This document shows, in pieces, positions 1-64,000 of a stretch of 64,000 nucleotides of DNA. The notes under the pieces were generated by a model. That model ran no database searches. It was not told where the DNA came from and saw only the letters and a program-made list of their open reading frames with translations. The stretch comes from Cenarchaeum sp. GTDB lineage: Archaea > Thermoproteota > Nitrososphaeria > Nitrososphaerales > Nitrosopumilaceae. A program made the translations under genes and the position numbers. How positions within the stretch are numbered: the first letter of the stretch is position 1; every line of letters begins with the position of its first letter. The stretch is from contig OZ243037.1 of NCBI GenBank assembly GCA_965212015.1, forward strand, positions 256,001 through 320,000, in the 5' to 3' direction.

Positions 1-131
1 AGAAAATCACCCGGCCTCTCTGCCCTCCACACTTCGCCTATCCGGGGAGACGCGCCGGATTTTTTGTACAGCTGTAAGGTCTGCTCTATGAGAAAGACGG
101 TCTGTTTTTTGAACTCTGGATCTAGGGCCAT
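1..131 (-). CDS. Hypothetical protein, 5' part only (runs off window)
   Basis: Hand translation from ATG at 131: MALDPEFKKQTVFLIEQTLQLYKKSGASPRIGEVWRAERPGDF, open to the window edge, 13 bp after the uL6 stop. Confidence 0.6.
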   Translation of the reverse strand, partial: MALDPEFKKQTVFLIEQTLQLYKKSGASPRIGEVWRAERPGDF

Positions 132-144
132 CTGCGATTCGAAG

Positions 145-696
145 CTATTTTTCAATTCCCTTTTTCTTGTCGTATACGTAAATGCCGTCTAGAAACACAC
201 GGTGATCCTTGTTTTTCACCTTTGTCTTTTGCTGTATGTTGGCCGCCGTCTGGGTGACGTCTGTCAGAACCGTCCCCGTCACTATGACGTCCTCGCCTTT
301 TGCAGTCACGCTAGTCTTTCCCACAATGCTGGCAACTCGGGCCGCGCGCTCGCCCTGAAAGTTCTCGACTAGGATCTGTCCGTCCTTTGTCTTTACCGTT
401 ATGGGAAAGTGCGCATACACTATCTTTAGCTTTATGGTGTAACCCTCCTGCACCCCCTCGAAGAGGTTCCTGATTATAGAGTGTGCCGTGTTTAGTATGG
501 CATAGTCCTTTTTTCTCGTCCCGGTCGCCTTTAGCTTTACCTTGCCGTCTGCAACCTGCAGGTGCACCGGGATCTTTTTGAAGCTCTTGTGCGCCTTGCC
601 GAGCTTGCCGCTTATCTTGAGCATGCTCTTGTTTAATGACGCCTCGACTCCCTCGGGAATCGCCATTTCGCGCTCTGTGTGCGTATTAGTAGACAT
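145..696 (-). CDS. rpl6: 50S ribosomal protein uL6
   Basis: YAHFPI and KNKDHRVFLDGIYV motifs; follows uS8. Confidence 0.97.
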   Translation of the reverse strand: MSTNTHTEREMAIPEGVEASLNKSMLKISGKLGKAHKSFKKIPVHLQVADGKVKLKATGTRKKDYAILNTAHSIIRNLFEGVQEGYTIKLKIVYAHFPITVKTKDGQILVENFQGERAARVASIVGKTSVTAKGEDVIVTGTVLTDVTQTAANIQQKTKVKNKDHRVFLDGIYVYDKKKGIEK

Positions 697-1078
697 ATCC
701 TATCAGCAGTCCCCCTATTCCCTTTTGCAGCGCCTCGTGGTGCGACATTACGCCCTGGTTTGTAGTCACAAGCAGCATTCCCCTGTTGTATGACGGGAGG
801 TACTGCTGCTCCCAGTACGTGTATTCGTCCTTTTTTACCTTGAACCTGGGCGATATTGCGCCGCATTTTGTAATCTTGGCCATCAGCTTTATGTGGAATT
901 TTCCACCGCGCTTGTCGTCGACGTGCTCAAATTCGCCGATATAGCCGTCCTTTTTTAGCGTATTGAGAACCTCGACTCCGAGGTTTGAGGTGGGGTATAC
1001 CAGGCAGTCCCTTTTTCGGCGCGTCTCGGTATTGTACAGCGTCACAAACAGGTTTGCAAGGATATTGGTGGCAGGCAT
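686..1078 (-). CDS. rps8: 30S ribosomal protein uS8
   Basis: KCGAISPRF and TTNQGVMSH...GGLLIGYVY motifs. Confidence 0.97.
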   Translation of the reverse strand: MPATNILANLFVTLYNTETRRKRDCLVYPTSNLGVEVLNTLKKDGYIGEFEHVDDKRGGKFHIKLMAKITKCGAISPRFKVKKDEYTYWEQQYLPSYNRGMLLVTTNQGVMSHHEALQKGIGGLLIGYVY

Positions 1079-1084
1079 CTTATA

Positions 1085-1264
1085 TCACCGGTGTTTCTTG
1101 AATCCCAAGGATCCTGCGACTTCTCTGAAGCATCGTCGGCATATCATGAGGTTGTACTTTTGAATTACCGCCGTATAGTCTCCGCATCTTTTGCACCACT
1201 TTGAACCCCTTCCAAAGTCGTGCTTTTTTCTTCCCGTAAACTCGTATGACCTGTTTTTTACCAT
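1085..1264 (-). CDS. rps14: 30S ribosomal protein uS14 (zinc-binding type), not in ORF track
   Basis: Hand translation, 59 aa: MVKNRSYEFTGRKKHDFGRGSKWCKRCGDYTAVIQKYNLMICRRCFREVAGSLGFKKHR; canonical position between uL5 and uS8. Confidence 0.96.
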   Translation of the reverse strand: MVKNRSYEFTGRKKHDFGRGSKWCKRCGDYTAVIQKYNLMICRRCFREVAGSLGFKKHR

Positions 1265-1785
1265 TATACTATCTCAACTCCAAATTCGCCGGATACAAAA
1301 TCCTTTGCCTCCGGGGCAGTTATCCTGTGGGCCTTTCCCACGCTTGCCTTGTGCTTGCTCCTGGTCCTTATGCCGTATCCTGGCCTGGTAAGCACCATTG
1401 CTACATCAAGGCCGAGGATGCCTATTGCCGGATCGTACTTTACCCCCGGAATGTCGATATGCTCGCGTATCCCGAATGAAAAATTTCCAAAGCCGTCAAA
1501 CGATCTGCCCTTTACCTGGTTTGCCTTTGCCTCAAAGAGCCGCTTTGCTAGTGCGATGGCGTCATCCCGGCGTATGGTCACCGTGACTCCGATCGGCTCG
1601 CCCTTGCGCACCCCAAAGTCCCTCTGCGTCTCTTTTGCGTTGCGCGAGCACGGCTTTTTGCCTGAGATCTGGGCCAACGCCTTTTTTGCCACCTCGATTG
1701 CGTCGCCTGACTTGCCCACTCCCATGTTGAGCACTATCTTTTCAAGTGAGATCTTTTTCATTACGTTTTGTACCTGTTGCGCCAT
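1264..1785 (-). CDS. rpl5: 50S ribosomal protein uL5
   Basis: LNMGVG, FDGFGNFSFGIREHIDIPG motifs. Confidence 0.97.
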   Translation of the reverse strand: MAQQVQNVMKKISLEKIVLNMGVGKSGDAIEVAKKALAQISGKKPCSRNAKETQRDFGVRKGEPIGVTVTIRRDDAIALAKRLFEAKANQVKGRSFDGFGNFSFGIREHIDIPGVKYDPAIGILGLDVAMVLTRPGYGIRTRSKHKASVGKAHRITAPEAKDFVSGEFGVEIV

Positions 1786-1789
1786 CTTG

Positions 1790-2506
1790 TCACCTGATCT
1801 GTATTACGGGTTTGTCCTTTCCTACCGCCATTATAATGTCCGTCGGAATCTCGATTTTCCTCTGCTCTAGCTTTATTGTGGCCATCTTTGAGAGCACAAA
1901 CGTGCCGTCTCTTATCTCGACTACCGTGCCAATCTGTCCGGCGTTGATTCCCTTTGTCACTATAACTTGGGTGTCTTTTTCCAGTCTTATGGTCTGGAGT
2001 ATCTTTTGCTCTGGAACCTGTATGAGACAGGAATCCCCTATGCCTACCTTTTCCTCGCTGAACAGTGATCGCCCGTCATGCAGGCCGATCTGCGTCTTGC
2101 CGCCCTTTGTGGACACCTTGCTTGTGACCTTGCAGAGCTTTTTGGTCTTTTCTGCCGCGTCGATTTTTATCGGCTTTAGTATGGTGCCGTCATTTGGAAC
2201 CATCCTGTATATGTCGCTTACATTTGCCAGCTCTACTATATCCATCAGTCCGATTCCGTGGTGAAGTGATTTTCTTTTTACGCCGTCTACTGTGACGTTT
2301 CCAGAATAGATTGACGTCTTGGCCTCCCTCAGCGTGGTCACCTTTTTTATCGTGTCCCTCAGAAACACCGCAGACGGAATGGAGACGTGCTTTGAGTGCG
2401 CGCCGGGCCTTACCGTGATGACAAACCGCTTGTCTTTTCTCGTAATTCCCCAAAACTGCGGGGCCATCTGCCGTTTGAGCTTTTTGCTGCCTGCAATACT
2501 TACCAT
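1790..2506 (-). CDS. rps4e: 30S ribosomal protein eS4
   Basis: KKLKRQMAP, RPGAH, QIGLHDGR motifs. Confidence 0.96.
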   Translation of the reverse strand: MVSIAGSKKLKRQMAPQFWGITRKDKRFVITVRPGAHSKHVSIPSAVFLRDTIKKVTTLREAKTSIYSGNVTVDGVKRKSLHHGIGLMDIVELANVSDIYRMVPNDGTILKPIKIDAAEKTKKLCKVTSKVSTKGGKTQIGLHDGRSLFSEEKVGIGDSCLIQVPEQKILQTIRLEKDTQVIVTKGINAGQIGTVVEIRDGTFVLSKMATIKLEQRKIEIPTDIIMAVGKDKPVIQIR

Positions 2507-2967
2507 TAATCGTCATCCTCCGCCGATTTCTTTGCAGGCTGATCTGGCTCACCCTTGGCAGTTTCCTTTTTCTCTGTGGACTCTTTTTCAGGGGCCTGCT
2601 CTTTTGATCCCTGCTTGAAATCCTTGCCCTCCAGCCTTGAGATTCTCCACGAATCCGACGTGTTCAGGCCGGTGACTATGACGTTGGACGTGTGGATTAG
2701 CACGTCGAACTTGTCGCCCTGACCCTTTTCCTTTTTGATTCCATCTATTGCCACGCTGCACGCCTGAGTCGAGACCCGCGAGACCTTTCCGCTGACATCC
2801 GTATACTCGCCCCGGACGACTTTGATCGTGTCGCCTTCCACAACCCTTATGCTTCTCTTGCCGTATTTTTTTTGCAGATCCTTTGAGAGCGCGCTTCCCA
2901 TCTGGTTGCTCCTAGTGCGCAGCGATGCCCGGTAGATCTGGTTGTTTCTCATCTTTGTCGGCTTCAT
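2506..2967 (-). CDS. rpl24: 50S ribosomal protein uL24 with acidic/charged C-terminal tail
   Basis: KOW motif [11 protein letters not shown]; IHTSNVIVT. Confidence 0.95.
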
Positions 2968-3402
2968 CTATACCACCATCGACGCAAGATTTGCCACCCT
3001 TGGCCATTTTTCTGAAGCTTCTGCGGATACGGGACCCTTGATGTCGGTGCCCTTCATCTCGCCCTCCGGCGTTGTAAGGACGGCCGCATTGTCCTCAAAG
3101 GAGACCCTGACTCCGTTTAATCTGTGAATTGCATACTTTTGCCTGATTATTACCGCGCCGTGAACCTGCTTGCGCAGCTCCGCCGGGCCCTTTTTCACTA
3201 CAACATTTACAAAATCCCCTACCGCCGCAGCAGGCAGTCTGGATACCCTCGTCTTTGTCTTTTGCACCATGACTATCTCTAGTGTCTTGGCGCCGCTATT
3301 GTCTGCGCACACTATCTGTGCGCCGACGGGCAGTGATCTTGTGACGTACGGCCTGAACTCCTCTACGCCCTTTGCCTTTCCGCGATTCCTGCCCTGTGAC
3401 AT
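2968..3402 (-). CDS. rpl14: 50S ribosomal protein uL14
   Basis: CADNSGAK, FEDNAAV motifs. Confidence 0.97.
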   Translation of the reverse strand: MSQGRNRGKAKGVEEFRPYVTRSLPVGAQIVCADNSGAKTLEIVMVQKTKTRVSRLPAAAVGDFVNVVVKKGPAELRKQVHGAVIIRQKYAIHRLNGVRVSFEDNAAVLTTPEGEMKGTDIKGPVSAEASEKWPRVANLASMVV

Positions 3403-3731
3403 TATTCCTTAACCTCCACTATGACATAGGATACCGACTTTGCGATGGGACGGCATTCGGCCGCAAGCACCCTGTCGCCTTCCTTGACGTCCAGATTGGA
3501 AGGCACGTGCGCGTGAATGCTGCTCTTGCCGCGTGCGTATCTCTTGAACTTTGTAAAATAGACTGGCGATTCCCTCTCTATTACCACCGTGTTTTTGGCC
3601 TTTGCGCTGACGACGTTTCCCTCAAACAGCTTGCCTCTGATCGCAAGCGTCCCGTTAAACGGATTGTTCTTGTCGTTTTCGTCTGCGGGCCTTTTGGGCT
3701 CTGGCACTGTGAGGCCTATATTGCGGGTCAT
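3402..3731 (-). CDS. rps17: 30S ribosomal protein uS17
   Basis: Start placed at MTRNIG (ATGA overlap with the rnp1 stop); PFNG, AECRPIAK motifs. Confidence 0.95.
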   Translation of the reverse strand: MTRNIGLTVPEPKRPADENDKNNPFNGTLAIRGKLFEGNVVSAKAKNTVVIERESPVYFTKFKRYARGKSSIHAHVPSNLDVKEGDRVLAAECRPIAKSVSYVIVEVKE

Positions 3732-3991
3732 TTCCTTGCCAACCTCTCGTGCGGCCTGCGTGCCAGCAAGGCCCCATGAACCTCCCTGTGGGCGCCGTTC
3801 CACGAAAACCTCCACGTATTGACGTCTTTTGGGATCATTTTGGAACCTGATCCGGTGTCTATTACAAACATGTTTTTTGTTTCATTTATCACGGTTCCAT
3901 TTAATCCTATGATTTGGGGGTTGCGTGACTGCACAATCTCCGCCCTGAGGCCGATTATCTCGTGTGACGGCATGTTCTCTGGCGTGATCAT
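3728..3991 (-). CDS. rnp1: Ribonuclease P protein subunit p29/POP4
   Basis: HEIIGL...GTVINETKNM...RPHERL; canonical position between uL29 and uS17. Confidence 0.93.
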   Translation of the reverse strand: MITPENMPSHEIIGLRAEIVQSRNPQIIGLNGTVINETKNMFVIDTGSGSKMIPKDVNTWRFSWNGAHREVHGALLARRPHERLARK

Positions 3992-4191
3992 TCTTCTTTT
4001 ACCTCGTTTAGCCTTGTCATAATCCTTGCAATGTCGTGTTTTAGCGGTTTAAGCTTTCCGCTGTCCTTTCTCAGGGTTCCCTTTGCAGCCTCTACTTTGA
4101 GCTTTGCTAGCTCCGAGCGTGATTCCTGGAGCTTGCCTTTTAGATCCTTTTCATTGAGGTTCCTTATCGTCTTCATGCTGATTCTGCTCAT
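3988..4191 (-). CDS. rpl29: 50S ribosomal protein uL29
   Basis: 67 aa, [13 protein letters not shown]; operon position. Confidence 0.94.
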
Positions 4192-5132
4192 TTTAGCTTG
4201 TTCTCCTCTTCTTCTAGCGTCTCCATGTCCTTCATCTTTTCTGCCTCGACGGCAATCTGCTCTGACTCGGTGCTGATCTTTGGCTGGCCGTTGTCGGGTG
4301 CGGAATCGGCAGTATTGTCCGGCTCAGAACCGCCCCCGCCTGCTGTGGAATCCGCAGTCTTGTCCGGCTCAGAACCGCCCCCGCCTGCTGTGGAATCCGT
4401 AGTCTTGTCCGGTGCTGAATCCTCCTTTTTGTCCGGTGCGGAATTCTTGTCTGCTGTGGAATCCATCTCTTTGCCTAGCGAGGGATCCGTCATCTCCTTG
4501 ACGTCAGTCTGCGCTGCTGCCTTTGGGACGTCCTTTGGTTTTTGGACCTTTAGCTCAAACTCTGGGACAAACTTTTCCTTTCTTGCGATTCTTATCCTTA
4601 TTCCAATCAGGCCCATTGGCGTCTTTACGTGCGCAATGTCCTCGTCCACTATCACCTCTGCGTGGTGTCCGGCCCTTGGGAGTATCCCGGCGGTGTGTTT
4701 TTCAAACGCGGATCTGTCGCCTCTGAGCTTGCCGGAGATTGTTATCTGCACGCCCATTGCATTGTTTTCCATCACCTGCTGCAGGGTCCACATGGTGGCG
4801 CGCCTAAACGCAGTTCCGCGCTCTATGTGGGATGCCATCCTGTTGCACATTACGCTCGGCGAGAGCTCCGGCTTGTCTATCTCGATTACCGTTATCTGCG
4901 GGTTTTTCAGCCCGAAATCCGTGCCAAGCTTTTCTGTGAGCTCCCTGATGCCCACGCCCTTTCTTCCGATTACTATTCCGGGTCTTGTGACGTGCAGCGC
5001 CACCTTTGTTCCGGTGGGCGTCTTTGAGATCTCGGCGTGTGAGAATCCTGCCTCCTTTATCTGATCCCGCAGATAGTCCTTGAGCAGCATCATGTTATAG
5101 TTGTCCTTGATTACGTTTTTGACAGTCGACAA
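4188..5132 (-). CDS. rps3: 30S ribosomal protein uS3 with repeat-containing C-terminal extension
   Basis: KH motif [10 protein letters not shown]; ISGKLRGDR. Confidence 0.96.
4316..4411. repeat. 45-bp tandem repeat (about 2 copies plus degenerate flanks) in the uS3 tail
   Basis: tgtccggctcagaaccgcccccgcctgctgtggaatccg repeated at a 45-bp period; encodes [12 protein letters not shown] twice. Confidence 0.9.
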
Positions 5133-5134
5133 TT

Positions 5135-5602
5135 CTAAACCTCCAGTGCCACGAGCTCCACGTGGGTCATTACGTTGTTGTTCGGCGTCGCCCTGCCCAT
5201 TGCGCGCGGGATGAATCTTTTTACAATAACTCCCTTGTGCACGGTGGCATTGACTATTCTCAGCCTGTCCATGTCCATTCCCTTGTATTCGGCATTGGCC
5301 TCCAGGTTGGCTAGCAGCTTTATGAACTCAGTTGCCGATTTTTCGGGATACCTTCCCGACATGACCCCCGGATCGGACCTGTGGCCGACTTGTTCCTTGA
5401 AGCGCTTGAAGGGAACCGCCCTTTTCTTCTCGATTACCGCCTGAAGAAAGTCCTTTGCCTTTTCAATGGACATTCCCTTGATTTTCACTGCAATCTCCCG
5501 CGCGTGCTTGTGGGATATCTCCTTTTCTCGCAGGGATGCGCGCACATGCCGCGTCGGATCATAACCCTGAAAAGCATAGCTGAACTGTCCCATATCCATC
5601 AC
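5135..5602 (-). CDS. rpl22: 50S ribosomal protein uL22
   Basis: [20 protein letters not shown] motifs. Confidence 0.96.
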
Positions 5603-5994
5603 TTTAGTGGCACATAGAGGCTGGATCTTGACGCGCCAACGCCGGGGGCGCCGTGTGAAACCCGCTTGTTTGTAATGACGTATTCGCCGATATAGTGTCC
5701 TATCATCTCTGTAACAATGTTTACTGCCTGAAACTCCTTTCCAGAGTACACGTTTACTGTGGCACCCACCATGTACGGCAGGACTATGAGATCCCGTATG
5801 TGCGTCTTTATGGGATTCTTGCTTTTACCCGCCTTTGCGTCCTTTATCTCCTGAATCAGCTTGCGTTTTCCGTCGGTAATCCCGCGGGTAAGTGATCGTC
5901 TCTGCCTCGAGTTAAACAGCCTGAATATGTTGTCCAGCGACATGCCCTCAAGCTCGGCCAAGGGCCTTCCCCTGTATTCAAAAATCTTGGCCAT
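5599..5994 (-). CDS. rps19: 30S ribosomal protein uS19
   Basis: EMIGHYIGEY, HGAPGVGASRSS motifs. Confidence 0.97.
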   Translation of the reverse strand: MAKIFEYRGRPLAELEGMSLDNIFRLFNSRQRRSLTRGITDGKRKLIQEIKDAKAGKSKNPIKTHIRDLIVLPYMVGATVNVYSGKEFQAVNIVTEMIGHYIGEYVITNKRVSHGAPGVGASRSSLYVPLK

Positions 5995-6035
5995 CGCTGC
6001 TCTCCATTGGTAAGAAATTGGATTTTGTGACCATA

Positions 6036-6302
6036 TTATAGCATTCCTATCTTTGTTGCCAGATCCCTTGCTTTTTCGGTGTTTTCAAACTGTATGAACG
6101 CCTTTTTGCCGTAGATGGTTCTTGCCGTATTGATGCTCGTCGCCCTTTGGTTGTACAGTATGTCGACTGCCTCCATTATCTCCGGCTTGCTTGCCGTCCT
6201 TTCCACGATAAAGCAAACCTTGCTCTCTTTTTCCACCATCTCGAATGTCTTTTCCGTAATGTGGGGCTTTATGACGATCTTTGTGGCCTCTTCTATGTTC
6301 AT
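6036..6302 (-). CDS. rpl23: 50S ribosomal protein uL23
   Basis: PHITEK, GKKAFI motifs. Confidence 0.95.
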   Translation of the reverse strand: MNIEEATKIVIKPHITEKTFEMVEKESKVCFIVERTASKPEIMEAVDILYNQRATSINTARTIYGKKAFIQFENTEKARDLATKIGML

Positions 6303-7111
6303 TTGATTTTCACCATCAGTTCCAGATGCGGGGATTTTATCTTGGCGATTTCCGCTATGGCGCCCTTTGAGTATACGGTTAGCCTTATCGGATCGGATCC
6401 CGGCGCCAGATCCAGCACGCTGAGATCCCTTACGGCCCTGGCAGTGACCCCGGGAAACCCGCCTATGGCCCTTGAGATCATTTCTGCCGACTTTGTGACA
6501 AACAGCACGCTTGTGCCGATCTTTTTTGGCCTGCCCCTCAATGCGGACTTGCCCGTGCGGGGCTTTCTCCTGCGGAGCCTGTCGATATCCCCGGTGAGGT
6601 TGAGCGCGTCGAGAACCTGCTTCATCTCTTTTGCCTTGGATACCTTTTCAATGTCATCGGACACTATAATCGGAAACGACTCGATGCCGTCTATTATGTG
6701 TCCCCTTGATTCTACCAGACTTTTTGATGCAGTAGCGGCAATGGCCGAGCACAGTGCCAGCCTGTTTTCCTTCTTGTTGATGCCCTTGTGGATTTTCTTG
6801 TCCACGTTGGGGGGGTGCGCCTGTCTTCCGCCCCTGACTGATGCCACCTCGCCTGCCTCGCCGCCCCGGCCGCCACCGCCGCCCTTCATCCTGGCCACCC
6901 TTGATCTTCCGTGACCCGTTGGGGGATCTAGCGAATCCGCAGAGACGTCCATTCCAGCGGTGGGATGCGTTCCCTTTGGCTGGAACCGGTGCGTGTTGAG
7001 GTTGGTGTATACCCTGTGAATCAAGTCCTTCCGGTACGGCGTCTCAAACACCATCGGAACCTCCACTTGCGAGTCCTCCTTGCCGTCTATTGCAAGTGAC
7101 TGCACCTTCAT
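6299..7111 (-). CDS. rpl4: 50S ribosomal protein uL4
   Basis: GGRQAHPP, LDLAPG motifs. Confidence 0.96.
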   Translation of the reverse strand: MKVQSLAIDGKEDSQVEVPMVFETPYRKDLIHRVYTNLNTHRFQPKGTHPTAGMDVSADSLDPPTGHGRSRVARMKGGGGGRGGEAGEVASVRGGRQAHPPNVDKKIHKGINKKENRLALCSAIAATASKSLVESRGHIIDGIESFPIIVSDDIEKVSKAKEMKQVLDALNLTGDIDRLRRRKPRTGKSALRGRPKKIGTSVLFVTKSAEMISRAIGGFPGVTARAVRDLSVLDLAPGSDPIRLTVYSKGAIAEIAKIKSPHLELMVKIK

Positions 7112-8100
7112 ATTACGATCTCCAGTATGTTGGGCTTGATTATTTTTTTGGGCGCGTTTCTTATCTGGGATCTAAGCTTTATCATTCTCTTGTACGTGCC
7201 GGGTATCGAACCCTTTAGGATGATAAAGTCGCCCTTTACCTCGCCGAAATGCTTGTAGCCCCCGTCGGGATTGATCCTAATCTCGTCTTTTTCCGTGTTG
7301 CCAATTGCCATTATCCTCTTGTTGTACTCTAGCCTCTGGTGGAATCCCATCTGTCCGGCCCTTGGAACGGTATACATTACGTTCTGCGGCGATATCGGTC
7401 CGAGCGAGCCTATCTCTCTTACGGTCTTTCTGGACTTGTGCTGTTTTCTTTTTGCGCCCATTCTCTGGATTACGCCCTGCCATCCCTTGCCCTTGGTAAT
7501 CGACGCCACATCAACGCTAGAGCCAAGCTCAAAGACCTGGCCTATCTTTACCTCCTTGCCGAGAAGATCCTTCAGGTATGCAAACTGCTCCTGTATGGTG
7601 CCTCCCTGCACCGAGGCCTCAAAGATATACGGCCGTTTTTGCTCCAGTCCGGCGGCACGCGGCGATACTGCCACTATTCCAAATATGTGGCTGATGCGGC
7701 CGAGGGATTTTTCCGCACCCTCAAGTGCGCCCTCTTTGTTTTTTAGCATAATCTGTTTTGAAATTGCCTTGGGCATGTCCTCTGCAAACACGTCGAATTT
7801 TGCGTGCATTCCATAGTGATCCTTTGCGTATCCCCTGATTCCAAGCACCAGAATCGGCGGGGTGGCCAGCACCGTGCACAGGCTTACGAGCTGTTTGCCG
7901 GCATTTGGCGTGTGCTCCCTGTCATCGATGCTTGCAATCTGGATGCATCCTGCCTTGAATCCGACGTGGGCAAGCAGCTTTGGCTCCTTGGATTCCACCT
8001 GCGGCCATCCCCTGATTCGGGCCTCCATGCTTTTGGCGCGTCCCCTGGGGGAATATGCCATGCTTCCCCTGCGGGGCTGGCTGTGTTTTCTGTGTCCCAT
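7108..8100 (-). CDS. rpl3: 50S ribosomal protein uL3
   Basis: PRRGSM, GFKAG, VPRAGQMGFHQR motifs. Confidence 0.97.
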   Translation of the reverse strand: MGHRKHSQPRRGSMAYSPRGRAKSMEARIRGWPQVESKEPKLLAHVGFKAGCIQIASIDDREHTPNAGKQLVSLCTVLATPPILVLGIRGYAKDHYGMHAKFDVFAEDMPKAISKQIMLKNKEGALEGAEKSLGRISHIFGIVAVSPRAAGLEQKRPYIFEASVQGGTIQEQFAYLKDLLGKEVKIGQVFELGSSVDVASITKGKGWQGVIQRMGAKRKQHKSRKTVREIGSLGPISPQNVMYTVPRAGQMGFHQRLEYNKRIMAIGNTEKDEIRINPDGGYKHFGEVKGDFIILKGSIPGTYKRMIKLRSQIRNAPKKIIKPNILEIVI

Positions 8101-8127
8101 TGATAAACGAAAATCATGTGCCGTTTG

Positions 8128-8140
8128 GTTTTATATGTAT
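8128..8140 (-). promoter_or_regulatory. Putative archaeal TATA box of the ribosomal protein operon
   Basis: TATAAAA on the minus strand about 30 nt upstream of the rpl3 ATG, consistent with a leaderless or short-leader transcript. Confidence 0.55.
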
Positions 8141-8255
8141 CTATGAAATCCGGCGCGTTTGATCAGTCGGGAGCTGGCGCGGCAAAATCCGGGAGGTGCT
8201 GCGGGCATTGCGATTCTGGCGACACGCTGTTTATTAGTATGACGGGGCCAGTTTT

Positions 8256-9068
8256 TTGATGAGTCTTGCGCGGGCCGTAACGGACATCAAGGCAGAGTTT
8301 GCACAAAAATACGAGGGAAACGCCCACGTCTGCGAGGTGATTCCCCGCGGCCCGACACAGTCGCTGCCAATTGATTCGGACACCTTGAAAATGCTGCACG
8401 CATTTGCAAAAAACAACCCCATATACTGCAGCTCCTTTGTGATGCGGCTAAAAGGCGCCGACTGTACCGTGTACGAGGGGGACATTAACAGCTACTGGAT
8501 AGACAGCATCAAACACGACACGAGCTATGCCCCGTTTTATCCCACCTGGATTCTTTCTGCATACGTGCTTGCCGTCACTGCGAGGGGCCTTGGCGTCTTG
8601 CATGCAGTCGATGTCGGCTCCGGCGACGGGCGAATCGCCTACTGCTGCGCGGTGGCCGGACTGAAGTCGTACGGCCTGGAGATAGAGCCGAGTCTAGTCG
8701 AGCTTCAAAAAGGCATTGCGGCAGGTACGGGAGTGGGGTTTGACTCTGTACTTGCAGATGCGACGCAGTTTGAGTACTCGTCGCTGGATCTGGAGCGTCC
8801 GGGATTCTTTATTGGGGGACTGCCGGAGGTGGGGGAGATTCTGGCAGGAAGCGTGATTGAAAAAAACCTCGCCGTCGCGCACTCTGAGTTTGTCCTGACT
8901 GGCACCAACGCGGCAAGAAAGACGTCCCGTGACGGCTCAAAGTGGGGATGGGGGGATCTCATCGGGCGCTTTGGACTAAAAGTGGACGAGACAGTCACGC
9001 TGCCGACTAGGTGGACGATGGATCAGCTGCTGGGCACGCCGTACGTGTTTGCCTCGCGCCGCGTCTAG
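8256..9068 (+). CDS. Putative class I SAM-dependent methyltransferase
   Basis: Motif I VDVGSGDGR, followed by GLEIE and ADAT. Confidence 0.7.
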   Translation: MMSLARAVTDIKAEFAQKYEGNAHVCEVIPRGPTQSLPIDSDTLKMLHAFAKNNPIYCSSFVMRLKGADCTVYEGDINSYWIDSIKHDTSYAPFYPTWILSAYVLAVTARGLGVLHAVDVGSGDGRIAYCCAVAGLKSYGLEIEPSLVELQKGIAAGTGVGFDSVLADATQFEYSSLDLERPGFFIGGLPEVGEILAGSVIEKNLAVAHSEFVLTGTNAARKTSRDGSKWGWGDLIGRFGLKVDETVTLPTRWTMDQLLGTPYVFASRRV

Positions 9069-9124
9069 CCTGACTGCGGATCCAAAAAAGCCCGGATTTG
9101 AATTACAATAAAACGGAAAAAAAG

Positions 9125-9994
9125 CTAGACTTGTTGCGCTTGCATTCGTGCAAGCCAGTCTGGCTTCTGCGGCTCCTCGTGCGTCTCTGCAGTAGGCTCT
9201 GGAAGAACGGCAGTCTCTGGTGCATTTGGAAGGACTGTAGTCTCTGGTGCATTTGGAAGGACTGTAGTCTCTGGTGCATTTGGAAGGACTGCAGTCTCCG
9301 GCTCTGGCGCCTTTGGAAGCTTTGTCTCGACGTCGGACTGTACGTCAAGGTATGACACTGCGGAATCCTGCAGGTGCTTTGGAGGTGACTCTAGCGTCTG
9401 CTGGACTTCCATGTTGAGATCAACAATCCTGCGCTGGACGTTTGAAATTTCTGCATTCTCGTGCGTGATTCGCTCTATCAAATCAGTCGCACGCGTGGTG
9501 ACCGTATCGAACACCGGTTCGGAAATCTCGTTGCTCTTGAATTGCACCTTTGCGTCAAACACCAGCATCTTTACTGCCTTTAACTGCTCGTCTAGATCCC
9601 CCTGCCTGACTTCGAGCTTTGAATTGATCTCTTTTTCGGTATCGGTAAATGCGACTAGCTGGGACTTGTACTTTTCGTTGATTATCGCAGCATCCTCTTT
9701 CATCTCGTCGTTTTCTGAGACAATGTCCATCATGGCCTTTAGGCGCCTCAGGGTGAGCCCCTTTTCTCGCAGCAGCCGCTGCGACTCGAGCCTCCACTTT
9801 GGAATGTATATGACAGTCTCGCCCTGCACGACTAGCTGCTCAAAGGATGTCTGCTGCAGGCCCTTTGAACCGCAGTCTATGCCGACAGTCTGGATGCTTC
9901 CGTCAATGTCAGTCATTGTCCCAATGACCCTTCCCATTATACTGCCATACATGTCCTTGACGGATTTGCCGATGAATTCCATATTGTCGCTCAT
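9125..9994 (-). CDS. cdvA: Cell division protein CdvA
   Basis: PRC-barrel N-terminus FIGKSVKDMYG..GRVIG, long coiled coil, short conserved-looking C-terminal peptide. Confidence 0.88.
   Translation of the reverse strand: MSDNMEFIGKSVKDMYGSIMGRVIGTMTDIDGSIQTVGIDCGSKGLQQTSFEQLVVQGETVIYIPKWRLESQRLLREKGLTLRRLKAMMDIVSENDEMKEDAAIINEKYKSQLVAFTDTEKEINSKLEVRQGDLDEQLKAVKMLVFDAKVQFKSNEISEPVFDTVTTRATDLIERITHENAEISNVQRRIVDLNMEVQQTLESPPKHLQDSAVSYLDVQSDVETKLPKAPEPETAVLPNAPETTVLPNAPETTVLPNAPETAVLPEPTAETHEEPQKPDWLARMQAQQV
9211..9298. repeat. 27-bp tandem repeat, 3 copies plus a partial copy, in the cdvA linker
   Basis: (c/t)agtctctggtgcatttggaaggactg x3; encodes ET(A/T)VLPNAP. Confidence 0.95.
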
Positions 9995-10128
9995 GGGCTA
10001 GGATTTTGGGATGCCTATAACCGGCAGGATGTGAGAAATATTTTGAATTTTGGTTAGAATAAATTAACCAAACAAAACCAGGCCCGCGTTTAGCAATTTT
10101 AAAATCTAGCAGATTCCATCCCATATCC

Positions 10129-10422
10129 ATGTTAGACAAAGACGGCCTGTCTCAGATACTAGGCGTGGTCTCAAAGCGGTGGACGGACATGTCCCGGGAT
10201 CCGGGCAACAAGGCCCTAGATACGCTTCCGAACAGCTTTTGGATGAATGCCGCCGGAGGAAGGGCCGGGGGCGGAAAATGGGTCACCATGCTGATGTACA
10301 CCGAAAACGCCGCAGACGCAGACACGTTCAGGGAGGTGCTCCAAAAGTGGCAGATGAAGGGAATGCAGCCAAAACAGGAATCCGGACCGGATCTGATTCA
10401 AATCGGCAGAAAGAAAAATTAA
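10129..10422 (+). CDS. Hypothetical protein
   Basis: 97-aa ATG ORF filling the gap, co-oriented with thyX. Confidence 0.6.
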   Translation: MLDKDGLSQILGVVSKRWTDMSRDPGNKALDTLPNSFWMNAAGGRAGGGKWVTMLMYTENAADADTFREVLQKWQMKGMQPKQESGPDLIQIGRKKN

Positions 10423-10445
10423 AGCGTTATGCGGCCTGATGTGCG

Positions 10446-12074
10446 TTGAGAAGCGAGTTTTCTGCAAAAGAGAGGAGGGATTTGCTGTCCCATTTTTCAA
10501 ACGCCGACGGGCCCGTGTTTGCGATAACCACGCCGCGCCAGGTTGATCGCGGCGCACTGATGTCGAGATACAGCCGGACTGACAAAAGCATGCGGCGCGT
10601 ATTTCTTGACGAGTTTCTAAAAAACAGGGATCGCGGAGACGAGTTTTACAACAGGGTCCTAATAGAGTACGGTGATGATTCCGTGGCGGAGCTTGGCGAG
10701 GCGCAGATTGCAATCGAGGGCATCTCAAATATCGCCGTCAAAAAAATAGAGGACAGGAGAATCGGCCTGTCGTATCTGGAAAAATCCTCGAGGTACGTGG
10801 CATGGGACAAAAAGACCGGCGGCCGGTACCGTTTTTACTGCGATCCCGACATTATGGATTCCAGGTTTGCAGATGACTATGTTGATGCGTGCAATACGGC
10901 GTTTGACGTGTACTCTGAAAACATCGAACCGATGACCAGGTACATACGGGAAAGATATCCGATTGAAAGGTACGACTTTAAGAGCTCGACAGGCAAGGGC
11001 GAAAAAAAATTCTCCGGCCTAAGGGCAGAGTCGGACATAAAGTCGGCACAGATGGTGTACCGCGGGTCTACCAGGGCCAAGGCCCTTGATGTTCTGAGGG
11101 GACTGCTTCCCGCATCAACTCTGACCAATGTGGGAATCACGGGAAACGGCAGGGCCTTTGAGTACCTGCTGACGGTACTTTACGGCTCTGGCCTGCGCGA
11201 GGAGCGCGGCTTTGCCTCAAAGATAAAGTCCGAGCTGGAGACTGTGATAAAGTCGTTTGTCAAGAGATCCGACGAGCCGCACGGCAGGGCCCACCAGAAA
11301 TACCTGCGAGACATCAGGGGCGTGGCAAAAACACTGGCAAAAAAACACGCCGTGAAAAACCCGGTACGCGGGCCGCTCACCAAACTGGTGGAATACGAGC
11401 CTGAGAAAAAGGCAATCGACAAGATAGTGGCGGCGCTGATGTATGAGCAGTCCGGCGGTGCAATGCTGCACCAGACGCTGCAGGCGGTCAAAAAACTCCC
11501 GATGCGAGAAAAAACGGGGATAATCTCAGAGTGTGCCGGACTGAGGCAAAACAGGAGGCACAGGCCCACGAGGGCCTTTGAGATGACAGACTATACGTTT
11601 GACCTGCTAAACAACTTTGGAATGTTCCGTGACTTTCACAGGCACCGCGTCCTTACGCTGGGCAGGCAGCTGCTAAGCGCGGATCACGGATATGCCGTGC
11701 CAGAAGAGGTGCGCCTGCTGGGAATCGAGGGATCATACAGGGACTGCATGGACCGCTCAAAGGCGGTGTTTGAAAGGATGAGAAAAAAACTCCCAGAGCA
11801 GGCCCAGTACGTGGTGAACTTTGGATACAACTATCCGTACTATATGCGGCTCAACCTGAGGGAGGCCACCCACCTAATAGAGCTGCGCACCGTCCCGCAG
11901 GGGCATGCCGATTACAGGAGGGTCGCCCAAGAGATGTTCTGGCAGATACGCCGGGTGCATCCCTCGCTGGGCGGGATAATCCGGCACGCCGATACCAACG
12001 AGTATGATCTAGAGCGGTTCGAATCTGAAAAAAAAACAGAGGAAAAAAGGCGCAAAGGCACAAAAAAACTATAA
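10446..12074 (+). CDS. thyX: FAD-dependent thymidylate synthase ThyX (long, duplicated-domain form)
   Basis: YLEKSSRY and FRDFHRHR motifs; 542 aa. Confidence 0.9.
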
Positions 12075-12099
12075 TACGGAAAACCCGCACACCACGGTA

Positions 12100-12519
12100 T
12101 TGGCAGACAGGATACCCCCGGGCATCAAGGAAAAGCTCACCGCCGCACAGTACGACGTGTGCGTCAACAAGGGCACAGAGCCCCCGTTTTCGGGAAAATA
12201 CCTCGACTGCAAGGACGACGGGGCGTACTGCTGCGTCTGCTGCGGCGAGGATCTCTTTGGATCCGATACAAAATTCGACTCCGGCTCGGGCTGGCCGAGC
12301 TTTTGGGGCGCGCTCTCTGAGGAGAAAATAGAGCGTGTCTCTGATACGAGCTGCGGGATGCGGCGCACCGAGGTGAACTGCAAAAAATGCGGCTCGCACC
12401 TGGGACACGTCTTTGATGACGGCCCCGAGCCGACCGGGCTTCGCTACTGCATAAACTCGCTGTCGCTGGATATGAGGCCCCGCAATAAAAGCCAAAGTGC
12501 GGATGATCTGGTGAGATAA
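12100..12519 (+). CDS. msrB: Peptide-methionine (R)-S-oxide reductase
   Basis: GWPSF, HLGHVFDDGP, RYCINS motifs. Confidence 0.97.
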   Translation: MADRIPPGIKEKLTAAQYDVCVNKGTEPPFSGKYLDCKDDGAYCCVCCGEDLFGSDTKFDSGSGWPSFWGALSEEKIERVSDTSCGMRRTEVNCKKCGSHLGHVFDDGPEPTGLRYCINSLSLDMRPRNKSQSADDLVR

Positions 12520-13526
12520 TGCGGATAATACTTTGCGGTTTTGGCGGCGTGGGGCAGAGCCTGGCAAAGCTGTTCGAGTCGCGCGCCGAAGATCTGTACG
12601 TCCGGTACGGACTAAAGCCCCGGATTGTGGGCGTCTTTGACAGCGGGGGCAGCACCTCGGATCAGTCCGGACTGGATCTCGGCGTGCTGGTGGATGCAAA
12701 AAAGAAAAAGGGATCGGTGAAATTTTATTCAAACAGGGGCGGACCTGCGGGGGCCGACATGATATCGGACATGGACGCCGACGTCCTGATAGAGACCACG
12801 CCGAGCAACTATACCGATGCAGAACCGGGCATGACGCACATTACTGGCGCGATGAGGCGCGGCATGCACGTGATATCTGTAAACAAGGGCCCGCCGGCGC
12901 TGGCGTTTCCGTCCCTGGTGGAGCTGGCAGCATACAACAGGGTGCTGTTTCGCTTTAGCGGTACGGTGGGTGGCGGGACGCCTATTCTAAGCTATGCAAA
13001 AAACAGCCTGCAGGGCGAGAGGATTATATCGTTTGCGGGGATTCTCAACGGGACTACCAACTATATCCTGACTGGCATGGCAGAAGGCAAGTCGTATGCC
13101 GCCGCCCTGGCTGATGCCAAGCAGAGGGGATACGTCGAGGCAGACGAGTCCCTTGATCTCGACGGACTTGATGCTGCGGCAAAGCTGGTGATACTGGCAA
13201 ACTGGACGATGGGCATAAACGCGGTACTTTCTGACGTGGACAGGACGGGAATCCGCAAGGTGACTGCAGACGACGTCAAAAAGGCGGCGCGTGACGGCTG
13301 CGCAGTAAAGCTGGTGGCGTCCTGCGACAGGAACCTTGTCGTCTCGCCAAAAAACATACCGCTAGACGATCCAATGTGCGTCAACGGCACGCTAAACGCT
13401 ATTGCATTTACGTCTGAGCACTCGGGAACACAGACCATAATAGGCCGCGGGGCCGGCGGGATGGAGACGGCAAGCTCCATACTCCGGGATCTGCTTGACA
13501 TACGCAAAGAGATAGCGGGAAATTGA
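12519..13526 (+). CDS. hom: Homoserine dehydrogenase
   Basis: GFGGVG, GILNGTTNYIL, GRGAGGMETAS motifs. Confidence 0.95.
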   Translation: MRIILCGFGGVGQSLAKLFESRAEDLYVRYGLKPRIVGVFDSGGSTSDQSGLDLGVLVDAKKKKGSVKFYSNRGGPAGADMISDMDADVLIETTPSNYTDAEPGMTHITGAMRRGMHVISVNKGPPALAFPSLVELAAYNRVLFRFSGTVGGGTPILSYAKNSLQGERIISFAGILNGTTNYILTGMAEGKSYAAALADAKQRGYVEADESLDLDGLDAAAKLVILANWTMGINAVLSDVDRTGIRKVTADDVKKAARDGCAVKLVASCDRNLVVSPKNIPLDDPMCVNGTLNAIAFTSEHSGTQTIIGRGAGGMETASSILRDLLDIRKEIAGN

Positions 13527-13999
13527 GATCCAACCTGGTGTCCAAGACGGAATCCGGCGACATGCTCGAGGAGATCTCGGCTGCCTGGAAGATGGACGTT
13601 CCGAGGACAAAGAACCTCAGGGTCTACAGCATTGCCGATGACGCGCAGCTCATAGTGGGAAGGGGACTCAGGGCGCTCCGGATAGGCGGCCAGTACGTCC
13701 CGTTTCTCTCAGAGACGCAGACGCTTGAAAAATTTCCCCGCGTTACAGTAGACATGGGGGCGGTACGGTTCATGTGCAAGGGGGCAAACGTGATGCGGCC
13801 GGGAATAAGGGAATTCTCAGAGTTTGAAAGCGGGGATTTGGTGTGTGTTGCAGAGGAATCCCACAACAAGTTTCTGGCAGTAGGCAGGTCGCTTGTGTCC
13901 AGCGGGGATGCGCAGTCCATGGAAAAAGGCGAGGTGTTAAAGAACCTGCATTTCATATCCGACCGGTTCTGGGACTCTGCAAAAGAGATTAACGACTAG
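13523..13999 (+). CDS. PUA-domain RNA-binding protein
   Basis: VDMGAVRFMCKGANVMRPGI PUA signature. Confidence 0.9.
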   Translation: MRSNLVSKTESGDMLEEISAAWKMDVPRTKNLRVYSIADDAQLIVGRGLRALRIGGQYVPFLSETQTLEKFPRVTVDMGAVRFMCKGANVMRPGIREFSEFESGDLVCVAEESHNKFLAVGRSLVSSGDAQSMEKGEVLKNLHFISDRFWDSAKEIND

Positions 14000-14588
14000 G
14001 CTGCGTTGTGGCCCTAGAGCCGTCCTTGTCGATTACAAGAATATCAATGCCGTCGCCGCTAAAGGCGTCCCGTATGGTGGCAGAGTGTATCGCCTTTGTC
14101 GCAAGATCCACTGCCTGCTGCTCTGTCATGTTTTCCTTGAACTGCGGATCAAGCACGCCGAGGGCCATCTCTGCTCCGGTGCCTACTGCCGCATAGTCGT
14201 CTGGCAGGACGGAGCCCAGGGGATCAAGCGTGTAAATGACGGCCTTGTCCACCATGCCGCCCACTATGACCTGTGTTAGCAGCGGAAAAAACCGCCTCTC
14301 GTACATCATGTTTGACATCATTTTTGCAATCGAGTTTGGCGGCACGTCGCGTTTTAGCTCCATTTTGCGGATCTTGGCCAGCGCCGAGATTTGCAGCGCG
14401 AGAATCTGCATGTCTGCTACGAGTCCGGCGCATGCGGCGCCCACGTTTGGGGTTATTTGAAATGTTTTCTTTGTGCTCTTGCTGACCAAAAAGTTTCCGT
14501 ACGCAATCCTTTTTTCGCTTGCAATGACTACCCCGCCGTCGTACGTTATGCCCACTGCTGTGGCGCCTGGCATGTACATATACGACAT
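13989..14588 (-). CDS. psmB: Proteasome beta subunit
   Basis: GATAVGI, GLVADMQ, RDAFSGDG; start placed at MSYMYMPG. Confidence 0.93.
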   Translation of the reverse strand: MSYMYMPGATAVGITYDGGVVIASEKRIAYGNFLVSKSTKKTFQITPNVGAACAGLVADMQILALQISALAKIRKMELKRDVPPNSIAKMMSNMMYERRFFPLLTQVIVGGMVDKAVIYTLDPLGSVLPDDYAAVGTGAEMALGVLDPQFKENMTEQQAVDLATKAIHSATIRDAFSGDGIDILVIDKDGSRATTQPSR

Positions 14589-14683
14589 GACACAGGTGGA
14601 TTCGGGGCATAATAAAGGGTTTTCTAAGCCAGGGCGCCTTTTGGCGCGGGGCGGCAAAGTGGCAATATTATTATAGAAATGCA

Positions 14684-15115
14684 ATGCCCGATTCCGGTAT
14701 GGGCGCAGAGTTCGGGGGAGGCAAGCTTGCAGACGCTGCGTTTATGGGGCTTCGCTCTGCAATCGGCGTCATCTTTATCGTTCACGGATACTCAAAGATA
14801 GGAAACGACGGTTTTATAGGCTGGATTGGATCGCTTGGAATCCCGCCGGAGCTGGGCATGCTAGTGGCAGTAGGCGAGCTGGTGCCGGGAATACTGCTGA
14901 TAGTAGGGGTCCTGAGCAGGATATCTGCATCCATACTGTCTGCAATAATGCTCGGTGCGATATTTTACATCAAAAAGGCAGAGATGCTGACTGGCGAGAA
15001 CTCTTACGAGTTTGACCTTGTACTTCTTGCGGCGTGCCTGGTAATAATGGTGATGGGGCCCGGCCGCATATCGCTTGCAGGCGCGGCAAGAAGGATTCCG
15101 CGCATACTGCACTAG
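14684..15115 (+). CDS. DoxX family membrane protein
   Basis: R...G.IF..HG..K motif; four hydrophobic segments. Confidence 0.88.
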   Translation: MPDSGMGAEFGGGKLADAAFMGLRSAIGVIFIVHGYSKIGNDGFIGWIGSLGIPPELGMLVAVGELVPGILLIVGVLSRISASILSAIMLGAIFYIKKAEMLTGENSYEFDLVLLAACLVIMVMGPGRISLAGAARRIPRILH

Positions 15116-16461
15116 CTTTTTGCAAATTTTTCGATAATCAGGCACATGCATCTGGTCGTCTTTTTGAGCAGATCGATGCGGGCAAACTCGTTTGGCGAGT
15201 GTATCCTTGCAAACATGTACGTGCAGCCTATGGCGACGCACGGCGCCCCTAGCACGCCGGCAAACGCATGCATCGGGCCGGTGCCTGCGTTGGACACGCT
15301 GAGAATCGACGAGCCGAAAACCTCGCCGGCTGCATCCCTTGCGTTTGCGACAAGCGGCTCAAGCGGGCTGGTGCGAGATGCGGCCTCGCCGTGATACACC
15401 CTTATGCGGACATCAGAATATCCGCGCGATTCGAGATGGCGCCTCAGCAGGGCCGTCTGTTTTTTGGGATCCATTCCGGGAACCAGCCTAAAGTCGATTT
15501 TTGCTGTGGCCTCCGACGGAAGCACGGTCTTTGCGCCCCGGCCCGTATATCCGGATGAGAATCCCGCAATGTTGCACGTGGGCTCTGCTGCCAGGGCCCT
15601 CTTTGCCGCATTTCCGCTTTTGCCGCCGACAAACTCTTTTACGCCAAACTCTTTTTTGATGTCCGCCGCATCAAACGGCTCTTTTGATATCATGTCCATG
15701 TCAGCACCGGTCAGCCGCTCTGCATCCCTGTACCAGTCGCGGATCAGTATCCTTCCGTCCGAATTTCGCATGGTGTGCAGGGCGCCTATCAGGCGCCACG
15801 CGGGGTTTTTAATCAGCACCGCAAGGCTGGAATGCGCGTCCCTCTTGGACTCTTTTACCGTCATCTCTACGAACAGCAGCCCCTTCATTCCCAGGCTGAT
15901 TATCGGAACGCCCCGTGCATTTACAAAGCCAAACTCCCATATCACGCCGTCGCACGCAAGCCTGGACTTGAATTTTTTCAGGTACCGCTCAACGTGGGCG
16001 CTGCCGGTCTCCTCCTCGCCTTCGATGGCGAACTTTATGTTGCACGGCACGTCGCCGTGCGCCTTTAGGTGCGCCTCGACTGCCTTGATTCGGGTCATCA
16101 GCTCGCCCTTGTCGTCTGATGAGCCGCGCCCAAAGATCTTGTTTCCCCGTATGCGGCCCCCAAACGGGGGGTCCTTCCACAGCTCAAGGGGCTCTGCTGG
16201 CTGCACGTCGTAATGGTTGTAGAACATTAGCGTTTTGTGCGGATTTGATCTCGACTTTACGTGGCCGTACACCATCGGTGCTGCGCCGTCAATCCTCAAA
16301 ATCTCCGAGCGTATGCCGGATTTCTCGAGGGTTTTTTTTACCAGCCTTGCGCATTTTTCAATCCCCTCGTTTTTTGCCGAGACGCTGGGCTGCCTGATTA
16401 GCTCCTGCAAGTCGGCAATCAGGCCGGGGAACATTCTGTCTGCGCAGGCAAGCACCTTCAT
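15112..16461 (-). CDS. M20/M25/M40 family metallo-hydrolase (dipeptidase-like)
   Basis: HYDVQP, GRGSSDDKG, EGEEETGS, HSPNE motifs. Confidence 0.93.
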   Translation of the reverse strand: MKVLACADRMFPGLIADLQELIRQPSVSAKNEGIEKCARLVKKTLEKSGIRSEILRIDGAAPMVYGHVKSRSNPHKTLMFYNHYDVQPAEPLELWKDPPFGGRIRGNKIFGRGSSDDKGELMTRIKAVEAHLKAHGDVPCNIKFAIEGEEETGSAHVERYLKKFKSRLACDGVIWEFGFVNARGVPIISLGMKGLLFVEMTVKESKRDAHSSLAVLIKNPAWRLIGALHTMRNSDGRILIRDWYRDAERLTGADMDMISKEPFDAADIKKEFGVKEFVGGKSGNAAKRALAAEPTCNIAGFSSGYTGRGAKTVLPSEATAKIDFRLVPGMDPKKQTALLRRHLESRGYSDVRIRVYHGEAASRTSPLEPLVANARDAAGEVFGSSILSVSNAGTGPMHAFAGVLGAPCVAIGCTYMFARIHSPNEFARIDLLKKTTRCMCLIIEKFAKS

Positions 16462-17324
16462 GGGACCGTCACATCATACGGGCGCATTACTGCGGCAATC
16501 TCGCCGCACAGGTCAGTCGCCACTGCGTGCAGGCCCAGCCTTTCTTGCACCCCTATTCCCGCAAGGCCGTTGAAAAAGGCCGCCGCTGCCGCCGCCTCTA
16601 GCGGATTGCGGTTTTTTGCAAGCATTCCTGCGACTAGTCCGGAGAGCACGTCCCCCGTGCCGCCTACAGTCATGGCAGGCGCGTTTTTCGGATTAACATA
16701 CGTGGTGGTGCCGTCAGATATGACGTCAGTTGCGCCCTTTAGCAGTATCGTAACTGAGTGTTTTTCTGCCATTCTCTGTACTGTGGCGCTGCGCGGCCCG
16801 ATTGATTCCTCTGGCAGCACCCCAAACAGCCTCTTGAATTCCCCCGCATGCGGCGTGAGCACCGAGTTTGTGTCCGGAACAGCATCCAGCATGTCCCCTA
16901 CCAGCGAGCCTGCATCCAGGACCATTCTCACATCGCAGTCTGCAAGGGATTTTATCAGTATTTTTAGCGCCTCATTGTCTGCCACTGCAAGGCCCATGCC
17001 TATTGCGGCAGAATCCGTCCCCTTTGGAATTTGTCCCAGCAGCTTTCTTGCCGCGCCGCGGGTGAGCTTTTGATCAACTAGCGGGATTGCGATCAGGTCC
17101 GGCGATGCGCTGCGCGTCGCCTGTATGTTGATCTTTGGGACTGCCGTGTACACCAGGTCGGTGCCGCAGCGGAGCGCGGCAAGCGACGCGAGGATGGGCG
17201 CCCCGTGATAGAGATAGCTTCCGCCAACCACAAGTACCGTCCCGTTGTCGCCCTTTCTGGATCCGGCACTCCTTGCCGGGACGAATTTTTTTACCACATT
17301 TCCGCATAGTGTTTTTGCAGACAA
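16458..17324 (-). CDS. nnrD: ADP-dependent NAD(P)H-hydrate dehydratase
   Basis: KGDNG.VLVVGGS..YHGAP, LTPHAGEF, GGTGDVLSG. Confidence 0.92.
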   Translation of the reverse strand: MSAKTLCGNVVKKFVPARSAGSRKGDNGTVLVVGGSYLYHGAPILASLAALRCGTDLVYTAVPKINIQATRSASPDLIAIPLVDQKLTRGAARKLLGQIPKGTDSAAIGMGLAVADNEALKILIKSLADCDVRMVLDAGSLVGDMLDAVPDTNSVLTPHAGEFKRLFGVLPEESIGPRSATVQRMAEKHSVTILLKGATDVISDGTTTYVNPKNAPAMTVGGTGDVLSGLVAGMLAKNRNPLEAAAAAAFFNGLAGIGVQERLGLHAVATDLCGEIAAVMRPYDVTVP

Positions 17325-17377
17325 ATTACACCCTCAACTCTGTATTGACGAATAAACCTTGGCATGTGCCGGCAGGC

Positions 17378-17680
17378 TCAGTCGTTTTCGGCACCGGGAA
17401 AGCTTGCCTCATAGTCCCTCTCCATTGCCTCCTTGTTTTGCTCATCGACGCTGTCGGCATCCTGCTTTTGTACGGTGATCTCTATCCGCTTTGTGTCCTT
17501 TGTGAGCCACGACACCTTGATGAGCCCCATGATCTCCAAATCCAGCAGAATCTTGTTGAGCCTGTCCGGGGCCGCTGAGATCTCGTCCTTGACTAGCGCC
17601 TTTGTGAGCTCAACGTCCGTCATTGACTTGTTCTCCTTGATCTTTTCGAATATGGTGTTTTTTAGCGGAACTGCCATCAC
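17378..17680 (-). CDS. Hypothetical winged-helix-like protein
   Basis: LNKILLDLEIMGLIKV wHTH-like pattern; 3 bp downstream of cdc48. Confidence 0.7.
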   Translation of the reverse strand: MMAVPLKNTIFEKIKENKSMTDVELTKALVKDEISAAPDRLNKILLDLEIMGLIKVSWLTKDTKRIEITVQKQDADSVDEQNKEAMERDYEASFPGAEND

Positions 17681-17683
17681 TCA

Positions 17684-19849
17684 TCAACCGTAAAACATCT
17701 TGTCCTGTGCGCTTGGCACCACGTTGGACATCCCGTCCTTGACCGTGCTGTACCACTGGTCGACCTCCTTTGTGATTGACGGGTGAATCTTTTTTAGCGC
17801 CGCAGCAAAATTGCCGCTGTTGATTTTTGCCGCGCCGTCCTGCATGGCGCTTACCGCAGCTTCCCTGCACAATGCGGCAAGATCCGCGCCGGTATAGTTC
17901 TGGGTGGACACTGCAATCTCTGTAATCTTTACGTCCGGCGCCAGCGGCATTTTTTCTGTTAGTATCTTTATTATCTCCAGCCTTCCCTTTTCGTCGGGGG
18001 GCTGCACGTAAAGCAGCAGGTCCAGCCTTCCGGTCCTTAGCAGCGAGCGGTCTAGCAGGTCTGGTCTGTTGGTGATTCCCACCACGACCACCCTTGATGA
18101 TATTCCCTCCTCCATCTCGGTGAGTAGCTGGCTGAGAGTCGTCTCGCCGGCACCGTCCTCGCCTGCCTTGAATCTTGCAAGCGAGTCTAGCTCATCAAAG
18201 ATTACCACGCAGGGAGACGAGGCCTTTGCCTTTCTGAATATCTCGCGTATGGCCTTTTCTGACTCGCCGACCCATTTTGAGAGGATTTCAGGCCCCCTTA
18301 CAAGTATCATGTTTGCGTTGCTTTCTGCGGCCAGCGCAAGTGCAAGCAGCGTCTTGCCGCACCCGGGCGGGCCGTAAATCAGCGCGCCCTTTGGGGGCCT
18401 TACCCCCATCTTGCTGAACTTGCCCGGATCCTGCATTGCCACTATAAGGTTGTCCATAAGCGCGCTTTTTGCGTCCTCCAGCCCGCCAACGCTGCTCCAC
18501 CAGACCTTTGGCCTCTCCACGTAAAACTCCCGCATTGCGGTGGGCACCACCTCGTGCATTGCGTCATAAAAGTCGACTAGCTTTATCTCCATTGACTGGA
18601 GGACCGAGGAGGGAATCTTTTCTGTCTCGAGGTCTATCTTTGGCAGGTATCTCCGTATGGCCTTCATTGCCGCCTCGCGGCACAGCGACTTTATGTCAGC
18701 ACCGGTGTATCCGTGCAGATCGGATGCCAAATCCTTAATGTCCACGCCGTCCGATATTGGCATTCCCCTGGTGTGGATTTGGAGCACCTCCAGCCGGCCG
18801 TCCTCGTTTGGAACGGAAATCTCGACTTCCCTGTCAAAGCGTCCCGGCCTTCTCAGGGCGGGATCGACGCTGTCTGGCCTGTTGGTGGCGCCAAGTACTA
18901 TGACGTTTCCCCTGTCAGTCAGGCCGTCCATGAGTGCCAGCAGCTGTGCTACCACCCTTTTTTCCACGTCCCCGTACGCATCTTCCCTCTTTGGCGCGAT
19001 TGCGTCTATCTCGTCTATGAATATTATGCTCGGCGAATTGTCCTTTGCCTCCTTGAATATGTCGCGCAGCCTTGCTTCTGTCTCGCCATAGTACTTGTTC
19101 ATTATCTCGGGGCCGTTGATGAGGTACATGTTGGCCTCCGATTCGCTTGCCAGCACCTTTGCCAGCAGCGTCTTGCCGCACCCGGGAGGGCCGTACAAAA
19201 GGATGCCGCTGTGCGATTCCACGCCGAGCCTGCTGAACAGCTCTGGATGGCGCAGCGGCAGCTCTACTATCTCCCTCATGGCCTTGATCTCGGTGCGGAG
19301 TCCCCCAACCTCCTCGTATGTCACGCGCAGCTTTTTGTCCACTGCTGCCTCTGTGAGTATGGTGAGTGCGGTAGTGCGGTCTATCTTTACTATGTTTTTC
19401 GGGGAAATCTTGTTGATTTTAAAGTCCATCGAGTTTCCAAGTATCATTACGGATATTTCGTCTCCCTGCGAGAGCGGCAGCCCCTTTAAGCGGTTTTTTA
19501 CGAAATCCGTAAACTCTTTGTCCACCGTAACAGAGTCGTTTACCGGCATCAGGACGACTGATTTTGCGGCCTTGCTTGCCGCCTTTTTGATGTGTACAAT
19601 GTCGTTTAGCGTGGCGCCGATGTTCTTTCTTGTCTGCCCGTCAATCCTTATTATCTCGGGATGCTTTTCGTCCTCGTCAGTCGGCCACACCACTGCGCAG
19701 CTGGAATTGGCCCCGGATATCTCTATTATCTCGCCGGGGGTGACCTTGAGAAAATCCATGGCGTCCGGGCCGATTCGCGCGCGCTTTTTGCCTACATCCC
19801 TCTGCTTTGCCTCGCCGATTCTCATCTGCATGTGATCCTTGCGCGCCAT
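17684..19849 (-). CDS. cdc48: CDC48/VCP family AAA ATPase
   Basis: N-domain plus two AAA modules (GPPGCGKT twice, FIDEID/FDELD, RPGRFDRE). Confidence 0.96.
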   Translation of the reverse strand: MARKDHMQMRIGEAKQRDVGKKRARIGPDAMDFLKVTPGEIIEISGANSSCAVVWPTDEDEKHPEIIRIDGQTRKNIGATLNDIVHIKKAASKAAKSVVLMPVNDSVTVDKEFTDFVKNRLKGLPLSQGDEISVMILGNSMDFKINKISPKNIVKIDRTTALTILTEAAVDKKLRVTYEEVGGLRTEIKAMREIVELPLRHPELFSRLGVESHSGILLYGPPGCGKTLLAKVLASESEANMYLINGPEIMNKYYGETEARLRDIFKEAKDNSPSIIFIDEIDAIAPKREDAYGDVEKRVVAQLLALMDGLTDRGNVIVLGATNRPDSVDPALRRPGRFDREVEISVPNEDGRLEVLQIHTRGMPISDGVDIKDLASDLHGYTGADIKSLCREAAMKAIRRYLPKIDLETEKIPSSVLQSMEIKLVDFYDAMHEVVPTAMREFYVERPKVWWSSVGGLEDAKSALMDNLIVAMQDPGKFSKMGVRPPKGALIYGPPGCGKTLLALALAAESNANMILVRGPEILSKWVGESEKAIREIFRKAKASSPCVVIFDELDSLARFKAGEDGAGETTLSQLLTEMEEGISSRVVVVGITNRPDLLDRSLLRTGRLDLLLYVQPPDEKGRLEIIKILTEKMPLAPDVKITEIAVSTQNYTGADLAALCREAAVSAMQDGAAKINSGNFAAALKKIHPSITKEVDQWYSTVKDGMSNVVPSAQDKMFYG

Positions 19850-19857
19850 ACAACCAC

Positions 19858-20139
19858 CTATTTCATGTCTACTGACATTCTGCTCATGTTTAGGACCTCA
19901 AACTCGCTTACGCCGTCGACTGAACGTACGGCCTTTTCTAGCGAGTCCATCTGTCCTTCCTTGTCGCCTAGGACAAACTCTGCCTTTATGAAGTGAAGCC
20001 CGAATGCCAGCGGCTCCTTTTGGTGCCGCCTGATCGTTATGCCGTCCTTGAGGGCGCCTTTTATGTTCTCGGCCACCCTGTCCAGATCTATCTCTGTTCC
20101 GGTAGGAAGGATCTTTACTACCAGTAATAACTGCGCCAT
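19858..20139 (-). CDS. ef1b: Translation elongation factor 1-beta
   Basis: EPLAFGL motif, 93 aa, adjacent to a Zn-ribbon gene. Confidence 0.93.
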
Positions 20140-20140
20140 T

Positions 20141-20320
20141 TTATGGCCCCGTAAAGCTGCACGAATCGCACGTATAGTTTCTGGCAGCCTCCCTGCAGCT
20201 CTGGCACCTCCAGATCAGCACGGAATCGCAATTGGGACAGTTGAATTTTACGCACTTGTCGTTGGGCATTATGTGTCTGTTGCAACAGCTGCAAACCGGA
20301 AGCGATATGGCAGATGACAT
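20141..20320 (-). CDS. Small zinc-ribbon protein (DUF1610/HVO_2753-like), not in ORF track
   Basis: Hand translation, 59 aa: [59 protein letters not shown]; four CxxC; usual archaeal neighbour of EF-1beta. Confidence 0.92.
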
Positions 20321-20728
20321 GTATCACGATTCGGCTATGAACCGAATTTATATCTTGCTTGCTGTAATCTGGCTAATATCGATCAAAAACCACCCGGATT
20401 TGAAGGCCATGTCCAAAACCGGCACTAATCAGATGTCTCGTGCAGTATCAACCCTGTAGGGTTCGGCCCACATCTGTTTCAGATACGGGGGATTCTACGG
20501 GAAATGGCGGAATTCGGGGAACGGCAAACCTCAAAACAACCGGGCATTCCCACATGCTGTACTAGTGTGTGACCTAAAATGTGGTCTTAAAAACCCCGAG
20601 AAAACCGAACAACTGTCCGAATCATAAATGCGCATCACCTGCATGCCATAACAGCGAACCGAGAATTCTGGCTGATTATGGCCGGATTCGCATAATAACT
20701 TATAACAATCCTGGTGGTACATAACCTG

Positions 20729-22660
20729 ATGCGTCGCTCCTATTACTCTGATGGCATTTGCAAATTTCTGGATTCAGACAGCAATGAAATACTGACAGAA
20801 CTGCGTGAGAATGACATGTTTGAACCGGATAGAAATCAAGAGCAGGCATGGAAAAAACAGATCGAGATATTGAAAAGCCAGCTCCATGATCTAGAATCAG
20901 GACATATACTATTCGAATACACCATACCCAGAATGGGCAAGAGAGTAGACACTATTCTGATCTATGATGATTTTGTATTTGTTATGGAATTCAAGGTCAA
21001 CAAGACCGTATATCAGAAACAAGACGAGGATCAATGCATTGATTATGCACAGGATTTGAAGAATTTTCATGAGGAGAGCCATTGTGCCTCCATAATACCA
21101 ATTCTGGTTTCAACAAAGGCAAAAACAAAAGACAGCACAAAGATAACAAAATGCACAAATGGAGTATACGATATTGCATATGCAAATAAAGACAATATAA
21201 TCAAGGTCATCAAACACGTATGTGATAAGACTTCTGACTGTCAGATAATGCCCTCAAAGTGGGAAAAATCAGCATACCATCCCACGCCGACAATTACAGA
21301 AGCGGCAATGGCACTGTGCAGTAATATTTCAGGTCTTGAGGACATAACCAGATCTGATAAAAATACGAGAAATCTGGGCATTACCACTGATAGAATTTGT
21401 AAGATAATAGAACATTCAAAAAATTCTGGCTTGAAATCCATATGTTTTGTTACGGGTGTTCCTGGATCTGGCAAGACACTTGCCGGACTCAATATCGTTT
21501 GTGGTACGCAGAATAAAAAAAATAAACATGCCGTACTGTTGTCAGGTAATAGTGCACTTGTGGATGTGCTAAAGGAATCACTTGAAAAAGGCGGAGGTTG
21601 TTTAGAAAAATATGGAGGATCTGCGGCGGCTGCTCTCATACAACACATCTCAAAATTTCGGGACACAGCATTTGGAGTTAAAGCACCTTTGGAGAATATT
21701 ATTGTGTTCGATGAGGCTCAAAGGGCATGGTCTGCAAAAAAACTATCCAAAAACAACAGGAACAAGAATCGAAATGATTCAAAAATGTCTGATCCGGAAT
21801 TACTGATCAACTCAATGAACAAACATAATGGCTGGGCAGTCATGGTATGTCTTATAGGTGAAGGCCAAGAAATTTATGATGGAGAGGTTGGACTTGCAGG
21901 CTGGCTTGATGCGATAAAAAAATATCCAAAATGGCATGCATATCACCCAAAAGAATTGGAAAGCATTGAATACATCGATGAGAATGCGTCAACCGTACTA
22001 GATGGCATAACACACACGAGATATCCTGAACTGCATCTTGACACATCCATCCGATCCTTTAGGGGTGAAAATCTTGCGATGTTGGTCAAGAGAATTCTGG
22101 ACTGTGATGTTGACGGTGCACGCAAGACACTGGAAAGTTTGGAGAATTATCCAATCGTCATAACACGTGACATAAACAAGGCAAAGCAATGGATGAGAGA
22201 TCAAGCTAAAGGCACGGCACGATTTGGAATTATAGCAAGCTCTGGTGCGGAAAGGCTAAAACCGTACGGCATATACGTAAGAAATCCCATCAAGCCTACA
22301 AAATGGTTCCTTGCAGACAAGGAAGACATGCGATCCTCGTATTATTTGGAGGATGTCGGAACGGAATTCTACATACAGGGATTGGAGCTTGATTGGGCGT
22401 GTCTTGCGTGGGATGCAAACTTGAGATATGAAAATGGAAAATGGTCGCACCACAAGTTCTTTGGAAATAATTGGAGATCCATTCGACAGGAGAGAGAACG
22501 CACTTATTTGCTCAATTCGTATCGTGTACTATTGACTAGGGCCAGACAGGGCATGGTCATCTTTGTACCTAAAGGTGATAAAACAGACAAGACCAGAGAT
22601 CCAGAGTTTTATGACGGTACGTACGCGTATCTCAAAGACATAGGACTGGAAGAAATTTAG
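20729..22660 (+). CDS. DUF2075 (Schlafen group 3-like helicase) protein with N-terminal nuclease-like region
   Basis: EYTIPRMGKRVD...VMEFK (PD-(D/E)xK-like), Walker A GVPGSGKT, VFDEAQRAW, QGLELDW, YRVLLTRARQG. Confidence 0.88.
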   Translation: MRRSYYSDGICKFLDSDSNEILTELRENDMFEPDRNQEQAWKKQIEILKSQLHDLESGHILFEYTIPRMGKRVDTILIYDDFVFVMEFKVNKTVYQKQDEDQCIDYAQDLKNFHEESHCASIIPILVSTKAKTKDSTKITKCTNGVYDIAYANKDNIIKVIKHVCDKTSDCQIMPSKWEKSAYHPTPTITEAAMALCSNISGLEDITRSDKNTRNLGITTDRICKIIEHSKNSGLKSICFVTGVPGSGKTLAGLNIVCGTQNKKNKHAVLLSGNSALVDVLKESLEKGGGCLEKYGGSAAAALIQHISKFRDTAFGVKAPLENIIVFDEAQRAWSAKKLSKNNRNKNRNDSKMSDPELLINSMNKHNGWAVMVCLIGEGQEIYDGEVGLAGWLDAIKKYPKWHAYHPKELESIEYIDENASTVLDGITHTRYPELHLDTSIRSFRGENLAMLVKRILDCDVDGARKTLESLENYPIVITRDINKAKQWMRDQAKGTARFGIIASSGAERLKPYGIYVRNPIKPTKWFLADKEDMRSSYYLEDVGTEFYIQGLELDWACLAWDANLRYENGKWSHHKFFGNNWRSIRQERERTYLLNSYRVLLTRARQGMVIFVPKGDKTDKTRDPEFYDGTYAYLKDIGLEEI

Positions 22661-22754
22661 GGCGAATCCGAACATGCAGATCGTGTGAAAAATCTAGAAT
22701 AAGATTGGCAATCTCGAATTGATTTTTTACTGTCTAGATGAATTCCTCAAAACT

Positions 22755-23738
22755 TCAAAGCGATTCTGTCAGATATTTCTGCACTCCGTCCTTGCCTGAA
22801 CCGTATTTTTTCTCAAAATCTGTAGCAAGTCTGGATATGCACTTGGATATCTCATCATCAATAGAGTGATTCTTGAGTATCTTTGATGCCACATCGTCCA
22901 CCCATTTGAGAACCTTTACGTGATAGTTTTTCTCCTCGCTAACAAAATCCCACAGTTCACGCCCTATCAACAGCCTTTTCTCCCAGTCCGTCATGTATTT
23001 CTTGACCAGTCCTATTGATACCGTGTTGAGGCCACGCTTGCCATATGTGATTCCTAGCCGGGCAAATTGGTTCTTTTTTTTCTCGGTTTCATCGAATTTT
23101 TGATTAAACCTGTCGATCTGATCCTTGTTGACGTTGTTTGGGCCGCTTTTAACCTGTATCCAATATGTGGAATCACCGATCTCCTTTACGATATCATACC
23201 ATTCCCCCCGCTCTCCCATGCGGGCGCCACTGTTGCCGATCATGTATTCCAGGGACATTCCCATGGAGGTAACGATGGAACGGGTAACGGCCTGATAAAC
23301 GTTGAATCTGATCACCTCCTCTGGAACCTGTAGGTTCAACGCCCGGATTAGAAACGGATTCATGTTTATCTCGCTTAGCGACAAACTGTTCATGTTGTGC
23401 AAAAACTTGTGAATTATCCTGTGCATGGTGAATCTTATCCAATTCTCCGGAAGGGACGAATTTGGATTGATATGCTCTTTGATTTTCTCTGCCATTTTTC
23501 GTTCGTTATCACGAAGTGTTATCTCTGTCTTGTCGCCACTGCGTATGAATTTGGCAGTTTTGAAATCGGTATTTTTGAAGGCTTTCAGGGTGGAGAATTG
23601 TGATGCCAGAATTTCAGCTTTTTTGCCGAAATTGCCTTCTTTTTTTAGCAATACGGTTAGAAAATGAAAGACTTCGGAATCTGGCAACACCAAGTCGTAA
23701 TCGCTTTCAATATTAAGTATTTTCATAATGATCGGCAC
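22755..23738 (-). CDS. Type II restriction endonuclease, EcoO109I/PmeII-like
   Basis: RSIVTSMG..LE, YD...WIQVKSGPNNVN, GRELWDFVS; co-oriented downstream of a C5 MTase. Confidence 0.8.
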   Translation of the reverse strand: MPIIMKILNIESDYDLVLPDSEVFHFLTVLLKKEGNFGKKAEILASQFSTLKAFKNTDFKTAKFIRSGDKTEITLRDNERKMAEKIKEHINPNSSLPENWIRFTMHRIIHKFLHNMNSLSLSEINMNPFLIRALNLQVPEEVIRFNVYQAVTRSIVTSMGMSLEYMIGNSGARMGERGEWYDIVKEIGDSTYWIQVKSGPNNVNKDQIDRFNQKFDETEKKKNQFARLGITYGKRGLNTVSIGLVKKYMTDWEKRLLIGRELWDFVSEEKNYHVKVLKWVDDVASKILKNHSIDDEISKCISRLATDFEKKYGSGKDGVQKYLTESL

Positions 23739-23835
23739 AAATCACATGTTGATGTGCCGTGTCTTCCAGCATGGCTTGATTTCTGTTAATATCTGCCCAA
23801 ATTGCTGTGTGTATGAGTAGAAAAAATTACAAACT

Positions 23836-25020
23836 TTAAATGAATTTTTTTATCGCAGCGGCAATTGTCCTTGCTAGTTCTATTGGGACTGCCTCGCCAA
23901 TCATCCGGTATTTCTGGGTGACGGATCCTACAAACTTCCAGTTGTCTGGAAATCCTTGCAGTCTTGCATATTCTTTAACTGATAGTGGGCGAAGTTCATC
24001 CGGATGACAAATACAGCTTCCAAGCTGTGCCGGCGATGTAATCAATGTTGGAGCCGGTGCGTCCCATGACAATCTGCGGTAAAATCCACGTCGTCCTCCC
24101 TGCTTGCCTTTTTTTCTTGGATCTGACGAGTCCGCAGCACCCCCCATTGCTTCTCTTTTGAGGCGTTCCGGCAAGTCAATCCAGCAACCTCCTGCCGGGA
24201 CATATTTTAGATATTTTCCCCATTTTGGAAAATTGATGTGTTCTTTTTCGCGATCATCTAGTCCAACCAATGCATCCCGCAAAGTTCTCCACGGCTTTTT
24301 ACCAATCACTTTGGTATTTTTTGGATCTGCAAACTTTGCCTTTTTTTCAATCTCCTCAAAGATCAATTCGGGATCCGCCACTCTGGATCCTATGAGCACA
24401 AGCCTCTTTCTTTTTTGCGGAACTCCATAATCTGCGGCATTTAGCAGCTTCCATTTTATTTTATAGCCGCTCACTTTTTCAAACTCGTCTATAATCTCCT
24501 CAAAAAGCGAGCCGTATTTTTGTGATTTGGTAATCTTTTTTCCAGAATCTGACATTCTGTCATAGAATGAGACGTGTTTTTTGGCAGCCGATACAAGACC
24601 CGGTACGTTCTCAAAGACAAAGAATTTGGGTTTTATGTCGTTTATTATTCGAATGTACTGCAAGAGGGCAAAGCCGCGCTTGTCCTTGAAGCCTCGTCTT
24701 TTTCCGGCAGTAGAAAACGACTGGCACGGCGGACCGCCTATGATGATGTCCACCTCTCCTTTCTTCATGGATGCCTTTTGGAGTATGTCTGATGATCCTA
24801 TGTTCGTTATGTCTCCCTCATCGCATGATATGCGTGGCCTGTTCTCCCTTATTGTGTTGCAGGCAAATTTTGTAATATCGTTGGCGTATTTTGTGGAAAA
24901 ACCGGCCTTTTCAAACCCCAGATCTAGGCCCATTCCGCAAGTAAAGAGCGATATTATTGTGGGTTGAATTATCTGCTGTTTTTGTTGTTTATGAGCAGGG
25001 CGGATTTTTTGTCTGTACAT
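23836..25020 (-). CDS. DNA (cytosine-5) methyltransferase, probable partner of the adjacent REase
   Basis: SLFTCGMG, GGPPCQSFS, FENVPG, PQKRKR, RLQGFPD. Confidence 0.95.
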   Translation of the reverse strand: MYRQKIRPAHKQQKQQIIQPTIISLFTCGMGLDLGFEKAGFSTKYANDITKFACNTIRENRPRISCDEGDITNIGSSDILQKASMKKGEVDIIIGGPPCQSFSTAGKRRGFKDKRGFALLQYIRIINDIKPKFFVFENVPGLVSAAKKHVSFYDRMSDSGKKITKSQKYGSLFEEIIDEFEKVSGYKIKWKLLNAADYGVPQKRKRLVLIGSRVADPELIFEEIEKKAKFADPKNTKVIGKKPWRTLRDALVGLDDREKEHINFPKWGKYLKYVPAGGCWIDLPERLKREAMGGAADSSDPRKKGKQGGRRGFYRRLSWDAPAPTLITSPAQLGSCICHPDELRPLSVKEYARLQGFPDNWKFVGSVTQKYRMIGEAVPIELARTIAAAIKKFI

Positions 25021-25135
25021 CGTATACGATCAATCCTTGTGAAATAAAAGTATTAATGTTGCTGGTTATATTGTAATAACCTTATAAGGATCTTAACCAT
25101 TATATCTACTAAAAAACATGATAAAGTGTATTTAA

Positions 25136-25360
25136 ATGAAATTCGATCAAAAAGGAAGACGAATAAAAGAGAAAATACACTATGCCGAAAAACTGAATTC
25201 AGGTGATATTGTAGCTGATTTGGAATCCAGATATGCGGGAATCGCAGATTCGGCCATAGAGGTGGTTTTTGAAATGGCTAATAAGGACGAGATCGAGGAG
25301 ATTCATGCGGTTTTACGTGAGATACAGCCATATTCCTCAAAAATTAACACATTTATCTGA
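25136..25360 (+). CDS. Small hypothetical protein upstream of the DISARM-like block
   Basis: 74-aa ATG ORF after an AT-rich divergent promoter region, 16 bp before the large helicase ORF. Confidence 0.55.
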   Translation: MKFDQKGRRIKEKIHYAEKLNSGDIVADLESRYAGIADSAIEVVFEMANKDEIEEIHAVLREIQPYSSKINTFI

Positions 25361-25376
25361 TCACTGTGTTTGATAT

Positions 25377-28300
25377 GTGTTGATTAGAACACATCTTGTG
25401 AAAGCCCTTTATAGCGATCTTCTTGGCCCAAAAGGTGGAAATAAAGAACGCTTTGAAGAACCATTTTTAAACTATGAATTAGGTATTTTGAATTCATCAT
25501 TTTCTTTGAAATCTGATATTGAACAAATAATTTTAGATTCTGAGATAAACTCAGATCCTGCAGAAATTAATTATGAAGAATTAGATTCGCCAAAGATTGA
25601 GAATACTCAAAATTCAGATAACATACGTCAAGACATTGATACTGAACTTAATCTTAAATCTGGTGCTTTATCACTTGGCCTCTCATTTGTTGTAGAAGGT
25701 GATAATCCAAAATTGAAAATATGTGGTACATGGGCCAGATATTTACAGGATAAACAGATTAATAATACTGGCAGGATATTTAATCGATATCCTAATTTTT
25801 TTGTAACTGAATATGATGTAAAAAATTCTCAATCTCGAATAATAAAAGAATTAAAAACTGGTGTGGATGGAAGTAATATAACACATCCAGGTGTTGTTCT
25901 TCATATTTTCAAAAAAGAAATAAAAAACACTAAATGGATTATCAAAATTTTCTTAGAAAATAAGACAAAATATGATACAGAAAAAAATCAAACTGAAAAA
26001 GATAGGATCTTTCAACCTCAAATTAGAGTGAGATTATACAATTCCAAACTAGTTGATCTGGATTCAGATCACCAATTTGATCATAGAAATTATGATAGTG
26101 ATGATTTACTTTATCTGAATTATAGAACAAAAGCTAGGGGTTATCTTTGTGCAGCGGTTTGGGACGAAATTGATCCAGAAAAAGATCAACAAAGTGAAAT
26201 TGGAAAAATGACATGGCCAGATTCTTTATCTGTGCCGGAGAATATTAGAAACACATTCATTAATCCTAGTGTCAGAACCGAATACCTTCCATTATATACT
26301 ATATTGCAACCTGATCAAAAGAATAAATCTACTTTTAGCGCATCAGTATTATCAGAATCATGGAATATTGAAGATATTGATGATCATTTACGATCAATAC
26401 CACAAAATTACAATAATTGGATAGAATCACAAAAAACAATTTTAATGAAAAATAAAAATTTAGGATTAATTGATAAGAAATTAAAATCAATTGGTGACAA
26501 CAACCTTCAACATTGTCTTGATATAAAAAATCGAATTGATGAGGGTATAGATTTTTTACAAACTAATGAAAAGGCTAGAGCAGCATTCTGTTTTATGAAT
26601 GTAGTAATGAATGATAAACGACTTTATGATGAAAATAAATCTTTGGATTGGAAAGAATTCCAAATGGCATTTATTTTACAGAGTCTAAAAGGTGTAAGTG
26701 GTGTATCAGAAATTGATCGAGAGGTCGCAGATGTTCTCTGGTTTCCAACAGGTGGAGGGAAAACAGAGGCATATTTGGGAATTGTAATCTTTGCCATAGC
26801 ATACAGAAGATTAACATCACGTGGCAAATTGAGTAATGATGGTGGCGTATCGGTAATCTCTAGATATACGTTAAGACTACTCACAATCCAACAATTTCAA
26901 CGTGCATTGGGGGCGCTCATCGCTGCGGATATACGGAGAGTCGAAAATTGGCTGCCAAAAGATGCCAAGGGTGGATCTAGAAAAATCTCAGATCCATACA
27001 TGCTTAAACGATTTGAAGGCGGTAAATTGTGGGGAAATCAACGCTTTTCAATTGGAATGTGGATCGGCAGTGAAACTACTCCCAAGGATTTTTGCTATGC
27101 AACTGGAAAAAAAGGCAAAATATTTCTTAACTGTGAAGGTGCATTATTACCGCAGTGGGATAAAAGAAGAAAATTTACATCAGACAGAGGAGGAGATCCG
27201 GCACAAATACAGACATGTCCTGTTTGTAAAAATATACTGTGTCTTTCCAAAGAACAAAAAAGTAGTGGAACCAAAACTTTAACCTGGATAATTAATTCTC
27301 CAAAATCATTAGATGATCTAAAAAATATTCCAAAAAAAGAATTTGAAAATTCTAGAATGACTCTTGAAAAAAATCCTATATTTGATTTCATCTGTGATTC
27401 ATCAACAGATAAGCATTATTATCGATTAACCATGGAAATTTCATCTAAGAGAAGTATCGATAGACAATCAGTTGATTTGTGGTGGAGATCATTTGTCAAA
27501 CCACAATTGGATCCTAATATTGATAATGAACCATTGGAGTCTACAGCTCCATCAATGCCAGGGTATTTTTTCTTGCAGATTCCTGGTTCCAGACGACCTC
27601 ATGATTTTGCGATTTTTTGTACTCATAAAGAATGCAAGCTAAACAATACAAAATGGTTTGAAAAAATTGAAGGAAAATATAATGCAATAATTCCAGAACC
27701 ATTTCAAATTATTGATTCACCTGGAATCTCTAGATCAGTTCCAATCTCTGCATTTACTTCTGATGAACAAATATATTTCCAATGTCCTAGTTTATTAATA
27801 GCTACTGTAGATAAATTTGCCAATCTTCCTTTTGAACCAAAATGCTCTTCACTTTTTGGAAATGTTGATGTAGTTCATCCTTGGTATGGTTATGGTAGAC
27901 GTATTACTTTTGAAACACCAATACAACAAAGAAGCAGTAATCGACGAATTCAAACTGAATTTTCCGATCTGAAAGATATTGCCGGATTTAATCCTCCATC
28001 ATTAATCTTACAGGATGAATTACACTTGATTGAAGGGCCACTTGGAAGTATGGTGGGAATATATGAAATGGCCGTTGATGTTCTTTCTAATGATGGAACT
28101 AGACCAAAATATATTGCATCAAGTGCAACGATCAAAGAATCTAAATCTCAGGTTGGTACAATTTTTAGACGTGATGTTAATGTTTTCCCACCCCTAGGAA
28201 TCAATTCCTCTGATAATTATTTTTCAGAGATTAAAGAAGATATAGGATGTGTTGGTAATAATGCAGGTAGATTGTATCTAGGAATATCTTCAACAAAATC

Positions 28301-31300
28301 TACTGTTACACTTCCAATCAAAGCACAATCGATAATAATGAGTGAGATTTTTAAAATAAAATCAAATCCAGAAGGCTATAATCTAACTGATTATGAAAAA
28401 AATAATTTGGAGGATGCGATTGAACCATATTGGACATTTGTTTCATATTTTACTGATTTACAAATTTTAGCAAAGTTTGAAAATTATTATTCTGAAAATA
28501 TCATTGATTATGTTTCTAAGTGGAGCTCGATAAAAATACCCAATTCTCATTCAAACGCATCTCCTAATTCTGTAAAACCAGGATTAAGGTTTTTTCCTAT
28601 CAAACTTGATCGTAATATAGAAATTTCTAAAATAATAGTTTATTGTACTAATTCTAACGGAAAAATCAAAATTGCATTATATAAAAATGGAGATCCAATA
28701 GGAAATATGATTCACAAATTTGACTATCAAAATTGTAAGATTGGCGAAAATTTGTTTGAATTACCCGATCTTTTTAGTATTAAAAATAATGAAAAAATCT
28801 GGATAGCAATAATTAATGATTCTGAAGACACAATTTTTGAAACAGTTTCTACAAATTATGGTTCTCTTGAAAGTGTAGGTAATGTTCATGAAGATTTTCC
28901 AGATATAATTGAAAATCTAGATAAATTTTCTGGAAATTCAATAAAACTAAGTCTTAATTCTTTTAGGCAATTGCATACAAAAAATAATATTCGATTATCC
29001 AGTGAGACTAAATCTGAAGATCTTGTTAGAAATCTAGACCGACTTAAATCTCGCATGGATGTAGATTCTCTACAAACATCACCAGTTTTTGGAACTGGAA
29101 TAGACATTGATCGTCTGGGTCTGATAGAAATAATGAATCAACCTAAAACAAATTCTGGTTATATCCAATCATCTGGTCGTGTAGGACGAACCAAGCCAGG
29201 ATTGGTGATTAATTGGCTCCGTGCTGGAAGGGCTAGAGATCTAAATCACTATGAAAATTTTATCGGCTATCACAGAATGTTACATAGATTCGTTGAGCCT
29301 GTAACTGCATCACCATTTTCTGATGAGGCAATGAAATTATGTCTTGGCCCAATAATAGTGGCAATTCTACGTAATGCTAGATCCGTCTTAGGTAATCCAA
29401 TCAATACTGGATGGGTTACAGATGCAGGAACGGTTAGAATGGATGAACATAGAAATGATCCGGAAATAATTGCCATTGAAAATATTTTGGAGCAAATTTC
29501 CTCATCAGAATTTATAGCAAAATTTAGAAGAATGCAGAAAATACATTTCAAGAATTTATTTAAAAAATCAAAAGGAAATTGGCATGAAATGGCAAAAGAT
29601 TTGAAGGATAACATCACACCATTATTTACATATGCAGAAAGAAGACCACATGTGACACCATCAAATAATGTGGTACTTGGAACTCCCAATCACACAGATT
29701 TAGGATTAGAAGTCGTGTATGAAGACACTCCAAACTCTTTACGACAAACTGAATCCACATCAACTTTTTTTAAATCAAGTGTAGATACCGTTCAAATTAG
29801 ACCATCACAATTCATAACAAGATATGGTCCGGGTACTCTGATATCTAGAAAAACATCCACTTGGGTAATTCCATCACTTGGAGAATTAGTCTCCAATCTA
29901 AACGGTATAGGAAATTTTGAAGAATCCGATACCTTGGGAAATCGAGAGCTCTATAAATATGAAGTAAAAGATTCAAGAATGAAACGTATCATACGTCGAT
30001 TTAATCCAAAAACAAATTGGGAAAAACTGAGATTTTTCTCCATGCCGACAAATTCTTCACTTACTATAGAAGACATCAAACCAGTATATCGTTGTAATGA
30101 ATTTCCACAATGGGCTATATGTCATAATAAATTACACCCTTCTAAAAAAATCCTATCTAAAACATCTTATGATAACCATATCTTGAGTGTCAAATGTCCA
30201 GAATGTGCTCGATTATCTAGCAATGCGTATAGTACTGAATTTTACAGTGTTCGATATGTACTGGCCTGCAAAAATGGCCACTTAGGAGATCTCAAATGGG
30301 AGTTTGAAATTCATCGATCGACGAATTCTAAATGTTCTGGGGATGTATTCGAATGGATTACATCTGAAAATAATGATAATGTGGAAATTATATGTTTAGG
30401 ACATTGGGATAAAAATAACAATTCTTTTATTTCTAGTAATTGTCATGCTCGCACTACATATTTTGATCTTAAAATAAAATCAAAAAATGGACAGCTTGAT
30501 TGTACTGCACAATTTGCCGAATCAGGTAATGATCCTAATGGATGTGATAGGATCAATGGAATATCACAAGCAAAAATGGTAAGCAAGACTCAGATGAGTA
30601 TAAGAATGCCAGTTATAATGACCACGATGGAAATTCAAAGATATAAAGGAATTCTTTTTGAACTCTATGAACCACTGATATTGGTAATTAAAACACTTTT
30701 TAAATCAACAAATTACACGAAGGAAGATTTTATAAAATATTTGGAAGAAGAAAAAGAAGATGGAACAAAGGGAATTACCAATAATATGATCAGACAAACT
30801 CGCACTGCAACAGATTCAGTTTTTTATGATGTAATTAAGGAAATTATAAAATTTGCTAGAACTAAAGACTCAAAACACGGATCATTATCGGAATATCAAT
30901 CATTAGAAGAAGAATTATTAAGCTTGGAAAATCAAACTCGTGATAATGGTACGGTTGTTCAAGTTGGGCCGGATGATCCTCCTACGGATATTCGATTTCC
31001 AATCTCATTTTCTGCTTCGGGAATAAATTTTGAAGCTATGCCATTTGGGGACATAAAAGTAACACAAATTCAATCTGGATATACTAGAGAAATTTCTCCA
31101 CCCATAATCGAAAATTCTCAAGAGCTCGCTGACGAACAAAACGATGGACGACGAATAGGTAATTTTGTTTCTTTTTCTGCAAAATTTACTGATGAAAATG
31201 ATAATACTTGGTATCTAGCAAATCAATTAAAAGGAGAAGGTATATTCATTCATCTTGATCCAGAACATCACAAAAATGCAATGGATATCTTTAATAATTT

Positions 31301-31844
31301 TAAATCAGAAGATTTTAAAAAATGGAAAAACATTCATGAACAGACAGTAGAAAAAAACACTCCTATACTTAAACAAATTCAAAATAAGGAAGACAAACAG
31401 AAAGATTTTGATGCATTGGAAATGGAAAATATTCTTACGAACCCTCTTTTTGTTTGGTGGCATTCTTTTGCACATGAATTAATCAATCAACTTGCGATTG
31501 ATTCAGGTTTTATGGGAGTATCATTAGGCGAGCGTGTATACTGTATACAAAAACATGAAGGACGTTATTCTGCTGGCATATTCATTTATGCTTCTAGCCC
31601 TGGTGCTGATGGCACACTTGGAGGACTTACTAGCCTAGTCGATAAAAACATTCTTCCCAAAATTATTGAAAAAACTCTAACAAAAATCAATAATTGTTCA
31701 AATGATCCAATATGTTCGGATAGAAGAATTAATGACAAGAGACGTACTGGAGCAGCATGTCATATTTGTTTGATGAATTCGGAAACATCTTGTTCATATA
31801 GGAATAGATTTCTTGATAGAAATTTGGTAATGAATACATTATGA
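25377..31844 (+). CDS. DISARM-like DrmA helicase fused to DrmB (DUF1998)
   Basis: DrmA-type motifs DLLGP, WFPTGGGKTEAY, RYTLRLLTIQQFQRA, QDELHLIEGPLGS, ASSATI, YIQSSGRVGR; then DrmB-type IRPSQFITRYGPG, CKNGHL, HSFAHELI, DGTLGGL, CSNDPIC..GAACHIC..SETSC..RNRFLDR. Confidence 0.88.
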   Translation: MLIRTHLVKALYSDLLGPKGGNKERFEEPFLNYELGILNSSFSLKSDIEQIILDSEINSDPAEINYEELDSPKIENTQNSDNIRQDIDTELNLKSGALSLGLSFVVEGDNPKLKICGTWARYLQDKQINNTGRIFNRYPNFFVTEYDVKNSQSRIIKELKTGVDGSNITHPGVVLHIFKKEIKNTKWIIKIFLENKTKYDTEKNQTEKDRIFQPQIRVRLYNSKLVDLDSDHQFDHRNYDSDDLLYLNYRTKARGYLCAAVWDEIDPEKDQQSEIGKMTWPDSLSVPENIRNTFINPSVRTEYLPLYTILQPDQKNKSTFSASVLSESWNIEDIDDHLRSIPQNYNNWIESQKTILMKNKNLGLIDKKLKSIGDNNLQHCLDIKNRIDEGIDFLQTNEKARAAFCFMNVVMNDKRLYDENKSLDWKEFQMAFILQSLKGVSGVSEIDREVADVLWFPTGGGKTEAYLGIVIFAIAYRRLTSRGKLSNDGGVSVISRYTLRLLTIQQFQRALGALIAADIRRVENWLPKDAKGGSRKISDPYMLKRFEGGKLWGNQRFSIGMWIGSETTPKDFCYATGKKGKIFLNCEGALLPQWDKRRKFTSDRGGDPAQIQTCPVCKNILCLSKEQKSSGTKTLTWIINSPKSLDDLKNIPKKEFENSRMTLEKNPIFDFICDSSTDKHYYRLTMEISSKRSIDRQSVDLWWRSFVKPQLDPNIDNEPLESTAPSMPGYFFLQIPGSRRPHDFAIFCTHKECKLNNTKWFEKIEGKYNAIIPEPFQIIDSPGISRSVPISAFTSDEQIYFQCPSLLIATVDKFANLPFEPKCSSLFGNVDVVHPWYGYGRRITFETPIQQRSSNRRIQTEFSDLKDIAGFNPPSLILQDELHLIEGPLGSMVGIYEMAVDVLSNDGTRPKYIASSATIKESKSQVGTIFRRDVNVFPPLGINSSDNYFSEIKEDIGCVGNNAGRLYLGISSTKSTVTLPIKAQSIIMSEIFKIKSNPEGYNLTDYEKNNLEDAIEPYWTFVSYFTDLQILAKFENYYSENIIDYVSKWSSIKIPNSHSNASPNSVKPGLRFFPIKLDRNIEISKIIVYCTNSNGKIKIALYKNGDPIGNMIHKFDYQNCKIGENLFELPDLFSIKNNEKIWIAIINDSEDTIFETVSTNYGSLESVGNVHEDFPDIIENLDKFSGNSIKLSLNSFRQLHTKNNIRLSSETKSEDLVRNLDRLKSRMDVDSLQTSPVFGTGIDIDRLGLIEIMNQPKTNSGYIQSSGRVGRTKPGLVINWLRAGRARDLNHYENFIGYHRMLHRFVEPVTASPFSDEAMKLCLGPIIVAILRNARSVLGNPINTGWVTDAGTVRMDEHRNDPEIIAIENILEQISSSEFIAKFRRMQKIHFKNLFKKSKGNWHEMAKDLKDNITPLFTYAERRPHVTPSNNVVLGTPNHTDLGLEVVYEDTPNSLRQTESTSTFFKSSVDTVQIRPSQFITRYGPGTLISRKTSTWVIPSLGELVSNLNGIGNFEESDTLGNRELYKYEVKDSRMKRIIRRFNPKTNWEKLRFFSMPTNSSLTIEDIKPVYRCNEFPQWAICHNKLHPSKKILSKTSYDNHILSVKCPECARLSSNAYSTEFYSVRYVLACKNGHLGDLKWEFEIHRSTNSKCSGDVFEWITSENNDNVEIICLGHWDKNNNSFISSNCHARTTYFDLKIKSKNGQLDCTAQFAESGNDPNGCDRINGISQAKMVSKTQMSIRMPVIMTTMEIQRYKGILFELYEPLILVIKTLFKSTNYTKEDFIKYLEEEKEDGTKGITNNMIRQTRTATDSVFYDVIKEIIKFARTKDSKHGSLSEYQSLEEELLSLENQTRDNGTVVQVGPDDPPTDIRFPISFSASGINFEAMPFGDIKVTQIQSGYTREISPPIIENSQELADEQNDGRRIGNFVSFSAKFTDENDNTWYLANQLKGEGIFIHLDPEHHKNAMDIFNNFKSEDFKKWKNIHEQTVEKNTPILKQIQNKEDKQKDFDALEMENILTNPLFVWWHSFAHELINQLAIDSGFMGVSLGERVYCIQKHEGRYSAGIFIYASSPGADGTLGGLTSLVDKNILPKIIEKTLTKINNCSNDPICSDRRINDKRRTGAACHICLMNSETSCSYRNRFLDRNLVMNTL

Positions 31845-32386
31845 ATTCATATTCTTTAGGCAATATTGAATCTATTGGAGCTTCAGGAAAAGCTTGGGTC
31901 GGATTTCATGCCGTTGATTTAGCAGATATGTTTTTTGAAGTACTTCGTTCTGCTAAAAAATCAATACAAATCTCTTCATTCTCCACAGGATATCAAAGTA
32001 AAGAAATGGATATTTTTTTTAATATTCTTGAAGAACAATTAGAAAACCCTCAAATGAAAATTAATATAATTATAAATGACGACGGAAAAAATAAAACTGT
32101 GACTCCATATGCTAGAAAAAACCTTGAAAAACTTCGTAATTCTTTTTCGAATCAGTTTTTTCTTCAATATTTCGAACAAAAAAATAGCAAACATCATAAC
32201 AAGATCTTACATGCAAAAATTACTGTTATTGATGGCAAGATTGCTTTAATCGGCTCAGCAAATATTTCTAAAAGTGCATTAGAATCAAATTATGAAATAA
32301 TGATGAAGATCTCTGGACAAGCTGCAGTGGATATCTCTAAAATGATATCCCATTTATCATCACAAATGAGGTTAAATAAAACATGA
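31841..32386 (+). CDS. Phospholipase D-family nuclease, DrmC-like
   Basis: Single HKD motif HAKITVIDGKIALIGSAN...NYE; ATGA overlap with the upstream gene. Confidence 0.88.
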   Translation: MNSYSLGNIESIGASGKAWVGFHAVDLADMFFEVLRSAKKSIQISSFSTGYQSKEMDIFFNILEEQLENPQMKINIIINDDGKNKTVTPYARKNLEKLRNSFSNQFFLQYFEQKNSKHHNKILHAKITVIDGKIALIGSANISKSALESNYEIMMKISGQAAVDISKMISHLSSQMRLNKT

Positions 32387-33846
32387 CGGATATACAATCT
32401 GAAAAAGCTAAATATAAACAAGAAAATAACTTTGCTAGAAAGATGTTAGAAGTATTAATACCACAATATAATAAATCTCTTCAAATAGACATGATACAGG
32501 AATGTGGTGCAATAATGAAGAATATTAGGAGATTTTCATCTAAAACATCATCAAAGGATTTTACAACTCTGGTCAATTCATGGACTATCAAAGGTGCAAA
32601 TGGCGAACCAGCATATTTCACTATGGATTTTACATTACCAATAATACAATATATTCCATCTGCATTCAAACCGATTCATTTTAAATTTAACTTTACAATC
32701 TACAATCAAGTAGAATATGTTCCATGTTATATGATGAATCTAAATCATGTAACATTGGTTAAAATCACACAAAATTTTAATTCCGATATATATAATAATC
32801 TAGATAAAAGCATATTTGCTAAATACGTATATGAGGGTGGAAGATCAATGAATTTTTCTTCATCAAATATTCTTCTTTTAGGTGCAACAAAAGAACACGT
32901 TCAAGCTTCAAAACATGATATCATTGAAAAATGTTTTGAGTATTGTTATTGGCATTTACCAACACCAAAAAATATGAATGATGTTTCCTGTCTACATAAT
33001 TTAATTTATCATAAAAGTAAATATATTGTTAATGGTGGTGTGCTTCAATTAAGGAAAACAATATTAAAAATAATTAAAATTAATGGCAAATCAATGTTAA
33101 AAATTTTACCATCAGGATCGAGTATAAAATGTAAATCAGTTTTTGTTTCGATATTAGTAGATGATGGCAAAAAAATTTTCTCAGAAAAACGCCATATGTT
33201 TATTACAGAAAATATAATAAATTCACTTAAAAATAATGATATTATACATGCAATAATAATTACCCAAAATATCTGTCATCCAAAATTTTCTTTAATAATT
33301 GGAAAAATTGGAAATATAATAGATCTAAGTAATTTAAAACCGTTTCTCAGTATAATTTTTTGGAAACATTTACAAGATATAACAGAAAATTCCAGCATTA
33401 CAAAAGTTGGACATTTAAAAAATATCACAGAATATACGTCTAAAATATTACAAGATAATTCGAATGAAGATGATCTTTTTTATCCACTATTTATTTGGAA
33501 TACAAAACTTTCAAAGAATATAGAAAAATCAATCTTGGAATTATTTCCATTATATATATTCGATGATGATATAATTCATCAGTTATCGCCGACGATGTTA
33601 TCATTTCTTCTAACAATCTCACCAGAAATCGTATCTGATAAGAAATTTATTAACACAATAATACATTTACTTGATCATTTGAATATTAATTCTAATAATT
33701 GGGGAAAGAATTCTACTTCGATATTAGATTCTAAAAACAACGTTGTAACTCCATCACTTAATACTATTCTCAGTAATTTACCAAAAATTGTAAATAGAAT
33801 GACTTATTCAAGAATATTTTCTAAGCATTACACTTGTTGGAATTAA
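32383..33846 (+). CDS. Hypothetical protein coupled to the DISARM-like operon
   Basis: 487-aa ORF in very AT-rich DNA, overlapping the PLD gene stop; no recognised motif. Confidence 0.8.
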   Translation: MTDIQSEKAKYKQENNFARKMLEVLIPQYNKSLQIDMIQECGAIMKNIRRFSSKTSSKDFTTLVNSWTIKGANGEPAYFTMDFTLPIIQYIPSAFKPIHFKFNFTIYNQVEYVPCYMMNLNHVTLVKITQNFNSDIYNNLDKSIFAKYVYEGGRSMNFSSSNILLLGATKEHVQASKHDIIEKCFEYCYWHLPTPKNMNDVSCLHNLIYHKSKYIVNGGVLQLRKTILKIIKINGKSMLKILPSGSSIKCKSVFVSILVDDGKKIFSEKRHMFITENIINSLKNNDIIHAIIITQNICHPKFSLIIGKIGNIIDLSNLKPFLSIIFWKHLQDITENSSITKVGHLKNITEYTSKILQDNSNEDDLFYPLFIWNTKLSKNIEKSILELFPLYIFDDDIIHQLSPTMLSFLLTISPEIVSDKKFINTIIHLLDHLNINSNNWGKNSTSILDSKNNVVTPSLNTILSNLPKIVNRMTYSRIFSKHYTCWN

Positions 33847-34130
33847 ACTATAATCATTAGATCTTATATTCATCAAATAAAAAATTCTAATTGAAAAATA
33901 ATTATCAAAGACCAAAATAAGCATCAAATCATGAATTTATTCACTTATGATGTATCTAGTAATTTTTGTGATATTTTTTGATTCTAACATCATTAGCTAT
34001 ATTTGCGATCTAAAACCAAAAAGATTTTACTACTATAGCTGCAAGACTTGTCTGTATTTTATATGTGGTTATAATATCATAACCTAGATCAACTAAAACA
34101 TTTTAACCCATATCTCTTTTTGTATAATCA

Positions 34131-35108
34131 ATGAAAAAGCTAACCTGCGTCATGATGGACGACTATATCTCGCGAACCAATTCTGTTCTCCAGCCTACAA
34201 GGCGGCCAAAATACTCGGTTCTGGATCTGTTTGCCGGGTGCGGCGGGCTCTCGCTGGGGTTCGAATCGGCGGGCTTTAAAAGCACGGGAATGGAGTACGA
34301 TGCGACGTGTTGCGAGACGTACAATGCCAACCTACAGGGAGAATGCATTCCGAAACTCATCACGTCTAGAACCGATTTTCCGGAGGCTGATGTGATAATA
34401 GGCGGGCCGCCGTGCCAGCCGTTTAGCGTGTTTGGCAACCAGCAGGGAAGAATGGATTCGAGAAACGGATTCCCTCTGTTTATCAGTGCGGTAAAAAAGA
34501 CAAAGCCCAGAATATGGATGTTTGAGAATGTAAGGGGGATGCTGTACCGAAACAAGGATTATTTTGAGGCCACGGTAGGAAAGCTAAAGGCACTGGGATA
34601 TCGCGTGGAATACCGGCTTTTAAACGCGGTAAACTATGGGGTTCCACAGAATAGGGTGAGGGTAATTGCCATAGGCCACCACAAAAGCTTTGAATTCCCA
34701 AAGGAACACGGCAAAGCCGTGACCTCCGGCGAGGCACTAAAAGACACATATCGCAAATGCTGGCGCGACTCAAAGTTTTTGACGCCCAGCATGGACAAAT
34801 ACATTGCGTCATATGAGAAAAAATCCCATCTCATCAATCCGCGCGACATGCATCTGGACAGGCCAGCAAGAACCATAACGTGCAGGAACCTTGCGGGGGC
34901 GACATCCGATATGCAGCGAATCAAGCTATCCGACGGCCGGAGAAGACGGCTTACCGTGCGGGAAGGGGCCAGACTGCAAAGCTTTCCGGACTGGTTTGAG
35001 TTTCTGGGGGCAGAGACTGAGCAATTCAACCAGATTGGCAACGCAGTTCCGCCTCTGTTTGCGCGCGCACTGGCCACACAGATAAAAAAACACCTGGATG
35101 CGTATTGA
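34131..35108 (+). CDS. DNA (cytosine-5) methyltransferase (candidate DrmMII equivalent)
   Basis: DLFAGCGG, GGPPCQPFS, FENVRG, PQNRVR, QIGNAVPP. Confidence 0.95.
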   Translation: MKKLTCVMMDDYISRTNSVLQPTRRPKYSVLDLFAGCGGLSLGFESAGFKSTGMEYDATCCETYNANLQGECIPKLITSRTDFPEADVIIGGPPCQPFSVFGNQQGRMDSRNGFPLFISAVKKTKPRIWMFENVRGMLYRNKDYFEATVGKLKALGYRVEYRLLNAVNYGVPQNRVRVIAIGHHKSFEFPKEHGKAVTSGEALKDTYRKCWRDSKFLTPSMDKYIASYEKKSHLINPRDMHLDRPARTITCRNLAGATSDMQRIKLSDGRRRRLTVREGARLQSFPDWFEFLGAETEQFNQIGNAVPPLFARALATQIKKHLDAY

Positions 35109-35166
35109 CTTGGCAAGCACAAAGATAGATGAGGTGCCAATTATTGCCCAAACAGGTGCGCCACAG

Positions 35167-36297
35167 TCACTTCCCAAGCAGCCCCCTCATCCTTCCCTCT
35201 ACTATTACCTGTGCGGTCTTTAGCGAGGACTTTATCCCGAGCAGCTTGATAATTGCGCCGGCGTGAAAGTCAAAATCACCGCCCTGCGAGACCTCGCCGG
35301 CAATCTTTGGGGTGACAGAGTCAAAAAGCCTGTCGATGGAGCCGTTGTCTAGCGTCTCGAGGATTTTTCTGGCGACTAGCTGCCTTTGGAACTCGCCTTT
35401 GAATTTCTTGCTCCATTCTGCCTGATAGCCTGACAGTTCCCTTCGCTCCCCGGTGTCCAGGTATCTTGATATCGAACGCGCCGCAAGAATTCCGCCCATG
35501 CCGCACGAAAATATTCCGCCGGCAGTAGTGGGCTTTGTCTGTCCTGCGGCATCCCCGATGCTCACCGTGTTGTGCCTGACAAACCTACGTATGGATCCCT
35601 TGATCCATATGGGCGCAAAGATTTTCCTGACTATCGTGGATTTTTTTCGGGCCGCAAGAAAATCCCTTATGGTTTGGGCCGGGATTATGGCCCTTCCCGC
35701 AACTCCGACCTTGCCTGTCCCCTGTGCCGATGGAATTATCCACGCAAAAAACCCGGGATACCTTTGGTTGTCAAAAAACACCTCTACCCGGCCCTTTTGA
35801 ATCCAGTCTGCGTGAACCTCGTACTGAGCAGACGTCATGACCCCTGAGCGGTCACTTTGTATCAGCGAGGATATTCCGCGCGCATCCACTATTATCCTAC
35901 ATTTGATGTCTTTGCCGCCCACCCTGGCGCCATTATCAGTCTCGCCCTGAAAGCTGGTACCCACGCTTATCTCTGCCCCGTTTTTTTGCGCCTGGTATGC
36001 CACCTGCTTGTCCATCTCGCGCCTGCTGATCCCGACTACCTCCTGCCTTGAGGCGTCAAGCTCAAAGCTCTTTCCGGAGGGCGAGAAGATCTGTGCAGTA
36101 TCAATCCTGCACATGTGGCCGGAATACGGTATTTTCAGCTCTCTCAGGGCGGCAGTGCCAATCAGTCCGCCGCAGTGCTCCGGCGTGCCAATCTCGTAAT
36201 CCTCCTCCACTACCAGGACTGTGTGGCCGCCTGCCGCTATCTCCCTTGCGCACAAGAGCCCCGCAATGCTGCCGCCTGCGACTATCACGTCATACAT
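35167..36297 (-). CDS. Geranylgeranyl reductase family FAD oxidoreductase
   Basis: YDVIVAGGSIAG, PEHCGG, GFFAWIIP, GDAAGQTKPTTAGGI. Confidence 0.88.
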   Translation of the reverse strand: MYDVIVAGGSIAGLLCAREIAAGGHTVLVVEEDYEIGTPEHCGGLIGTAALRELKIPYSGHMCRIDTAQIFSPSGKSFELDASRQEVVGISRREMDKQVAYQAQKNGAEISVGTSFQGETDNGARVGGKDIKCRIIVDARGISSLIQSDRSGVMTSAQYEVHADWIQKGRVEVFFDNQRYPGFFAWIIPSAQGTGKVGVAGRAIIPAQTIRDFLAARKKSTIVRKIFAPIWIKGSIRRFVRHNTVSIGDAAGQTKPTTAGGIFSCGMGGILAARSISRYLDTGERRELSGYQAEWSKKFKGEFQRQLVARKILETLDNGSIDRLFDSVTPKIAGEVSQGGDFDFHAGAIIKLLGIKSSLKTAQVIVEGRMRGLLGK

Positions 36298-36431
36298 GAA
36301 ATGGTGTTCTGTGTGCGATTATTTAGGTTTCAACACAACCCTGATTCTGGCCCCGTCGTGCCAAAAGTGCGCAAACACGGTGAAATTATTTGATTCAAAG
36401 GTTTTTCATGTACCGGTACGGTGGATTAACC

Positions 36432-36785
36432 ATGGGAGACATAAAGCAGGTGGTTGCAGTCCGGACTGATCTGGGCATGGGCAAGGGAAAGATTGCCGCG
36501 CAGGTGGGACATGCCTGCGTGCTTGGGGCAGAGCATGTCCGCAAGTCCAATCCGGAATGGTTTGAGCAGTGGTGGCTAGGCCAGGAAAAGGTCATAGTCC
36601 GTGTGGACAGCCTCAAGGAACTCGAAGGGGTGATAAGGGCGGCAGTCGATCTTGGCATTCCGTGGTCCAAGGTGACTGACGCCGGACACACCCAGATCGC
36701 CCCGGGTACTGTCACGTGCGTCTCGCTGGGCCCCGCACCAGAGGAGTCAATTGACAGGATTACGGGGGATTACAAGCTTCTCTGA
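36432..36785 (+). CDS. pth2: Peptidyl-tRNA hydrolase Pth2
   Basis: RTDLGMGKGKIAAQVGHA, DAGHTQIAPGT; start placed at MGDIKQ. Confidence 0.96.
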   Translation: MGDIKQVVAVRTDLGMGKGKIAAQVGHACVLGAEHVRKSNPEWFEQWWLGQEKVIVRVDSLKELEGVIRAAVDLGIPWSKVTDAGHTQIAPGTVTCVSLGPAPEESIDRITGDYKLL

Positions 36786-36829
36786 GGCTTGGCAACAAGA
36801 TATAACAAGGTAATCCTGACACCTCATCT

Positions 36830-38404
36830 GTGAAAAAACAGACCAAGGGATTGTTCTTTGTGATACTTTTTGGCGGCGGCCTGCTGTTCTGGGCCACCGC
36901 TGCCAGCGTTCCGGGAATCACGCCCGGCAACCCGAATGCCACAGTCACCATAACCGGGACTCCGGCAGATAATTTTCCAGACGTGGAAAGATCCATGTTC
37001 TGCCAGACAGGGGATGCAAAATCCAACTCTTACGTGACGGAATACAAAATCCCCGCAGAGTGCACGCAGCCGCTGGCAATTACGACGGATCCGCGCGGGG
37101 ATGTCTGGTTTGCCCAGACCAACACGGGAACGGTCACAAAGTTCGACCCCGACACGGAGGCCTTTGTGTCGTATGAAAACCCCCTGTGGCCCGACATGGG
37201 GCACTCTATGATGTGGGGAATGGACTATTCCCCGGATGATTCCATATGGTTTACCGACGACACGTACGACTCTGTCTGGAAGTTCTCGATTCCAGAGGAG
37301 GAATACCAGAGGATATCCTATCCGTCCTCCGGCAATTCGTTGCCGCAAAAGCTCAAAGTCGAGGGCTCACAGATTGTCGTAAACGACTTTGTCGGCAGCA
37401 AGCTCACATTTTTGGATCCGGCCCGTGTCGGCGACGATATTGTATATCTCAACGTGCCGTCGCCGGCAAACGGATCATTTACCAGCGATTTTACCGTCGA
37501 TGATGCGGACAATATATGGTATACGAACTGGGTGTTCGGGCAGGGCGGCATACTGATAAAGTTTGATCAGGCCGAATACACCGTGATATCCTCGCGCACG
37601 GAGAATTTCCTGCCGCTGTTTGACTTTGTCGAGGTATTTGAGCTTCCCACAGACGTGTCTGTTCCAAACGGGATTGTCATAGGGCCAGAAGGCAGGGTGT
37701 GGCTGCTGGACACCGCCAGCAGCTTCTTTTTTAGCTTTGATGAGGCGACTGGCGAGTTTACACAGTATGTCACATCAGATCCCCCCGAATCGTCCTACGG
37801 GAACGCCACTGGCGTAATACAGATGCCGGTATCGCGCCCATACTGGTCTGAAATCGACGACTATGGAAGGATTGTCTTCAACGAGCAGACTGCAAACAGC
37901 ATTGGGGTATTTGATCCAATCAGGCAGACACTTGTCGAGTATCTGGTTCCCTCAAAGAATCCGAACTGGTCGGACTGCGAGGGAATCGACGACTGCGGCC
38001 TGGCGCAGATATTTGGAATCGCGCCAGACGGCGACAAGGTGTGGTTTACGCAGTGGGTGGAGAACAATATCGGAGTAATAGACACGTCCGTCGTCCTGCC
38101 ATATTCCGTGGAAGCAGACAGGGTGGCCGCACTCGGGGCGGGCCAGACAGCAGAGCTGATGATGACTGTCACCTCTTTGGATGCGACACAGGAGGGTGCG
38201 CATTTTGTAGTCTATAACACGGCAACGCCGGATCTTACGGTGTCATCCAGCCCCGTCCAGCTGGGGGCAGGCCCCGTACAGGATGTGACAATAACGATTG
38301 CCGTCTCCGAGTCCGCACCTGCCGCAAGCCACAAGGTGCTGCTAGGCGTGCGAACAGCCGACGTCACAGTATCGCAGTATGTGACAGTTGTAATCTCGGA
38401 ATGA
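36830..38404 (+). CDS. Secreted Vgb-lyase-like beta-propeller protein with C-terminal Ig-like segment
   Basis: Signal peptide; repeated G.VWF/IWY...FDP propeller blades. Confidence 0.8.
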   Translation: MKKQTKGLFFVILFGGGLLFWATAASVPGITPGNPNATVTITGTPADNFPDVERSMFCQTGDAKSNSYVTEYKIPAECTQPLAITTDPRGDVWFAQTNTGTVTKFDPDTEAFVSYENPLWPDMGHSMMWGMDYSPDDSIWFTDDTYDSVWKFSIPEEEYQRISYPSSGNSLPQKLKVEGSQIVVNDFVGSKLTFLDPARVGDDIVYLNVPSPANGSFTSDFTVDDADNIWYTNWVFGQGGILIKFDQAEYTVISSRTENFLPLFDFVEVFELPTDVSVPNGIVIGPEGRVWLLDTASSFFFSFDEATGEFTQYVTSDPPESSYGNATGVIQMPVSRPYWSEIDDYGRIVFNEQTANSIGVFDPIRQTLVEYLVPSKNPNWSDCEGIDDCGLAQIFGIAPDGDKVWFTQWVENNIGVIDTSVVLPYSVEADRVAALGAGQTAELMMTVTSLDATQEGAHFVVYNTATPDLTVSSSPVQLGAGPVQDVTITIAVSESAPAASHKVLLGVRTADVTVSQYVTVVISE

Positions 38405-38625
38405 CTAGGCCAAAACCGGTCATAACGTGATCGCAGGAACAATGCCTGCCGTGAGAATCCCGTGATCGGCCATACGATCCCGGAGCTAGTCGCACCTGCG
38501 CGGGGCCAATGCCGCATTATTTTGCGCGCGCAAACACCGAAACGCCATTCCATGACTGTGCGGCCGTTCCGGCGTAACGATCTGGAATAATTCTTTAATA
38601 ATTTGCAACCCGAACCTGTGCTGTT

Positions 38626-39714
38626 TTGAATCCCAGACTAGTTGTGCCGGCTGTGGGTGCGGCGGTGTTTTTTACAGTAATGATTGCGCTGTACGGGGCA
38701 GACGATGCCGCAGACGTGCATACGGACGCGACGGATCCCAGAATCACCATTACTGACGGCGTAAGGCACATTATACCGCTAGACAAGATTCGCAGCGGGG
38801 GGCCTGCCAGGGACGCCATACCGTCGATAGACGCACCTGTCTTTACGGCGGCAGACGACGCAGGCCATGTGGATGACTCGGACATTGTATTGGGTCTCGA
38901 GATAAACGGGGATGCAAGGGCGTACCCGCTGTCAATACTTGTGTGGCACGAGATAGTAAACGACGTGGTGGGTGCTACTCCGGTAGCCGTCACGTACTGC
39001 CCCCTGTGCTATACGAGCCAGGTCTTTGAGCGCGTGCTAGACGGAACTATGGTGGAGTTTGGAACATCTGGCAAGCTGTACAACAGCAACCTGGTAATGT
39101 ACGACAGGACGACTGAATCTTACTGGAGCCAGGCGCTGGGGCAGGCCATAGCCGGCGAGCTTGCAGGCCAGTGCCTGAAAATCATCGCCTTTGATGTGAT
39201 AATGTGGGGCGACTGGAAGGCACTCCACCCGGATTCCCTGGTGCTTGGCACTGACACCGGTAATGCCAGACCGTACGGGACGGATCCCTACGGGGACTAT
39301 TATACAAGCGAGGGCGTATGGTTTCCGGTAGAGAATTTAGACGGGCGCATGCACCCAAAGGAGATCATTTTGGGCCTTGATATGGGGGACACCTACAAGG
39401 CGTACAAGCAGGCCGACTTGGATGGTGCGGGGCTGATCAATGACCGTGTGGGTAATATCCCGATTCTGCTGGTGTCGATGTTTGAGGGAAACGCGCGCGC
39501 CTTTGACAGGAATCTGAACGGCGAGGTCTTGGACTTTGAATTTACAGGCGAAAGGATACTTGACTTGCAGACCCGCTCAGAATGGGATTATTCGGGGACG
39601 GCAGTCCTCGGGCCGCACAAGGGCGAGTCGCTGCAGCGGCTGGCGGCAAGCCCGGGATTCTGGTTTGAATGGGCGTCGTTTCATCCGGACACCCTGGTGT
39701 ACGAGCAGACATGA
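38626..39714 (+). CDS. DUF3179 domain protein
   Basis: DAIPSID.P, ARAYP, WHEIVND, TYCPLC, SGKLYNSNLVMYDR. Confidence 0.9.
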   Translation: MNPRLVVPAVGAAVFFTVMIALYGADDAADVHTDATDPRITITDGVRHIIPLDKIRSGGPARDAIPSIDAPVFTAADDAGHVDDSDIVLGLEINGDARAYPLSILVWHEIVNDVVGATPVAVTYCPLCYTSQVFERVLDGTMVEFGTSGKLYNSNLVMYDRTTESYWSQALGQAIAGELAGQCLKIIAFDVIMWGDWKALHPDSLVLGTDTGNARPYGTDPYGDYYTSEGVWFPVENLDGRMHPKEIILGLDMGDTYKAYKQADLDGAGLINDRVGNIPILLVSMFEGNARAFDRNLNGEVLDFEFTGERILDLQTRSEWDYSGTAVLGPHKGESLQRLAASPGFWFEWASFHPDTLVYEQT

Positions 39715-40190
39715 GGCGAATTATAAAGTCCGCAATGGCAGGCTCGGCTGCCATACTGGCATACCTCACAGTGGTGGTCCTCACCACCCCGGCACTAGAG
39801 CCGCCTGCGGCAATCACGGCTGCCCTTGCGCTAAACTCTGTCGTGATTTTTGGCATGGGGGCAGGAGTCGGGGTGCAGGTATACCTCTCCGGGAAGGCCA
39901 GGCGGCTCGGGTGCTCTGTTGCCTCCAGGCGCGGGGCACTCGGGGGAAATTCCGGCGGCGTTGCGGCCACCTCGTTTTTCTCGTTTTTTTCACTGGTGCC
40001 GCTTGGATGCTGCGGATGGTGGCTCTATGTGCTCTCGCTGCTGCCAAGCGTGCTTGGAGTTGGGGCGTCTGCAGTACTAATCCAATACAGCCAGCCGCTT
40101 GCATATGCGGGACTGGCAGTAATATTTGGCCTTAACGGGATTTCCGCATACAGGCTGTACGCAAACAAGACAGGCCCGGTGCACGCATAG
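39711..40190 (+). CDS. Membrane protein with intramembrane GCCG motif
   Basis: About four hydrophobic segments; ATGA overlap with the DUF3179 gene stop. Confidence 0.75.
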   Translation: MRRIIKSAMAGSAAILAYLTVVVLTTPALEPPAAITAALALNSVVIFGMGAGVGVQVYLSGKARRLGCSVASRRGALGGNSGGVAATSFFSFFSLVPLGCCGWWLYVLSLLPSVLGVGASAVLIQYSQPLAYAGLAVIFGLNGISAYRLYANKTGPVHA

Positions 40191-40227
40191 CGTGTAGGGT
40201 TTTATTATCATCCGGCATCTCCACTGC

Positions 40228-41412
40228 ATGATTCCCGAAATTGACGGACTAGTCGGCATGTCCGTGTACAGCACGCCCTTTGAGGGGATTGGTGGATCAA
40301 TCAAGAACACTCCGGAGGACTTTGCCGTCACCGAGGTCATAAACAAAAGGGCGCTTGAGCGGATCGGCCCGGAGCGCGGCTATGCCGTATATGTGCTCAA
40401 AAAAAACGGAATCGACACAAACCACGCCATACGGCAGATAGGGCGCAGGACGGGACTGCACCTAAAGCCGCTTGGCCTAAAGGATGCCATGGCCGTAACC
40501 GAACAGTACGTGTGCGCCACAGGCAGGGGCAGGAGCGTGGCCGAGTTTTCGGCAGACCGCTTTTCAATTAGGAGGCTCGGCTTTGTCCCAAGGCCGCTCT
40601 CAAAAAAGGACATGACGGCAAACCGGTTCTCAATCCGCGTCTCTGGCGCCCGGTCCCCTGTATCGGGCTTTGGGGAGTTTGGGCGCATTTTGAACTTTTT
40701 TGGATACCAGCGGTTCGGCTCGCACAGGCCGGTGTCCCACCTGATAGGAAGGGCGCTAGTCAGACAGGACTTTGAATCCGCAGTGGACTTGCTGCTGTGC
40801 TTTACGTCAAAGTACGACACAGACGCGCACAATGCGGCAAGAAAAGGGCTCGCAGAAAACAGCCATGCCGAATCCCTAAAGGTGATCCCGCCGGGAATGG
40901 ATCTAGAGCGGATCGTTCTGTCTGAGATGGCCCGGCACGGCGATTCCAGGCGCGCCTTTTGCGCGCTGCCCGTGGCGATGCGCCGGTTTTTTGTCCAGGC
41001 ATACCAGTCGTTTTTGTTCAATCTCACGCTTTGCGCCATGTGGGGTAAGGAGGACGTCTCTGCGCGCAAAGGCGACGTCTGCTATGCAGACGGGGTGCTG
41101 GGAAAATACTCTGGCAGTATGGGGCAGAGGCTGGCAGTGCCGCTTGTCGGATACTCTTACTACAAAAAGACAAGGTTCCACAGGTACATATCGGATATAA
41201 TGGAGTCCCAGCAGGTCAGGCCGGCGGATTTTTTCATAAAAGAGATGCAGGAGGCAAGCTCGGAGGGCGGATTTCGCGACGCCCTCATACGCTGCGGCGA
41301 CGTTGTGGCAGGCAAGAACACCATCGAGTTTACGCTCTCTCGCGGATCGTTTGCCACCGTGATAATGCGGGAGATAATAAAGCCACGGGAGCCCACATTG
41401 TGCGGGTTTTAG
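40228..41412 (+). CDS. truD: tRNA pseudouridine(13) synthase TruD
   Basis: PEDFAVTE, GLKD..AVTEQ, NFFGYQRFG, RGSFAT. Confidence 0.94.
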   Translation: MIPEIDGLVGMSVYSTPFEGIGGSIKNTPEDFAVTEVINKRALERIGPERGYAVYVLKKNGIDTNHAIRQIGRRTGLHLKPLGLKDAMAVTEQYVCATGRGRSVAEFSADRFSIRRLGFVPRPLSKKDMTANRFSIRVSGARSPVSGFGEFGRILNFFGYQRFGSHRPVSHLIGRALVRQDFESAVDLLLCFTSKYDTDAHNAARKGLAENSHAESLKVIPPGMDLERIVLSEMARHGDSRRAFCALPVAMRRFFVQAYQSFLFNLTLCAMWGKEDVSARKGDVCYADGVLGKYSGSMGQRLAVPLVGYSYYKKTRFHRYISDIMESQQVRPADFFIKEMQEASSEGGFRDALIRCGDVVAGKNTIEFTLSRGSFATVIMREIIKPREPTLCGF

Positions 41413-41630
41413 CCGCCTGGCTTCGCGCGCCGCCCCCTGGTTCGGGATACAATTCCCGCCACTGCGGCCATCGCACCTGCGCAGGCAATTGCCAGCCCGT
41501 AATGCGCCCAGTCGGGGTCTGAATACATGAATGAGGATTCGGGGCCCACTGCGGCGTTTGCCTGCAGGTAAAACAGCACGCCAAGCCCCACTGCTGCCAG
41601 CCCCGCTGCCGCCAGAATCCGGCCGTTCAC
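41409..41630 (-). CDS. Small two-helix membrane protein
   Basis: 73 aa, two hydrophobic segments around GPESSFMY..PDW. Confidence 0.7.
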   Translation of the reverse strand: MNGRILAAAGLAAVGLGVLFYLQANAAVGPESSFMYSDPDWAHYGLAIACAGAMAAVAGIVSRTRGRRAKPGG

Positions 41631-41729
41631 GCGTCTTTGGGCGCGCCGATATATAAAAAGATAAACAGAATTGATAACTTGAACAAATGATTTTTCATCC
41701 CCTCTTTAATTCGCCTTTTTTGATGCCGT

Positions 41730-42413
41730 ATGGTGTATAACTGGAACAAACCGTACGAGGCCGGATTCAGGCATTTCAATCTGGTAATGTTTGCAGCCGC
41801 CGCCTGTCTTGCCATAACCATATTTCTCGTCTTTCACCTACAGATAGACGAGATAAACCGGGAATCCTCAATCCTGCTCAACTTGCTGTTTGTGCCGTCC
41901 ATGGCCATAGGGTTCCTGTACGGGGTGAGAATAACCTCAAAGGCCGTGGTGCCATCTGAGACTCGCAATCCGGTAAAGCGGTCCGTGATAAAGATATTTT
42001 TGTTCTTTTTTGTAATAGGGGGGCTGTTTAGCTCTGTTAGCTTTGCGCTAAACGGGGGAAGCTCAGTTCCGGTTTCGGTCATTTGGGATCTGGGGATTGT
42101 AGAGTGGGTCACGCAGTACGTGGCCGCAAACGGGGGCGGGACGTTTCTTATAGTCTCCAGCATAGCGCTCATGGCTGCTGCCACGCGCCGCCTTGTGGAC
42201 ATTGGCGGGAATCTCAACAGGCTGTTTACGTTTCTTGGAACCTTTATCTTTTTTTCAATGCTTGTGCTTAGCTTTACCCAGAACAACCCGTCAGAATCGC
42301 AGGTGTACCTGTTTACCTTTTACCAGGCAGGAATCGTCGGCGGCGCGCTCTTTGAGATGAACAAGCTAACCAGGCAGCACAACGACTGGGAGGACTTTCA
42401 AAACGGGTACTAG
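41730..42413 (+). CDS. Multi-pass membrane protein
   Basis: 227 aa, about six hydrophobic segments. Confidence 0.8.
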   Translation: MVYNWNKPYEAGFRHFNLVMFAAAACLAITIFLVFHLQIDEINRESSILLNLLFVPSMAIGFLYGVRITSKAVVPSETRNPVKRSVIKIFLFFFVIGGLFSSVSFALNGGSSVPVSVIWDLGIVEWVTQYVAANGGGTFLIVSSIALMAAATRRLVDIGGNLNRLFTFLGTFIFFSMLVLSFTQNNPSESQVYLFTFYQAGIVGGALFEMNKLTRQHNDWEDFQNGY

Positions 42414-42766
42414 AACAGTCCCTGGTATTTCTGGCACAGCGCGCTTTCCGAATCCCTGTTCTCCCTGCATTCCTCAAATATGGCCGACTCGACCCACGTC
42501 CTGTACTTGTAGCACGACGGATCATCCAAGTCCCGCTCTGCCACGCACTGCTCGTACCTCAGGTGGATTTCATAGGACTGGCAGCTAATGTCGGCAAAGT
42601 CTGTCTCCTTGCACTCCTCAAAGTGCGCCAGCTTGCTTCTCTGGATATTGTCCGCATAAAGGACGTCATCGCCTATGGTGAGGCCAAGCAGGGCGATTGC
42701 GGTGAGTGATGCGGATACTACGATCATCGAGTATCCCACCTTTCTGTAGTTGTGGGGATTGTCCAT
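42410..42766 (-). CDS. Membrane-anchored protein with three Cys-pair repeats
   Basis: N-terminal TM helix followed by three E.C.x9-10.C..Y units. Confidence 0.75.
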   Translation of the reverse strand: MDNPHNYRKVGYSMIVVSASLTAIALLGLTIGDDVLYADNIQRSKLAHFEECKETDFADISCQSYEIHLRYEQCVAERDLDDPSCYKYRTWVESAIFEECRENRDSESALCQKYQGLF

Positions 42767-43158
42767 TTAACGGGGCTTGTTACGAGTTGGATTTATTCCT
42801 TTCATGCGGTGCGGGGCGATCAGTCGGGTTGGGCATGCGGCGACTGGTACGTCAGCGGTGCCCGGCCGGGCCGCAAGACCGCAGAAAAACCCGCCATAAC
42901 TCTGATCGATCACGGCTTTTGTGTGCAAATGCAGATCCCAAAGCGGCATCCGGCGTTTGGGCCGGCAGATTCCGGCATTATGTGCCTGCATGTGCGGGCC
43001 GCCGGCAGGCCGGAGAGGCTCTGCGATCTGGCAAAAATGATTTGGGGACATGAGCGGACAGCCGGGATGTATGTATGACCAAAGGCGGGTTGATTTTGGG
43101 ATGACGGCTGACTGTTAAATGTGGCAAGGCTAATTAACCAATTTCTGGCTACAAAAGC

Positions 43159-43386
43159 ATGCAAAAATACAAATTCATCATTGACTGCGCAAACAGTACT
43201 GCATGCAGGGAAATCAGAAAAGCGATGAGTTCTGAGGATTTTAAAAGGATACAAATGATAAAGGGCACACTACTTGGCGATCACAGTGCGGTAAAGGAAT
43301 TTGCATCACTCCGTGATGCAAAAAAAGAGGCATATCGCTTTTTTAAAGAACACAAAAGCAAGATCTATCAGGTAACCATAGAATAG
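43159..43386 (+). CDS. Small hypothetical protein
   Basis: 75-aa ATG ORF in a locally AT-rich patch, TTAATTAA about 25 nt upstream. Confidence 0.6.
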   Translation: MQKYKFIIDCANSTACREIRKAMSSEDFKRIQMIKGTLLGDHSAVKEFASLRDAKKEAYRFFKEHKSKIYQVTIE

Positions 43387-43397
43387 GTATCTGACAC

Positions 43398-43769
43398 ATG
43401 CATAGAAAACACGACCAAGCAGTGGAGATTATAATTGTCTCATTTAGCACCGTAAAAAACAGGAATAGTGTTGTGCGGTGCCTTGAAAGACAGTTTGGGA
43501 AAAACGGCCTATCGTTCACTCATCGCCTTAAAACCCAAAGTCATTCAGAAGAAATAATATTCAAATCACCGAACAACGATCAGTTCAACTGCAAGTTGAA
43601 AAAATACCGTGGTCAGAACATTTGCCAGTATAGGATCCGCCTCTTGTCTAAAAAACGTCATAGATTAGCCATGGATGTAAATGACATCATTGTAAAAATT
43701 ACTGACTCGACTAGATATCTGCGTCATGTGATTAGTTTATTTGGTGACCGTTTTTTTGACCCCATCTGA
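43398..43769 (+). CDS. Basic hypothetical protein
   Basis: 123-aa ATG ORF 11 bp after the previous gene, same AT-rich patch. Confidence 0.55.
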   Translation: MHRKHDQAVEIIIVSFSTVKNRNSVVRCLERQFGKNGLSFTHRLKTQSHSEEIIFKSPNNDQFNCKLKKYRGQNICQYRIRLLSKKRHRLAMDVNDIIVKITDSTRYLRHVISLFGDRFFDPI

Positions 43770-44192
43770 TTCGGATCAGGGTTGTCGAGTCAGATAACAC
43801 TGCTTTGTGAGCGCACAAGAAATCATCAAAGACGGTGTTGGGAAAATGCACGCGCCATCGGCTCGATGCCGGACTGGAACCGCTTGGGGCAGATAATCTG
43901 CAAAACACCGGGACAAAAAGGCGGGGCGCTAAAAGGCCTGCCGGGGACCCGGGCCAACACGCCTGATCAAGGGCTTTGTACTGCGGCCTGAAAGCTGCAT
44001 TACGGCAGCAGGGAGTGCCTGCCGGGGCGGCCACGGTGACTGGAACAGGCATATCATTCTGATCTAGGGTGTGGCCATGCGCGGGATTCATTCCCGTTTG
44101 TGACATACTGTTGTTTTTTCAATCCATTAAAAAAATCGGCGCCCGGGCCTGTGGGGCATCGGTTTTATAGCCGGTATTTTTCATCAGAGGTG

Positions 44193-45065
44193 ATGAGTTT
44201 TTTGGATCTATACATGAGCGGAAACCCAATGATTACCGGCTCAGGCAGGGACGCTGCGGCGACGGTCTTCGGCGTGCCCTTTGACTCTACGCATTCCTAC
44301 AAGCCGGGGACCCGGTTCGGGCCTGATGCCATACGGGACGCATTTAACAACATTGAGGTGTTTCATCCCGGACTGCAAGTCGATCTGGAATCGACAAACA
44401 TCGAGGATCTGGGAAACACGGTACACACAGTCGTGGCAGGCCAGATGCTCGACATGCTAAAAAAGATAACCTCCGAGCTGCTAGAAAAAGACAGGCAGAT
44501 TATAGTCCTCGGGGGAGAGCACCTCATCACGTACGGCACGTACACGAGCTTTCCTGAGGACACCGGATACGTGGTGTTTGATGCGCACTATGACCTGCGT
44601 GACGAGTATGCCGGCTCGAAGCTCAGCCATGCGGCATACCTGCGCAGGATAATAGAGGAGCGCGGCACGGACAGTATAGTGCACGTGGGGGCGCGCGCGT
44701 TTTCCAAAGAGGAGGCAGAGTTTCTGGCGGCAAACAAGATTGCGACCATAACTGACAGGGACATCAGGGACGGTGCCGGCGCCAGGCTGCTGCGCGATGC
44801 CGTGTCGGTGTTTGACAGAATGTATGCCAGCTATGACCTTGACGTGCTGGATCCGGCCTTTGCGCCGGGGGTGGGAAACCCAGAGGCCGCCGGAATAACG
44901 TCGCGCGAGCTCTTCGACATGATATACTCGCTTGCCGGCAAAAGGGTGCTCGGCGTGGACATTGTGGAGCTCAACCCCTCGCTTGACAACGGATCCACTG
45001 CGGCGCTTGCGGCAAAGATAATGTCAGTCATGATCGCCCTCAATACGGGCAATGACGCCTCGTAA
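44193..45065 (+). CDS. speB: Agmatinase
   Basis: GGEHLIT, DAHYD, DLDVLDPAFAPG, DIVELNP ureohydrolase motifs; start placed at MSFLDLY. Confidence 0.92.
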   Translation: MSFLDLYMSGNPMITGSGRDAAATVFGVPFDSTHSYKPGTRFGPDAIRDAFNNIEVFHPGLQVDLESTNIEDLGNTVHTVVAGQMLDMLKKITSELLEKDRQIIVLGGEHLITYGTYTSFPEDTGYVVFDAHYDLRDEYAGSKLSHAAYLRRIIEERGTDSIVHVGARAFSKEEAEFLAANKIATITDRDIRDGAGARLLRDAVSVFDRMYASYDLDVLDPAFAPGVGNPEAAGITSRELFDMIYSLAGKRVLGVDIVELNPSLDNGSTAALAAKIMSVMIALNTGNDAS

Positions 45066-45095
45066 TTTTTTATATGCGGAACGGTGTGTAATCAC

Positions 45096-45668
45096 ATGCT
45101 CAACAACCTCCGGGGCGTGCTTGGCCCGGCTCTCGAAAGGATAGGCGCGGTGTTTGCGGCGACCCGCCTGCCGCCTGATTTCTGGACCGGCACGGGGCTG
45201 GCACTGGCGTTTGTTGCGGCCCTCGCATACGGGTGGAACTTTGAGTACGCGGTGCTGGCAGGAGGCGTCCTGCTTTTGGCGTCGGGATTTTTTGACGTTA
45301 TAGACGGACAGGTGGCGCGCATTACGCAAAAGACCTCAAAGAACGGCGCGTTTTTGGACTCTGTGTTTGACAAGACTGCCGAAGTCGCGATATTTCTTGG
45401 AATCCTGATCGGCGGCCTTGCAGAGCCGTACCTGGTGTTCCTGGCAGTTACAATGTCGCTGCTAGTCAGCTATGCGCGGGCGCGGGCCGAATCGCTGGGA
45501 ATCGCGCTGCAGGGAATCGGAATAGGCGAGCGGGCAGAAAGAATACTGGTGATTGCCATAGTCGGCATGCTGGGCTTTATGGAGTGGGCAGTAATAATAG
45601 TGATAGTCATTGCCGCAGCAACGTTCGTTCAGCGAATCGTCGTGACCCTGAGGGGCGCAAAGCCCTAG
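45096..45668 (+). CDS. CDP-alcohol phosphatidyltransferase (archaetidylinositol phosphate synthase-like)
   Basis: D..DG..AR...G..LD...D motif; SYARARAES. Confidence 0.9.
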   Translation: MLNNLRGVLGPALERIGAVFAATRLPPDFWTGTGLALAFVAALAYGWNFEYAVLAGGVLLLASGFFDVIDGQVARITQKTSKNGAFLDSVFDKTAEVAIFLGILIGGLAEPYLVFLAVTMSLLVSYARARAESLGIALQGIGIGERAERILVIAIVGMLGFMEWAVIIVIVIAAATFVQRIVVTLRGAKP

Positions 45669-45952
45669 CGCAGCCTTCCGCGCTGCCGCCTTGATGACTC
45701 TGAGCGTATCTTTAGGATTCCAAAGTGAATCGCGCACGATATGCAGTACCATTTGAGGATCCTCGGCGACGCAATGTATGCCCCCTGGGCCCTAAGCTCC
45801 TTGGCAAGCGTGTGCTCCACCAGATTCAGCCTGGATGTGACCTTTTTTGCCTTGTCCTTTGGGACGGTCTGGCCGCAGTTGGTGCACTGTACCACGCCGG
45901 AGGATCCCTTGCCCCCCTTTTTCCTGCCCCTGCTGGCCCTTTTTAACGGCAT
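45665..45952 (-). CDS. rps26e: 30S ribosomal protein eS26
   Basis: CTNCGQTVPKDKAKK, YCISCAIH. Confidence 0.96.
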   Translation of the reverse strand: MPLKRASRGRKKGGKGSSGVVQCTNCGQTVPKDKAKKVTSRLNLVEHTLAKELRAQGAYIASPRILKWYCISCAIHFGILKIRSESSRRQRGRLR

Positions 45953-46087
45953 GAATACCGTGAAATTCCTTCGTATATTCGTGTTTGGTTGTATGGTGCG
46001 GGCAGGGATGGCAGAAACCGGCCCGGAATGCCTGCAAAATCACAGCAGGTTTTAATCCTAGTGCCGCATCAGGACTTTGGATAATCG

Positions 46088-46213
46088 TTGAGGGGATTGT
46101 GTCACAAATGCCTGGCTTCAAACACGGAGCTGATCGTGCGCAAGGGCAGGATAATGTGCAAGACGTGCTTTGAGCAGGAGATGGCGGGATCACCTGATGC
46201 CGGCTCGACATGA
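46088..46213 (+). CDS. Putative 41-aa zinc-finger microprotein, not in ORF track
   Basis: TTG start, MRGLCHKCLASNTELIVRKGRIMCKTCFEQEMAGSPDAGST; stop overlaps the next ATG (ATGA). Confidence 0.65.
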   Translation: MRGLCHKCLASNTELIVRKGRIMCKTCFEQEMAGSPDAGST

Positions 46214-47079
46214 AACTCGGAGTATACTCGCACTGCAGCATTGACACAATCAGGATAGGCCAGTCGTCGTACACGCAGGCAGGCGGCGCGGCGTGCTATT
46301 GCGGAATTACCGCAAGGCGCTTCAAGTTCGATGTGGACCTGTTTACGAGGTTTGGAGGCGACTTTGAGCAGGGGCACCTTGCAGACAGCGGCATCTGTCC
46401 CGTCAATGCCGCATCTGAGGCGCCGACTACGCGCTTTGAGCTCGAGATACGGGGTTCTGAGCGCGACATTTACCTGAAAAATGCGTGTGACGCCATTGCC
46501 TTTTCGCACTCTGATGCAGACGGCATACTAGTCAGCCCCCTGTTTGATGAGATAACGCCAGAGACGTACGGGCAGATCAAAGACGACGCAGGTTTCCTGT
46601 TCGTTGATCCGCAGGGCTTTGTTCGCAGAACGGACAATGACGGACGGGTGTTCCTGGAGGGGACCGACGTCGACCTCTCAGGAGTATCGGCAGTAAAGGC
46701 AAGCGCAGAGGAGGCCCGCTGTCTGGTGGGATGTGCGGGTCCTGAGGCAATGGGGCTCTTGGCAAAAAAGGGCGCAAAGCACGTGCTATACACGGAGGGC
46801 CGGGAGATATCCATGCTGGACGATGACAGGGTATATTCGCTGACCCTGCCTGACAGGGAGGTGCGCGACACCACCGGAATCGGGGATATTTTCTCGTCTG
46901 CCTTTGCGTGCGTAATGCTCAAGGAGCGCGATTCGCTGTGGGCCTTTTGTTTTGCGGGGGGCGCAGCCCAGGCCGCACTGGAATCAAAAAAGGTGGGGCT
47001 GGAAAAGATTCCGCCAAGGGGGGCAGTCGAGTCAAATGCGTCGTACTATTACAATACCGTAAAGTTTGCACACGTATGA
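46210..47079 (+). CDS. PfkB/ribokinase family kinase
   Basis: GGAACY, DPQG, DTTGIGDIF motifs. Confidence 0.9.
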   Translation: MKLGVYSHCSIDTIRIGQSSYTQAGGAACYCGITARRFKFDVDLFTRFGGDFEQGHLADSGICPVNAASEAPTTRFELEIRGSERDIYLKNACDAIAFSHSDADGILVSPLFDEITPETYGQIKDDAGFLFVDPQGFVRRTDNDGRVFLEGTDVDLSGVSAVKASAEEARCLVGCAGPEAMGLLAKKGAKHVLYTEGREISMLDDDRVYSLTLPDREVRDTTGIGDIFSSAFACVMLKERDSLWAFCFAGGAAQAALESKKVGLEKIPPRGAVESNASYYYNTVKFAHV

Positions 47080-47163
47080 TCGGGTGTCCCACATCGGGCA
47101 TATGGAATCCCGCCGCGGCGCCGGGCTTTTAGACTTTTATACAAACGGCATTCATTTTTTATC

Positions 47164-48165
47164 ATGCATATTGGAATGTACGAAAAGGGCGCAGATGACG
47201 CGCCGCTCAGGGGCGTCAAAAAGACGCTGTACGAGGCCGGCATCCGGGCCGTGTTGCTGGGCCAAAAGCCAAAGCCCAGGGATCTTGATTTTGTCATTGT
47301 GTTTGGCGGCGACAAGGGGGTGAGGAACTATTTCCACAAGGTAAGGGACTCGACAATACCGGTGCTGGGCCTGAGCGAGGCCGAGTCCAGCGGGTTTTTG
47401 GCGCAGATTGACTCTAAAGAGTTTCCGGCGTATCTTGGGCGGCTGAAAAAACGCGACTATTCCGTAGAGGAGGTCCCGATGCTCGGCGTAAAGATTGACG
47501 GCAAGAGCGCATATCCCGTGCTAAACGATGTTGCCGTATTTCCCTCCAAAAGCGCCATGCTAATGGAGTACACCCTGACGGTGGGCGGCGAGGAGGTCTG
47601 GCACGACAACAGCGACGGGATTATAGTCTCAACACCGATTGGATCCTCGGCGTACTCAATGTCGGCAGGCGGGCCGGTGATATTCCAGGAATCCCGGGTC
47701 TTTGGGATTGTGTCTGTCAACTCGCTGGACGTCACGAGGCGGCCGCTTGTAGTCTCTAGCGACAGTACAGTCAAGATAGGCGAGATCTCGTCCCGGCTCC
47801 ACTGCGAGGTGGTGCTAGACGGCATTGACAGGTACAGCGTAAAGGAATCCGTAGAGTGCGCCAGGTTCGCCTCGTCTGCAAAGATAGTCAGGATGAAAAA
47901 GGACTCTACTGCAATCTCTGCGCTTGCAAAAAAGGTGCATCTTGCAGAAGAGCTGCTCCGCATGCCCCCGAGCTCAAAGCTTCTGCTCAAGACGCTAGAA
48001 TACGAGGGGCAGATGACCCAAAAGGAGATTGTAAACAAGACGCTTCTTCCCGACAGGACGGTGCGCCTTGCGCTAAGCCACCTGCTTGAAAAGGGGTATG
48101 TAAAGCGCAAGATATCCGTCCGCGACGCCAGGCAGAAAATCTACGAGATGACAAAGCCCGGCTAG
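47164..48165 (+). CDS. NAD kinase family protein with C-terminal winged HTH
   Basis: GGDKG, LNDV, DGIIVSTPIGSSAYSMSAGGP; C-terminal TQKEI...RTVRLALSHLLEKGYV. Confidence 0.88.
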   Translation: MHIGMYEKGADDAPLRGVKKTLYEAGIRAVLLGQKPKPRDLDFVIVFGGDKGVRNYFHKVRDSTIPVLGLSEAESSGFLAQIDSKEFPAYLGRLKKRDYSVEEVPMLGVKIDGKSAYPVLNDVAVFPSKSAMLMEYTLTVGGEEVWHDNSDGIIVSTPIGSSAYSMSAGGPVIFQESRVFGIVSVNSLDVTRRPLVVSSDSTVKIGEISSRLHCEVVLDGIDRYSVKESVECARFASSAKIVRMKKDSTAISALAKKVHLAEELLRMPPSSKLLLKTLEYEGQMTQKEIVNKTLLPDRTVRLALSHLLEKGYVKRKISVRDARQKIYEMTKPG

Positions 48166-49757
48166 CCGGCAGACGCCCTGACAAACGCCCCAAACACCCG
48201 CTCCGGAAATCCCGGCCGGCTGTCAAACTCTGGATGGTACTGCACCCCAACAAAGAACCTGTGTGCGGGAATCTCTAGTATCTCCATCCTTTTTCCGCCG
48301 TCGCTCTCGCCTGTAAATATCATGCCGCCCTCTTTGAAGCGGTCCTGGTATTTCTTGTTAAACTCGTACCGGTGCCGGTGTCTCTTGGAGATTGTGCCGG
48401 CGCCGTATATCTCTGATGCCGCAGAATCTGCCGCAAGGCTGATCTCGTTTGCGCCAAGCCGCAGCGAGCCGCCCATGTCTGCGACTGACTTTTGCTCCGG
48501 CAGCAGGTCTATGAGCGGGTTTTTGGTATCCGGGTCGATCTCTGTCGAATTGCAGTCCATCCCAAGCACGCCCCTGCCAAAGGCCACCACTGCCAGCTGA
48601 AAGCCAAAGCAGATTCCAAGGTACGGAATGTCGTTCTTTATTGCGTGGTTGGCCGTCTTGATTATGCCTTCCGAGCCGCGCGTCCCAAACCCGCCGGGAA
48701 CCAGGATTCCGCCGTACTTTGAGAGCGTGTTATAGTCCGTTATGGACTCTGAGTCAATCCAGTCAATGTCGACTGACCTGCCAATAGTCGCCCCCGCGTG
48801 CCTTAGGGCGTGATTCACACTCACGTAACTGTCCGCCAGCGTGACGTATTTTCCGACCATCGCAATGCGAATCTTTTGATCCCCGTGATCCAGCATGGAA
48901 TCGACTATTCTGTTCCATTTGTCCCAGCTGGCAGACACGTTGACCAGGCCCACCTTGCCGAATTTTTTAAAGATAGAGTCCACAATCTGCTGGTCGTAGA
49001 GGATTTGCGGGATTTGTAGTATGGATTTTGCGTCGTGGCACGACAATACGTCGTTTTGTCCGACGTTGGTAAACAGCGCGATTTTTTTCTTTGTCCTTTC
49101 CTGGAGCGGGGAGGTGCACCGTACTGCCAGATAGTCCGGCTGGATGCCGATTCTTCGCAGCTCCTGCACGCTGTGCTGCGTGGGCTTTGTCTTTTGCTCC
49201 CCCACCACGTCCAGCGACGGTGCAAGCGTCACGTGCACGAAAATCGCGCTCTGCGGGCCGTCCTCGACGCGTATCTGTCTTAGCGCCTCCAAAAACGGCA
49301 GGCTCTCAATGTCGCCCACGGTGCCGCCGCACTCTACTATAAGAACGTCAAGATCCTCGTCCCCGGATATCCTTCTGATCCTGTTTTTGATCTCGTCTGT
49401 GACGTGCGGGATGATCTGCACGCACGCCCCGAGGTATTCCCCCCTTCTTTCTGACTCGATTACCGAGGAATAGACCTGCGCGGTGGTAATGTTGTGGCTT
49501 TTTGGAATGCACTGGTTGAGAAACCGCTCATAGTTTCCAATGTCCATGTCGCACTCTCCCCCGTCCCGGGTCACAAACACCTCGCCGTGAGCTATCGGGT
49601 TCATGGTGCCGGCATCATAGTTCAGGTAGGGGTCTATCTTTATGCAGGAGACTTTTTGGTTGGATAACTGGAGCAGTTTTGCAATGGAGGATGTGACTAT
49701 TCCCTTGCCCAGGCCGGACATTACCCCGCCTGTCACAAAGATGTAATTCGTCCGCAC
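48162..49757 (-). CDS. pyrG: CTP synthase
   Basis: [23 protein letters not shown]. Confidence 0.97.
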
Positions 49758-49946
49758 ATACGGGTAAAGACAGTCTCATTTTTATTCCTTTATCTTGCGA
49801 TTCGGGGCGTCCGGACTGCCTGCCCTTTTATGATCGCCTCGTGTCGGCCCCGGATTGCGGGTTTTACCGCCGTGTTTTCTTGCCATGGAATGGGCTTTGC
49901 CGCCATCCCGCTATCCGGGCCCCTGCCATGCGCCTGTCCACAAAGT

Positions 49947-50034
49947 CGGCAATTCTGGGGGTTCAAAGTGGGAAAAACCATCCAAAAATCCGCTGTGTAG
50001 GGTGTCAGAAAGTGAAATTAACGGACAATGCCTC
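49947..50034 (+). repeat. 88-bp direct repeat, copy 1
   Basis: cggcaatt..caaagtgggaaaaa.catccaaaaatc.gctgtgtag.gtgtcagaaagtgaaatta...gacaatgcctc; matches 53578-53664 with few differences. Confidence 0.93.
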
Positions 50035-50078
50035 TTGCCACGATCCGCTTATTTATCATGATTTTCCATCATATACTA

Positions 50079-51062
50079 ATGACAATGCTCAAAATCTTGG
50101 GAATTCTGGCAGTATTGGCAGTAGGCATGATTGCCATACCCGATATATCTGCCGTACGGTGCAGTGAGGACAAAAACCCCATACAGTCACCGCATGGAAA
50201 ACCGGCTTGTGTCTTTGATGATACGTTTGCCAAACTCTTGGAGAGGGGATGGAGTATGCCAACCTTGGATGGGCAGGATGTACCAACTGTTGGTTCTGTT
50301 GTACCGGATATAGACACATGGAACACGAGAGATCTTGCAATTCCATCTGATCCAGATGCAATGGGCGAATATATTGTCCTTAATAGTCTGTTTCCAATAT
50401 ATGAGGTAGAGATACCAAAAACTACACCGCTAAACGACGTCATGAACATAACCATACATTATGACTATTCGCCGCGATATACCTTCTATGATACGGAAAA
50501 TCCGTCGGAGTTTGATCCTGCAAATTCACAAAATCTAATATCGTTACGCCCAACTGTAAATAGTGAATTTATAGGACCAGAAGTGTTTTTCAGACACACA
50601 AAACACCTAGAGATGATCAGTGACTTTCCTTTGCTGGAGCGTGCTCCACCCGGTACCGACTATTATGGAGAAGGAATGTATTCATATTGGATAACCCTCC
50701 CATACAATGGAAACATACCGCATACGGAACAGGTATCATTCAGGGTCAAAAAACCAATGTTGTATAATCAAGAGGAATTTCACATATCAATGCCATCTAG
50801 TGAATCCCCCCAGCCTACCACCTGGTATTCCTCAACTAATGATGGAAGACTGACCATATCCCCTGTTCCAATATATGCTGAAGGTGCCGACGATGAATTT
50901 CCACAAAAAGGCATAGGAAAGTTCAACCCTCCGGGTTATCACAAAAGCGAACCAGGTGAGGGACCCATTAGTCCGGATCAGATAGACAGTCTTGCTCCGG
51001 AGGTTCAAAAGGCGATACGCGAATGGCAGGCAAAGACGAACAAAACAAATAATGCACCGTAA
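50079..51062 (+). CDS. Secreted hypothetical protein with C...PAC...L..RGW motif
   Basis: Signal peptide MLKILGILAVLAVGMIA; SPHGKPACVFDDTFAKLLERGW. Confidence 0.8.
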   Translation: MTMLKILGILAVLAVGMIAIPDISAVRCSEDKNPIQSPHGKPACVFDDTFAKLLERGWSMPTLDGQDVPTVGSVVPDIDTWNTRDLAIPSDPDAMGEYIVLNSLFPIYEVEIPKTTPLNDVMNITIHYDYSPRYTFYDTENPSEFDPANSQNLISLRPTVNSEFIGPEVFFRHTKHLEMISDFPLLERAPPGTDYYGEGMYSYWITLPYNGNIPHTEQVSFRVKKPMLYNQEEFHISMPSSESPQPTTWYSSTNDGRLTISPVPIYAEGADDEFPQKGIGKFNPPGYHKSEPGEGPISPDQIDSLAPEVQKAIREWQAKTNKTNNAP

Positions 51063-51086
51063 AATCAAAATATTATTGGAATAAAA

Positions 51087-51191
51087 TCAGTCGCTTTCAA
51101 GCATGTCTTTCTTCCACTGCGGAAGAGACTCGTAATAGTCGATCGCTATTTTGGCCTGCTCTTTCATCCAGCCTTCCCTAAATTTCAGCAT
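51087..51191 (-). CDS. Possible 34-aa microprotein
   Basis: MLKFREGWMKEQAKIAIDYYESLPQWKKDMLESD; ATG start, protein-like composition; too short for certainty. Confidence 0.35.
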   Translation of the reverse strand: MLKFREGWMKEQAKIAIDYYESLPQWKKDMLESD

Positions 51192-51629
51192 GCCTGTTAA
51201 ACGGGCAATTCCGTTATAAATCTTGATGGTCTAATTTTATTCCTTGTATAGCCCCTTTTCTTCCATTCTTTTTGCCAGATCCATGACTGCCAGAGTCTCA
51301 TCAACCACAAATTCCAGTGGTTCTGCAAATATCGGACCTGTTACCTATTTTGAGTTCAAATCTAATGATGTTTTTATAGGTGGGCTGATCAATTCTCTCG
51401 TATTGTTTAATCGATAGTTGGGAGAGGAATTAGAGGATTCCCATCATTTTGACAAATAGCTAATTTTGGATGTGATTTTGGAGTGTTTTTGCCAAAATAT
51501 GCCTTTTCTAGGCATCGATTCAGCGTTTAATTTTTATGGCAGGACGTCATAACATACATGGCAAGTAAGTCCACTGGTCGTGCCGCAAGGCGTAGGATTT
51601 ATCCGAAGGCACGTGGCATTGCGTTTTAG

Positions 51630-52391
51630 TCATGATAGTTTGAATGAACCAGAATTTATAAAATTTGGCCTGAGCAGATCCATGTAGGTAGAATCACTGT
51701 GTTTTAATGCAAAATGAAACGCACCTGCAACAAAATCACCTGCCCATATTCCGGGTGTTGTTAACGAATCTGCATCATGAAAAGTAATTTGCCCACGGTA
51801 GTTTTTTATATTCTGATTAGAATTATCTGTATCAGACATCCATTTGTTGAATGCAATTGTCTGAGTTGGATTCAATCTTCCACGATCATAAATCACTGTT
51901 GGAGCTGTTTCAAGACGTATATTTGGTAACATATTATCGAATAATGATTGCTTGAAGAGAGCATTCCCAATATTCTCTGGAATATTATTCTTATTCATGA
52001 TATCTATTTTATTAAGAATTCCAGCAAATATGCCATCAGATTTGTCAAGTATAACTTTAGCAATTTGATTTCTCACATCAGGATAATGAGGAATCCAATC
52101 TGATTTAATCACGTCATCTGTGTATCCCAATTTTTTTAATGCTCCTGTAGGATAAAATTTAATCTCTTTCAGTTTCGATGGATATAGATTATTTTTATGT
52201 AATTTTAGCAATAATTTATGAAGATGCTTATTTAATTTTTTAGGTTTTTTGGAATAGCAAAACCCCATGATAAAAAAAGGATGTTTTTTATTGTGATCTA
52301 ATTTTCCCATACCTGCATTGCCAGATTCATCAACATAAATTACATCATGTCTCATTTTACGTCTGTTAGCGAATCTAGAATAATCATTCAT
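51630..52391 (-). CDS. DUF3800 family protein
   Basis: IYVDESG at the N-terminus and GIWAGDFVAGA at the C-terminus; AT-rich. Confidence 0.8.
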   Translation of the reverse strand: MNDYSRFANRRKMRHDVIYVDESGNAGMGKLDHNKKHPFFIMGFCYSKKPKKLNKHLHKLLLKLHKNNLYPSKLKEIKFYPTGALKKLGYTDDVIKSDWIPHYPDVRNQIAKVILDKSDGIFAGILNKIDIMNKNNIPENIGNALFKQSLFDNMLPNIRLETAPTVIYDRGRLNPTQTIAFNKWMSDTDNSNQNIKNYRGQITFHDADSLTTPGIWAGDFVAGAFHFALKHSDSTYMDLLRPNFINSGSFKLS

Positions 52392-52429
52392 AATTTTTCA
52401 ACACACATGTCCATCAAGGATTTTATGCA

Positions 52430-52795
52430 CAAAGAAATCATATCTGTTGCAATTTTGATCTCTTTCATGTTGATTTTTCTTAATTCTCATATTTTTTTTA
52501 CTGCCAGAACTGCGGCAGAGTTTCCGCCCATCCTGCTTCACAGCTCATCTCCGCGGTTCATTCCGGATTCAATTCTGTCATATTCCGAATCATTCTTTTC
52601 CGGGTTTTCCAGCCCGACAATCTCCGTAAACAGGCCGCTGATCACAATCTTTTTTGATCTGTATCCGACCATACTCAGGGATCTGCCCAGAGAATCACAG
52701 ATTTGATCCAAGTCAACTCCCAGCGGTCCGACCAGTCCAAAAACCATCTCCGACCTGGATTTGTTCTTCAAGATTATTATATATGTTAAATTCAT
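52430..52795 (-). pseudogene. Truncated N-terminal P-loop domain of an anti-phage dCTP deaminase-like gene
   Basis: EMVFGLVGPLGVDL...GY....EYDRIE.GMNRGDEL*SR...AVLAVKKI*ELRK: two in-frame TGA; no deaminase domain present. Confidence 0.65.
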
Positions 52796-53577
52796 ATATT
52801 AAAATTTTGATCGTGAGATCTTGACAAAGCCCGTGCTCTATTTGATCCCGAACCTGCAGTCCTCAAATGATTCTGGAATTTTCAGTTTACGGGTAGGCAG
52901 TCATATGGTGTAACCGGAAAACAGCATCGATACGGATAAATCACTCCAGATACAACCCATATCAATGTCAGGATGCAGCATGCAGGATGCCTACGTTTTC
53001 AAATCCACTCATGTACGATATTCGTTATTTGCAGAAATCGGGCATAGGACTGCAAAACTGGAAAAACCTGAAATTATGCCTAATATTTCGAATCCCCCGC
53101 CTGTGCGGGATTCGAAATCATCAAAATGCGCCGGGACACGGCGCAGGGGTCTAGTTCTGCTTCCCTTCACACAGGCACACAGGGCGCAAGAGAAATCGTA
53201 CTGGGAAGCGGAACAATTCTGAAGGGAAGCGGAACCATACAGGGCAGAGGTAATTATACAATAACCGGACCTCATGCCCGTCTCATACATCATGATATGG
53301 TATGGTAAAGGAATTATTTATCTCTTTTTTTGTGCGTGATTCTCGGTCTTGCAGGAAACATGTCTTGCGATTATCTGCCATGTTCCACTGAATTTCACAC
53401 GTATGGGTTCCACACTGCTGGTCTTTTCTGCCTCTTGCGCGCGGGCCGAGTTTGAAGTCCTAGAGTGTATCTGTAGGGGAAATACAGTCCATCCAGAAAG
53501 GCCGGCAGATGGGTAAAATAACTGCCCCCAGTCATAAAATCGGCAAAGTCGGCAAAATCTGCCGACAATCCGAAAAA

Positions 53578-53664
53578 CGGCAATTTTGGGGATCAAAGTG
53601 GGAAAAAACATCCAAAAATCTGCTGTGTAGTGTGTCAGAAAGTGAAATTAATTGACAATGCCTC
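53578..53664 (+). repeat. 87-bp direct repeat, copy 2
   Basis: Matches 49947-50034. Confidence 0.93.
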
Positions 53665-53698
53665 ATCCCTTATTAGTAGGTAAAAAGTCCATTTTTGC

Positions 53699-54403
53699 AT
53701 GAACCAGCAGTACTATATCGTCTCTGCCCTTGCCGGCATGGCCATAATCGGCGCGTTCGTTTTTACGCATGTTCCCGAAGAAAACCCGGATGTGGAATTG
53801 CAGGATATCACTAATAACTATGATGCACGAGAAAATCTTACCATTATGGGAGGTGGCGGCGGTACCTCTTGGAGGACTACACACGTGCCAGACATTGCAG
53901 ATGATATTTCACACACGATTCGAGGAACTGTACTTTCTGTAGGGGAACCTATACACTGGGCGGAGAGAGAAATTGCTCCTCTAGGACATGCAGCATTTCC
54001 AGTCACCATGTCAGTGGATGAAATTTACAAGGGAACTTGGAATTCTACTACTTTTACGGTTTATGATCATATGTTTTATTACACATTAGATGATGATGGC
54101 AATCATGACCTGGCTTTTATAAATATAACTGCGACATTGCATGATCCAAACAAGGTTTATCTCAAATTGCCAGAACGTCCCCGATATGATATAGGCAAAG
54201 AATTAATCATACATACACAACCAGACAACGTTATGATTGAAAATTATCATGCAATAGATGACGTTGAATATCTTGAAGAATTTCTGCCATTTTATATCAC
54301 ACCATTGGGCGTATACTCTACATATACGATAAGAGATAACATTGCCTATGATCACTATGACAGAGTTATATCAATTGATGTTATAAGTACAGAAGCACAA
54401 TAA
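53699..54403 (+). CDS. Membrane-anchored or secreted hypothetical protein
   Basis: 234 aa, N-terminal hydrophobic helix; IRGTVLSV...VTMSVDEIYKG. Confidence 0.8.
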   Translation: MNQQYYIVSALAGMAIIGAFVFTHVPEENPDVELQDITNNYDARENLTIMGGGGGTSWRTTHVPDIADDISHTIRGTVLSVGEPIHWAEREIAPLGHAAFPVTMSVDEIYKGTWNSTTFTVYDHMFYYTLDDDGNHDLAFINITATLHDPNKVYLKLPERPRYDIGKELIIHTQPDNVMIENYHAIDDVEYLEEFLPFYITPLGVYSTYTIRDNIAYDHYDRVISIDVISTEAQ

Positions 54404-54406
54404 GTC

Positions 54407-54568
54407 ATGACTCAAAACCACTCCCATATCTTTTTACTTGTCATTGCATCAGTTTTTTTAATAACAACTTTTGTAGGTGCAGATGCACAACGTGATAATG
54501 TGCCTCTTGACAGTCATAATCAAATAGTATGTTATGATGTAAATTTGGTCTGGACCCCTCTAGAGTAA
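54407..54568 (+). pseudogene. Truncated secreted-protein gene (53 aa)
   Basis: MTQNHSHIFLLVIASVFLITTFVGADAQ signal peptide then a stop after about 25 residues; starts 3 bp after the upstream gene. Confidence 0.5.
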
Positions 54569-54825
54569 GACCACGATATCGCAGGCAGACGACGGGCCAA
54601 GCGGCAGTACGGGCGGGATTCCGATCGTGTTTTCGGCGGCAGACGGGGACAAGCTGGTAATAGAAATCGACGCCGACATCCGGATGATCAACACCACACA
54701 TGCCGAATCCCAGGTGCAGTAATTGCTGGGAACCACATCATGTGGTTAGAGATCCAGTCCAAGTTCAGTCCATTCTGATACACTAATGAATAGTGTTTTT
54801 TATATGGTATTACGATCTTGGAATC

Positions 54826-56373
54826 ATGATGAATCAGGCCATATTACTTCTAGTTGCCGGACTCTTTACAGCACATGTGGCATATGCGTATGCAGAACAG
54901 GATATAGACAAAAATGGCTCATCCGGACAGCCGGAATGCCAGATATGGCCCAACTGTACCATCGAGGTGCGCGAGTCAACGGAATACGTGTGGGGCAACA
55001 ACAAGACGGGAACCCGGACAGTAGAGCTGACCATAGAGTATCCGCCCCCGATCAAAGAGCTTGACGACTGTACAAAGGCCAGCGGTATCATACGGTGGGA
55101 TGCAAAGTTTGAGGGGCCAAAGGTTCTGCCGGATCTGCAGGAGGTAATAGATTCCGGCGCGGAACGGCTGTGCGTTACAATAGTGCATAATGTGGATGCG
55201 GCCACAATACGAGACTATGATATAGTACAAAAAAATATTTTAAGCCTACTAGGTCACAAGGACGTACAAACAGAGAGGGCCCAGTTTGCCCAATACCGCA
55301 CAATATGGGCGGCCATTCCCGCACACCTGCTCGATGATCTGGTAAAAAGCAATTATGTGGCAAACATTGATCTTTACGGCAAGGATCTTGAAATTCCGTG
55401 GCATATCACTCGGGGACTGGAATCCAAAGTTGACCCCCTGATATATCAAGAGATTGAAACCAAAATGAAACATTGTAGTCATTTTGAGGCCGGCTTGCCT
55501 TCCCCGACATATGACAGTAATTCTACCCTGATAGTACCAAGTGACTCGGATCTTGCATCATGTCCACTAGACAGGAATGCGGCCGGCTTGGAAACTCTCG
55601 AAGTATACATTGGATTGCCGAGGATTGAATTATGGCCAGATGGTTGGCCCGATGGTAAATACCCAACAAAAGAACAAAGGGTTGAGAGACGCATAGAAAA
55701 AAGCAAAGAAGTAGTAATGTCACAGCAGCCATTCATTGAATTTTTGGAATCAAACAATCAAACTGTAATATACAGATTTAATTTTACTAATTCACTTGAA
55801 GTCGATATTACCATTGATTTTCTGTCACAGCTTGAAGCAATGGATGAGGTGCTATATGTGGAGAGCCGCAATAATTTTGGCATACTTGCTGCCATAACGC
55901 CGGAGGAGCAAATGAAGATTGCCAACCAGTCCAGATCAACTTCTGATGAGACAGATGCAAAGTCCGACACACCTTCCAATAAAATCGACGTCAAGTTGGA
56001 CGGAGATAACGCTGTAATCAACATTTACGCGGACATAGTTCCAAGATCACTTCCCATAACGGACGAAATTATAGGAAAAAACGTTACCCTCCACATAAAC
56101 GACGGCCAGGTTCTGGACTATGAGGTGCTTCCCGGAGACGGACGATCAGATACCATGCTGGTGCTCTCAAACCCCGAAAAGAATACCTCCGAGCCCGCAC
56201 CGTTGCCATCACCAAAACAGCAGATCGCAGATGGCACGTCCCCGGATATGGTACAGTGTAGAGAAGGCCTCAGCCTCGCGATAATGAAGGAAAAACCCGT
56301 GTGCCTTTCCGAGCTCAGTATAGAAAAGCTTGCAAAGCGCGGATTAGACATAATTCGCGTCCACTTTCCATAA
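54826..56373 (+). CDS. Secreted hypothetical protein with two prodomain-like segments and C-terminal SPKQQ...C...C...KRG motif
   Basis: Signal peptide ending AYAYA; about 515 aa open frame. Confidence 0.82.
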   Translation: MMNQAILLLVAGLFTAHVAYAYAEQDIDKNGSSGQPECQIWPNCTIEVRESTEYVWGNNKTGTRTVELTIEYPPPIKELDDCTKASGIIRWDAKFEGPKVLPDLQEVIDSGAERLCVTIVHNVDAATIRDYDIVQKNILSLLGHKDVQTERAQFAQYRTIWAAIPAHLLDDLVKSNYVANIDLYGKDLEIPWHITRGLESKVDPLIYQEIETKMKHCSHFEAGLPSPTYDSNSTLIVPSDSDLASCPLDRNAAGLETLEVYIGLPRIELWPDGWPDGKYPTKEQRVERRIEKSKEVVMSQQPFIEFLESNNQTVIYRFNFTNSLEVDITIDFLSQLEAMDEVLYVESRNNFGILAAITPEEQMKIANQSRSTSDETDAKSDTPSNKIDVKLDGDNAVINIYADIVPRSLPITDEIIGKNVTLHINDGQVLDYEVLPGDGRSDTMLVLSNPEKNTSEPAPLPSPKQQIADGTSPDMVQCREGLSLAIMKEKPVCLSELSIEKLAKRGLDIIRVHFP

Positions 56374-56582
56374 CCAATATAATGAATCATATCTCATCTA
56401 AAGCCATGCAAATTTCCCCAATACTGCTAAGTGGACTCATCTTGGGTATGACCCTTTTTGGACAAGCCTTTGCACAGTCTGCCGGTGGGGACACATCAGT
56501 TACGATCGACGAAGAACTAGTTCACAGGATGGTAAACGGAACCTTTGTCATAGAGAGGCAGCCAGTCCAGATAACCACTATA

Positions 56583-57672
56583 TAGTCAAACGCATAAATA
56601 ATTTGAAACTGGCATAACCTTCATGAAATATTTCATCACGTCTAATGAATATTTCTTTGTCCTGAAATACTCGCACAGTGCATATTTCATCTCGTCAAAT
56701 GTACGGTAATATTCAGACACCATCAGGTCGTGTTTTGCCCGTCTCCACCATTCTTCCATTGGGTTGAATTCTGGGCATCCTTTGGGAAGATAAATCATCC
56801 GTATATCAGGATTCTTTTTTAGGAATTCCATGAGTGCCTTTGATTTGTGCGGGGTTGCCCTGTCTGCAATTACTGCGATTTTTCCAAAATGATTGTGCAA
56901 ATCGCCTATAAACCTGATGCATGTTTTGCTGTTAAATTTTTCAGCAGATCTAAAGAAATGTCTCCCGTCCGTTGTGATGCCGCCAAACATTGTAACGACA
57001 TCATGTCTACCGGTGTATGGTAGTAGAATTCTCTTATTTATTGGAGACCAGTATTTTTGGCCAGGTATTACATCATAGATAAAAAACGACTCGTCTATGA
57101 CCACAACGGTATATCCCAGATTTTCTAGGCGTGAAATTTGCGGTCCCACACCGTGCTGAAATTTCTCGATTTCTTCCTTGTCGGATTTTTGAATGTGTAT
57201 TCTCTGTGGGGTTTTTCTGGAATATTTTAGCTGGTGAAGGATCTTTGTAACATGTCTGATATGATATTTGACTCCGGTTTTTTCATATATCTGCTGCATC
57301 AGGGTTTTTGGTGTTATCTTTTCTGTATCATTCAGGATGGATTCGATTGTTTCTTTGGATACGAATGAGGGACGGCCAGATCTAGGCCTGTCCTCCAGGC
57401 CTTTTGCTCCATCTTTCTTGTATGCGTCTAGCCAGTTTTGCACTGACTGGTACGATACGAAGAATTCACGCGCGGTATCTGCCACACTGCGTCCGTTTAT
57501 TTCTATCATGCAGACTGCGTGCAGTCGATATCCTATTGGTGTGCGTCTGTTGCGTTTGTAGGCCAGAAGGAGTTCTTCATTTTTTGTATCCATGGTACGT
57601 ATGAATGATTAGTGATCAAAAAAGAGCTTGGTCAAAAGTTATTGATCTTCAAAAGACTTATGCGTTTGGCTA
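56583..57672 (-). mobile_element. IS630-family insertion sequence (1090 bp)
   Basis: Terminal IRs tagtcaaacgcataa / ttatgcgtttggcta (1 mismatch) flanked by duplicated TA at 56581-82 and 57673-74. Confidence 0.92.
56586..57593 (-). CDS. IS630-family transposase
   Basis: HTH region with RSGRP; DDE triad IDES, ADRATPH, PEFNPME; single ORF. Confidence 0.94.
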   Translation of the reverse strand: MDTKNEELLLAYKRNRRTPIGYRLHAVCMIEINGRSVADTAREFFVSYQSVQNWLDAYKKDGAKGLEDRPRSGRPSFVSKETIESILNDTEKITPKTLMQQIYEKTGVKYHIRHVTKILHQLKYSRKTPQRIHIQKSDKEEIEKFQHGVGPQISRLENLGYTVVVIDESFFIYDVIPGQKYWSPINKRILLPYTGRHDVVTMFGGITTDGRHFFRSAEKFNSKTCIRFIGDLHNHFGKIAVIADRATPHKSKALMEFLKKNPDIRMIYLPKGCPEFNPMEEWWRRAKHDLMVSEYYRTFDEMKYALCEYFRTKKYSLDVMKYFMKVMPVSNYLCV

Positions 57673-57781
57673 TAGAGAATGCTCGGATCGTGACTATTTA
57701 CCGTACAGGATACTTTCAGATTGGAGGCATGTCGTTGATACCTTTAATTTGCGTTAGGCTTTGATGTAAAACGTGTGATTT

Positions 57782-58324
57782 ATGACTAAAAAAAAGATTG
57801 TTCTGCTGGGCGTGTGCATTTTTTTATTCGTTGTGATATTTGCCCCCAGGCAGGCAGACATCTATCTGCGGGAATGGGTACCCGAAAGTGACGCAAATTA
57901 TTATAAAACCCCGACAATATTTTTTGGAATAAACAATTATTTTCATGATAAGGAGCTAGAATTTGTTAGTTGGTCTGATGATTTTCAAATTGTCGGTGAA
58001 AAACAACTGTTGGAAAAACCCTCCCAACTTTCACACGAAGAAAAATTTGATATCCTAACTTCAGAATGCAAATTGTTGTTCCAAAATCATTTGTCCCTAT
58101 GTGATGCAGGCGGCATTTTCGGCACCGCCGACATATGTTACCTTTATTATGACAAGAGCAGATATGAGTATTGCATATCCGTATATGATCATACCCGTAT
58201 TAGCAACGAGGAATGCAAAATGCTACATGAAAAATATCTTGAACGCTGGGAAGGAATACTTTCCAAGTCATTTTTCATTGATTTTGACAGATTTGCGGAT
58301 AATAATTGTAAAGGACGAATATGA
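57782..58324 (+). CDS. Membrane-anchored Cys-containing hypothetical protein
   Basis: 180 aa, N-terminal TM helix, six Cys in the C-terminal half. Confidence 0.7.
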   Translation: MTKKKIVLLGVCIFLFVVIFAPRQADIYLREWVPESDANYYKTPTIFFGINNYFHDKELEFVSWSDDFQIVGEKQLLEKPSQLSHEEKFDILTSECKLLFQNHLSLCDAGGIFGTADICYLYYDKSRYEYCISVYDHTRISNEECKMLHEKYLERWEGILSKSFFIDFDRFADNNCKGRI

Positions 58325-58573
58325 GATCTCCAAATGAGATGTGCCTTTTTCACTGGAAGATGCCGGCCTTGCCGCGCCATTCAGACATGGCAGTTTCAAC
58401 CACCTGATGACTCAAAGCCGGAATTTCACATGTAAGATCGGATATTTAATCCTGTCACATGCCCTGAATCTTGTAACGGGCTAGAGCGTGTTTGGATCCG
58501 TAGGTATGGAATCCGGATGATTACGAACATTTCATAGCATTGTTTAATTATCACAGACTATGAGAAAAGCCAG

Positions 58574-59944
58574 ATGCTCAAAGTGGTAATTCCCCTGATG
58601 TTCCTTATGGTCGCGATTCCGGCATATTCTGAAATCCTCTCGCCTGCGGCGCAGCTCAAAGCCGGTATAATGATACAGGATGTACAGTGTGATTATGAGA
58701 AAACCCTCCTGGCATCCCCCAACGGCAGGCCGGCCTGCACGTCATTTGAGACCGCAGAGAGGCTCGCGCAGCGCGGATGGAATATCATCCGGACATTTGA
58801 TGATATGCGGCCATCTGATGGAAATCAAACAAACTCGGTGATGTCTAATATTCCGGATGATATTACAAGCCGGAACGGTACCGAATCATCAGGCATGATC
58901 CACGATGAGACAAACCAGACGCAGTCAAATATTATATCTAACGGCAAAGAAATTGATGAAATGCCGGTAAAAGACGAGTATTATGATTTTATAAAAACTA
59001 CCACATATGGTAACATCACCTCGCAGCACAACGGCATGTATCTAGTCAACAACAATCACATTACACTGGCGGGAATTGAACCCCTGCCAAATCCTGACGG
59101 ATTCTGGTTTCCAACCACCATAGTAAACTATGAGCGCGCGATGCAGCAGATTGCAGACGGCATTGATGACAGGGTAATCCTGGAAATAATAAACCCCGAT
59201 CTGGCACACAAACAGGGCGCAAAGTATGAGACTGAGAAAGGAAACAAGATACGAGCAGGACGAAGTGCCATAATATTTACAATATCCGGACATGACGGTC
59301 TGTCTCAAGGCTCGCTTGACTACAAGGATGACCTGTTTGATCTGGACAAGCAGGCAAAATATTCCGCAGAAAGGGGACTTGCAAATGACAGGGACGCTGC
59401 AATAAGAAATTTTGTTGAAAAGACCGGACTGCCGGATGTTCGCAAAATAGTTCACGGCGATATCGCCGCTACCGTATATCTTAACAATCCTCCCAGCACC
59501 GGAAAAATGAAATTTGATTTTTGGTCTAACAATCATATAGAAATAACGGTATCTCCTTGGACGCAGAATCTAGATCTACCTAAAAATCTTGGTCAATATG
59601 AGATGTCCAAACGTATCCATCAATTTGCGCTCGATAATGCGCATGTATTTGATCCAAAACGTTGTAAATTCACCCCGTATGATGAGCCATATCGCTCATA
59701 TGCAGGCGTAGAGAGAATTCAAGCAGGGGTACCTATTCATTCCATGCGAGTAGGCACCTGTTTTAATTCTGATTATCCGGATCATCAACCTCTTCAAGCG
59801 GTTTACATGGAAGGCATCACGGGCGAGATCGGCTGGTTTGACTCTCAAGCACCGCTAGTCGAGGACTGGCTAGACAGGATAGACATTCCAGAGTCTGCCA
59901 AGGTAAGAGACTGTACGATATATTGGGGAAATGATCGCTGCTGA
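58574..59944 (+). CDS. Secreted hypothetical protein with N-terminal SP..Q...C...PAC...RGW motif
   Basis: Signal peptide ending PAYS; 456 aa. Confidence 0.82.
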   Translation: MLKVVIPLMFLMVAIPAYSEILSPAAQLKAGIMIQDVQCDYEKTLLASPNGRPACTSFETAERLAQRGWNIIRTFDDMRPSDGNQTNSVMSNIPDDITSRNGTESSGMIHDETNQTQSNIISNGKEIDEMPVKDEYYDFIKTTTYGNITSQHNGMYLVNNNHITLAGIEPLPNPDGFWFPTTIVNYERAMQQIADGIDDRVILEIINPDLAHKQGAKYETEKGNKIRAGRSAIIFTISGHDGLSQGSLDYKDDLFDLDKQAKYSAERGLANDRDAAIRNFVEKTGLPDVRKIVHGDIAATVYLNNPPSTGKMKFDFWSNNHIEITVSPWTQNLDLPKNLGQYEMSKRIHQFALDNAHVFDPKRCKFTPYDEPYRSYAGVERIQAGVPIHSMRVGTCFNSDYPDHQPLQAVYMEGITGEIGWFDSQAPLVEDWLDRIDIPESAKVRDCTIYWGNDRC

Positions 59945-60098
59945 TACCTTTATAAGCACTACCAAAGAATTTGTGTAATAGGTTAGGTTGAGCACGAGGC
60001 CAATTTTCCCTGATCCGCCCGATCTAAATAATTTTGAGATCTGCTCTGTGTCACAAGCTGCCTAATTTTTCCCAGCGTAAACTAATCTAGGATTAATC

Positions 60099-60520
60099 TT
60101 GGCTATGTCGGTAAGCTCTGCATATGCACAAACGCCGGAGCTTTTCCTCGATGTGCCCGAAGGCAAACAGGTCTGGACGCACGAGCAGTTTGTCCTGGAT
60201 TCCGGGACATACTTTAGGTTTGTATCGGACACCAGCGGATTTTTCTATCCGCAGTTTATAGACAATATATTGGTTACCGAAATACCATAGACGATTCCCG
60301 CCCGTGACGCATCAAGATGTTTTTTTCAAACCCTGCGTGTGATGATAATCATCATTTCTGTAGACATACACCATGTGCAAACGGGCCGGATCATAACTGC
60401 GATTGGAAACTTTGAATTACTCCCCTGTGCGTGATTCGAAATGATTGAATGGCGCCGGGTAAGGATGACGATGCGAACATTTGTTTCCCGACAATTCCGG
60501 CACAGGGCGCATTAAAATTC
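60099..60520 (+). pseudogene. Degraded secreted-protein gene fragment / dispersed repeat copy
   Basis: SVSSAYAQ signal-peptide end, stop after 63 aa; downstream DNA is similar to 52880-53200. Confidence 0.45.
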
Positions 60521-60766
60521 TTGTTAAATGCCACTGATAATTCAAAGGATGATGTATGGGTTAATTCCTGCATCATACAGTGGATGTATGTGTGATTATT
60601 TATTTCTTTGTATTGTACCGTGTATTGTATGGAAAAGAAAATTGATAAAATTACAATCATGCGAGACCGGACCGTACACTATGATTTGCGGGATATCGCA
60701 GAGTATTCGGCAAACACCAGACAGGCGGCACGGCCGGAGTATTGGACTGTATGACATTCGTGATTC

Positions 60767-61999
60767 CTATGCGCGCTTTCTGGAACGGGGCGTTGCACCG
60801 CCCTTTGCCTTTCTCTTCATCTCTGACATTTCCTTTTGCTGGTCCATATACATGGATTCGAGCGTCTCGAGCCTCTTGCACAGCACGTCAATTTCGGGCT
60901 CTTCGGCGGCCTTGGGCTCTGAGACTGTGGCGCTGCACCCCTTGCAGTGGCTCTTGTCAATATTGTTTCTTTTCCCGCATTTTTCGCACTTTATCATGTA
61001 TAGCTGGTTCCTACCCCTTCCCTTTTTCAGTCCGTGCAGCCTTAGGATGGCGTCCTCCTGGTCAGAGTCGGCAAGATGCTCGTAATATGCGAGCATGTTG
61101 GAGCCTTTCTTCCAGTTGCCATAAACCCTGGCCACGTTGCCCAACGTTTTGGATTTATCAGTCAGCGCCGTGTGCCGGAGCAGGTACGGGTATATCCTTT
61201 TTGATATGCCTGATTTTTTGTAGATGGTATTGAATGCATGCAGGAATATCTTGTATCTGCGATCCGAGCGGTAATTCGAAAAAAACAGGTAGGCGTCATG
61301 GTTTGCCGAGTCGGGATGATCTTCTAGCCACTCTTTTATGGGCTCCCGGGTGGTGACAAGGGCGAGATCCTTGGGCCCTGTCTTGCCGTGCGTGGATACC
61401 CTGACAAAATCCCTGTGGAATTCAAGCCCGCCAATCTTGATGTTGAGCAGCTCCCCCGGGCGGTATGCACCCTCGCGTATGGCGTACAGCATTGCGAGGT
61501 TCTGCTTTACGTACCTGCCGCCCTTTTTCTTTGCCGTCTGAAGCAGGCGGACAAACTGTGCAAAGGTAACGAGATCCTTGGCCTGAAGGGAGCAGTACCT
61601 GTTTTGAAACTCGCCCGGCCTTATCCACGCCACGCGCGGGTCGTACTTTATGTCACGTTTTGGATCGGCTATGTTGCCGTGTATGGCAAAGTGGTATATC
61701 CGCCTGAGCGTCGTCAGCGTGTCCTTTTTTGTAGAGTTGGCCCAGTCGCACGACGCTATCTCCAGGTGTATGTCGTGGATGTTCTTTTTGTTCCACTCGT
61801 TTACCGGCTTGTTGCAGATGGCGAGGATTCTCTTTAATGATTCGGCGTAAAACGATATCCTGGCGTCGGATCGGTTGAGCATTTTGAGTGCGTCGAAAAA
61901 ATCAGACGCAAGCCGGCCGTTGCATTCGCCGTATTGCTCCATGATTGCCATGCGGGCATTTTCGATCTTTTTCCTGCATCCGTGTATGTCCTCTGCCAT
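60767..61999 (-). CDS. Tyrosine recombinase/integrase 1 with C-terminal zinc ribbon and coiled coil
   Basis: R (GAYRPGE), K (HGKTG), YxxR (YLLRH), GNW, catalytic Y (YYEHL), CEKC..CKGC. Confidence 0.92.
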   Translation of the reverse strand: MAEDIHGCRKKIENARMAIMEQYGECNGRLASDFFDALKMLNRSDARISFYAESLKRILAICNKPVNEWNKKNIHDIHLEIASCDWANSTKKDTLTTLRRIYHFAIHGNIADPKRDIKYDPRVAWIRPGEFQNRYCSLQAKDLVTFAQFVRLLQTAKKKGGRYVKQNLAMLYAIREGAYRPGELLNIKIGGLEFHRDFVRVSTHGKTGPKDLALVTTREPIKEWLEDHPDSANHDAYLFFSNYRSDRRYKIFLHAFNTIYKKSGISKRIYPYLLRHTALTDKSKTLGNVARVYGNWKKGSNMLAYYEHLADSDQEDAILRLHGLKKGRGRNQLYMIKCEKCGKRNNIDKSHCKGCSATVSEPKAAEEPEIDVLCKRLETLESMYMDQQKEMSEMKRKAKGGATPRSRKRA

Positions 62000-62401
62000 G
62001 CCTGACCTCTGGAAAAAAAATTATAAAAATACCTGTATTTTAAAATATTAATTTCCCAATTAATTTCTACGTGCCTGTATAATACGGGGTGTTTTCAAGA
62101 CAACGGGCCGGACTTGCAAATCCCGTCATGACGGCGATATCAAGGGAATCGTACCGGTATGACAAACTTTGAACCGCACCGACAGGTTTGTATTGGCATA
62201 TCAGAAACACGCTCCATGTTCATTCATGTGTGTGGCCGCAAACAATTGAACGGCGGAATAAAAATCGACACCTCTCTTGTTGGTGACATTCGATATTTGC
62301 AAGAGCTAGGCACAAGAGTGTGTTACACCATGGTATATGCAATAATCACGACTAGAAACATCGAATCCCTTACACGAAAGATACCCAAAATGGCAGGGGG
62401 G

Positions 62402-62522
62402 CGCCGGGTAGGGATTCGAACCCTTGCGTCGGGATTGTAGGCGTGATTTTGCAGATTTGGGCAGCCTTTTGGCCCTGCCTAGTCGAGATCCATACCGGAA
62501 GGGTTGGAATCCCACACCGGCG
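62402..62522. other. Inverted pair of tRNA-3'-end-like (att-like) sites
   Basis: 62402-62425 read on minus: aagggttcgaatccctacccggcg; 62499-62522 on plus: aagggttggaatcccacaccggcg (20/24 identical); no D-arm or anticodon arm found. Confidence 0.65.
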
Positions 62523-62621
62523 GCCTGTCCAGCACCATACCCTATGGATCGGCGCAGAGCTTGTCGGAGGTTCAATATGAAAGTTCCGGGGGGGCTTAAA
62601 AGGGCCTCACAATTGGGAAAC

Positions 62622-63917
62622 ATGGCAAAATATACCATATCGGAGGACATTCACAACTATGCCCGCAAGATGGAACGGGGCAGAAAGAGGCTCCTGGCGC
62701 ACCCCAGCGGCAAGACTGCCATCGAGTTCCTGGCCGAGCTGGGCCTGCGGGGAATCACTCCTGCAAGGCAGTGCCTGTACCTTGACCGCCTGTTTACCAT
62801 AATGAAGCAGCTTGAAAAGAGCGGGGTGCATATAAGAGACGTTTCGACCGCGCAGTGCAAGGAAATGCTTGCCGACATTATAGCGGGCGACTATGCCGGC
62901 GAGACAAAATCGGCGTATGCCATGTGCCTGCAAAGATTCGTCCACTATGCAAAGACCGGCCTCATCGGCGACCGCCGCACCGGATATGCCGAGGAGGTTG
63001 CCTGGATTATGCCCTCAAAGTACAGGGGCAGAAGATCAAACGTCAGGAAAAAGGACCTGCTGACGCCCGAAGAGTTTGTAAAAATTGTAAAATGCACCAA
63101 AAGCGTCCGGGACAGGGCCATGCTCTGGGTAATGTACGAGGGCGCGTTCCGCCCAGGCGAGATGCTCAACATGCGCGTCGGCGGCATAGAGTTTGCCGAC
63201 GAGTATGTGATAATCAGCACGCACGGCAAGACCGACCAAAAATCTGTCGCCCTGGTCTTTGCGTTCCGTCCCCTGCTGGACTGGCTTGAGGAGCATCCGC
63301 TGTACGATGACCCCGACGCGCCATTATGGTGGTCAAAGTGGTCGCACAACGGATGTGTAAACTATCCCACGCTAAGCAAGGTAGTCACGGTATCTGCCGC
63401 CCGCGCGGGAATAACAAAGCGCGTCTGGGGATACCTGCTGAGGCACTCGCAACTGACGCATCTTGCCACAAAGCTTCCTGACCAGATCCTGCGCGTGTAC
63501 GGCAACTGGTCCCCCGGCTCCAGGATGGTGTCCCGGTACACGCACCTCTCCTCGCGCGATGCCATGAACGCCGTGCTGAGCCTGCACGGCATTGCGCGCG
63601 AGGAGCCAAAGGGCGGGGGACTGATGGTGTGCCCCCGGTGCAACAAGCGCTCGCCGCCGGACGTCCGGCGCTGCACGGAATGCGGATACATGCTTGACGA
63701 GGCCGCGCGCGCGGCACTGACCCGCGACGATCTGGAAAAATCCAGGATACACAGCGGCACGATAAGCATGCCCGCTAAAACAATCACACCCGCAAAAAAT
63801 GCCGGGTTTAGAGTCACCGTCGACGAGGGGCTGTTTGGGGATGGCATGCCGGAGACGGGCGGGGTCCGGGACGCACAGCCTGGCTCCTTTTCGGACTCGG
63901 CCTATGTCGACGTCTAG
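62622..63917 (+). CDS. Tyrosine recombinase/integrase 2 with C-terminal zinc ribbon
   Basis: GAFRPGE, HGKTD, YLLRH, GNW, RYTHL, CPRC..CTEC; start placed at MAKYTISEDIH by alignment with integrase 1 (MAEDIH). Confidence 0.92.
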   Translation: MAKYTISEDIHNYARKMERGRKRLLAHPSGKTAIEFLAELGLRGITPARQCLYLDRLFTIMKQLEKSGVHIRDVSTAQCKEMLADIIAGDYAGETKSAYAMCLQRFVHYAKTGLIGDRRTGYAEEVAWIMPSKYRGRRSNVRKKDLLTPEEFVKIVKCTKSVRDRAMLWVMYEGAFRPGEMLNMRVGGIEFADEYVIISTHGKTDQKSVALVFAFRPLLDWLEEHPLYDDPDAPLWWSKWSHNGCVNYPTLSKVVTVSAARAGITKRVWGYLLRHSQLTHLATKLPDQILRVYGNWSPGSRMVSRYTHLSSRDAMNAVLSLHGIAREEPKGGGLMVCPRCNKRSPPDVRRCTECGYMLDEAARAALTRDDLEKSRIHSGTISMPAKTITPAKNAGFRVTVDEGLFGDGMPETGGVRDAQPGSFSDSAYVDV

Positions 63918-64000
63918 CCCGGCAGCCTTTTGCCGCGGTTTTTTTTGCCCTTAAATGGCCCCCGTATTTGTTGCGTATGCTAAAGATTGGACTTGACATC

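Follow-up and report, generated by a model that had tools for sequence, protein, structure and literature searches.

Class 2 DISARM of the Bacillus paralicheniformis type is encoded in the order drmE-drmA-drmB-drmC-drmMII (Ofir et al. 2018), with drmE described as carried by this class only 'on occasion' (10.1101/2021.12.28.474362), while class 1 carries DrmD (SNF2) and DrmMI (adenine methylase). The class 1 DrmA:DrmB pair of Serratia sp. SCBI (7s9v/7s9w) consists of two separate subunits, and the published account describes a trigger loop in DrmA (residues 176-232 of 7s9v_A), a requirement for a 5' overhang and an essential formation of the heterodimer (PMC9142583). In the wider YprA family, MrfA/YprA, DruE and DpdJ hold the helicase core and an OB-CON-DUF1998 array in one polypeptide, and the DISARM branch is described as the only one in which these two parts are consistently separate genes (10.1101/2025.09.15.676423).

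The locus presented here lies in a window of 64,000 nucleotides (the whole stretch of DNA that was analysed) from Cenarchaeum sp., whose genome encodes archaeal AmoA (9.4e-119), so that the thaumarchaeal host proposed in a first-pass annotation of this DNA can be specified as an ammonia-oxidising archaeon. We consider it likely, at a probability of about three in four, that the locus is a class-2-type (C5 methyltransferase-associated) DISARM in which the core subunits have been re-joined in one polypeptide and which carries an accessory gene, U487, with the roles proposed below. The ORF calls agree exactly with the coordinates, strands and lengths of the five ORFs in the first-pass annotation (Table 1). 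DrmAB is translationally coupled to DrmC and DrmC to U487, as had been claimed, by an ATGA overlap at each of the two junctions. Two further genes of the island are not part of the system: the PDC-S41/Schlafen-type helicase gene is an island member outside DISARM, and the EcoO109I-like enzyme is a neighbouring restriction-modification partner, not a DISARM core gene.

Table 1. Features of the defence island, in window coordinates.
Feature	Position	Strand	Evidence or remark
Whole defence island, ~15 kb	20140..35166	.	between aEF-1beta and FAD oxidoreductase gene; three compositional strata
PDC-S41 / Schlafen-type helicase, candidate defence gene, 648 aa	20714..22660	+	PDLC05014 5.2e-245, PF09848 1.3e-70
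EcoO109I-like type II restriction endonuclease, 327 aa	22755..23738	-	PF14511 2e-16
Upstream C5 cytosine methyltransferase, 394 aa	23836..25020	-	PF00145 8.6e-72, PDLC02650 2.4e-106
Fused DrmA-DrmB, 2155 aa, GTG start at 25377	25377..31844	+	PADLOC, PDB and motif matches
Variable acidic loop at DrmA trigger-loop position, residues ~41-95	25497..25661	+	weak alignment to 7s9v_A
SF2 helicase core of DrmAB	26745..29189	+	Walker A, DELH, motif VI; Helicase_C
Fusion linker STSTFFKSSVDTVQ, residues 1460-1473	29754..29795	+	between NSLRQTE (DrmA) and IRPSQF (DrmB)
DrmB part, residues 1474-2155	29796..31844	+	PDLC02583 3.1e-107, MZB 2.6e-06, 7s9v_B 3.7e-29
Short DrmC, single-HKD PLD nuclease, 181 aa	31841..32386	+	PLDc_2, PDLC02614; HKD at nt 32210-32233
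U487 accessory gene, 487 aa	32383..33846	+	no Pfam or PADLOC match; conserved neighbourhood
Downstream C5 methyltransferase, 325 aa	34131..35108	+	PF00145 1.4e-65

With respect to the large protein, we demonstrate that a single intact chain holds a complete DrmA SF2 helicase followed by a complete DrmB with a zinc-binding DUF1998 module. The PADLOC DrmA model PDLC02571 matches at E = 0 (1021.9 bits, best stretch residues 3-1051) and the DrmB model PDLC02583 covers residues 1470-2154, and all 13 PADLOC families matching at E<=0.01 are DrmA or DrmB. Pfam places Helicase_C at residues 1202-1272 and MZB/DUF1998 (PF09369) at 2031-2132, and a PDB sequence search returned only two matches, DrmA 7s9v_A (1.2e-86) and DrmB 7s9v_B, making the Serratia pair the sole solved relative by sequence. 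Across 11 aligned fused homologs, Walker A PTGGGKT (457-463) and DELH (880-883) are kept in all 11, Q1264 and G1267-R1271 of motif VI QSSGRVGR (1264-1271) are invariant, and so are the four cysteines C2107, C2113, C2128 and C2131 (nt 31695-31769). The DrmA part ends with TPNSLRQTE at residue 1459 and the first conserved DrmB sequence, IRPSQFITRYGPG, begins 14 residues further on, at 1474. The first-pass description of this frame, from its DrmA-type helicase motifs to its terminal four-Cys DUF1998 motif, was thus borne out in each element.

Helicase motifs are conserved with the Serratia class 1 protein, and residues 3-130 align weakly to residues 136-266 of 7s9v_A (i-E 0.017), with conserved flanking motifs around an acidic stretch (~41-95) that is unconserved in the alignment consensus of fused homologs. 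On this weak alignment, the acidic loop would sit at the trigger-loop position. The true start of DrmAB may be a TTG at 25380, giving MIRTHL as in homologs.

DrmA and DrmB are not separate adjacent genes in the window, which has an uninterrupted frame in their place, and the first-pass claim of a fusion in one frame is upheld: 84 of the 120 homologs listed, which come from many separate assemblies and show 36 to 82% identity, run through the junction as a single chain. Aligned at this point, split DrmA proteins stop shortly past the NSLRQTE motif and split DrmB proteins begin just ahead of IRPSQF. The closest relative among the homologs listed has 82% identity and is a full-length protein. The fusion is therefore not peculiar to this genome and defines a large clade; the search for other fused loci that the first-pass annotation recommended brought the number of fused loci with downstream sequence to ten, the window included (L001, L082, L083, L085-L088, L091 and G555, with L082 and L083 near-identical). 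On the tree, the window protein falls in a clade of 79 rows with support 100 (78 fused rows and one truncated fused protein), nested among split DrmA forms. We count at least six changes between the fused and split states, indicating that fusion arose several times over and not once; an independent fusion is found in an actinobacterial group that includes a protein named 'DISARM system helicase DrmA' by NCBI. These sequence comparisons argue that the fusion is real and under selection. In contrast to the members of the single-chain YprA family, the window protein is, by sequence and tree, a DrmA and a DrmB fused secondarily within the DISARM branch.

By sequence, each of the DISARM core subunits DrmA, DrmB and DrmC is present and already known, being recognised by existing PADLOC models. 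With class 2 DISARM the locus shares homologs of these three and an adjacent C5 methyltransferase that scores best as DrmMII, the choice of the cognate one of its two methyltransferases being inferential; it differs in its one-chain DrmAB, its short DrmC, the absence of DrmE, the presence of U487 after DrmC and its archaeal host. The lack of drmD, an adenine methyltransferase and drmE reported previously was corroborated: PADLOC gave no match to DrmE, DrmD or DrmMI among nine island-region proteins (E<=0.01 for the latter two), the 92 neighbours of relatives had no match to DrmE, and the DrmMI model PDLC02640 had 0 matches in the whole host genome (99.7% complete). Although the PADLOC type II definition requires DrmE, its absence does not make the system exceptional, since drmE occurs only 'on occasion' in class 2 (10.1101/2021.12.28.474362), and it cannot serve, as had been proposed, as the mark of a distinct subtype. 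What stands of that proposal is the fused core and an accessory gene other than DrmE.

The single-HKD PLD gene proved to be a short DrmC (PLDc_2 4.3e-18, PDLC02614 2e-22), with one HKD motif whose H124, K126 and D131 are invariant in 20 of 20 aligned sequences. Its best model, PDLC02614, comprises 153 positions, where the remaining DrmC models matched have 234-269, and the protein is without the ~90-residue extra N-terminal region of the longer ones. The same short DrmC is found in Chloroflexota relatives, where it occurs without U487.

Neither Pfam nor PADLOC has a family that U487 matches at E<=0.01, as expected from its first description as unrecognised. Its family is small, with 60 representative clusters at E<=1e-3 in a set of 1.84 billion proteins, and DrmC is followed by U487 in all ten fused loci with downstream sequence. 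A DrmA-independent search of 401 genomes of the phylum with the U487 profile gave five real matches outside the host, of which three lie directly after DrmA/B/C, one lies by a helicase and a DUF1998-PLD fusion, and one is a fragment of 150 aa. Altogether, U487 adjoins DrmC or a DUF1998-PLD gene in 20 of 20 intact copies with known context (4/4 for the intact own-profile copies outside the host) and is retained across DrmA divergence down to ~32% identity. Copies likewise occur with split DrmA+DrmB+DrmC, namely in Cenarchaeum, a Methanomethylicaceae MAG and metagenome contigs; since it adjoins DrmC in both fused and split relatives, U487 predates the fusion. The first-pass reading of a new accessory subunit therefore holds for a coupled, conserved gene unrelated to DrmE, but not for a gene tied to the fusion. 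Its orientation varies, being convergent in L094-L096, upstream in L092 and divergent in G510, where a compact helicase, a DUF1998-PLD fusion, a U487 homolog and an N4/N6 methylase form the locus.

DrmE (PF24957; NCBI 'DISARM system-associated protein DrmE') is, like U487, a function-unassigned accessory of methyltransferase-II type operons. In a bona fide class 2 comparison locus it is 759 aa long and lies directly upstream of DrmA, while U487 is usually downstream of DrmC. The identity of U487 with DrmE, which had been flagged for checking, is ruled out by sequence: none of 36 family members matches the DrmE models at E<=10 or PF24957 at E<=1, and the hhalign probabilities are 0.2% with a single DrmE and 0.19% with a five-member DrmE profile. 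Sequence alone separates the two here, the DrmE model having a pLDDT of 57.8.

In the AF2 model of U487 (pLDDT 88.3, pTM 0.90), a helical hairpin at the N-terminus is predicted to lead into two beta barrels of OB-like form (~64-310) and then a winged-helix-like part (~313-402), with a bundle of helices at the C-terminus. In three structure libraries the model matches OB-fold DNA binders best, always weakly and over residues ~79-330: RPA70/RPA32, Stn1-Ten1, BRCA2 OB domains, LEF-3 (baculovirus) and HIN-200, each sub-threshold, with RPA32 and Stn1 also having a winged-helix-like part after the OB region. The best Foldseek E is 7e-4 (TM 0.17-0.37, sequence identity 3-13%), the best VIA Z is 4.5, in a range (under 8) that by the tool's own note may reflect common arrangement alone, and BFVD gave nothing at E<=0.001. 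The predicted fold thus weakly resembles tandem OB-fold ssDNA binders, which is a fold lead and not a membership. The family is basic (median pI 8.9), with no invariant Asp, Glu or His.

Several other explanations have to be set against this reading. It is extremely improbable that two genes were joined into the 2155-aa frame by an error of assembly or sequencing: we found no support for it, the many fused homologs come from independent assemblies, their linker regions can be aligned, and contigs from runs of two studies span the junction (~nt 29754-29795) and show neither a stop nor an indel in it, with the caveat that these are contigs, not raw reads, and that one run may be the source sample. 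Hardly more credible is that the protein is a different single-chain defence helicase of the YprA family, either DruE of Druantia or DpdJ of Dpd. A helicase and DUF1998 in a single chain is indeed usual in those systems (10.1101/2025.09.15.676423), but DruE and Dpd models, both included in PADLOC, are absent from the protein's matches at E<=0.01, the PDB matches are likewise DrmA and DrmB, the protein is nested among split DrmA on the tree, it has no C-terminal nuclease domain, and there are no deazaguanine genes within the island; the assignment to DISARM made in the first pass is accordingly retained. U487 could also be an independent hitch-hiker (a defence or regulatory protein in its own right, or else an anti-defence decoy) and not a DISARM subunit, as its varying orientation, its lack of detectable similarity to any defence family and its absence beside the short DrmC of Chloroflexota might suggest. 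We regard this as quite unlikely in view of its ATGA overlap with DrmC in the window, its unbroken association with DrmC or DUF1998-PLD genes and its persistence in distant DrmA relatives.

The island is flanked by housekeeping genes and missing from two of the three same-genus genomes examined (G719 and G735, empty site with flanks ~300 bp apart), and the GC3 of the three-gene cassette is 0.17-0.20 compared to 0.64-0.69 for host genes, while in low-GC relatives the cassette matches the composition of its own flanks. By composition, DrmAB-DrmC-U487 is a foreign cassette within a mosaic island, acquired horizontally, most likely from a low-GC Nitrosopumilus-like donor into a high-GC ammonia-oxidising archaeon. 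Expression of the cassette may be poor because its codon composition is far from that of the host, and this, together with the patchy presence of the island and the decay of related loci (fragments only in L004, an interrupted N-terminus in L091, a 150-aa remnant in G367), would fit a cassette that was imported recently, is poorly adapted to its host and is either silent or does not function, a passenger of the defence island. Such a state is unlikely, given that three ORFs are intact across 8.5 kb of AT-rich sequence with all catalytic motifs and both ATGA couplings kept, and that the 82% identical relative is full length.

A further question is which methyltransferase belongs to the system. 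The first-pass annotation had placed C5 methyltransferases on both sides, and both do match PF00145, but they should not be taken for two cognate methylases, since of the two types it is the upstream one alone that recurs beside fused relatives. We consider the upstream enzyme most likely, by sequence comparison, to be the cognate DrmMII: PDLC02650 is its best PADLOC model, it is divergent from DrmAB with 356 bp between them, and its type adjoins fused DrmAB in L001 (2e-182), L085 (2e-141) and L082 (6e-66). The EcoO109I-like gene lies downstream of it on the same strand, and in the fused locus L085 a restriction enzyme homolog (3e-36) is likewise next to the matching methyltransferase; the upstream enzyme may therefore also serve the adjacent EcoO109I-like enzyme, or could be no more than part of an independent type II restriction-modification system. 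If so, the cognate enzyme could be the downstream one, or both could act. The downstream gene is within the insertion and follows U487 by 284 bp on the same strand, a position that a methyltransferase also occupies in L082, G316/L174 and L098. However, its GC3 of 0.60 is host-like and unlike that of the cassette, its closest homologs (68%, 54% and 53% identity) adjoin unrelated unknown genes or a TIR gene and not DISARM, no close homolog was found at any U487 locus examined, and the methyltransferase after U487 in L082 is nearer the upstream type (6e-66) than the downstream type (2e-47), so we hold this assignment to be possible but doubtful. More generally, a C5 methyltransferase lies within 3.5 kb in 13 of the 16 U487 loci with informative flanks, and an N4/N6 methyltransferase in one more. 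Methylation dependence of the cassette is not assured, because two of the U487 loci, L086 and G555, lack a C5 methyltransferase over a distance of 2.3-6 kb.

The mechanism proposed for the class-2-type reading with a re-joined core rests on Serratia and Bacillus DISARM work, and the defence activity of the cassette and the role of U487 are inferred. The fused DrmAB would do in cis what the DrmA:DrmB heterodimer does, loading on exposed single-stranded 5' ends of invading DNA after displacement of the autoinhibitory loop and then translocating using ATP, and the fusion would guarantee a 1:1 stoichiometry of an interaction that the split system cannot do without. DrmC would supply nuclease activity, and the upstream divergent C5 methyltransferase would label the host's own DNA as self, perhaps also guarding it against the neighbouring EcoO109I-like enzyme. 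Most speculatively, U487 would be a non-enzymatic nucleic-acid-binding subunit with tandem OB-like folds, which would help to recognise or hold ssDNA, or recruit DrmC, in a clade without DrmE and the N-terminal domain of the longer DrmC.

A fairly unlikely alternative takes DrmAB-DrmC-U487 as a self-contained mobile module without a methyltransferase of its own, distinguishing self from non-self mainly by DNA structure, with U487 as an OB-fold ssDNA sensor. Were this true, the fused helicase and U487 would jointly sense free single-stranded 5' ends, U487 would replace DrmE and the Cas11-like domain of longer DrmC proteins, and the module would plug into any C5 methyltransferase already present in the recipient's defence island. 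Judged by the G510 arrangement, U487 would then be a partner of YprA-type helicase/DUF1998/PLD machines in general and not a DISARM-specific gene. Under the preferred reading of a class-2-type DISARM, what is new is a variant whose core is fused in one chain and which carries a previously undescribed accessory gene.

The DISARM-like cassette of the Cenarchaeum window consists of a fused DrmA-DrmB protein (DrmAB), DrmC, and U487, the gene that follows DrmC, with ATGA start/stop overlaps at both gene junctions. DrmAB matches the PADLOC models for DrmA (PDLC02571, E = 0, 1021.9 bits) and DrmB (PDLC02583, E = 3.1e-107, residues 1470 to 2154), and since its 13 PADLOC family matches at E ≤ 0.01 are without exception DrmA or DrmB models, its identity as DrmA plus DrmB, and not DruE or Dpd, stands. 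Pfam places Helicase_C and the MrfA zinc-binding (DUF1998) domain in this protein, and among solved structures it matches only DrmA (1.2e-86) and DrmB (3.7e-29) of the Serratia DISARM complex 7s9v. The best model for the PLD nuclease is the short DrmC model PDLC02614, and H124, K126, and D131 of its single HKD motif are conserved without change in all 20 aligned homologs. From the open reading frames, family matches, HKD motif, and ATGA overlaps, we therefore find the first-pass annotation right in every particular of what it had described: ORF layout, motif junction, gene coupling, and C5 methyltransferases on both sides. The system has the DISARM core, save that DrmA and DrmB are one gene.

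Table. Features of the cassette, its island, and a second low-GC region (window positions)
Feature	Coordinates	Strand	Size
Inserted island	20140-35166		15 kb
Left island border	20140-20713		574 bp
Schlafen-group-3-type helicase (PDC-S41)	20714-22660	+	648 aa
Restriction endonuclease and upstream C5 methyltransferase, as a pair	22755-25020	-	
Upstream C5 methyltransferase	23836-25020	-	
Fused DrmA-DrmB	25377-31844	+	2155 aa
DrmC, PLD nuclease	31841-32386	+	181 aa
U487	32383-33846	+	487 aa
Downstream C5 methyltransferase	34131-35108	+	
Second low-GC region	50000-64000		
IS630-like DDE_3 transposase	56586-57593		
Tyrosine integrase	60767-61999		
Tyrosine integrase	62424-63917		

Within DrmAB, TPNSLRQTE ends at residue 1459 and IRPSQF starts at residue 1474. 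When fused proteins are aligned with the C- and N-termini of split ones, split DrmA terminates a few residues past NSLRxxE, split DrmB starts a few residues ahead of (I/L)RPSQ(F/Y), and about 15 residues bridge both motifs in the fused proteins; the fusion is a plain end-to-start join in which nothing was lost. Contigs (not raw reads) from runs of two studies read through the junction without a stop or indel at that point, and one of these runs may be the source sample; one low-depth contig carries a compensated −1/+1 pair ~140 nt upstream of the linker. The fused form is not confined to the window: a homolog search of 5.8 billion proteins gave 310 matches, and the junction is spanned in one chain by 84 of the best 120, which were classified by domain mapping. 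These comprise 72 window-like full-length fusions (2024 to 2255 aa, 36 to 82% identity), one N-truncated fusion, seven proteins of a second length class (1757 to 1913 aa, one of them, from a Streptosporangiaceae MAG, named "DISARM system helicase DrmA" by NCBI), and four fragments still spanning the junction, the other 36 being DrmA only.

In a FastTree phylogeny built on DrmA alone, after trimming off DrmB (140 rows, 1485 columns), the window protein falls inside a 79-row clade with support of 100, made up of 78 fused rows and one truncated fused protein (P0050); 14 rows of split proteins form its sister clade. Further fused rows (P0076, P0077, and P0116) are nested among split rows, and an actinobacterial fused group adjoins a split Streptomyces protein. 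At least six state changes between fused and split forms are needed on this tree, a count whose exact value is uncertain because the tree tool gave long-branch and composition-bias warnings for some rows, P0116 among them. The topology clearly points to more than one origin of the fusion, which shows that the DrmA/DrmB split is reversible. Fusions are rare in species-representative genomes: one of 80 DrmA-bearing loci has the fused form (L001, a Nitrosopumilus MAG), and in the host's family, where 14 of 201 sampled genomes gave a DrmB-like match, it occurs in two, the host and G555.

U487 itself matches no Pfam or PADLOC family, and the same holds for 36 aligned members of its family (PADLOC at E ≤ 10, Pfam at E ≤ 1). 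An exhaustive HMMER search of 1.84 billion representatives recovered 60 U487 clusters at E ≤ 1e-3, 31 of them at E ≤ 1e-30, and most members are 470 to 500 aa long. DrmC is directly followed by U487 in 10 of 10 fused loci with enough downstream sequence (the window, L001, L082, L083, L085 to L088, L091, and G555; L082 and L083 are near-identical). Distant homologs (profile E of 1e-33 to 1e-45) accompany split DrmA, DrmB, and DrmC genes in varying orientation (L002 from Cenarchaeum, L003 from Methanomethylicaceae, G316, L092, L094 to L096, L098, and L104); the gene-by-gene context table covers L082 to L112 (31 of 80 loci) and the U487 profile all 80. Because these loci had been found through DrmA, the U487 profile was also run alone on 401 genomes of the phylum, yielding eight matches including the host. 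Three lie directly after DrmA/B/C, one is a 150-aa remnant, and two (G601 and G637, E ~1e-4) are false positives, since they are thermosome subunits. In G510 (L173, G510:C115, 3982-11728), a 473-aa homolog (profile 6.5e-58) is divergent to a 797-aa DEAD/DEAH helicase; next to the helicase come a 784-aa DUF1998/MZB protein with a C-terminal PLD domain, a DrmB-DrmC-like fusion, and then an N4/N6 methyltransferase. All 20 intact U487 copies with context seen have helicase, DUF1998, and PLD nuclease neighbors, and U487 is older than the DrmA-DrmB fusion.

The same slot holds other genes elsewhere. Chloroflexota genes after short DrmC (L006, 513 aa; L008, 568 aa; L009, 333 aa) give no match to the U487 HMM (E ~0.5) and none to a PADLOC family. 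A ~580- to 612-aa helicase-like protein with weak PbeA and type IV restriction-enzyme matches, adjoining DrmC or DrmB, occupies the U487/DrmE slot in bacterial loci and one of Nitrosocosmicus (L005, L011, L015, and L059) and may be another alternative accessory gene. A decayed relative in a Nitrosopumilus MAG (L004, 10001-19046) retains only fragments of an N-terminal DrmA (487 aa) and of U487 (298 aa), separated by the two genes of a type II R-M pair (PDLC03430 and an N-methyltransferase). In the G555 locus (L171, G555:C1:960000-979000), a PD-(D/E)XK nuclease gene comes after the fused cassette, and transposase genes of the IS630-like, IS66, and DDE_Tnp_1 types lie on its flanks. Two upstream genes of no known family (409 and 185 aa) are equal in length to genes lying upstream of DrmA in the decayed locus.

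With respect to what U487 may be, it is not DrmE: against a bona fide DrmE (L020, 759 aa, PDLC02637 at 1.2e-87, with NCBI name and PF24957) the hhalign probability is 0.2%, against a five-member DrmE profile it is 0.19%, and none of the 36 family members matches a DrmE family, in agreement with the earlier claim that the locus has no recognizable drmE. An AlphaFold model of DrmE built from five sequences (pLDDT 57.8, pTM 0.35) is too poor for a fold comparison with U487. Nor is U487 a duplicated DrmAB domain, as hhalign of its profile with that of fused DrmAB gives a probability of 0.3%. A confident AlphaFold2 model from the alignment of 36 sequences (pLDDT 88.3, pTM 0.90) shows an N-terminal helical hairpin, a beta-rich center (~64 to 310), a small alpha/beta part (~313 to 402), and a C-terminal helical bundle. 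Searches of three structure libraries gave weak matches with a common theme, OB-fold DNA binders, and no significant family. Foldseek against the PDB returned one match at E ≤ 0.001, p204 HIN1 (7.2e-4), with HIN-200, RPA70, CST, and SSB below that, and an independent VIA search aligned residues 79 to 330 with BRCA2 OB domains, LEF-3, RPA70/32, Stn1-Ten1, and PriB, and residues 313 to 402 with winged-helix proteins, at Z ≤ 4.5; these structure scores lie below the tool's guidance for a fold relationship, and an unlisted family may still fit. In BFVD nothing reached E ≤ 0.001, with LEF-3 and SSB again among the weaker matches, and the ESM Atlas, which contains no U487 model, gave no usable match. 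U487 proteins are basic (median pI of the family, 8.9), with a net charge of +11 on the second barrel of the window's copy, and the invariant residues (Y116, N121, W190, P193, K225, and P389) include no Asp, Glu, or His. Because of this basic character and these invariant residues, we favor a non-enzymatic nucleic-acid-binding protein, at roughly even odds. A complex prediction of DrmC with U487 scored 0.00 and returned no verdict.

By analogy with Serratia, the fused protein would act as a covalent DrmAB. The Serratia study (PMC9142583) reports that DrmA:DrmB heterodimer formation, ATP hydrolysis, and single-stranded DNA binding are essential, that a disordered DrmA trigger loop (176 to 232) covers the DNA site until it is pushed aside by a 5' overhang, and that DrmC does not copurify with DrmAB. 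At the trigger-loop position, the window protein has a variable acidic stretch (~41 to 95) between conserved motifs. DrmC would supply nuclease activity, U487 may be an extra subunit for DNA binding or recruitment, and self DNA may be marked by C5 methylation.

A C5 methyltransferase lies within 3.5 kb in 13 of the 16 U487 loci with informative flanks; G510 has N4/N6 methyltransferases, and L086 and G555 have none within 2.3 to 6 kb (for G555, no C5 methyltransferase within 4.7 kb upstream or 5.7 kb downstream). Close homologs of the upstream methyltransferase adjoin fused DrmAB in L001 (2e-182), L085 (2e-141), and L082 (6e-66, downstream of U487). The L001 copy comes with a Vsr-type endonuclease gene (9273-9683, − strand; PDLC03397, 2e-19) between it and DrmAB; endonucleases of this type are the usual companions of 5mC methylation. 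In the window, the gene immediately downstream of the upstream methyltransferase encodes an EcoO109I-like type II restriction endonuclease, and L085 has the same pair upstream of fused DrmAB (endonuclease, 3e-36). Among the U487 loci examined, the downstream methyltransferase has no close homolog, its nearest relatives (68%, 54%, and 53% identity) lying elsewhere beside unrelated genes. We thus lean, with fair though limited assurance, toward the upstream enzyme as the class 2 methyltransferase DrmMII. This enzyme may also be part of a type II R-M pair, and the downstream one is still a candidate.

Housekeeping genes border the island, with CDC48 and aEF-1beta at its left end and an FAD oxidoreductase and PTH2 at its right, and the island is an insertion, because aEF-1beta and the oxidoreductase are ~300 bp apart in two of three same-genus genomes (the region is rearranged in the third). 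The insertion comprises three compositional strata, with GC3 values of 0.19, 0.20, and 0.17 for DrmAB, DrmC, and U487, of 0.39, 0.53, and 0.43 for PDC-S41, the restriction enzyme, and the upstream methyltransferase, and of 0.60 for the downstream methyltransferase (host genes, 0.64 to 0.69). In six of seven other fused loci (five of the six with flanks of >2 kb; L087 lacks a usable flank), cassette GC (0.32 to 0.38) is near flank GC (0.28 to 0.36), whereas the split DrmMII-DrmA-DrmB-DrmC-U487 cassette of a high-GC Cenarchaeum MAG (L002, 9908-18231) has a GC of 0.37 versus 0.61 to 0.62 in its flanks and is a second case foreign to a high-GC ammonia oxidizer. Composition relative to flanks suggests that the cassette belongs to low-GC Nitrosopumilus-like genomes and was imported into this host, which encodes archaeal AmoA. 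No tRNA gene and no Rfam family at gathering threshold was found in the window, so a tRNA-type integration site was not identified for the island. The left border (GC 0.48) has no ORF of ≥80 aa wholly inside and likewise no tRNA or Rfam family, and the adjacent helicase, which matches PDC-S41, a PADLOC candidate defense family, almost end to end (5.2e-245), is a putative further defense gene at this end of the island. Separately, the second low-GC region (~41 to 44% GC at 50 to 60 kb), with a DUF3800 protein, ORFs without families, and the transposase and integrases of the table, is probably an integrated element.

Compared with known systems, the window system shares its type of methyltransferase with class 2 DISARM but lacks DrmE, which is described as optional in class 2 (10.1101/2021.12.28.474362). 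Class 1 genes are absent among the island genes searched, as the first-pass annotation had noted for SNF2 DrmD and an adenine methyltransferase, and one DrmMI model also finds no match genome-wide. A preprint on the YprA family (10.1101/2025.09.15.676423) presents DISARM as the only branch with helicase and OB-CON-DUF1998 "canopy" consistently in separate genes and ties DrmC's Cas11-like domain to this separation; short DrmC accompanies fused and split members of the clade alike, which argues against a strict link. Its Table S1 lists a "DISARM-like helicase" for Cenarchaeum symbiosum A and Nitrosopumilus with no architecture described, and its Table S2 contains no fused DISARM helicase and no U487-like protein. 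Two split DrmA relatives of ~1650 aa (P0079 and P0095) carry a precomputed PF01878 (EVE) domain, matching the EVE-like domain that Table S2 lists for DrmA. Literature searches on fused DrmAB, the U487 family, and DISARM in ammonia oxidizers, with Ofir et al. 2018 and the preprint's supplementary PDF outside their scope, returned nothing relevant. We consider the fused DISARM with U487, of which we found no description in the literature, a new architecture within DISARM.

To our knowledge, the DrmA:DrmB interaction has been studied only in separate-gene form, and virus defense in ammonia-oxidizing archaea has been little studied. The large and diverse clade in which DrmA and DrmB are covalently joined offers a natural single-chain version, which could simplify structural and biochemical work, and a protein matching both models may be undercalled by rule-based defense finders. 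As a new accessory gene in tight linkage, U487 offers a concrete candidate for what DrmE-less class 2-type systems are missing, a factor for DNA recognition or nuclease recruitment. The locus also documents the transfer of a defense cassette from low-GC to high-GC lineages of ammonia-oxidizing archaea, at least twice when the split Cenarchaeum locus is counted with the window.

Follow-up and report, generated by a model that had tools for sequence, protein, structure and literature searches.

A Divergent Integrase Pair in a Cenarchaeum Genome as a Probable Junction of Mobile Elements at tRNA-Ser(CGA)

Introduction

When a tyrosine integrase inserts a mobile element into a tRNA gene, the tRNA is rebuilt and a copy of its 3′ end, the att core, is left at the far end of the element. 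Tyrosine integrases of the pNOB8 type (class II) in archaea carry an R...YxxR...Y pattern (She et al., 2004, as summarised in the part of PMC8371274 used here). In Thaumarchaeota, elements integrate at the 3′-distal part of tRNA genes and form arrays that re-use one att site, according to the portion of the survey by Krupovic et al. (2019; PMC6563490) on which we draw.

In this work, a 64,000-nt stretch of the genome of Cenarchaeum sp., an ammonia-oxidising archaeon, was analysed (contig OZ243037.1, positions 256,001 to 320,000; the window), in which two integrase genes, int1 and int2, point away from each other across a hub of roughly 620 bases where the T-arm and acceptor end of a tRNA recur in inverted orientation. 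We consider it probable (about 0.7) that the hub is the junction of mobile elements integrated successively into the 3′ end of a single thaumarchaeal tRNA-Ser(CGA) gene. In that case, int1 and int2 would be the recombinases of separate mobile elements piled up at one tRNA-Ser. The locus shares with the thaumarchaeal integrated elements, as far as they are covered in that portion of PMC6563490, a tyrosine integrase, 3′-distal tRNA integration, short direct repeats, plasmid-like or cryptic elements with defence cargo, array-forming re-use of a site, and IS insertions within the elements. It differs in that one element is inverted relative to its tRNA, which is why the att scars have an integrase gene on either side, each pointing outward; such an arrangement was not found described in the same portion of that survey. 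With the pNOB8-type integrases, as outlined in part of PMC8371274, it shares the R...YxxR...Y pattern, a gene that stays intact on integration and att sites outside the gene. This likeness is one of motif and layout, and int1 and int2 differ by a C-terminal Zn ribbon. The att cores are also shorter here, 13–27 nt against the 40–50 bp quoted for Sulfolobales in that part of PMC8371274.

Results and Discussion

Integrases and the Layout of Their Family

Both integrases are intact and related, as the initial annotation of the window had stated: their reading frames are open (Table 1), they share 33% identity over 367 residues (E 1e-66), and both match PF00589 above its curated cut-off of 27.1 bits (int1, E 5e-12, 46.4 bits; int2, E 7e-15, 55.6 bits). 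The likely true start of int2 is 62622, and the gene caller's 446-aa product starts at 62577. In an alignment of 24 sequences that included int1 and int2, the catalytic residues R177, K203, R274, W296, and Y306 (int2 numbering) were invariant, and both proteins also keep the invariant columns of R274-H275 and of the four Zn-ribbon cysteines. The motif YLLRH is present in both, with Y271 and R274 invariant among nine close relatives. Both proteins thus show the R...YxxR...Y pattern in place of HxxR and their relatives adjoin tRNA genes, in keeping with the pNOB8-type traits named in the initial annotation. Both genes are whole and the att cores lie outside them, so the integrase is not split by integration. 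The TATA-like motif ahead of int2 likewise precedes the integrase in relatives.

Table 1. Features of the hub and of the adjoining DNA (positions in the window).
Feature	Position	Strand	Description
Site E	53087–53135 (core 53122–53135)	−	14-nt exact copy, then a hairpin
IS630/DDE_3 transposon	56578–57677	−	30-nt terminal inverted repeats; inserted in older foreign DNA
Site C	60448–60464	−	Exact 13-nt match to the 3′ end of tRNA-Ser, strand of A; about 300 nt past the int1 stop
int1	60767–61999	−	Open ORF; intact 410-aa tyrosine integrase with C-terminal Zn ribbon
TATA-like box, int1	62021–62029	−	22–30 nt before the int1 start; putative promoter
Fragment D	62361–62376	+	15/16 match to the tRNA-Ser 3′ region, opposite strand
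Fragment A	62401–62426	−	T-arm and acceptor 3′ end copied from tRNA-Ser(CGA), 25/27 identical
Spacer between A and B	62427–62500		Neither strand resembles the 5′ part of the tRNA
Fragment B	62501–62524	+	Decayed T-arm/acceptor-like core
TATA-like box, int2	62595–62602	+	20–27 nt before the int2 start; putative promoter
int2	62622–63917 (ORF 62424–63917)	+	Open ORF; intact 431-aa tyrosine integrase

The closest relatives of int2 (51%) adjoin tRNA-Ser(CGA). Relatives of int1 (41–47%) were located at other tRNA-Ser genes (TGA, GGA, GCT) in four of five loci, the fifth being without a tRNA in its flank. No close relative was found of int1 in the metagenome collection or of int2 in the genome and viral collections. 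The layout of the family in other genomes shows itself to be very regular: an intact tRNA directly precedes the integrase. Among 60 relatives, 11 of 16 non-self loci had such a tRNA on the same strand; four of the other five were without a tRNA in the 1.5-kb flank, and one had a tRNA placed otherwise. A scan of named genome records, built on an alignment of nine integrase sequences, gave the same arrangement in 18 of 19 loci, with estimated gaps of 49–117 nt between tRNA and integrase; the 19th locus was cut by the contig end. The two sets overlap, as some genomes occur in both. Recurrence of the head-to-head pair in related genomes, by which the initial annotation proposed to check its reading, was not observed, since none of the 19 loci had a second integrase within 4 kb. 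Similarly, two integrase matches close together were seen in none of the 11 other genomes with matches.

Attachment-Site Fragments Between the Integrases

The inverted T-arm/acceptor-like arms noted at the outset are real. They lie at 62399–62428 and 62496–62525, are complementary at 24 of 30 positions and are 67 nt apart. When the mononucleotides of the 800-nt region were shuffled, 3 of 200 shuffles reached this complementarity. A second inverted pair, around 62361–70 and 62410–19, is real as well. The palindrome at 62123–34 does exist but is unremarkable, because the window holds 21 perfect 12-nt palindromes against about 15.6 expected. No full tRNA is present, as had been reported: ARAGORN called none in the window, and Rfam gave none in 60000–64000 at E up to 10, with sub-threshold chance matches as the sole result.

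An intact tRNA-Ser(CGA), present in one copy among the 45 ARAGORN calls for the genome, was found at genome 337620–337702, on the strand of fragment A, 17.6 kb past the window end and 19.2 kb from A. It supplies the matching att that had been sought past 64000, with 25 of 27 positions identical to A. The two differences are one substitution and a one-base deletion in A, the latter corresponding to the spacing noted earlier as one base off. Fragment A also has a 9-nt insertion ahead of the ATTTTG flank common to A and the tRNA. The proposed match of the inverted copies to tRNAs of the genome holds for A. Fragment B is decayed and has no partner repeat in 300–345 kb of the genome. In the T-loop of fragment B, a G stands at the expected C56. 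A search of the 20 kb past the window at up to 3 mismatches gave 0 matches for a partner of B, and a scan of the metagenome collection with the B motif gave no close relative. Sharing the strand of int2, B ends about 96 nt ahead of it, where the core usually lies in the family. Fragment D is the counterpart of one arm of a hairpin that also follows sites C and E. When the spacer was tested as a possible relic of the 5′ half of the tRNA, its score on either strand was no better than that of shuffles. Between A and int1 (61990–62360), tRNA-like remnants reached a best score of 22, where shuffles averaged 21.2. The hub is the scar of an attachment site and does not mark the loss of a tRNA.

The Element Between tRNA-Ser(CGA) and Fragment A

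The intact tRNA-Ser(CGA) and fragment A, as the distal direct repeat, bracket a 19.2-kb element, E2 (genome 318427–337619). The tRNA gene and the direct repeat of its 3′ end enclose DNA of atypical GC with plasmid and defence genes; foreign low-GC DNA extends from about 50000 in the window through to the tRNA, the genome average being 51.1% GC. E2 comprises int2, an actin/MreB-like gene, a MazE-like gene and a gene for a 1036-aa ATPase whose matches to type IV coupling-protein and AAA domains are weak and fall below the cut-off. In addition, the element has a perfect, iteron-like array of 19-nt tandem repeats and a low-GC defence cargo of a type II restriction-modification pair, a SNF2/ZorD-like helicase and a NOV_C-domain protein. 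No att scar was found at the GC break within E2 (323.9–328 kb). The analysis shows E2 to be an integrative plasmid-like element, the newest at tRNA-Ser(CGA).

The genome contains a third paralogue, int3, which follows tRNA-Asp, with an exact 15-nt repeat 19.7 kb away. The element that carries it, E3, has the usual layout of the family. The backbones of E2 and E3 are collinear (integrase 47%, MreB-like protein 62%, and ATPase 71% amino acid identity), with 70.5% nucleotide identity over 4.1 kb and 82–100% in the repeat region. The cargo beyond the backbone is mutually unrelated and low in GC in both elements, and the elements themselves are similar in size. E2 and E3 are paralogous elements. 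Two related integrative plasmid-like elements of 19–20 kb are thereby defined in a small thaumarchaeal genome, at tRNA-Ser and tRNA-Asp.

Orientation of E2 at Its tRNA

The usual order in the family is tRNA, integrase, cargo, repeat. E2 has the reverse order, its integrase end adjoining A and its cargo end adjoining the tRNA, and int1 and int2 are divergent for this reason. The initial annotation had offered two elements joined head to head after loss of the tRNA; the separate elements were close to right, but the tRNA stands intact 19.2 kb away. Under successive integration, fragment B may be the vestige of a core in the place ahead of int2 that is usual for the family, and the core used for integration would have been 67 nt further upstream of B in the opposite orientation and would now be split between the tRNA and A. 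Which enzyme made the E2 insertion and where the inverted core came from are matters of inference here. Against successive integration, the usual layout predicts int2 beside the intact tRNA, whereas int2 occupies the opposite end and the tRNA is followed by no integrase remnant. Moreover, A is imperfect and the inverted repeats that flank the rebuilt attP of E2 are weak (score reached by 160 of 2000 shuffles).

The 200 nt past the tRNA resemble the DNA past A (1 of 200 shuffles reached the score) and the DNA past B (0 of 200), and had no likeness to three control stretches or to three arms of other loci. A search for an integrase remnant after the tRNA or in the older array gave nothing credible; one weak match after the tRNA (E 0.003) was rejected as a small HNH-like ORF with CxxC pairs. 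A doubtful extension of the main reading is that the head of E2 (core, arm, integrase start) was once duplicated in inverted orientation and that the copies decayed in complementary ways. One copy would have kept int2 and lost its core, now B, and the other would have kept the working tRNA-Ser core and lost its integrase; the tRNA and A would now each hold part of this core, and a stub-like flank would follow the tRNA. If true, the element integrates backwards and possibly flips between B and the tRNA core, which would be a concrete route for archaeal elements to change the polarity or the target of an att site.

It is also conceivable, though unlikely, that E2 integrated in the usual orientation (tRNA-Ser, int2, cargo) and was later flipped as a whole, either by site-specific recombination of B with the tRNA core or by homologous recombination of head sequences in inverted orientation. 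In favour of a flip, B (+) is inverted relative to the tRNA core (−) at a distance of 19.1 kb, the DNA past the tRNA resembles that past B as far as the int2 start, and archaeal inversions between related integrated elements are described in the consulted part of PMC8371274. However, a reciprocal exchange within the cores would put the former tRNA 3′ end in B, and the acceptor part of B is unpaired with the 5′ end of this tRNA, besides its defective T-loop. A flip would still require a pre-existing inverted core beside A, and no strand-change joint occurs among 15 of the 35 public-contig joints, those that were listed. The public contigs, assembled contigs throughout, were compared over genome 305001–324600, short of the tRNA end. 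Within that range and in two relatives, no excised or empty form of E2 was seen. In both relatives, the sequences next to tRNA-Ser(CGA) have their counterparts elsewhere in this genome, so synteny is broken and no empty site is demonstrable there; CTP synthase and tRNA-Ser were not neighbours in the relatives examined for an empty site.

Successive integration treats A as the boundary of E2. Somewhat less probable again than a flip is that A and B are unrecombined attP-type sites of one composite element with two integrase-att modules head to head, bounded by the tRNA and by site C or E. Short inverted repeats surround A (12/14) and B (8/8), and in E3 inverted repeats flank the unrecombined attP. 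Those of E3 are perfect (14/14, score reached by 1 of 2000 shuffles), whereas those around A and B are statistically weak (65 and 133 of 2000, respectively). Inverted arm repeats as a marker of recombined versus unrecombined sites were dropped, being significant for E3 alone. Public-contig joints that go back also connect DNA left of A or of C with DNA right of E, and they might represent circle or tandem junctions of a segment of 9.2 kb or 7.2 kb. These joints come from short contigs of mixed populations, with a shorter side of 38–60 letters, and paralogous repeats are present in the region. From B to the tRNA, E2 matches its paralogue E3 in size and bipartite build, which fits A as a boundary. 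Nor was any other locus with two integrases seen among the 19 loci and the 11 other genomes with matches.

With successive integration as the preferred reading, a seemingly strange tRNA-less att hub resolves into an ordinary integration hot spot and a known kind of genome scar. The sole unusual point is that E2 lies backwards beside a vestigial core, a small and testable case of attachment-site turnover.

Older DNA Beyond Fragment A

The int1 gene is located on the far side of A from E2. Site E is on the same strand as A, and its 14 nt combine the final 8 nt of the tRNA with 6 nt from the flank that follows. Sites C and E are 78% identical over 49 nt, and their flanks are homologous (z 11.6). 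In outline, these features show int1 to be part of older, eroded element DNA with the same-strand core copies C and E. Fragment A is the tRNA-side junction of this older DNA. It need not be the original junction of int1 itself, because 401 nt separate it from the int1 start, compared with an estimated 57–80 nt in four loci of the int1 clade.

The array also bears on the proposal, made in the initial annotation, of a domesticated inversion or shuffling system acting on surface-protein genes. A dedicated two-recombinase switch on the hub or on neighbouring secreted-protein genes is very improbable. In its favour, two intact recombinase genes diverge from inverted core-like sites, several secreted proteins without a family assignment are encoded alongside, and the contig depth of this DNA in public runs is high and varies. 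Against it, the pair does not recur (19 loci; 11 other genomes) and no core-like inverted pairs flank the neighbouring genes. The segment between A and B is just 67 nt, and the cores of the gene array, C and E, are direct and not inverted repeats. Inverted repeats of at least 18 nt in 49500–64000 were limited to the ends of the IS630-type transposon and four short pairs unrelated to the core. Furthermore, the int1 and int2 clades adjoin tRNA genes as element integrases do. Like the fim switch and the shufflons, which are invertible-DNA switches with recombinases of their own, the locus has inverted sequences resembling recombinase sites beside recombinase genes. Unlike them, it is without a defined invertible coding or promoter segment and without conservation in other genomes, so that inverted sites bounding a functional segment and conserved together with the recombinase were not found; its sites repeat the end of a tRNA and, as direct repeats, also delimit a 19-kb element. 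Nothing suggests a new recombination system or a new switch.

Integrase genes and the DNA between them

The locus, part of a complete 1.76-Mb archaeal genome (window G000:C1:256001-320000), is an integration hot spot of the ordinary kind at a tRNA gene. At least two elements, and probably three or four, are stacked there, and one of them (E2, the element with int2, genome 318427-337619) lies backwards beside a vestigial core, fragment B. The two intact, related and diverging integrase genes of the initial annotation, int1 and int2, are as described: their products share 33% identity (E 1e-66), both match PF00589, and in a 24-sequence alignment both have the catalytic residues of the invariant columns and the four cysteines of the Zn ribbon. 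Their YxxR motif is YLLRH, and YxxR is the signature of pNOB8-type integrases in the part of a review that deals with them (PMC8371274). The int2 start was taken from homology, because similarity of its ORF to int1 starts at residue 72 and relatives begin a few residues ahead of the DIH motif. Named relatives of the two proteins come from Nitrosopumilus, Nitrosarchaeum, Nitrosotenuis, Nitrosotalea and Nitrososphaera, which makes the host a thaumarchaeon.

The inverted tRNA-like arms reported between the integrases are real, forming a 30-nt inverted repeat with 24/30 complementary positions and 67 nt between the arms, a complementarity reached by 3/200 shuffles. As had been stated, there is no full tRNA here: ARAGORN found no tRNA gene in the whole window, and Rfam gave nothing meaningful over 60000-64000. 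The perfect 12-nt palindrome singled out in the same DNA is of the chance type, since the window has 21 such palindromes against an expected ~15.6.

Features of the locus (window coordinates unless marked)
Feature	Position	Strand	Description
int1	60767-61999	-	410 aa, intact ORF
int2	62622 (start taken)	+	ORF open from 62424; start from homology; gene caller's 446-aa product implies 62577
Fragment A	62426 to 62401	-	tRNA-like fragment
Fragment B	62501-62524	+	tRNA-like fragment
Motif D	62361-62376		after A
Site C	60464 to 60448	- (strand of A)	13-nt exact tRNA-Ser end copy, ~300 nt past int1 stop
Site E	53135 to 53122	- (strand of A)	14-nt exact: last 8 nt of tRNA and 6 nt of downstream flank
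IS630/DDE_3 transposon	56578-57677		335-aa transposase; 30-nt inverted ends, 83% complementary
Joints that go back	53157-53242 to 60459, 60788, 62408 (L053 4157-4242 to 11459, 11788, 13408)		contig joints
tRNA-Ser(CGA)	genome 337620-337702	same as A	intact
E2, start			int2, then MreB/actin-like gene, 1036-aa ATPase and MazE-like gene
E2 tandem array	L001 4716-4994 (genome 324716-324994)		perfect 19-nt x 14.7
E2 low-GC block			NOV_C-domain protein, SNF2/ZorD-like helicase, three unknowns, type II methylase-endonuclease pair
E3	genome 744578-764333 (outside the window; L015 covers integrase end)		tRNA-Asp(GTC), int3, backbone, low-GC cargo, exact 15-nt repeat

Fragment A and tRNA-Ser(CGA)

Among the 45 ARAGORN tRNAs of the genome, fragment A best matches the T-arm and acceptor 3' strand of tRNA-Ser(CGA), the sole gene of its kind, with 25/27 columns identical, one substitution and a one-base deletion, which accounts for the spacing noted earlier as one base off. 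This gene lies 19.2 kb to the right, 17.6 kb past the window end, so that A and the tRNA end, being on the same strand, are direct repeats around 19.2 kb. The proposal of two elements joined head-to-head after loss of the tRNA is close, with the correction that the tRNA is intact and was not lost. Counting against a tidy story, A has a 9-nt insertion ahead of the shared flank and is 401 nt from int1, compared with about 57-80 nt (from match coordinates) in relatives of the int1 clade.

The acceptor stem of tRNA-Ser(CGA) has a G:C pair here and A:T in five relatives (L028-L032), both strands having changed, and the att scars all bear the local G:C version. In two relatives, the neighbours of this tRNA correspond to positions at 696 kb and 264-270 kb in the present genome, and the tRNA locus has therefore been rearranged.

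Integrase layout in relatives and in populations

Among 60 relatives, 11 other genomes had matches at E 1e-20 or better, and an intact same-strand tRNA lay directly upstream of the integrase at 11/16 non-self loci; of the remaining five, four lacked a tRNA in the 1.5 kb around and the fifth had one placed otherwise. The same layout was found at 18/19 loci in named genome records, the 19th ending at a contig edge, with gaps estimated from match coordinates at 49-117 nt. These two sets overlap in some genomes and many genomes are kin, so the counts are not independent. The targets are tRNA-Ser (CGA, TGA, GGA, GCT), Met, Glu, Phe, Asp and Gly; the closest int2 relatives (51%) are at tRNA-Ser(CGA), and the int1 clade (41-47%) is at other tRNA-Ser genes at 4/5 loci, the fifth having no tRNA in its 1.5-kb flank. 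In a Nitrosarchaeum MAG, the integrase at tRNA-Phe is followed 1.2 kb on by a second, divergent tRNA-Phe(GAA) call on the other strand (L014 3807-3893 / L040 6304-6390). This call may be false, or the element may carry a tRNA-like gene.

A dedicated two-recombinase inversion or shuffling system, as had also been proposed, would lead one to expect the pair elsewhere. A second integrase match was found near none of the 19 loci (up to 4 kb searched), and none of the 11 other genomes had two neighbouring matches; the head-to-head pair is thus not a conserved architecture, and such a system is not supported. The region is present in three public runs from two studies, with both integrase genes in 3/3, and a 1623-nt contig over int1 has 37-39 differences in runs X2 and X3. 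In assembled contigs compared over genome 305001-324600 only, there was no strand-changing joint of the kind inversion isoforms would give among the 15 of 35 joints listed. Three joints go back to the right side of E, from the int1 end or from just left of A or C. Circle or tandem junctions of segments of 9.2 kb or 7.2 kb could explain them, but in mixed populations paralogous repeats could equally produce such joints as artefacts.

Element E2, its paralogue E3 and the reversed orientation

A third paralogue, int3 (47% to int2), lies directly after tRNA-Asp(GTC), and element E3 is bounded 19.7 kb further on by 15 nt that repeat the end of this tRNA exactly. The backbones of E2 and E3 are collinear (MreB-like 62% aa, ATPase 71% aa, 70.5% nt over 4.1 kb, repeat region 82-100% nt), and past them the cargo is unrelated and low-GC in both. 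With this shared backbone, low-GC cargo and a size of ~19 kb, E2 (from B to the tRNA) is built and sized like E3, a member with the usual layout. Its GC is 54-59% over the first 7 kb, then 33-46% (genome 51.1%), and no att scar was found at the break. Matches of its ATPase to TrwB-type coupling-protein and AAA domains are weak and below cut-off. Palindrome-rich 54-nt repeats (L001 4330-4474) accompany the 19-nt array, and together they look like plasmid iterons or an origin; parts of this region are 100% identical to E3. In the rebuilt attP of E3 (its own attachment site), a perfect 14-nt inverted repeat flanks the core (1/2000 shuffles reach it). A small HNH-endonuclease-like ORF (L001 16947-17183, -; CxxC...HNH...CxxC) lies ~440 nt after tRNA-Ser, adjoining the restriction-modification pair at the cargo end of E2.

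Compared with the usual layout, E2 is reversed: its cargo end adjoins the tRNA, and int2 adjoins A, pointing inward. Fragment B is core-like and lies on the strand of int2, ~96 nt ahead of that gene, exactly at the place of the tRNA end in relatives. It is decayed, with G in place of the universal C56 of the T-loop and an acceptor part that misfits tRNA-Ser(CGA). No partner repeat was found for B, nor any tRNA derivation for the spacer between A and B (62427-62500). In the simplest formal description, E2 as a circle would have had a good tRNA-Ser core, oriented opposite to B and 67 nt upstream of it, and would have integrated by way of that core. Reciprocal exchange in the palindromic TTCGAA of the T-loop, whether as antiparallel integration, inversion or cointegrate, was considered by reasoning; all three models predict one fused palindrome and were set aside because two complete T-arms 67 nt apart are observed. 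The 200 nt after the tRNA resemble the DNA after A (1/200 shuffles reach the score) and, as far as the start of int2, the DNA after B (0/200), with no likeness to three control stretches or three arms of other loci. This likeness fits, weakly, related junctions and perhaps also a head of E2 that was once duplicated in inverted orientation.

Older DNA to the left of int1

On the left, host genes stop with CTP synthase at 49757. From ~50000 to 60700 the DNA is low in GC and encodes secreted proteins without Pfam match, a DUF3800 protein and an IS630-type transposon; no integrase remnant was found there. Two further tRNA-end copies lie in it, sites C and E (by arithmetic, the 44 kb scanned would contain a given 14-mer 3e-4 times), sharing a 49-nt stretch (78% identity, z 11.6) that includes a hairpin with T-arm-like arms. 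The further inverted motif annotated at 62361-70 is real, and D, which contains it, is the counterpart of one of these arms after A. Core copies and low-GC foreign DNA left of A give the appearance of an element stack at one att site. For Thaumarchaeota and other archaea, PMC6563490 describes element arrays at one att site as well as integration into the 3'-distal part of tRNA genes, and the locus falls within this known kind of site.

The secreted or membrane-anchored proteins without Pfam match are encoded at 50028-51062, 53699-54403, 54793-56373, 57782-58324 and 58574-59944, and two of them have in common a motif that centres on a conserved Cys and ERGW. Ahead of two of these genes stand the copies of an 88-nt direct repeat (91% identical; 49947-50034 and 53578-53664), and contig depth over them in the public runs is high and uneven.
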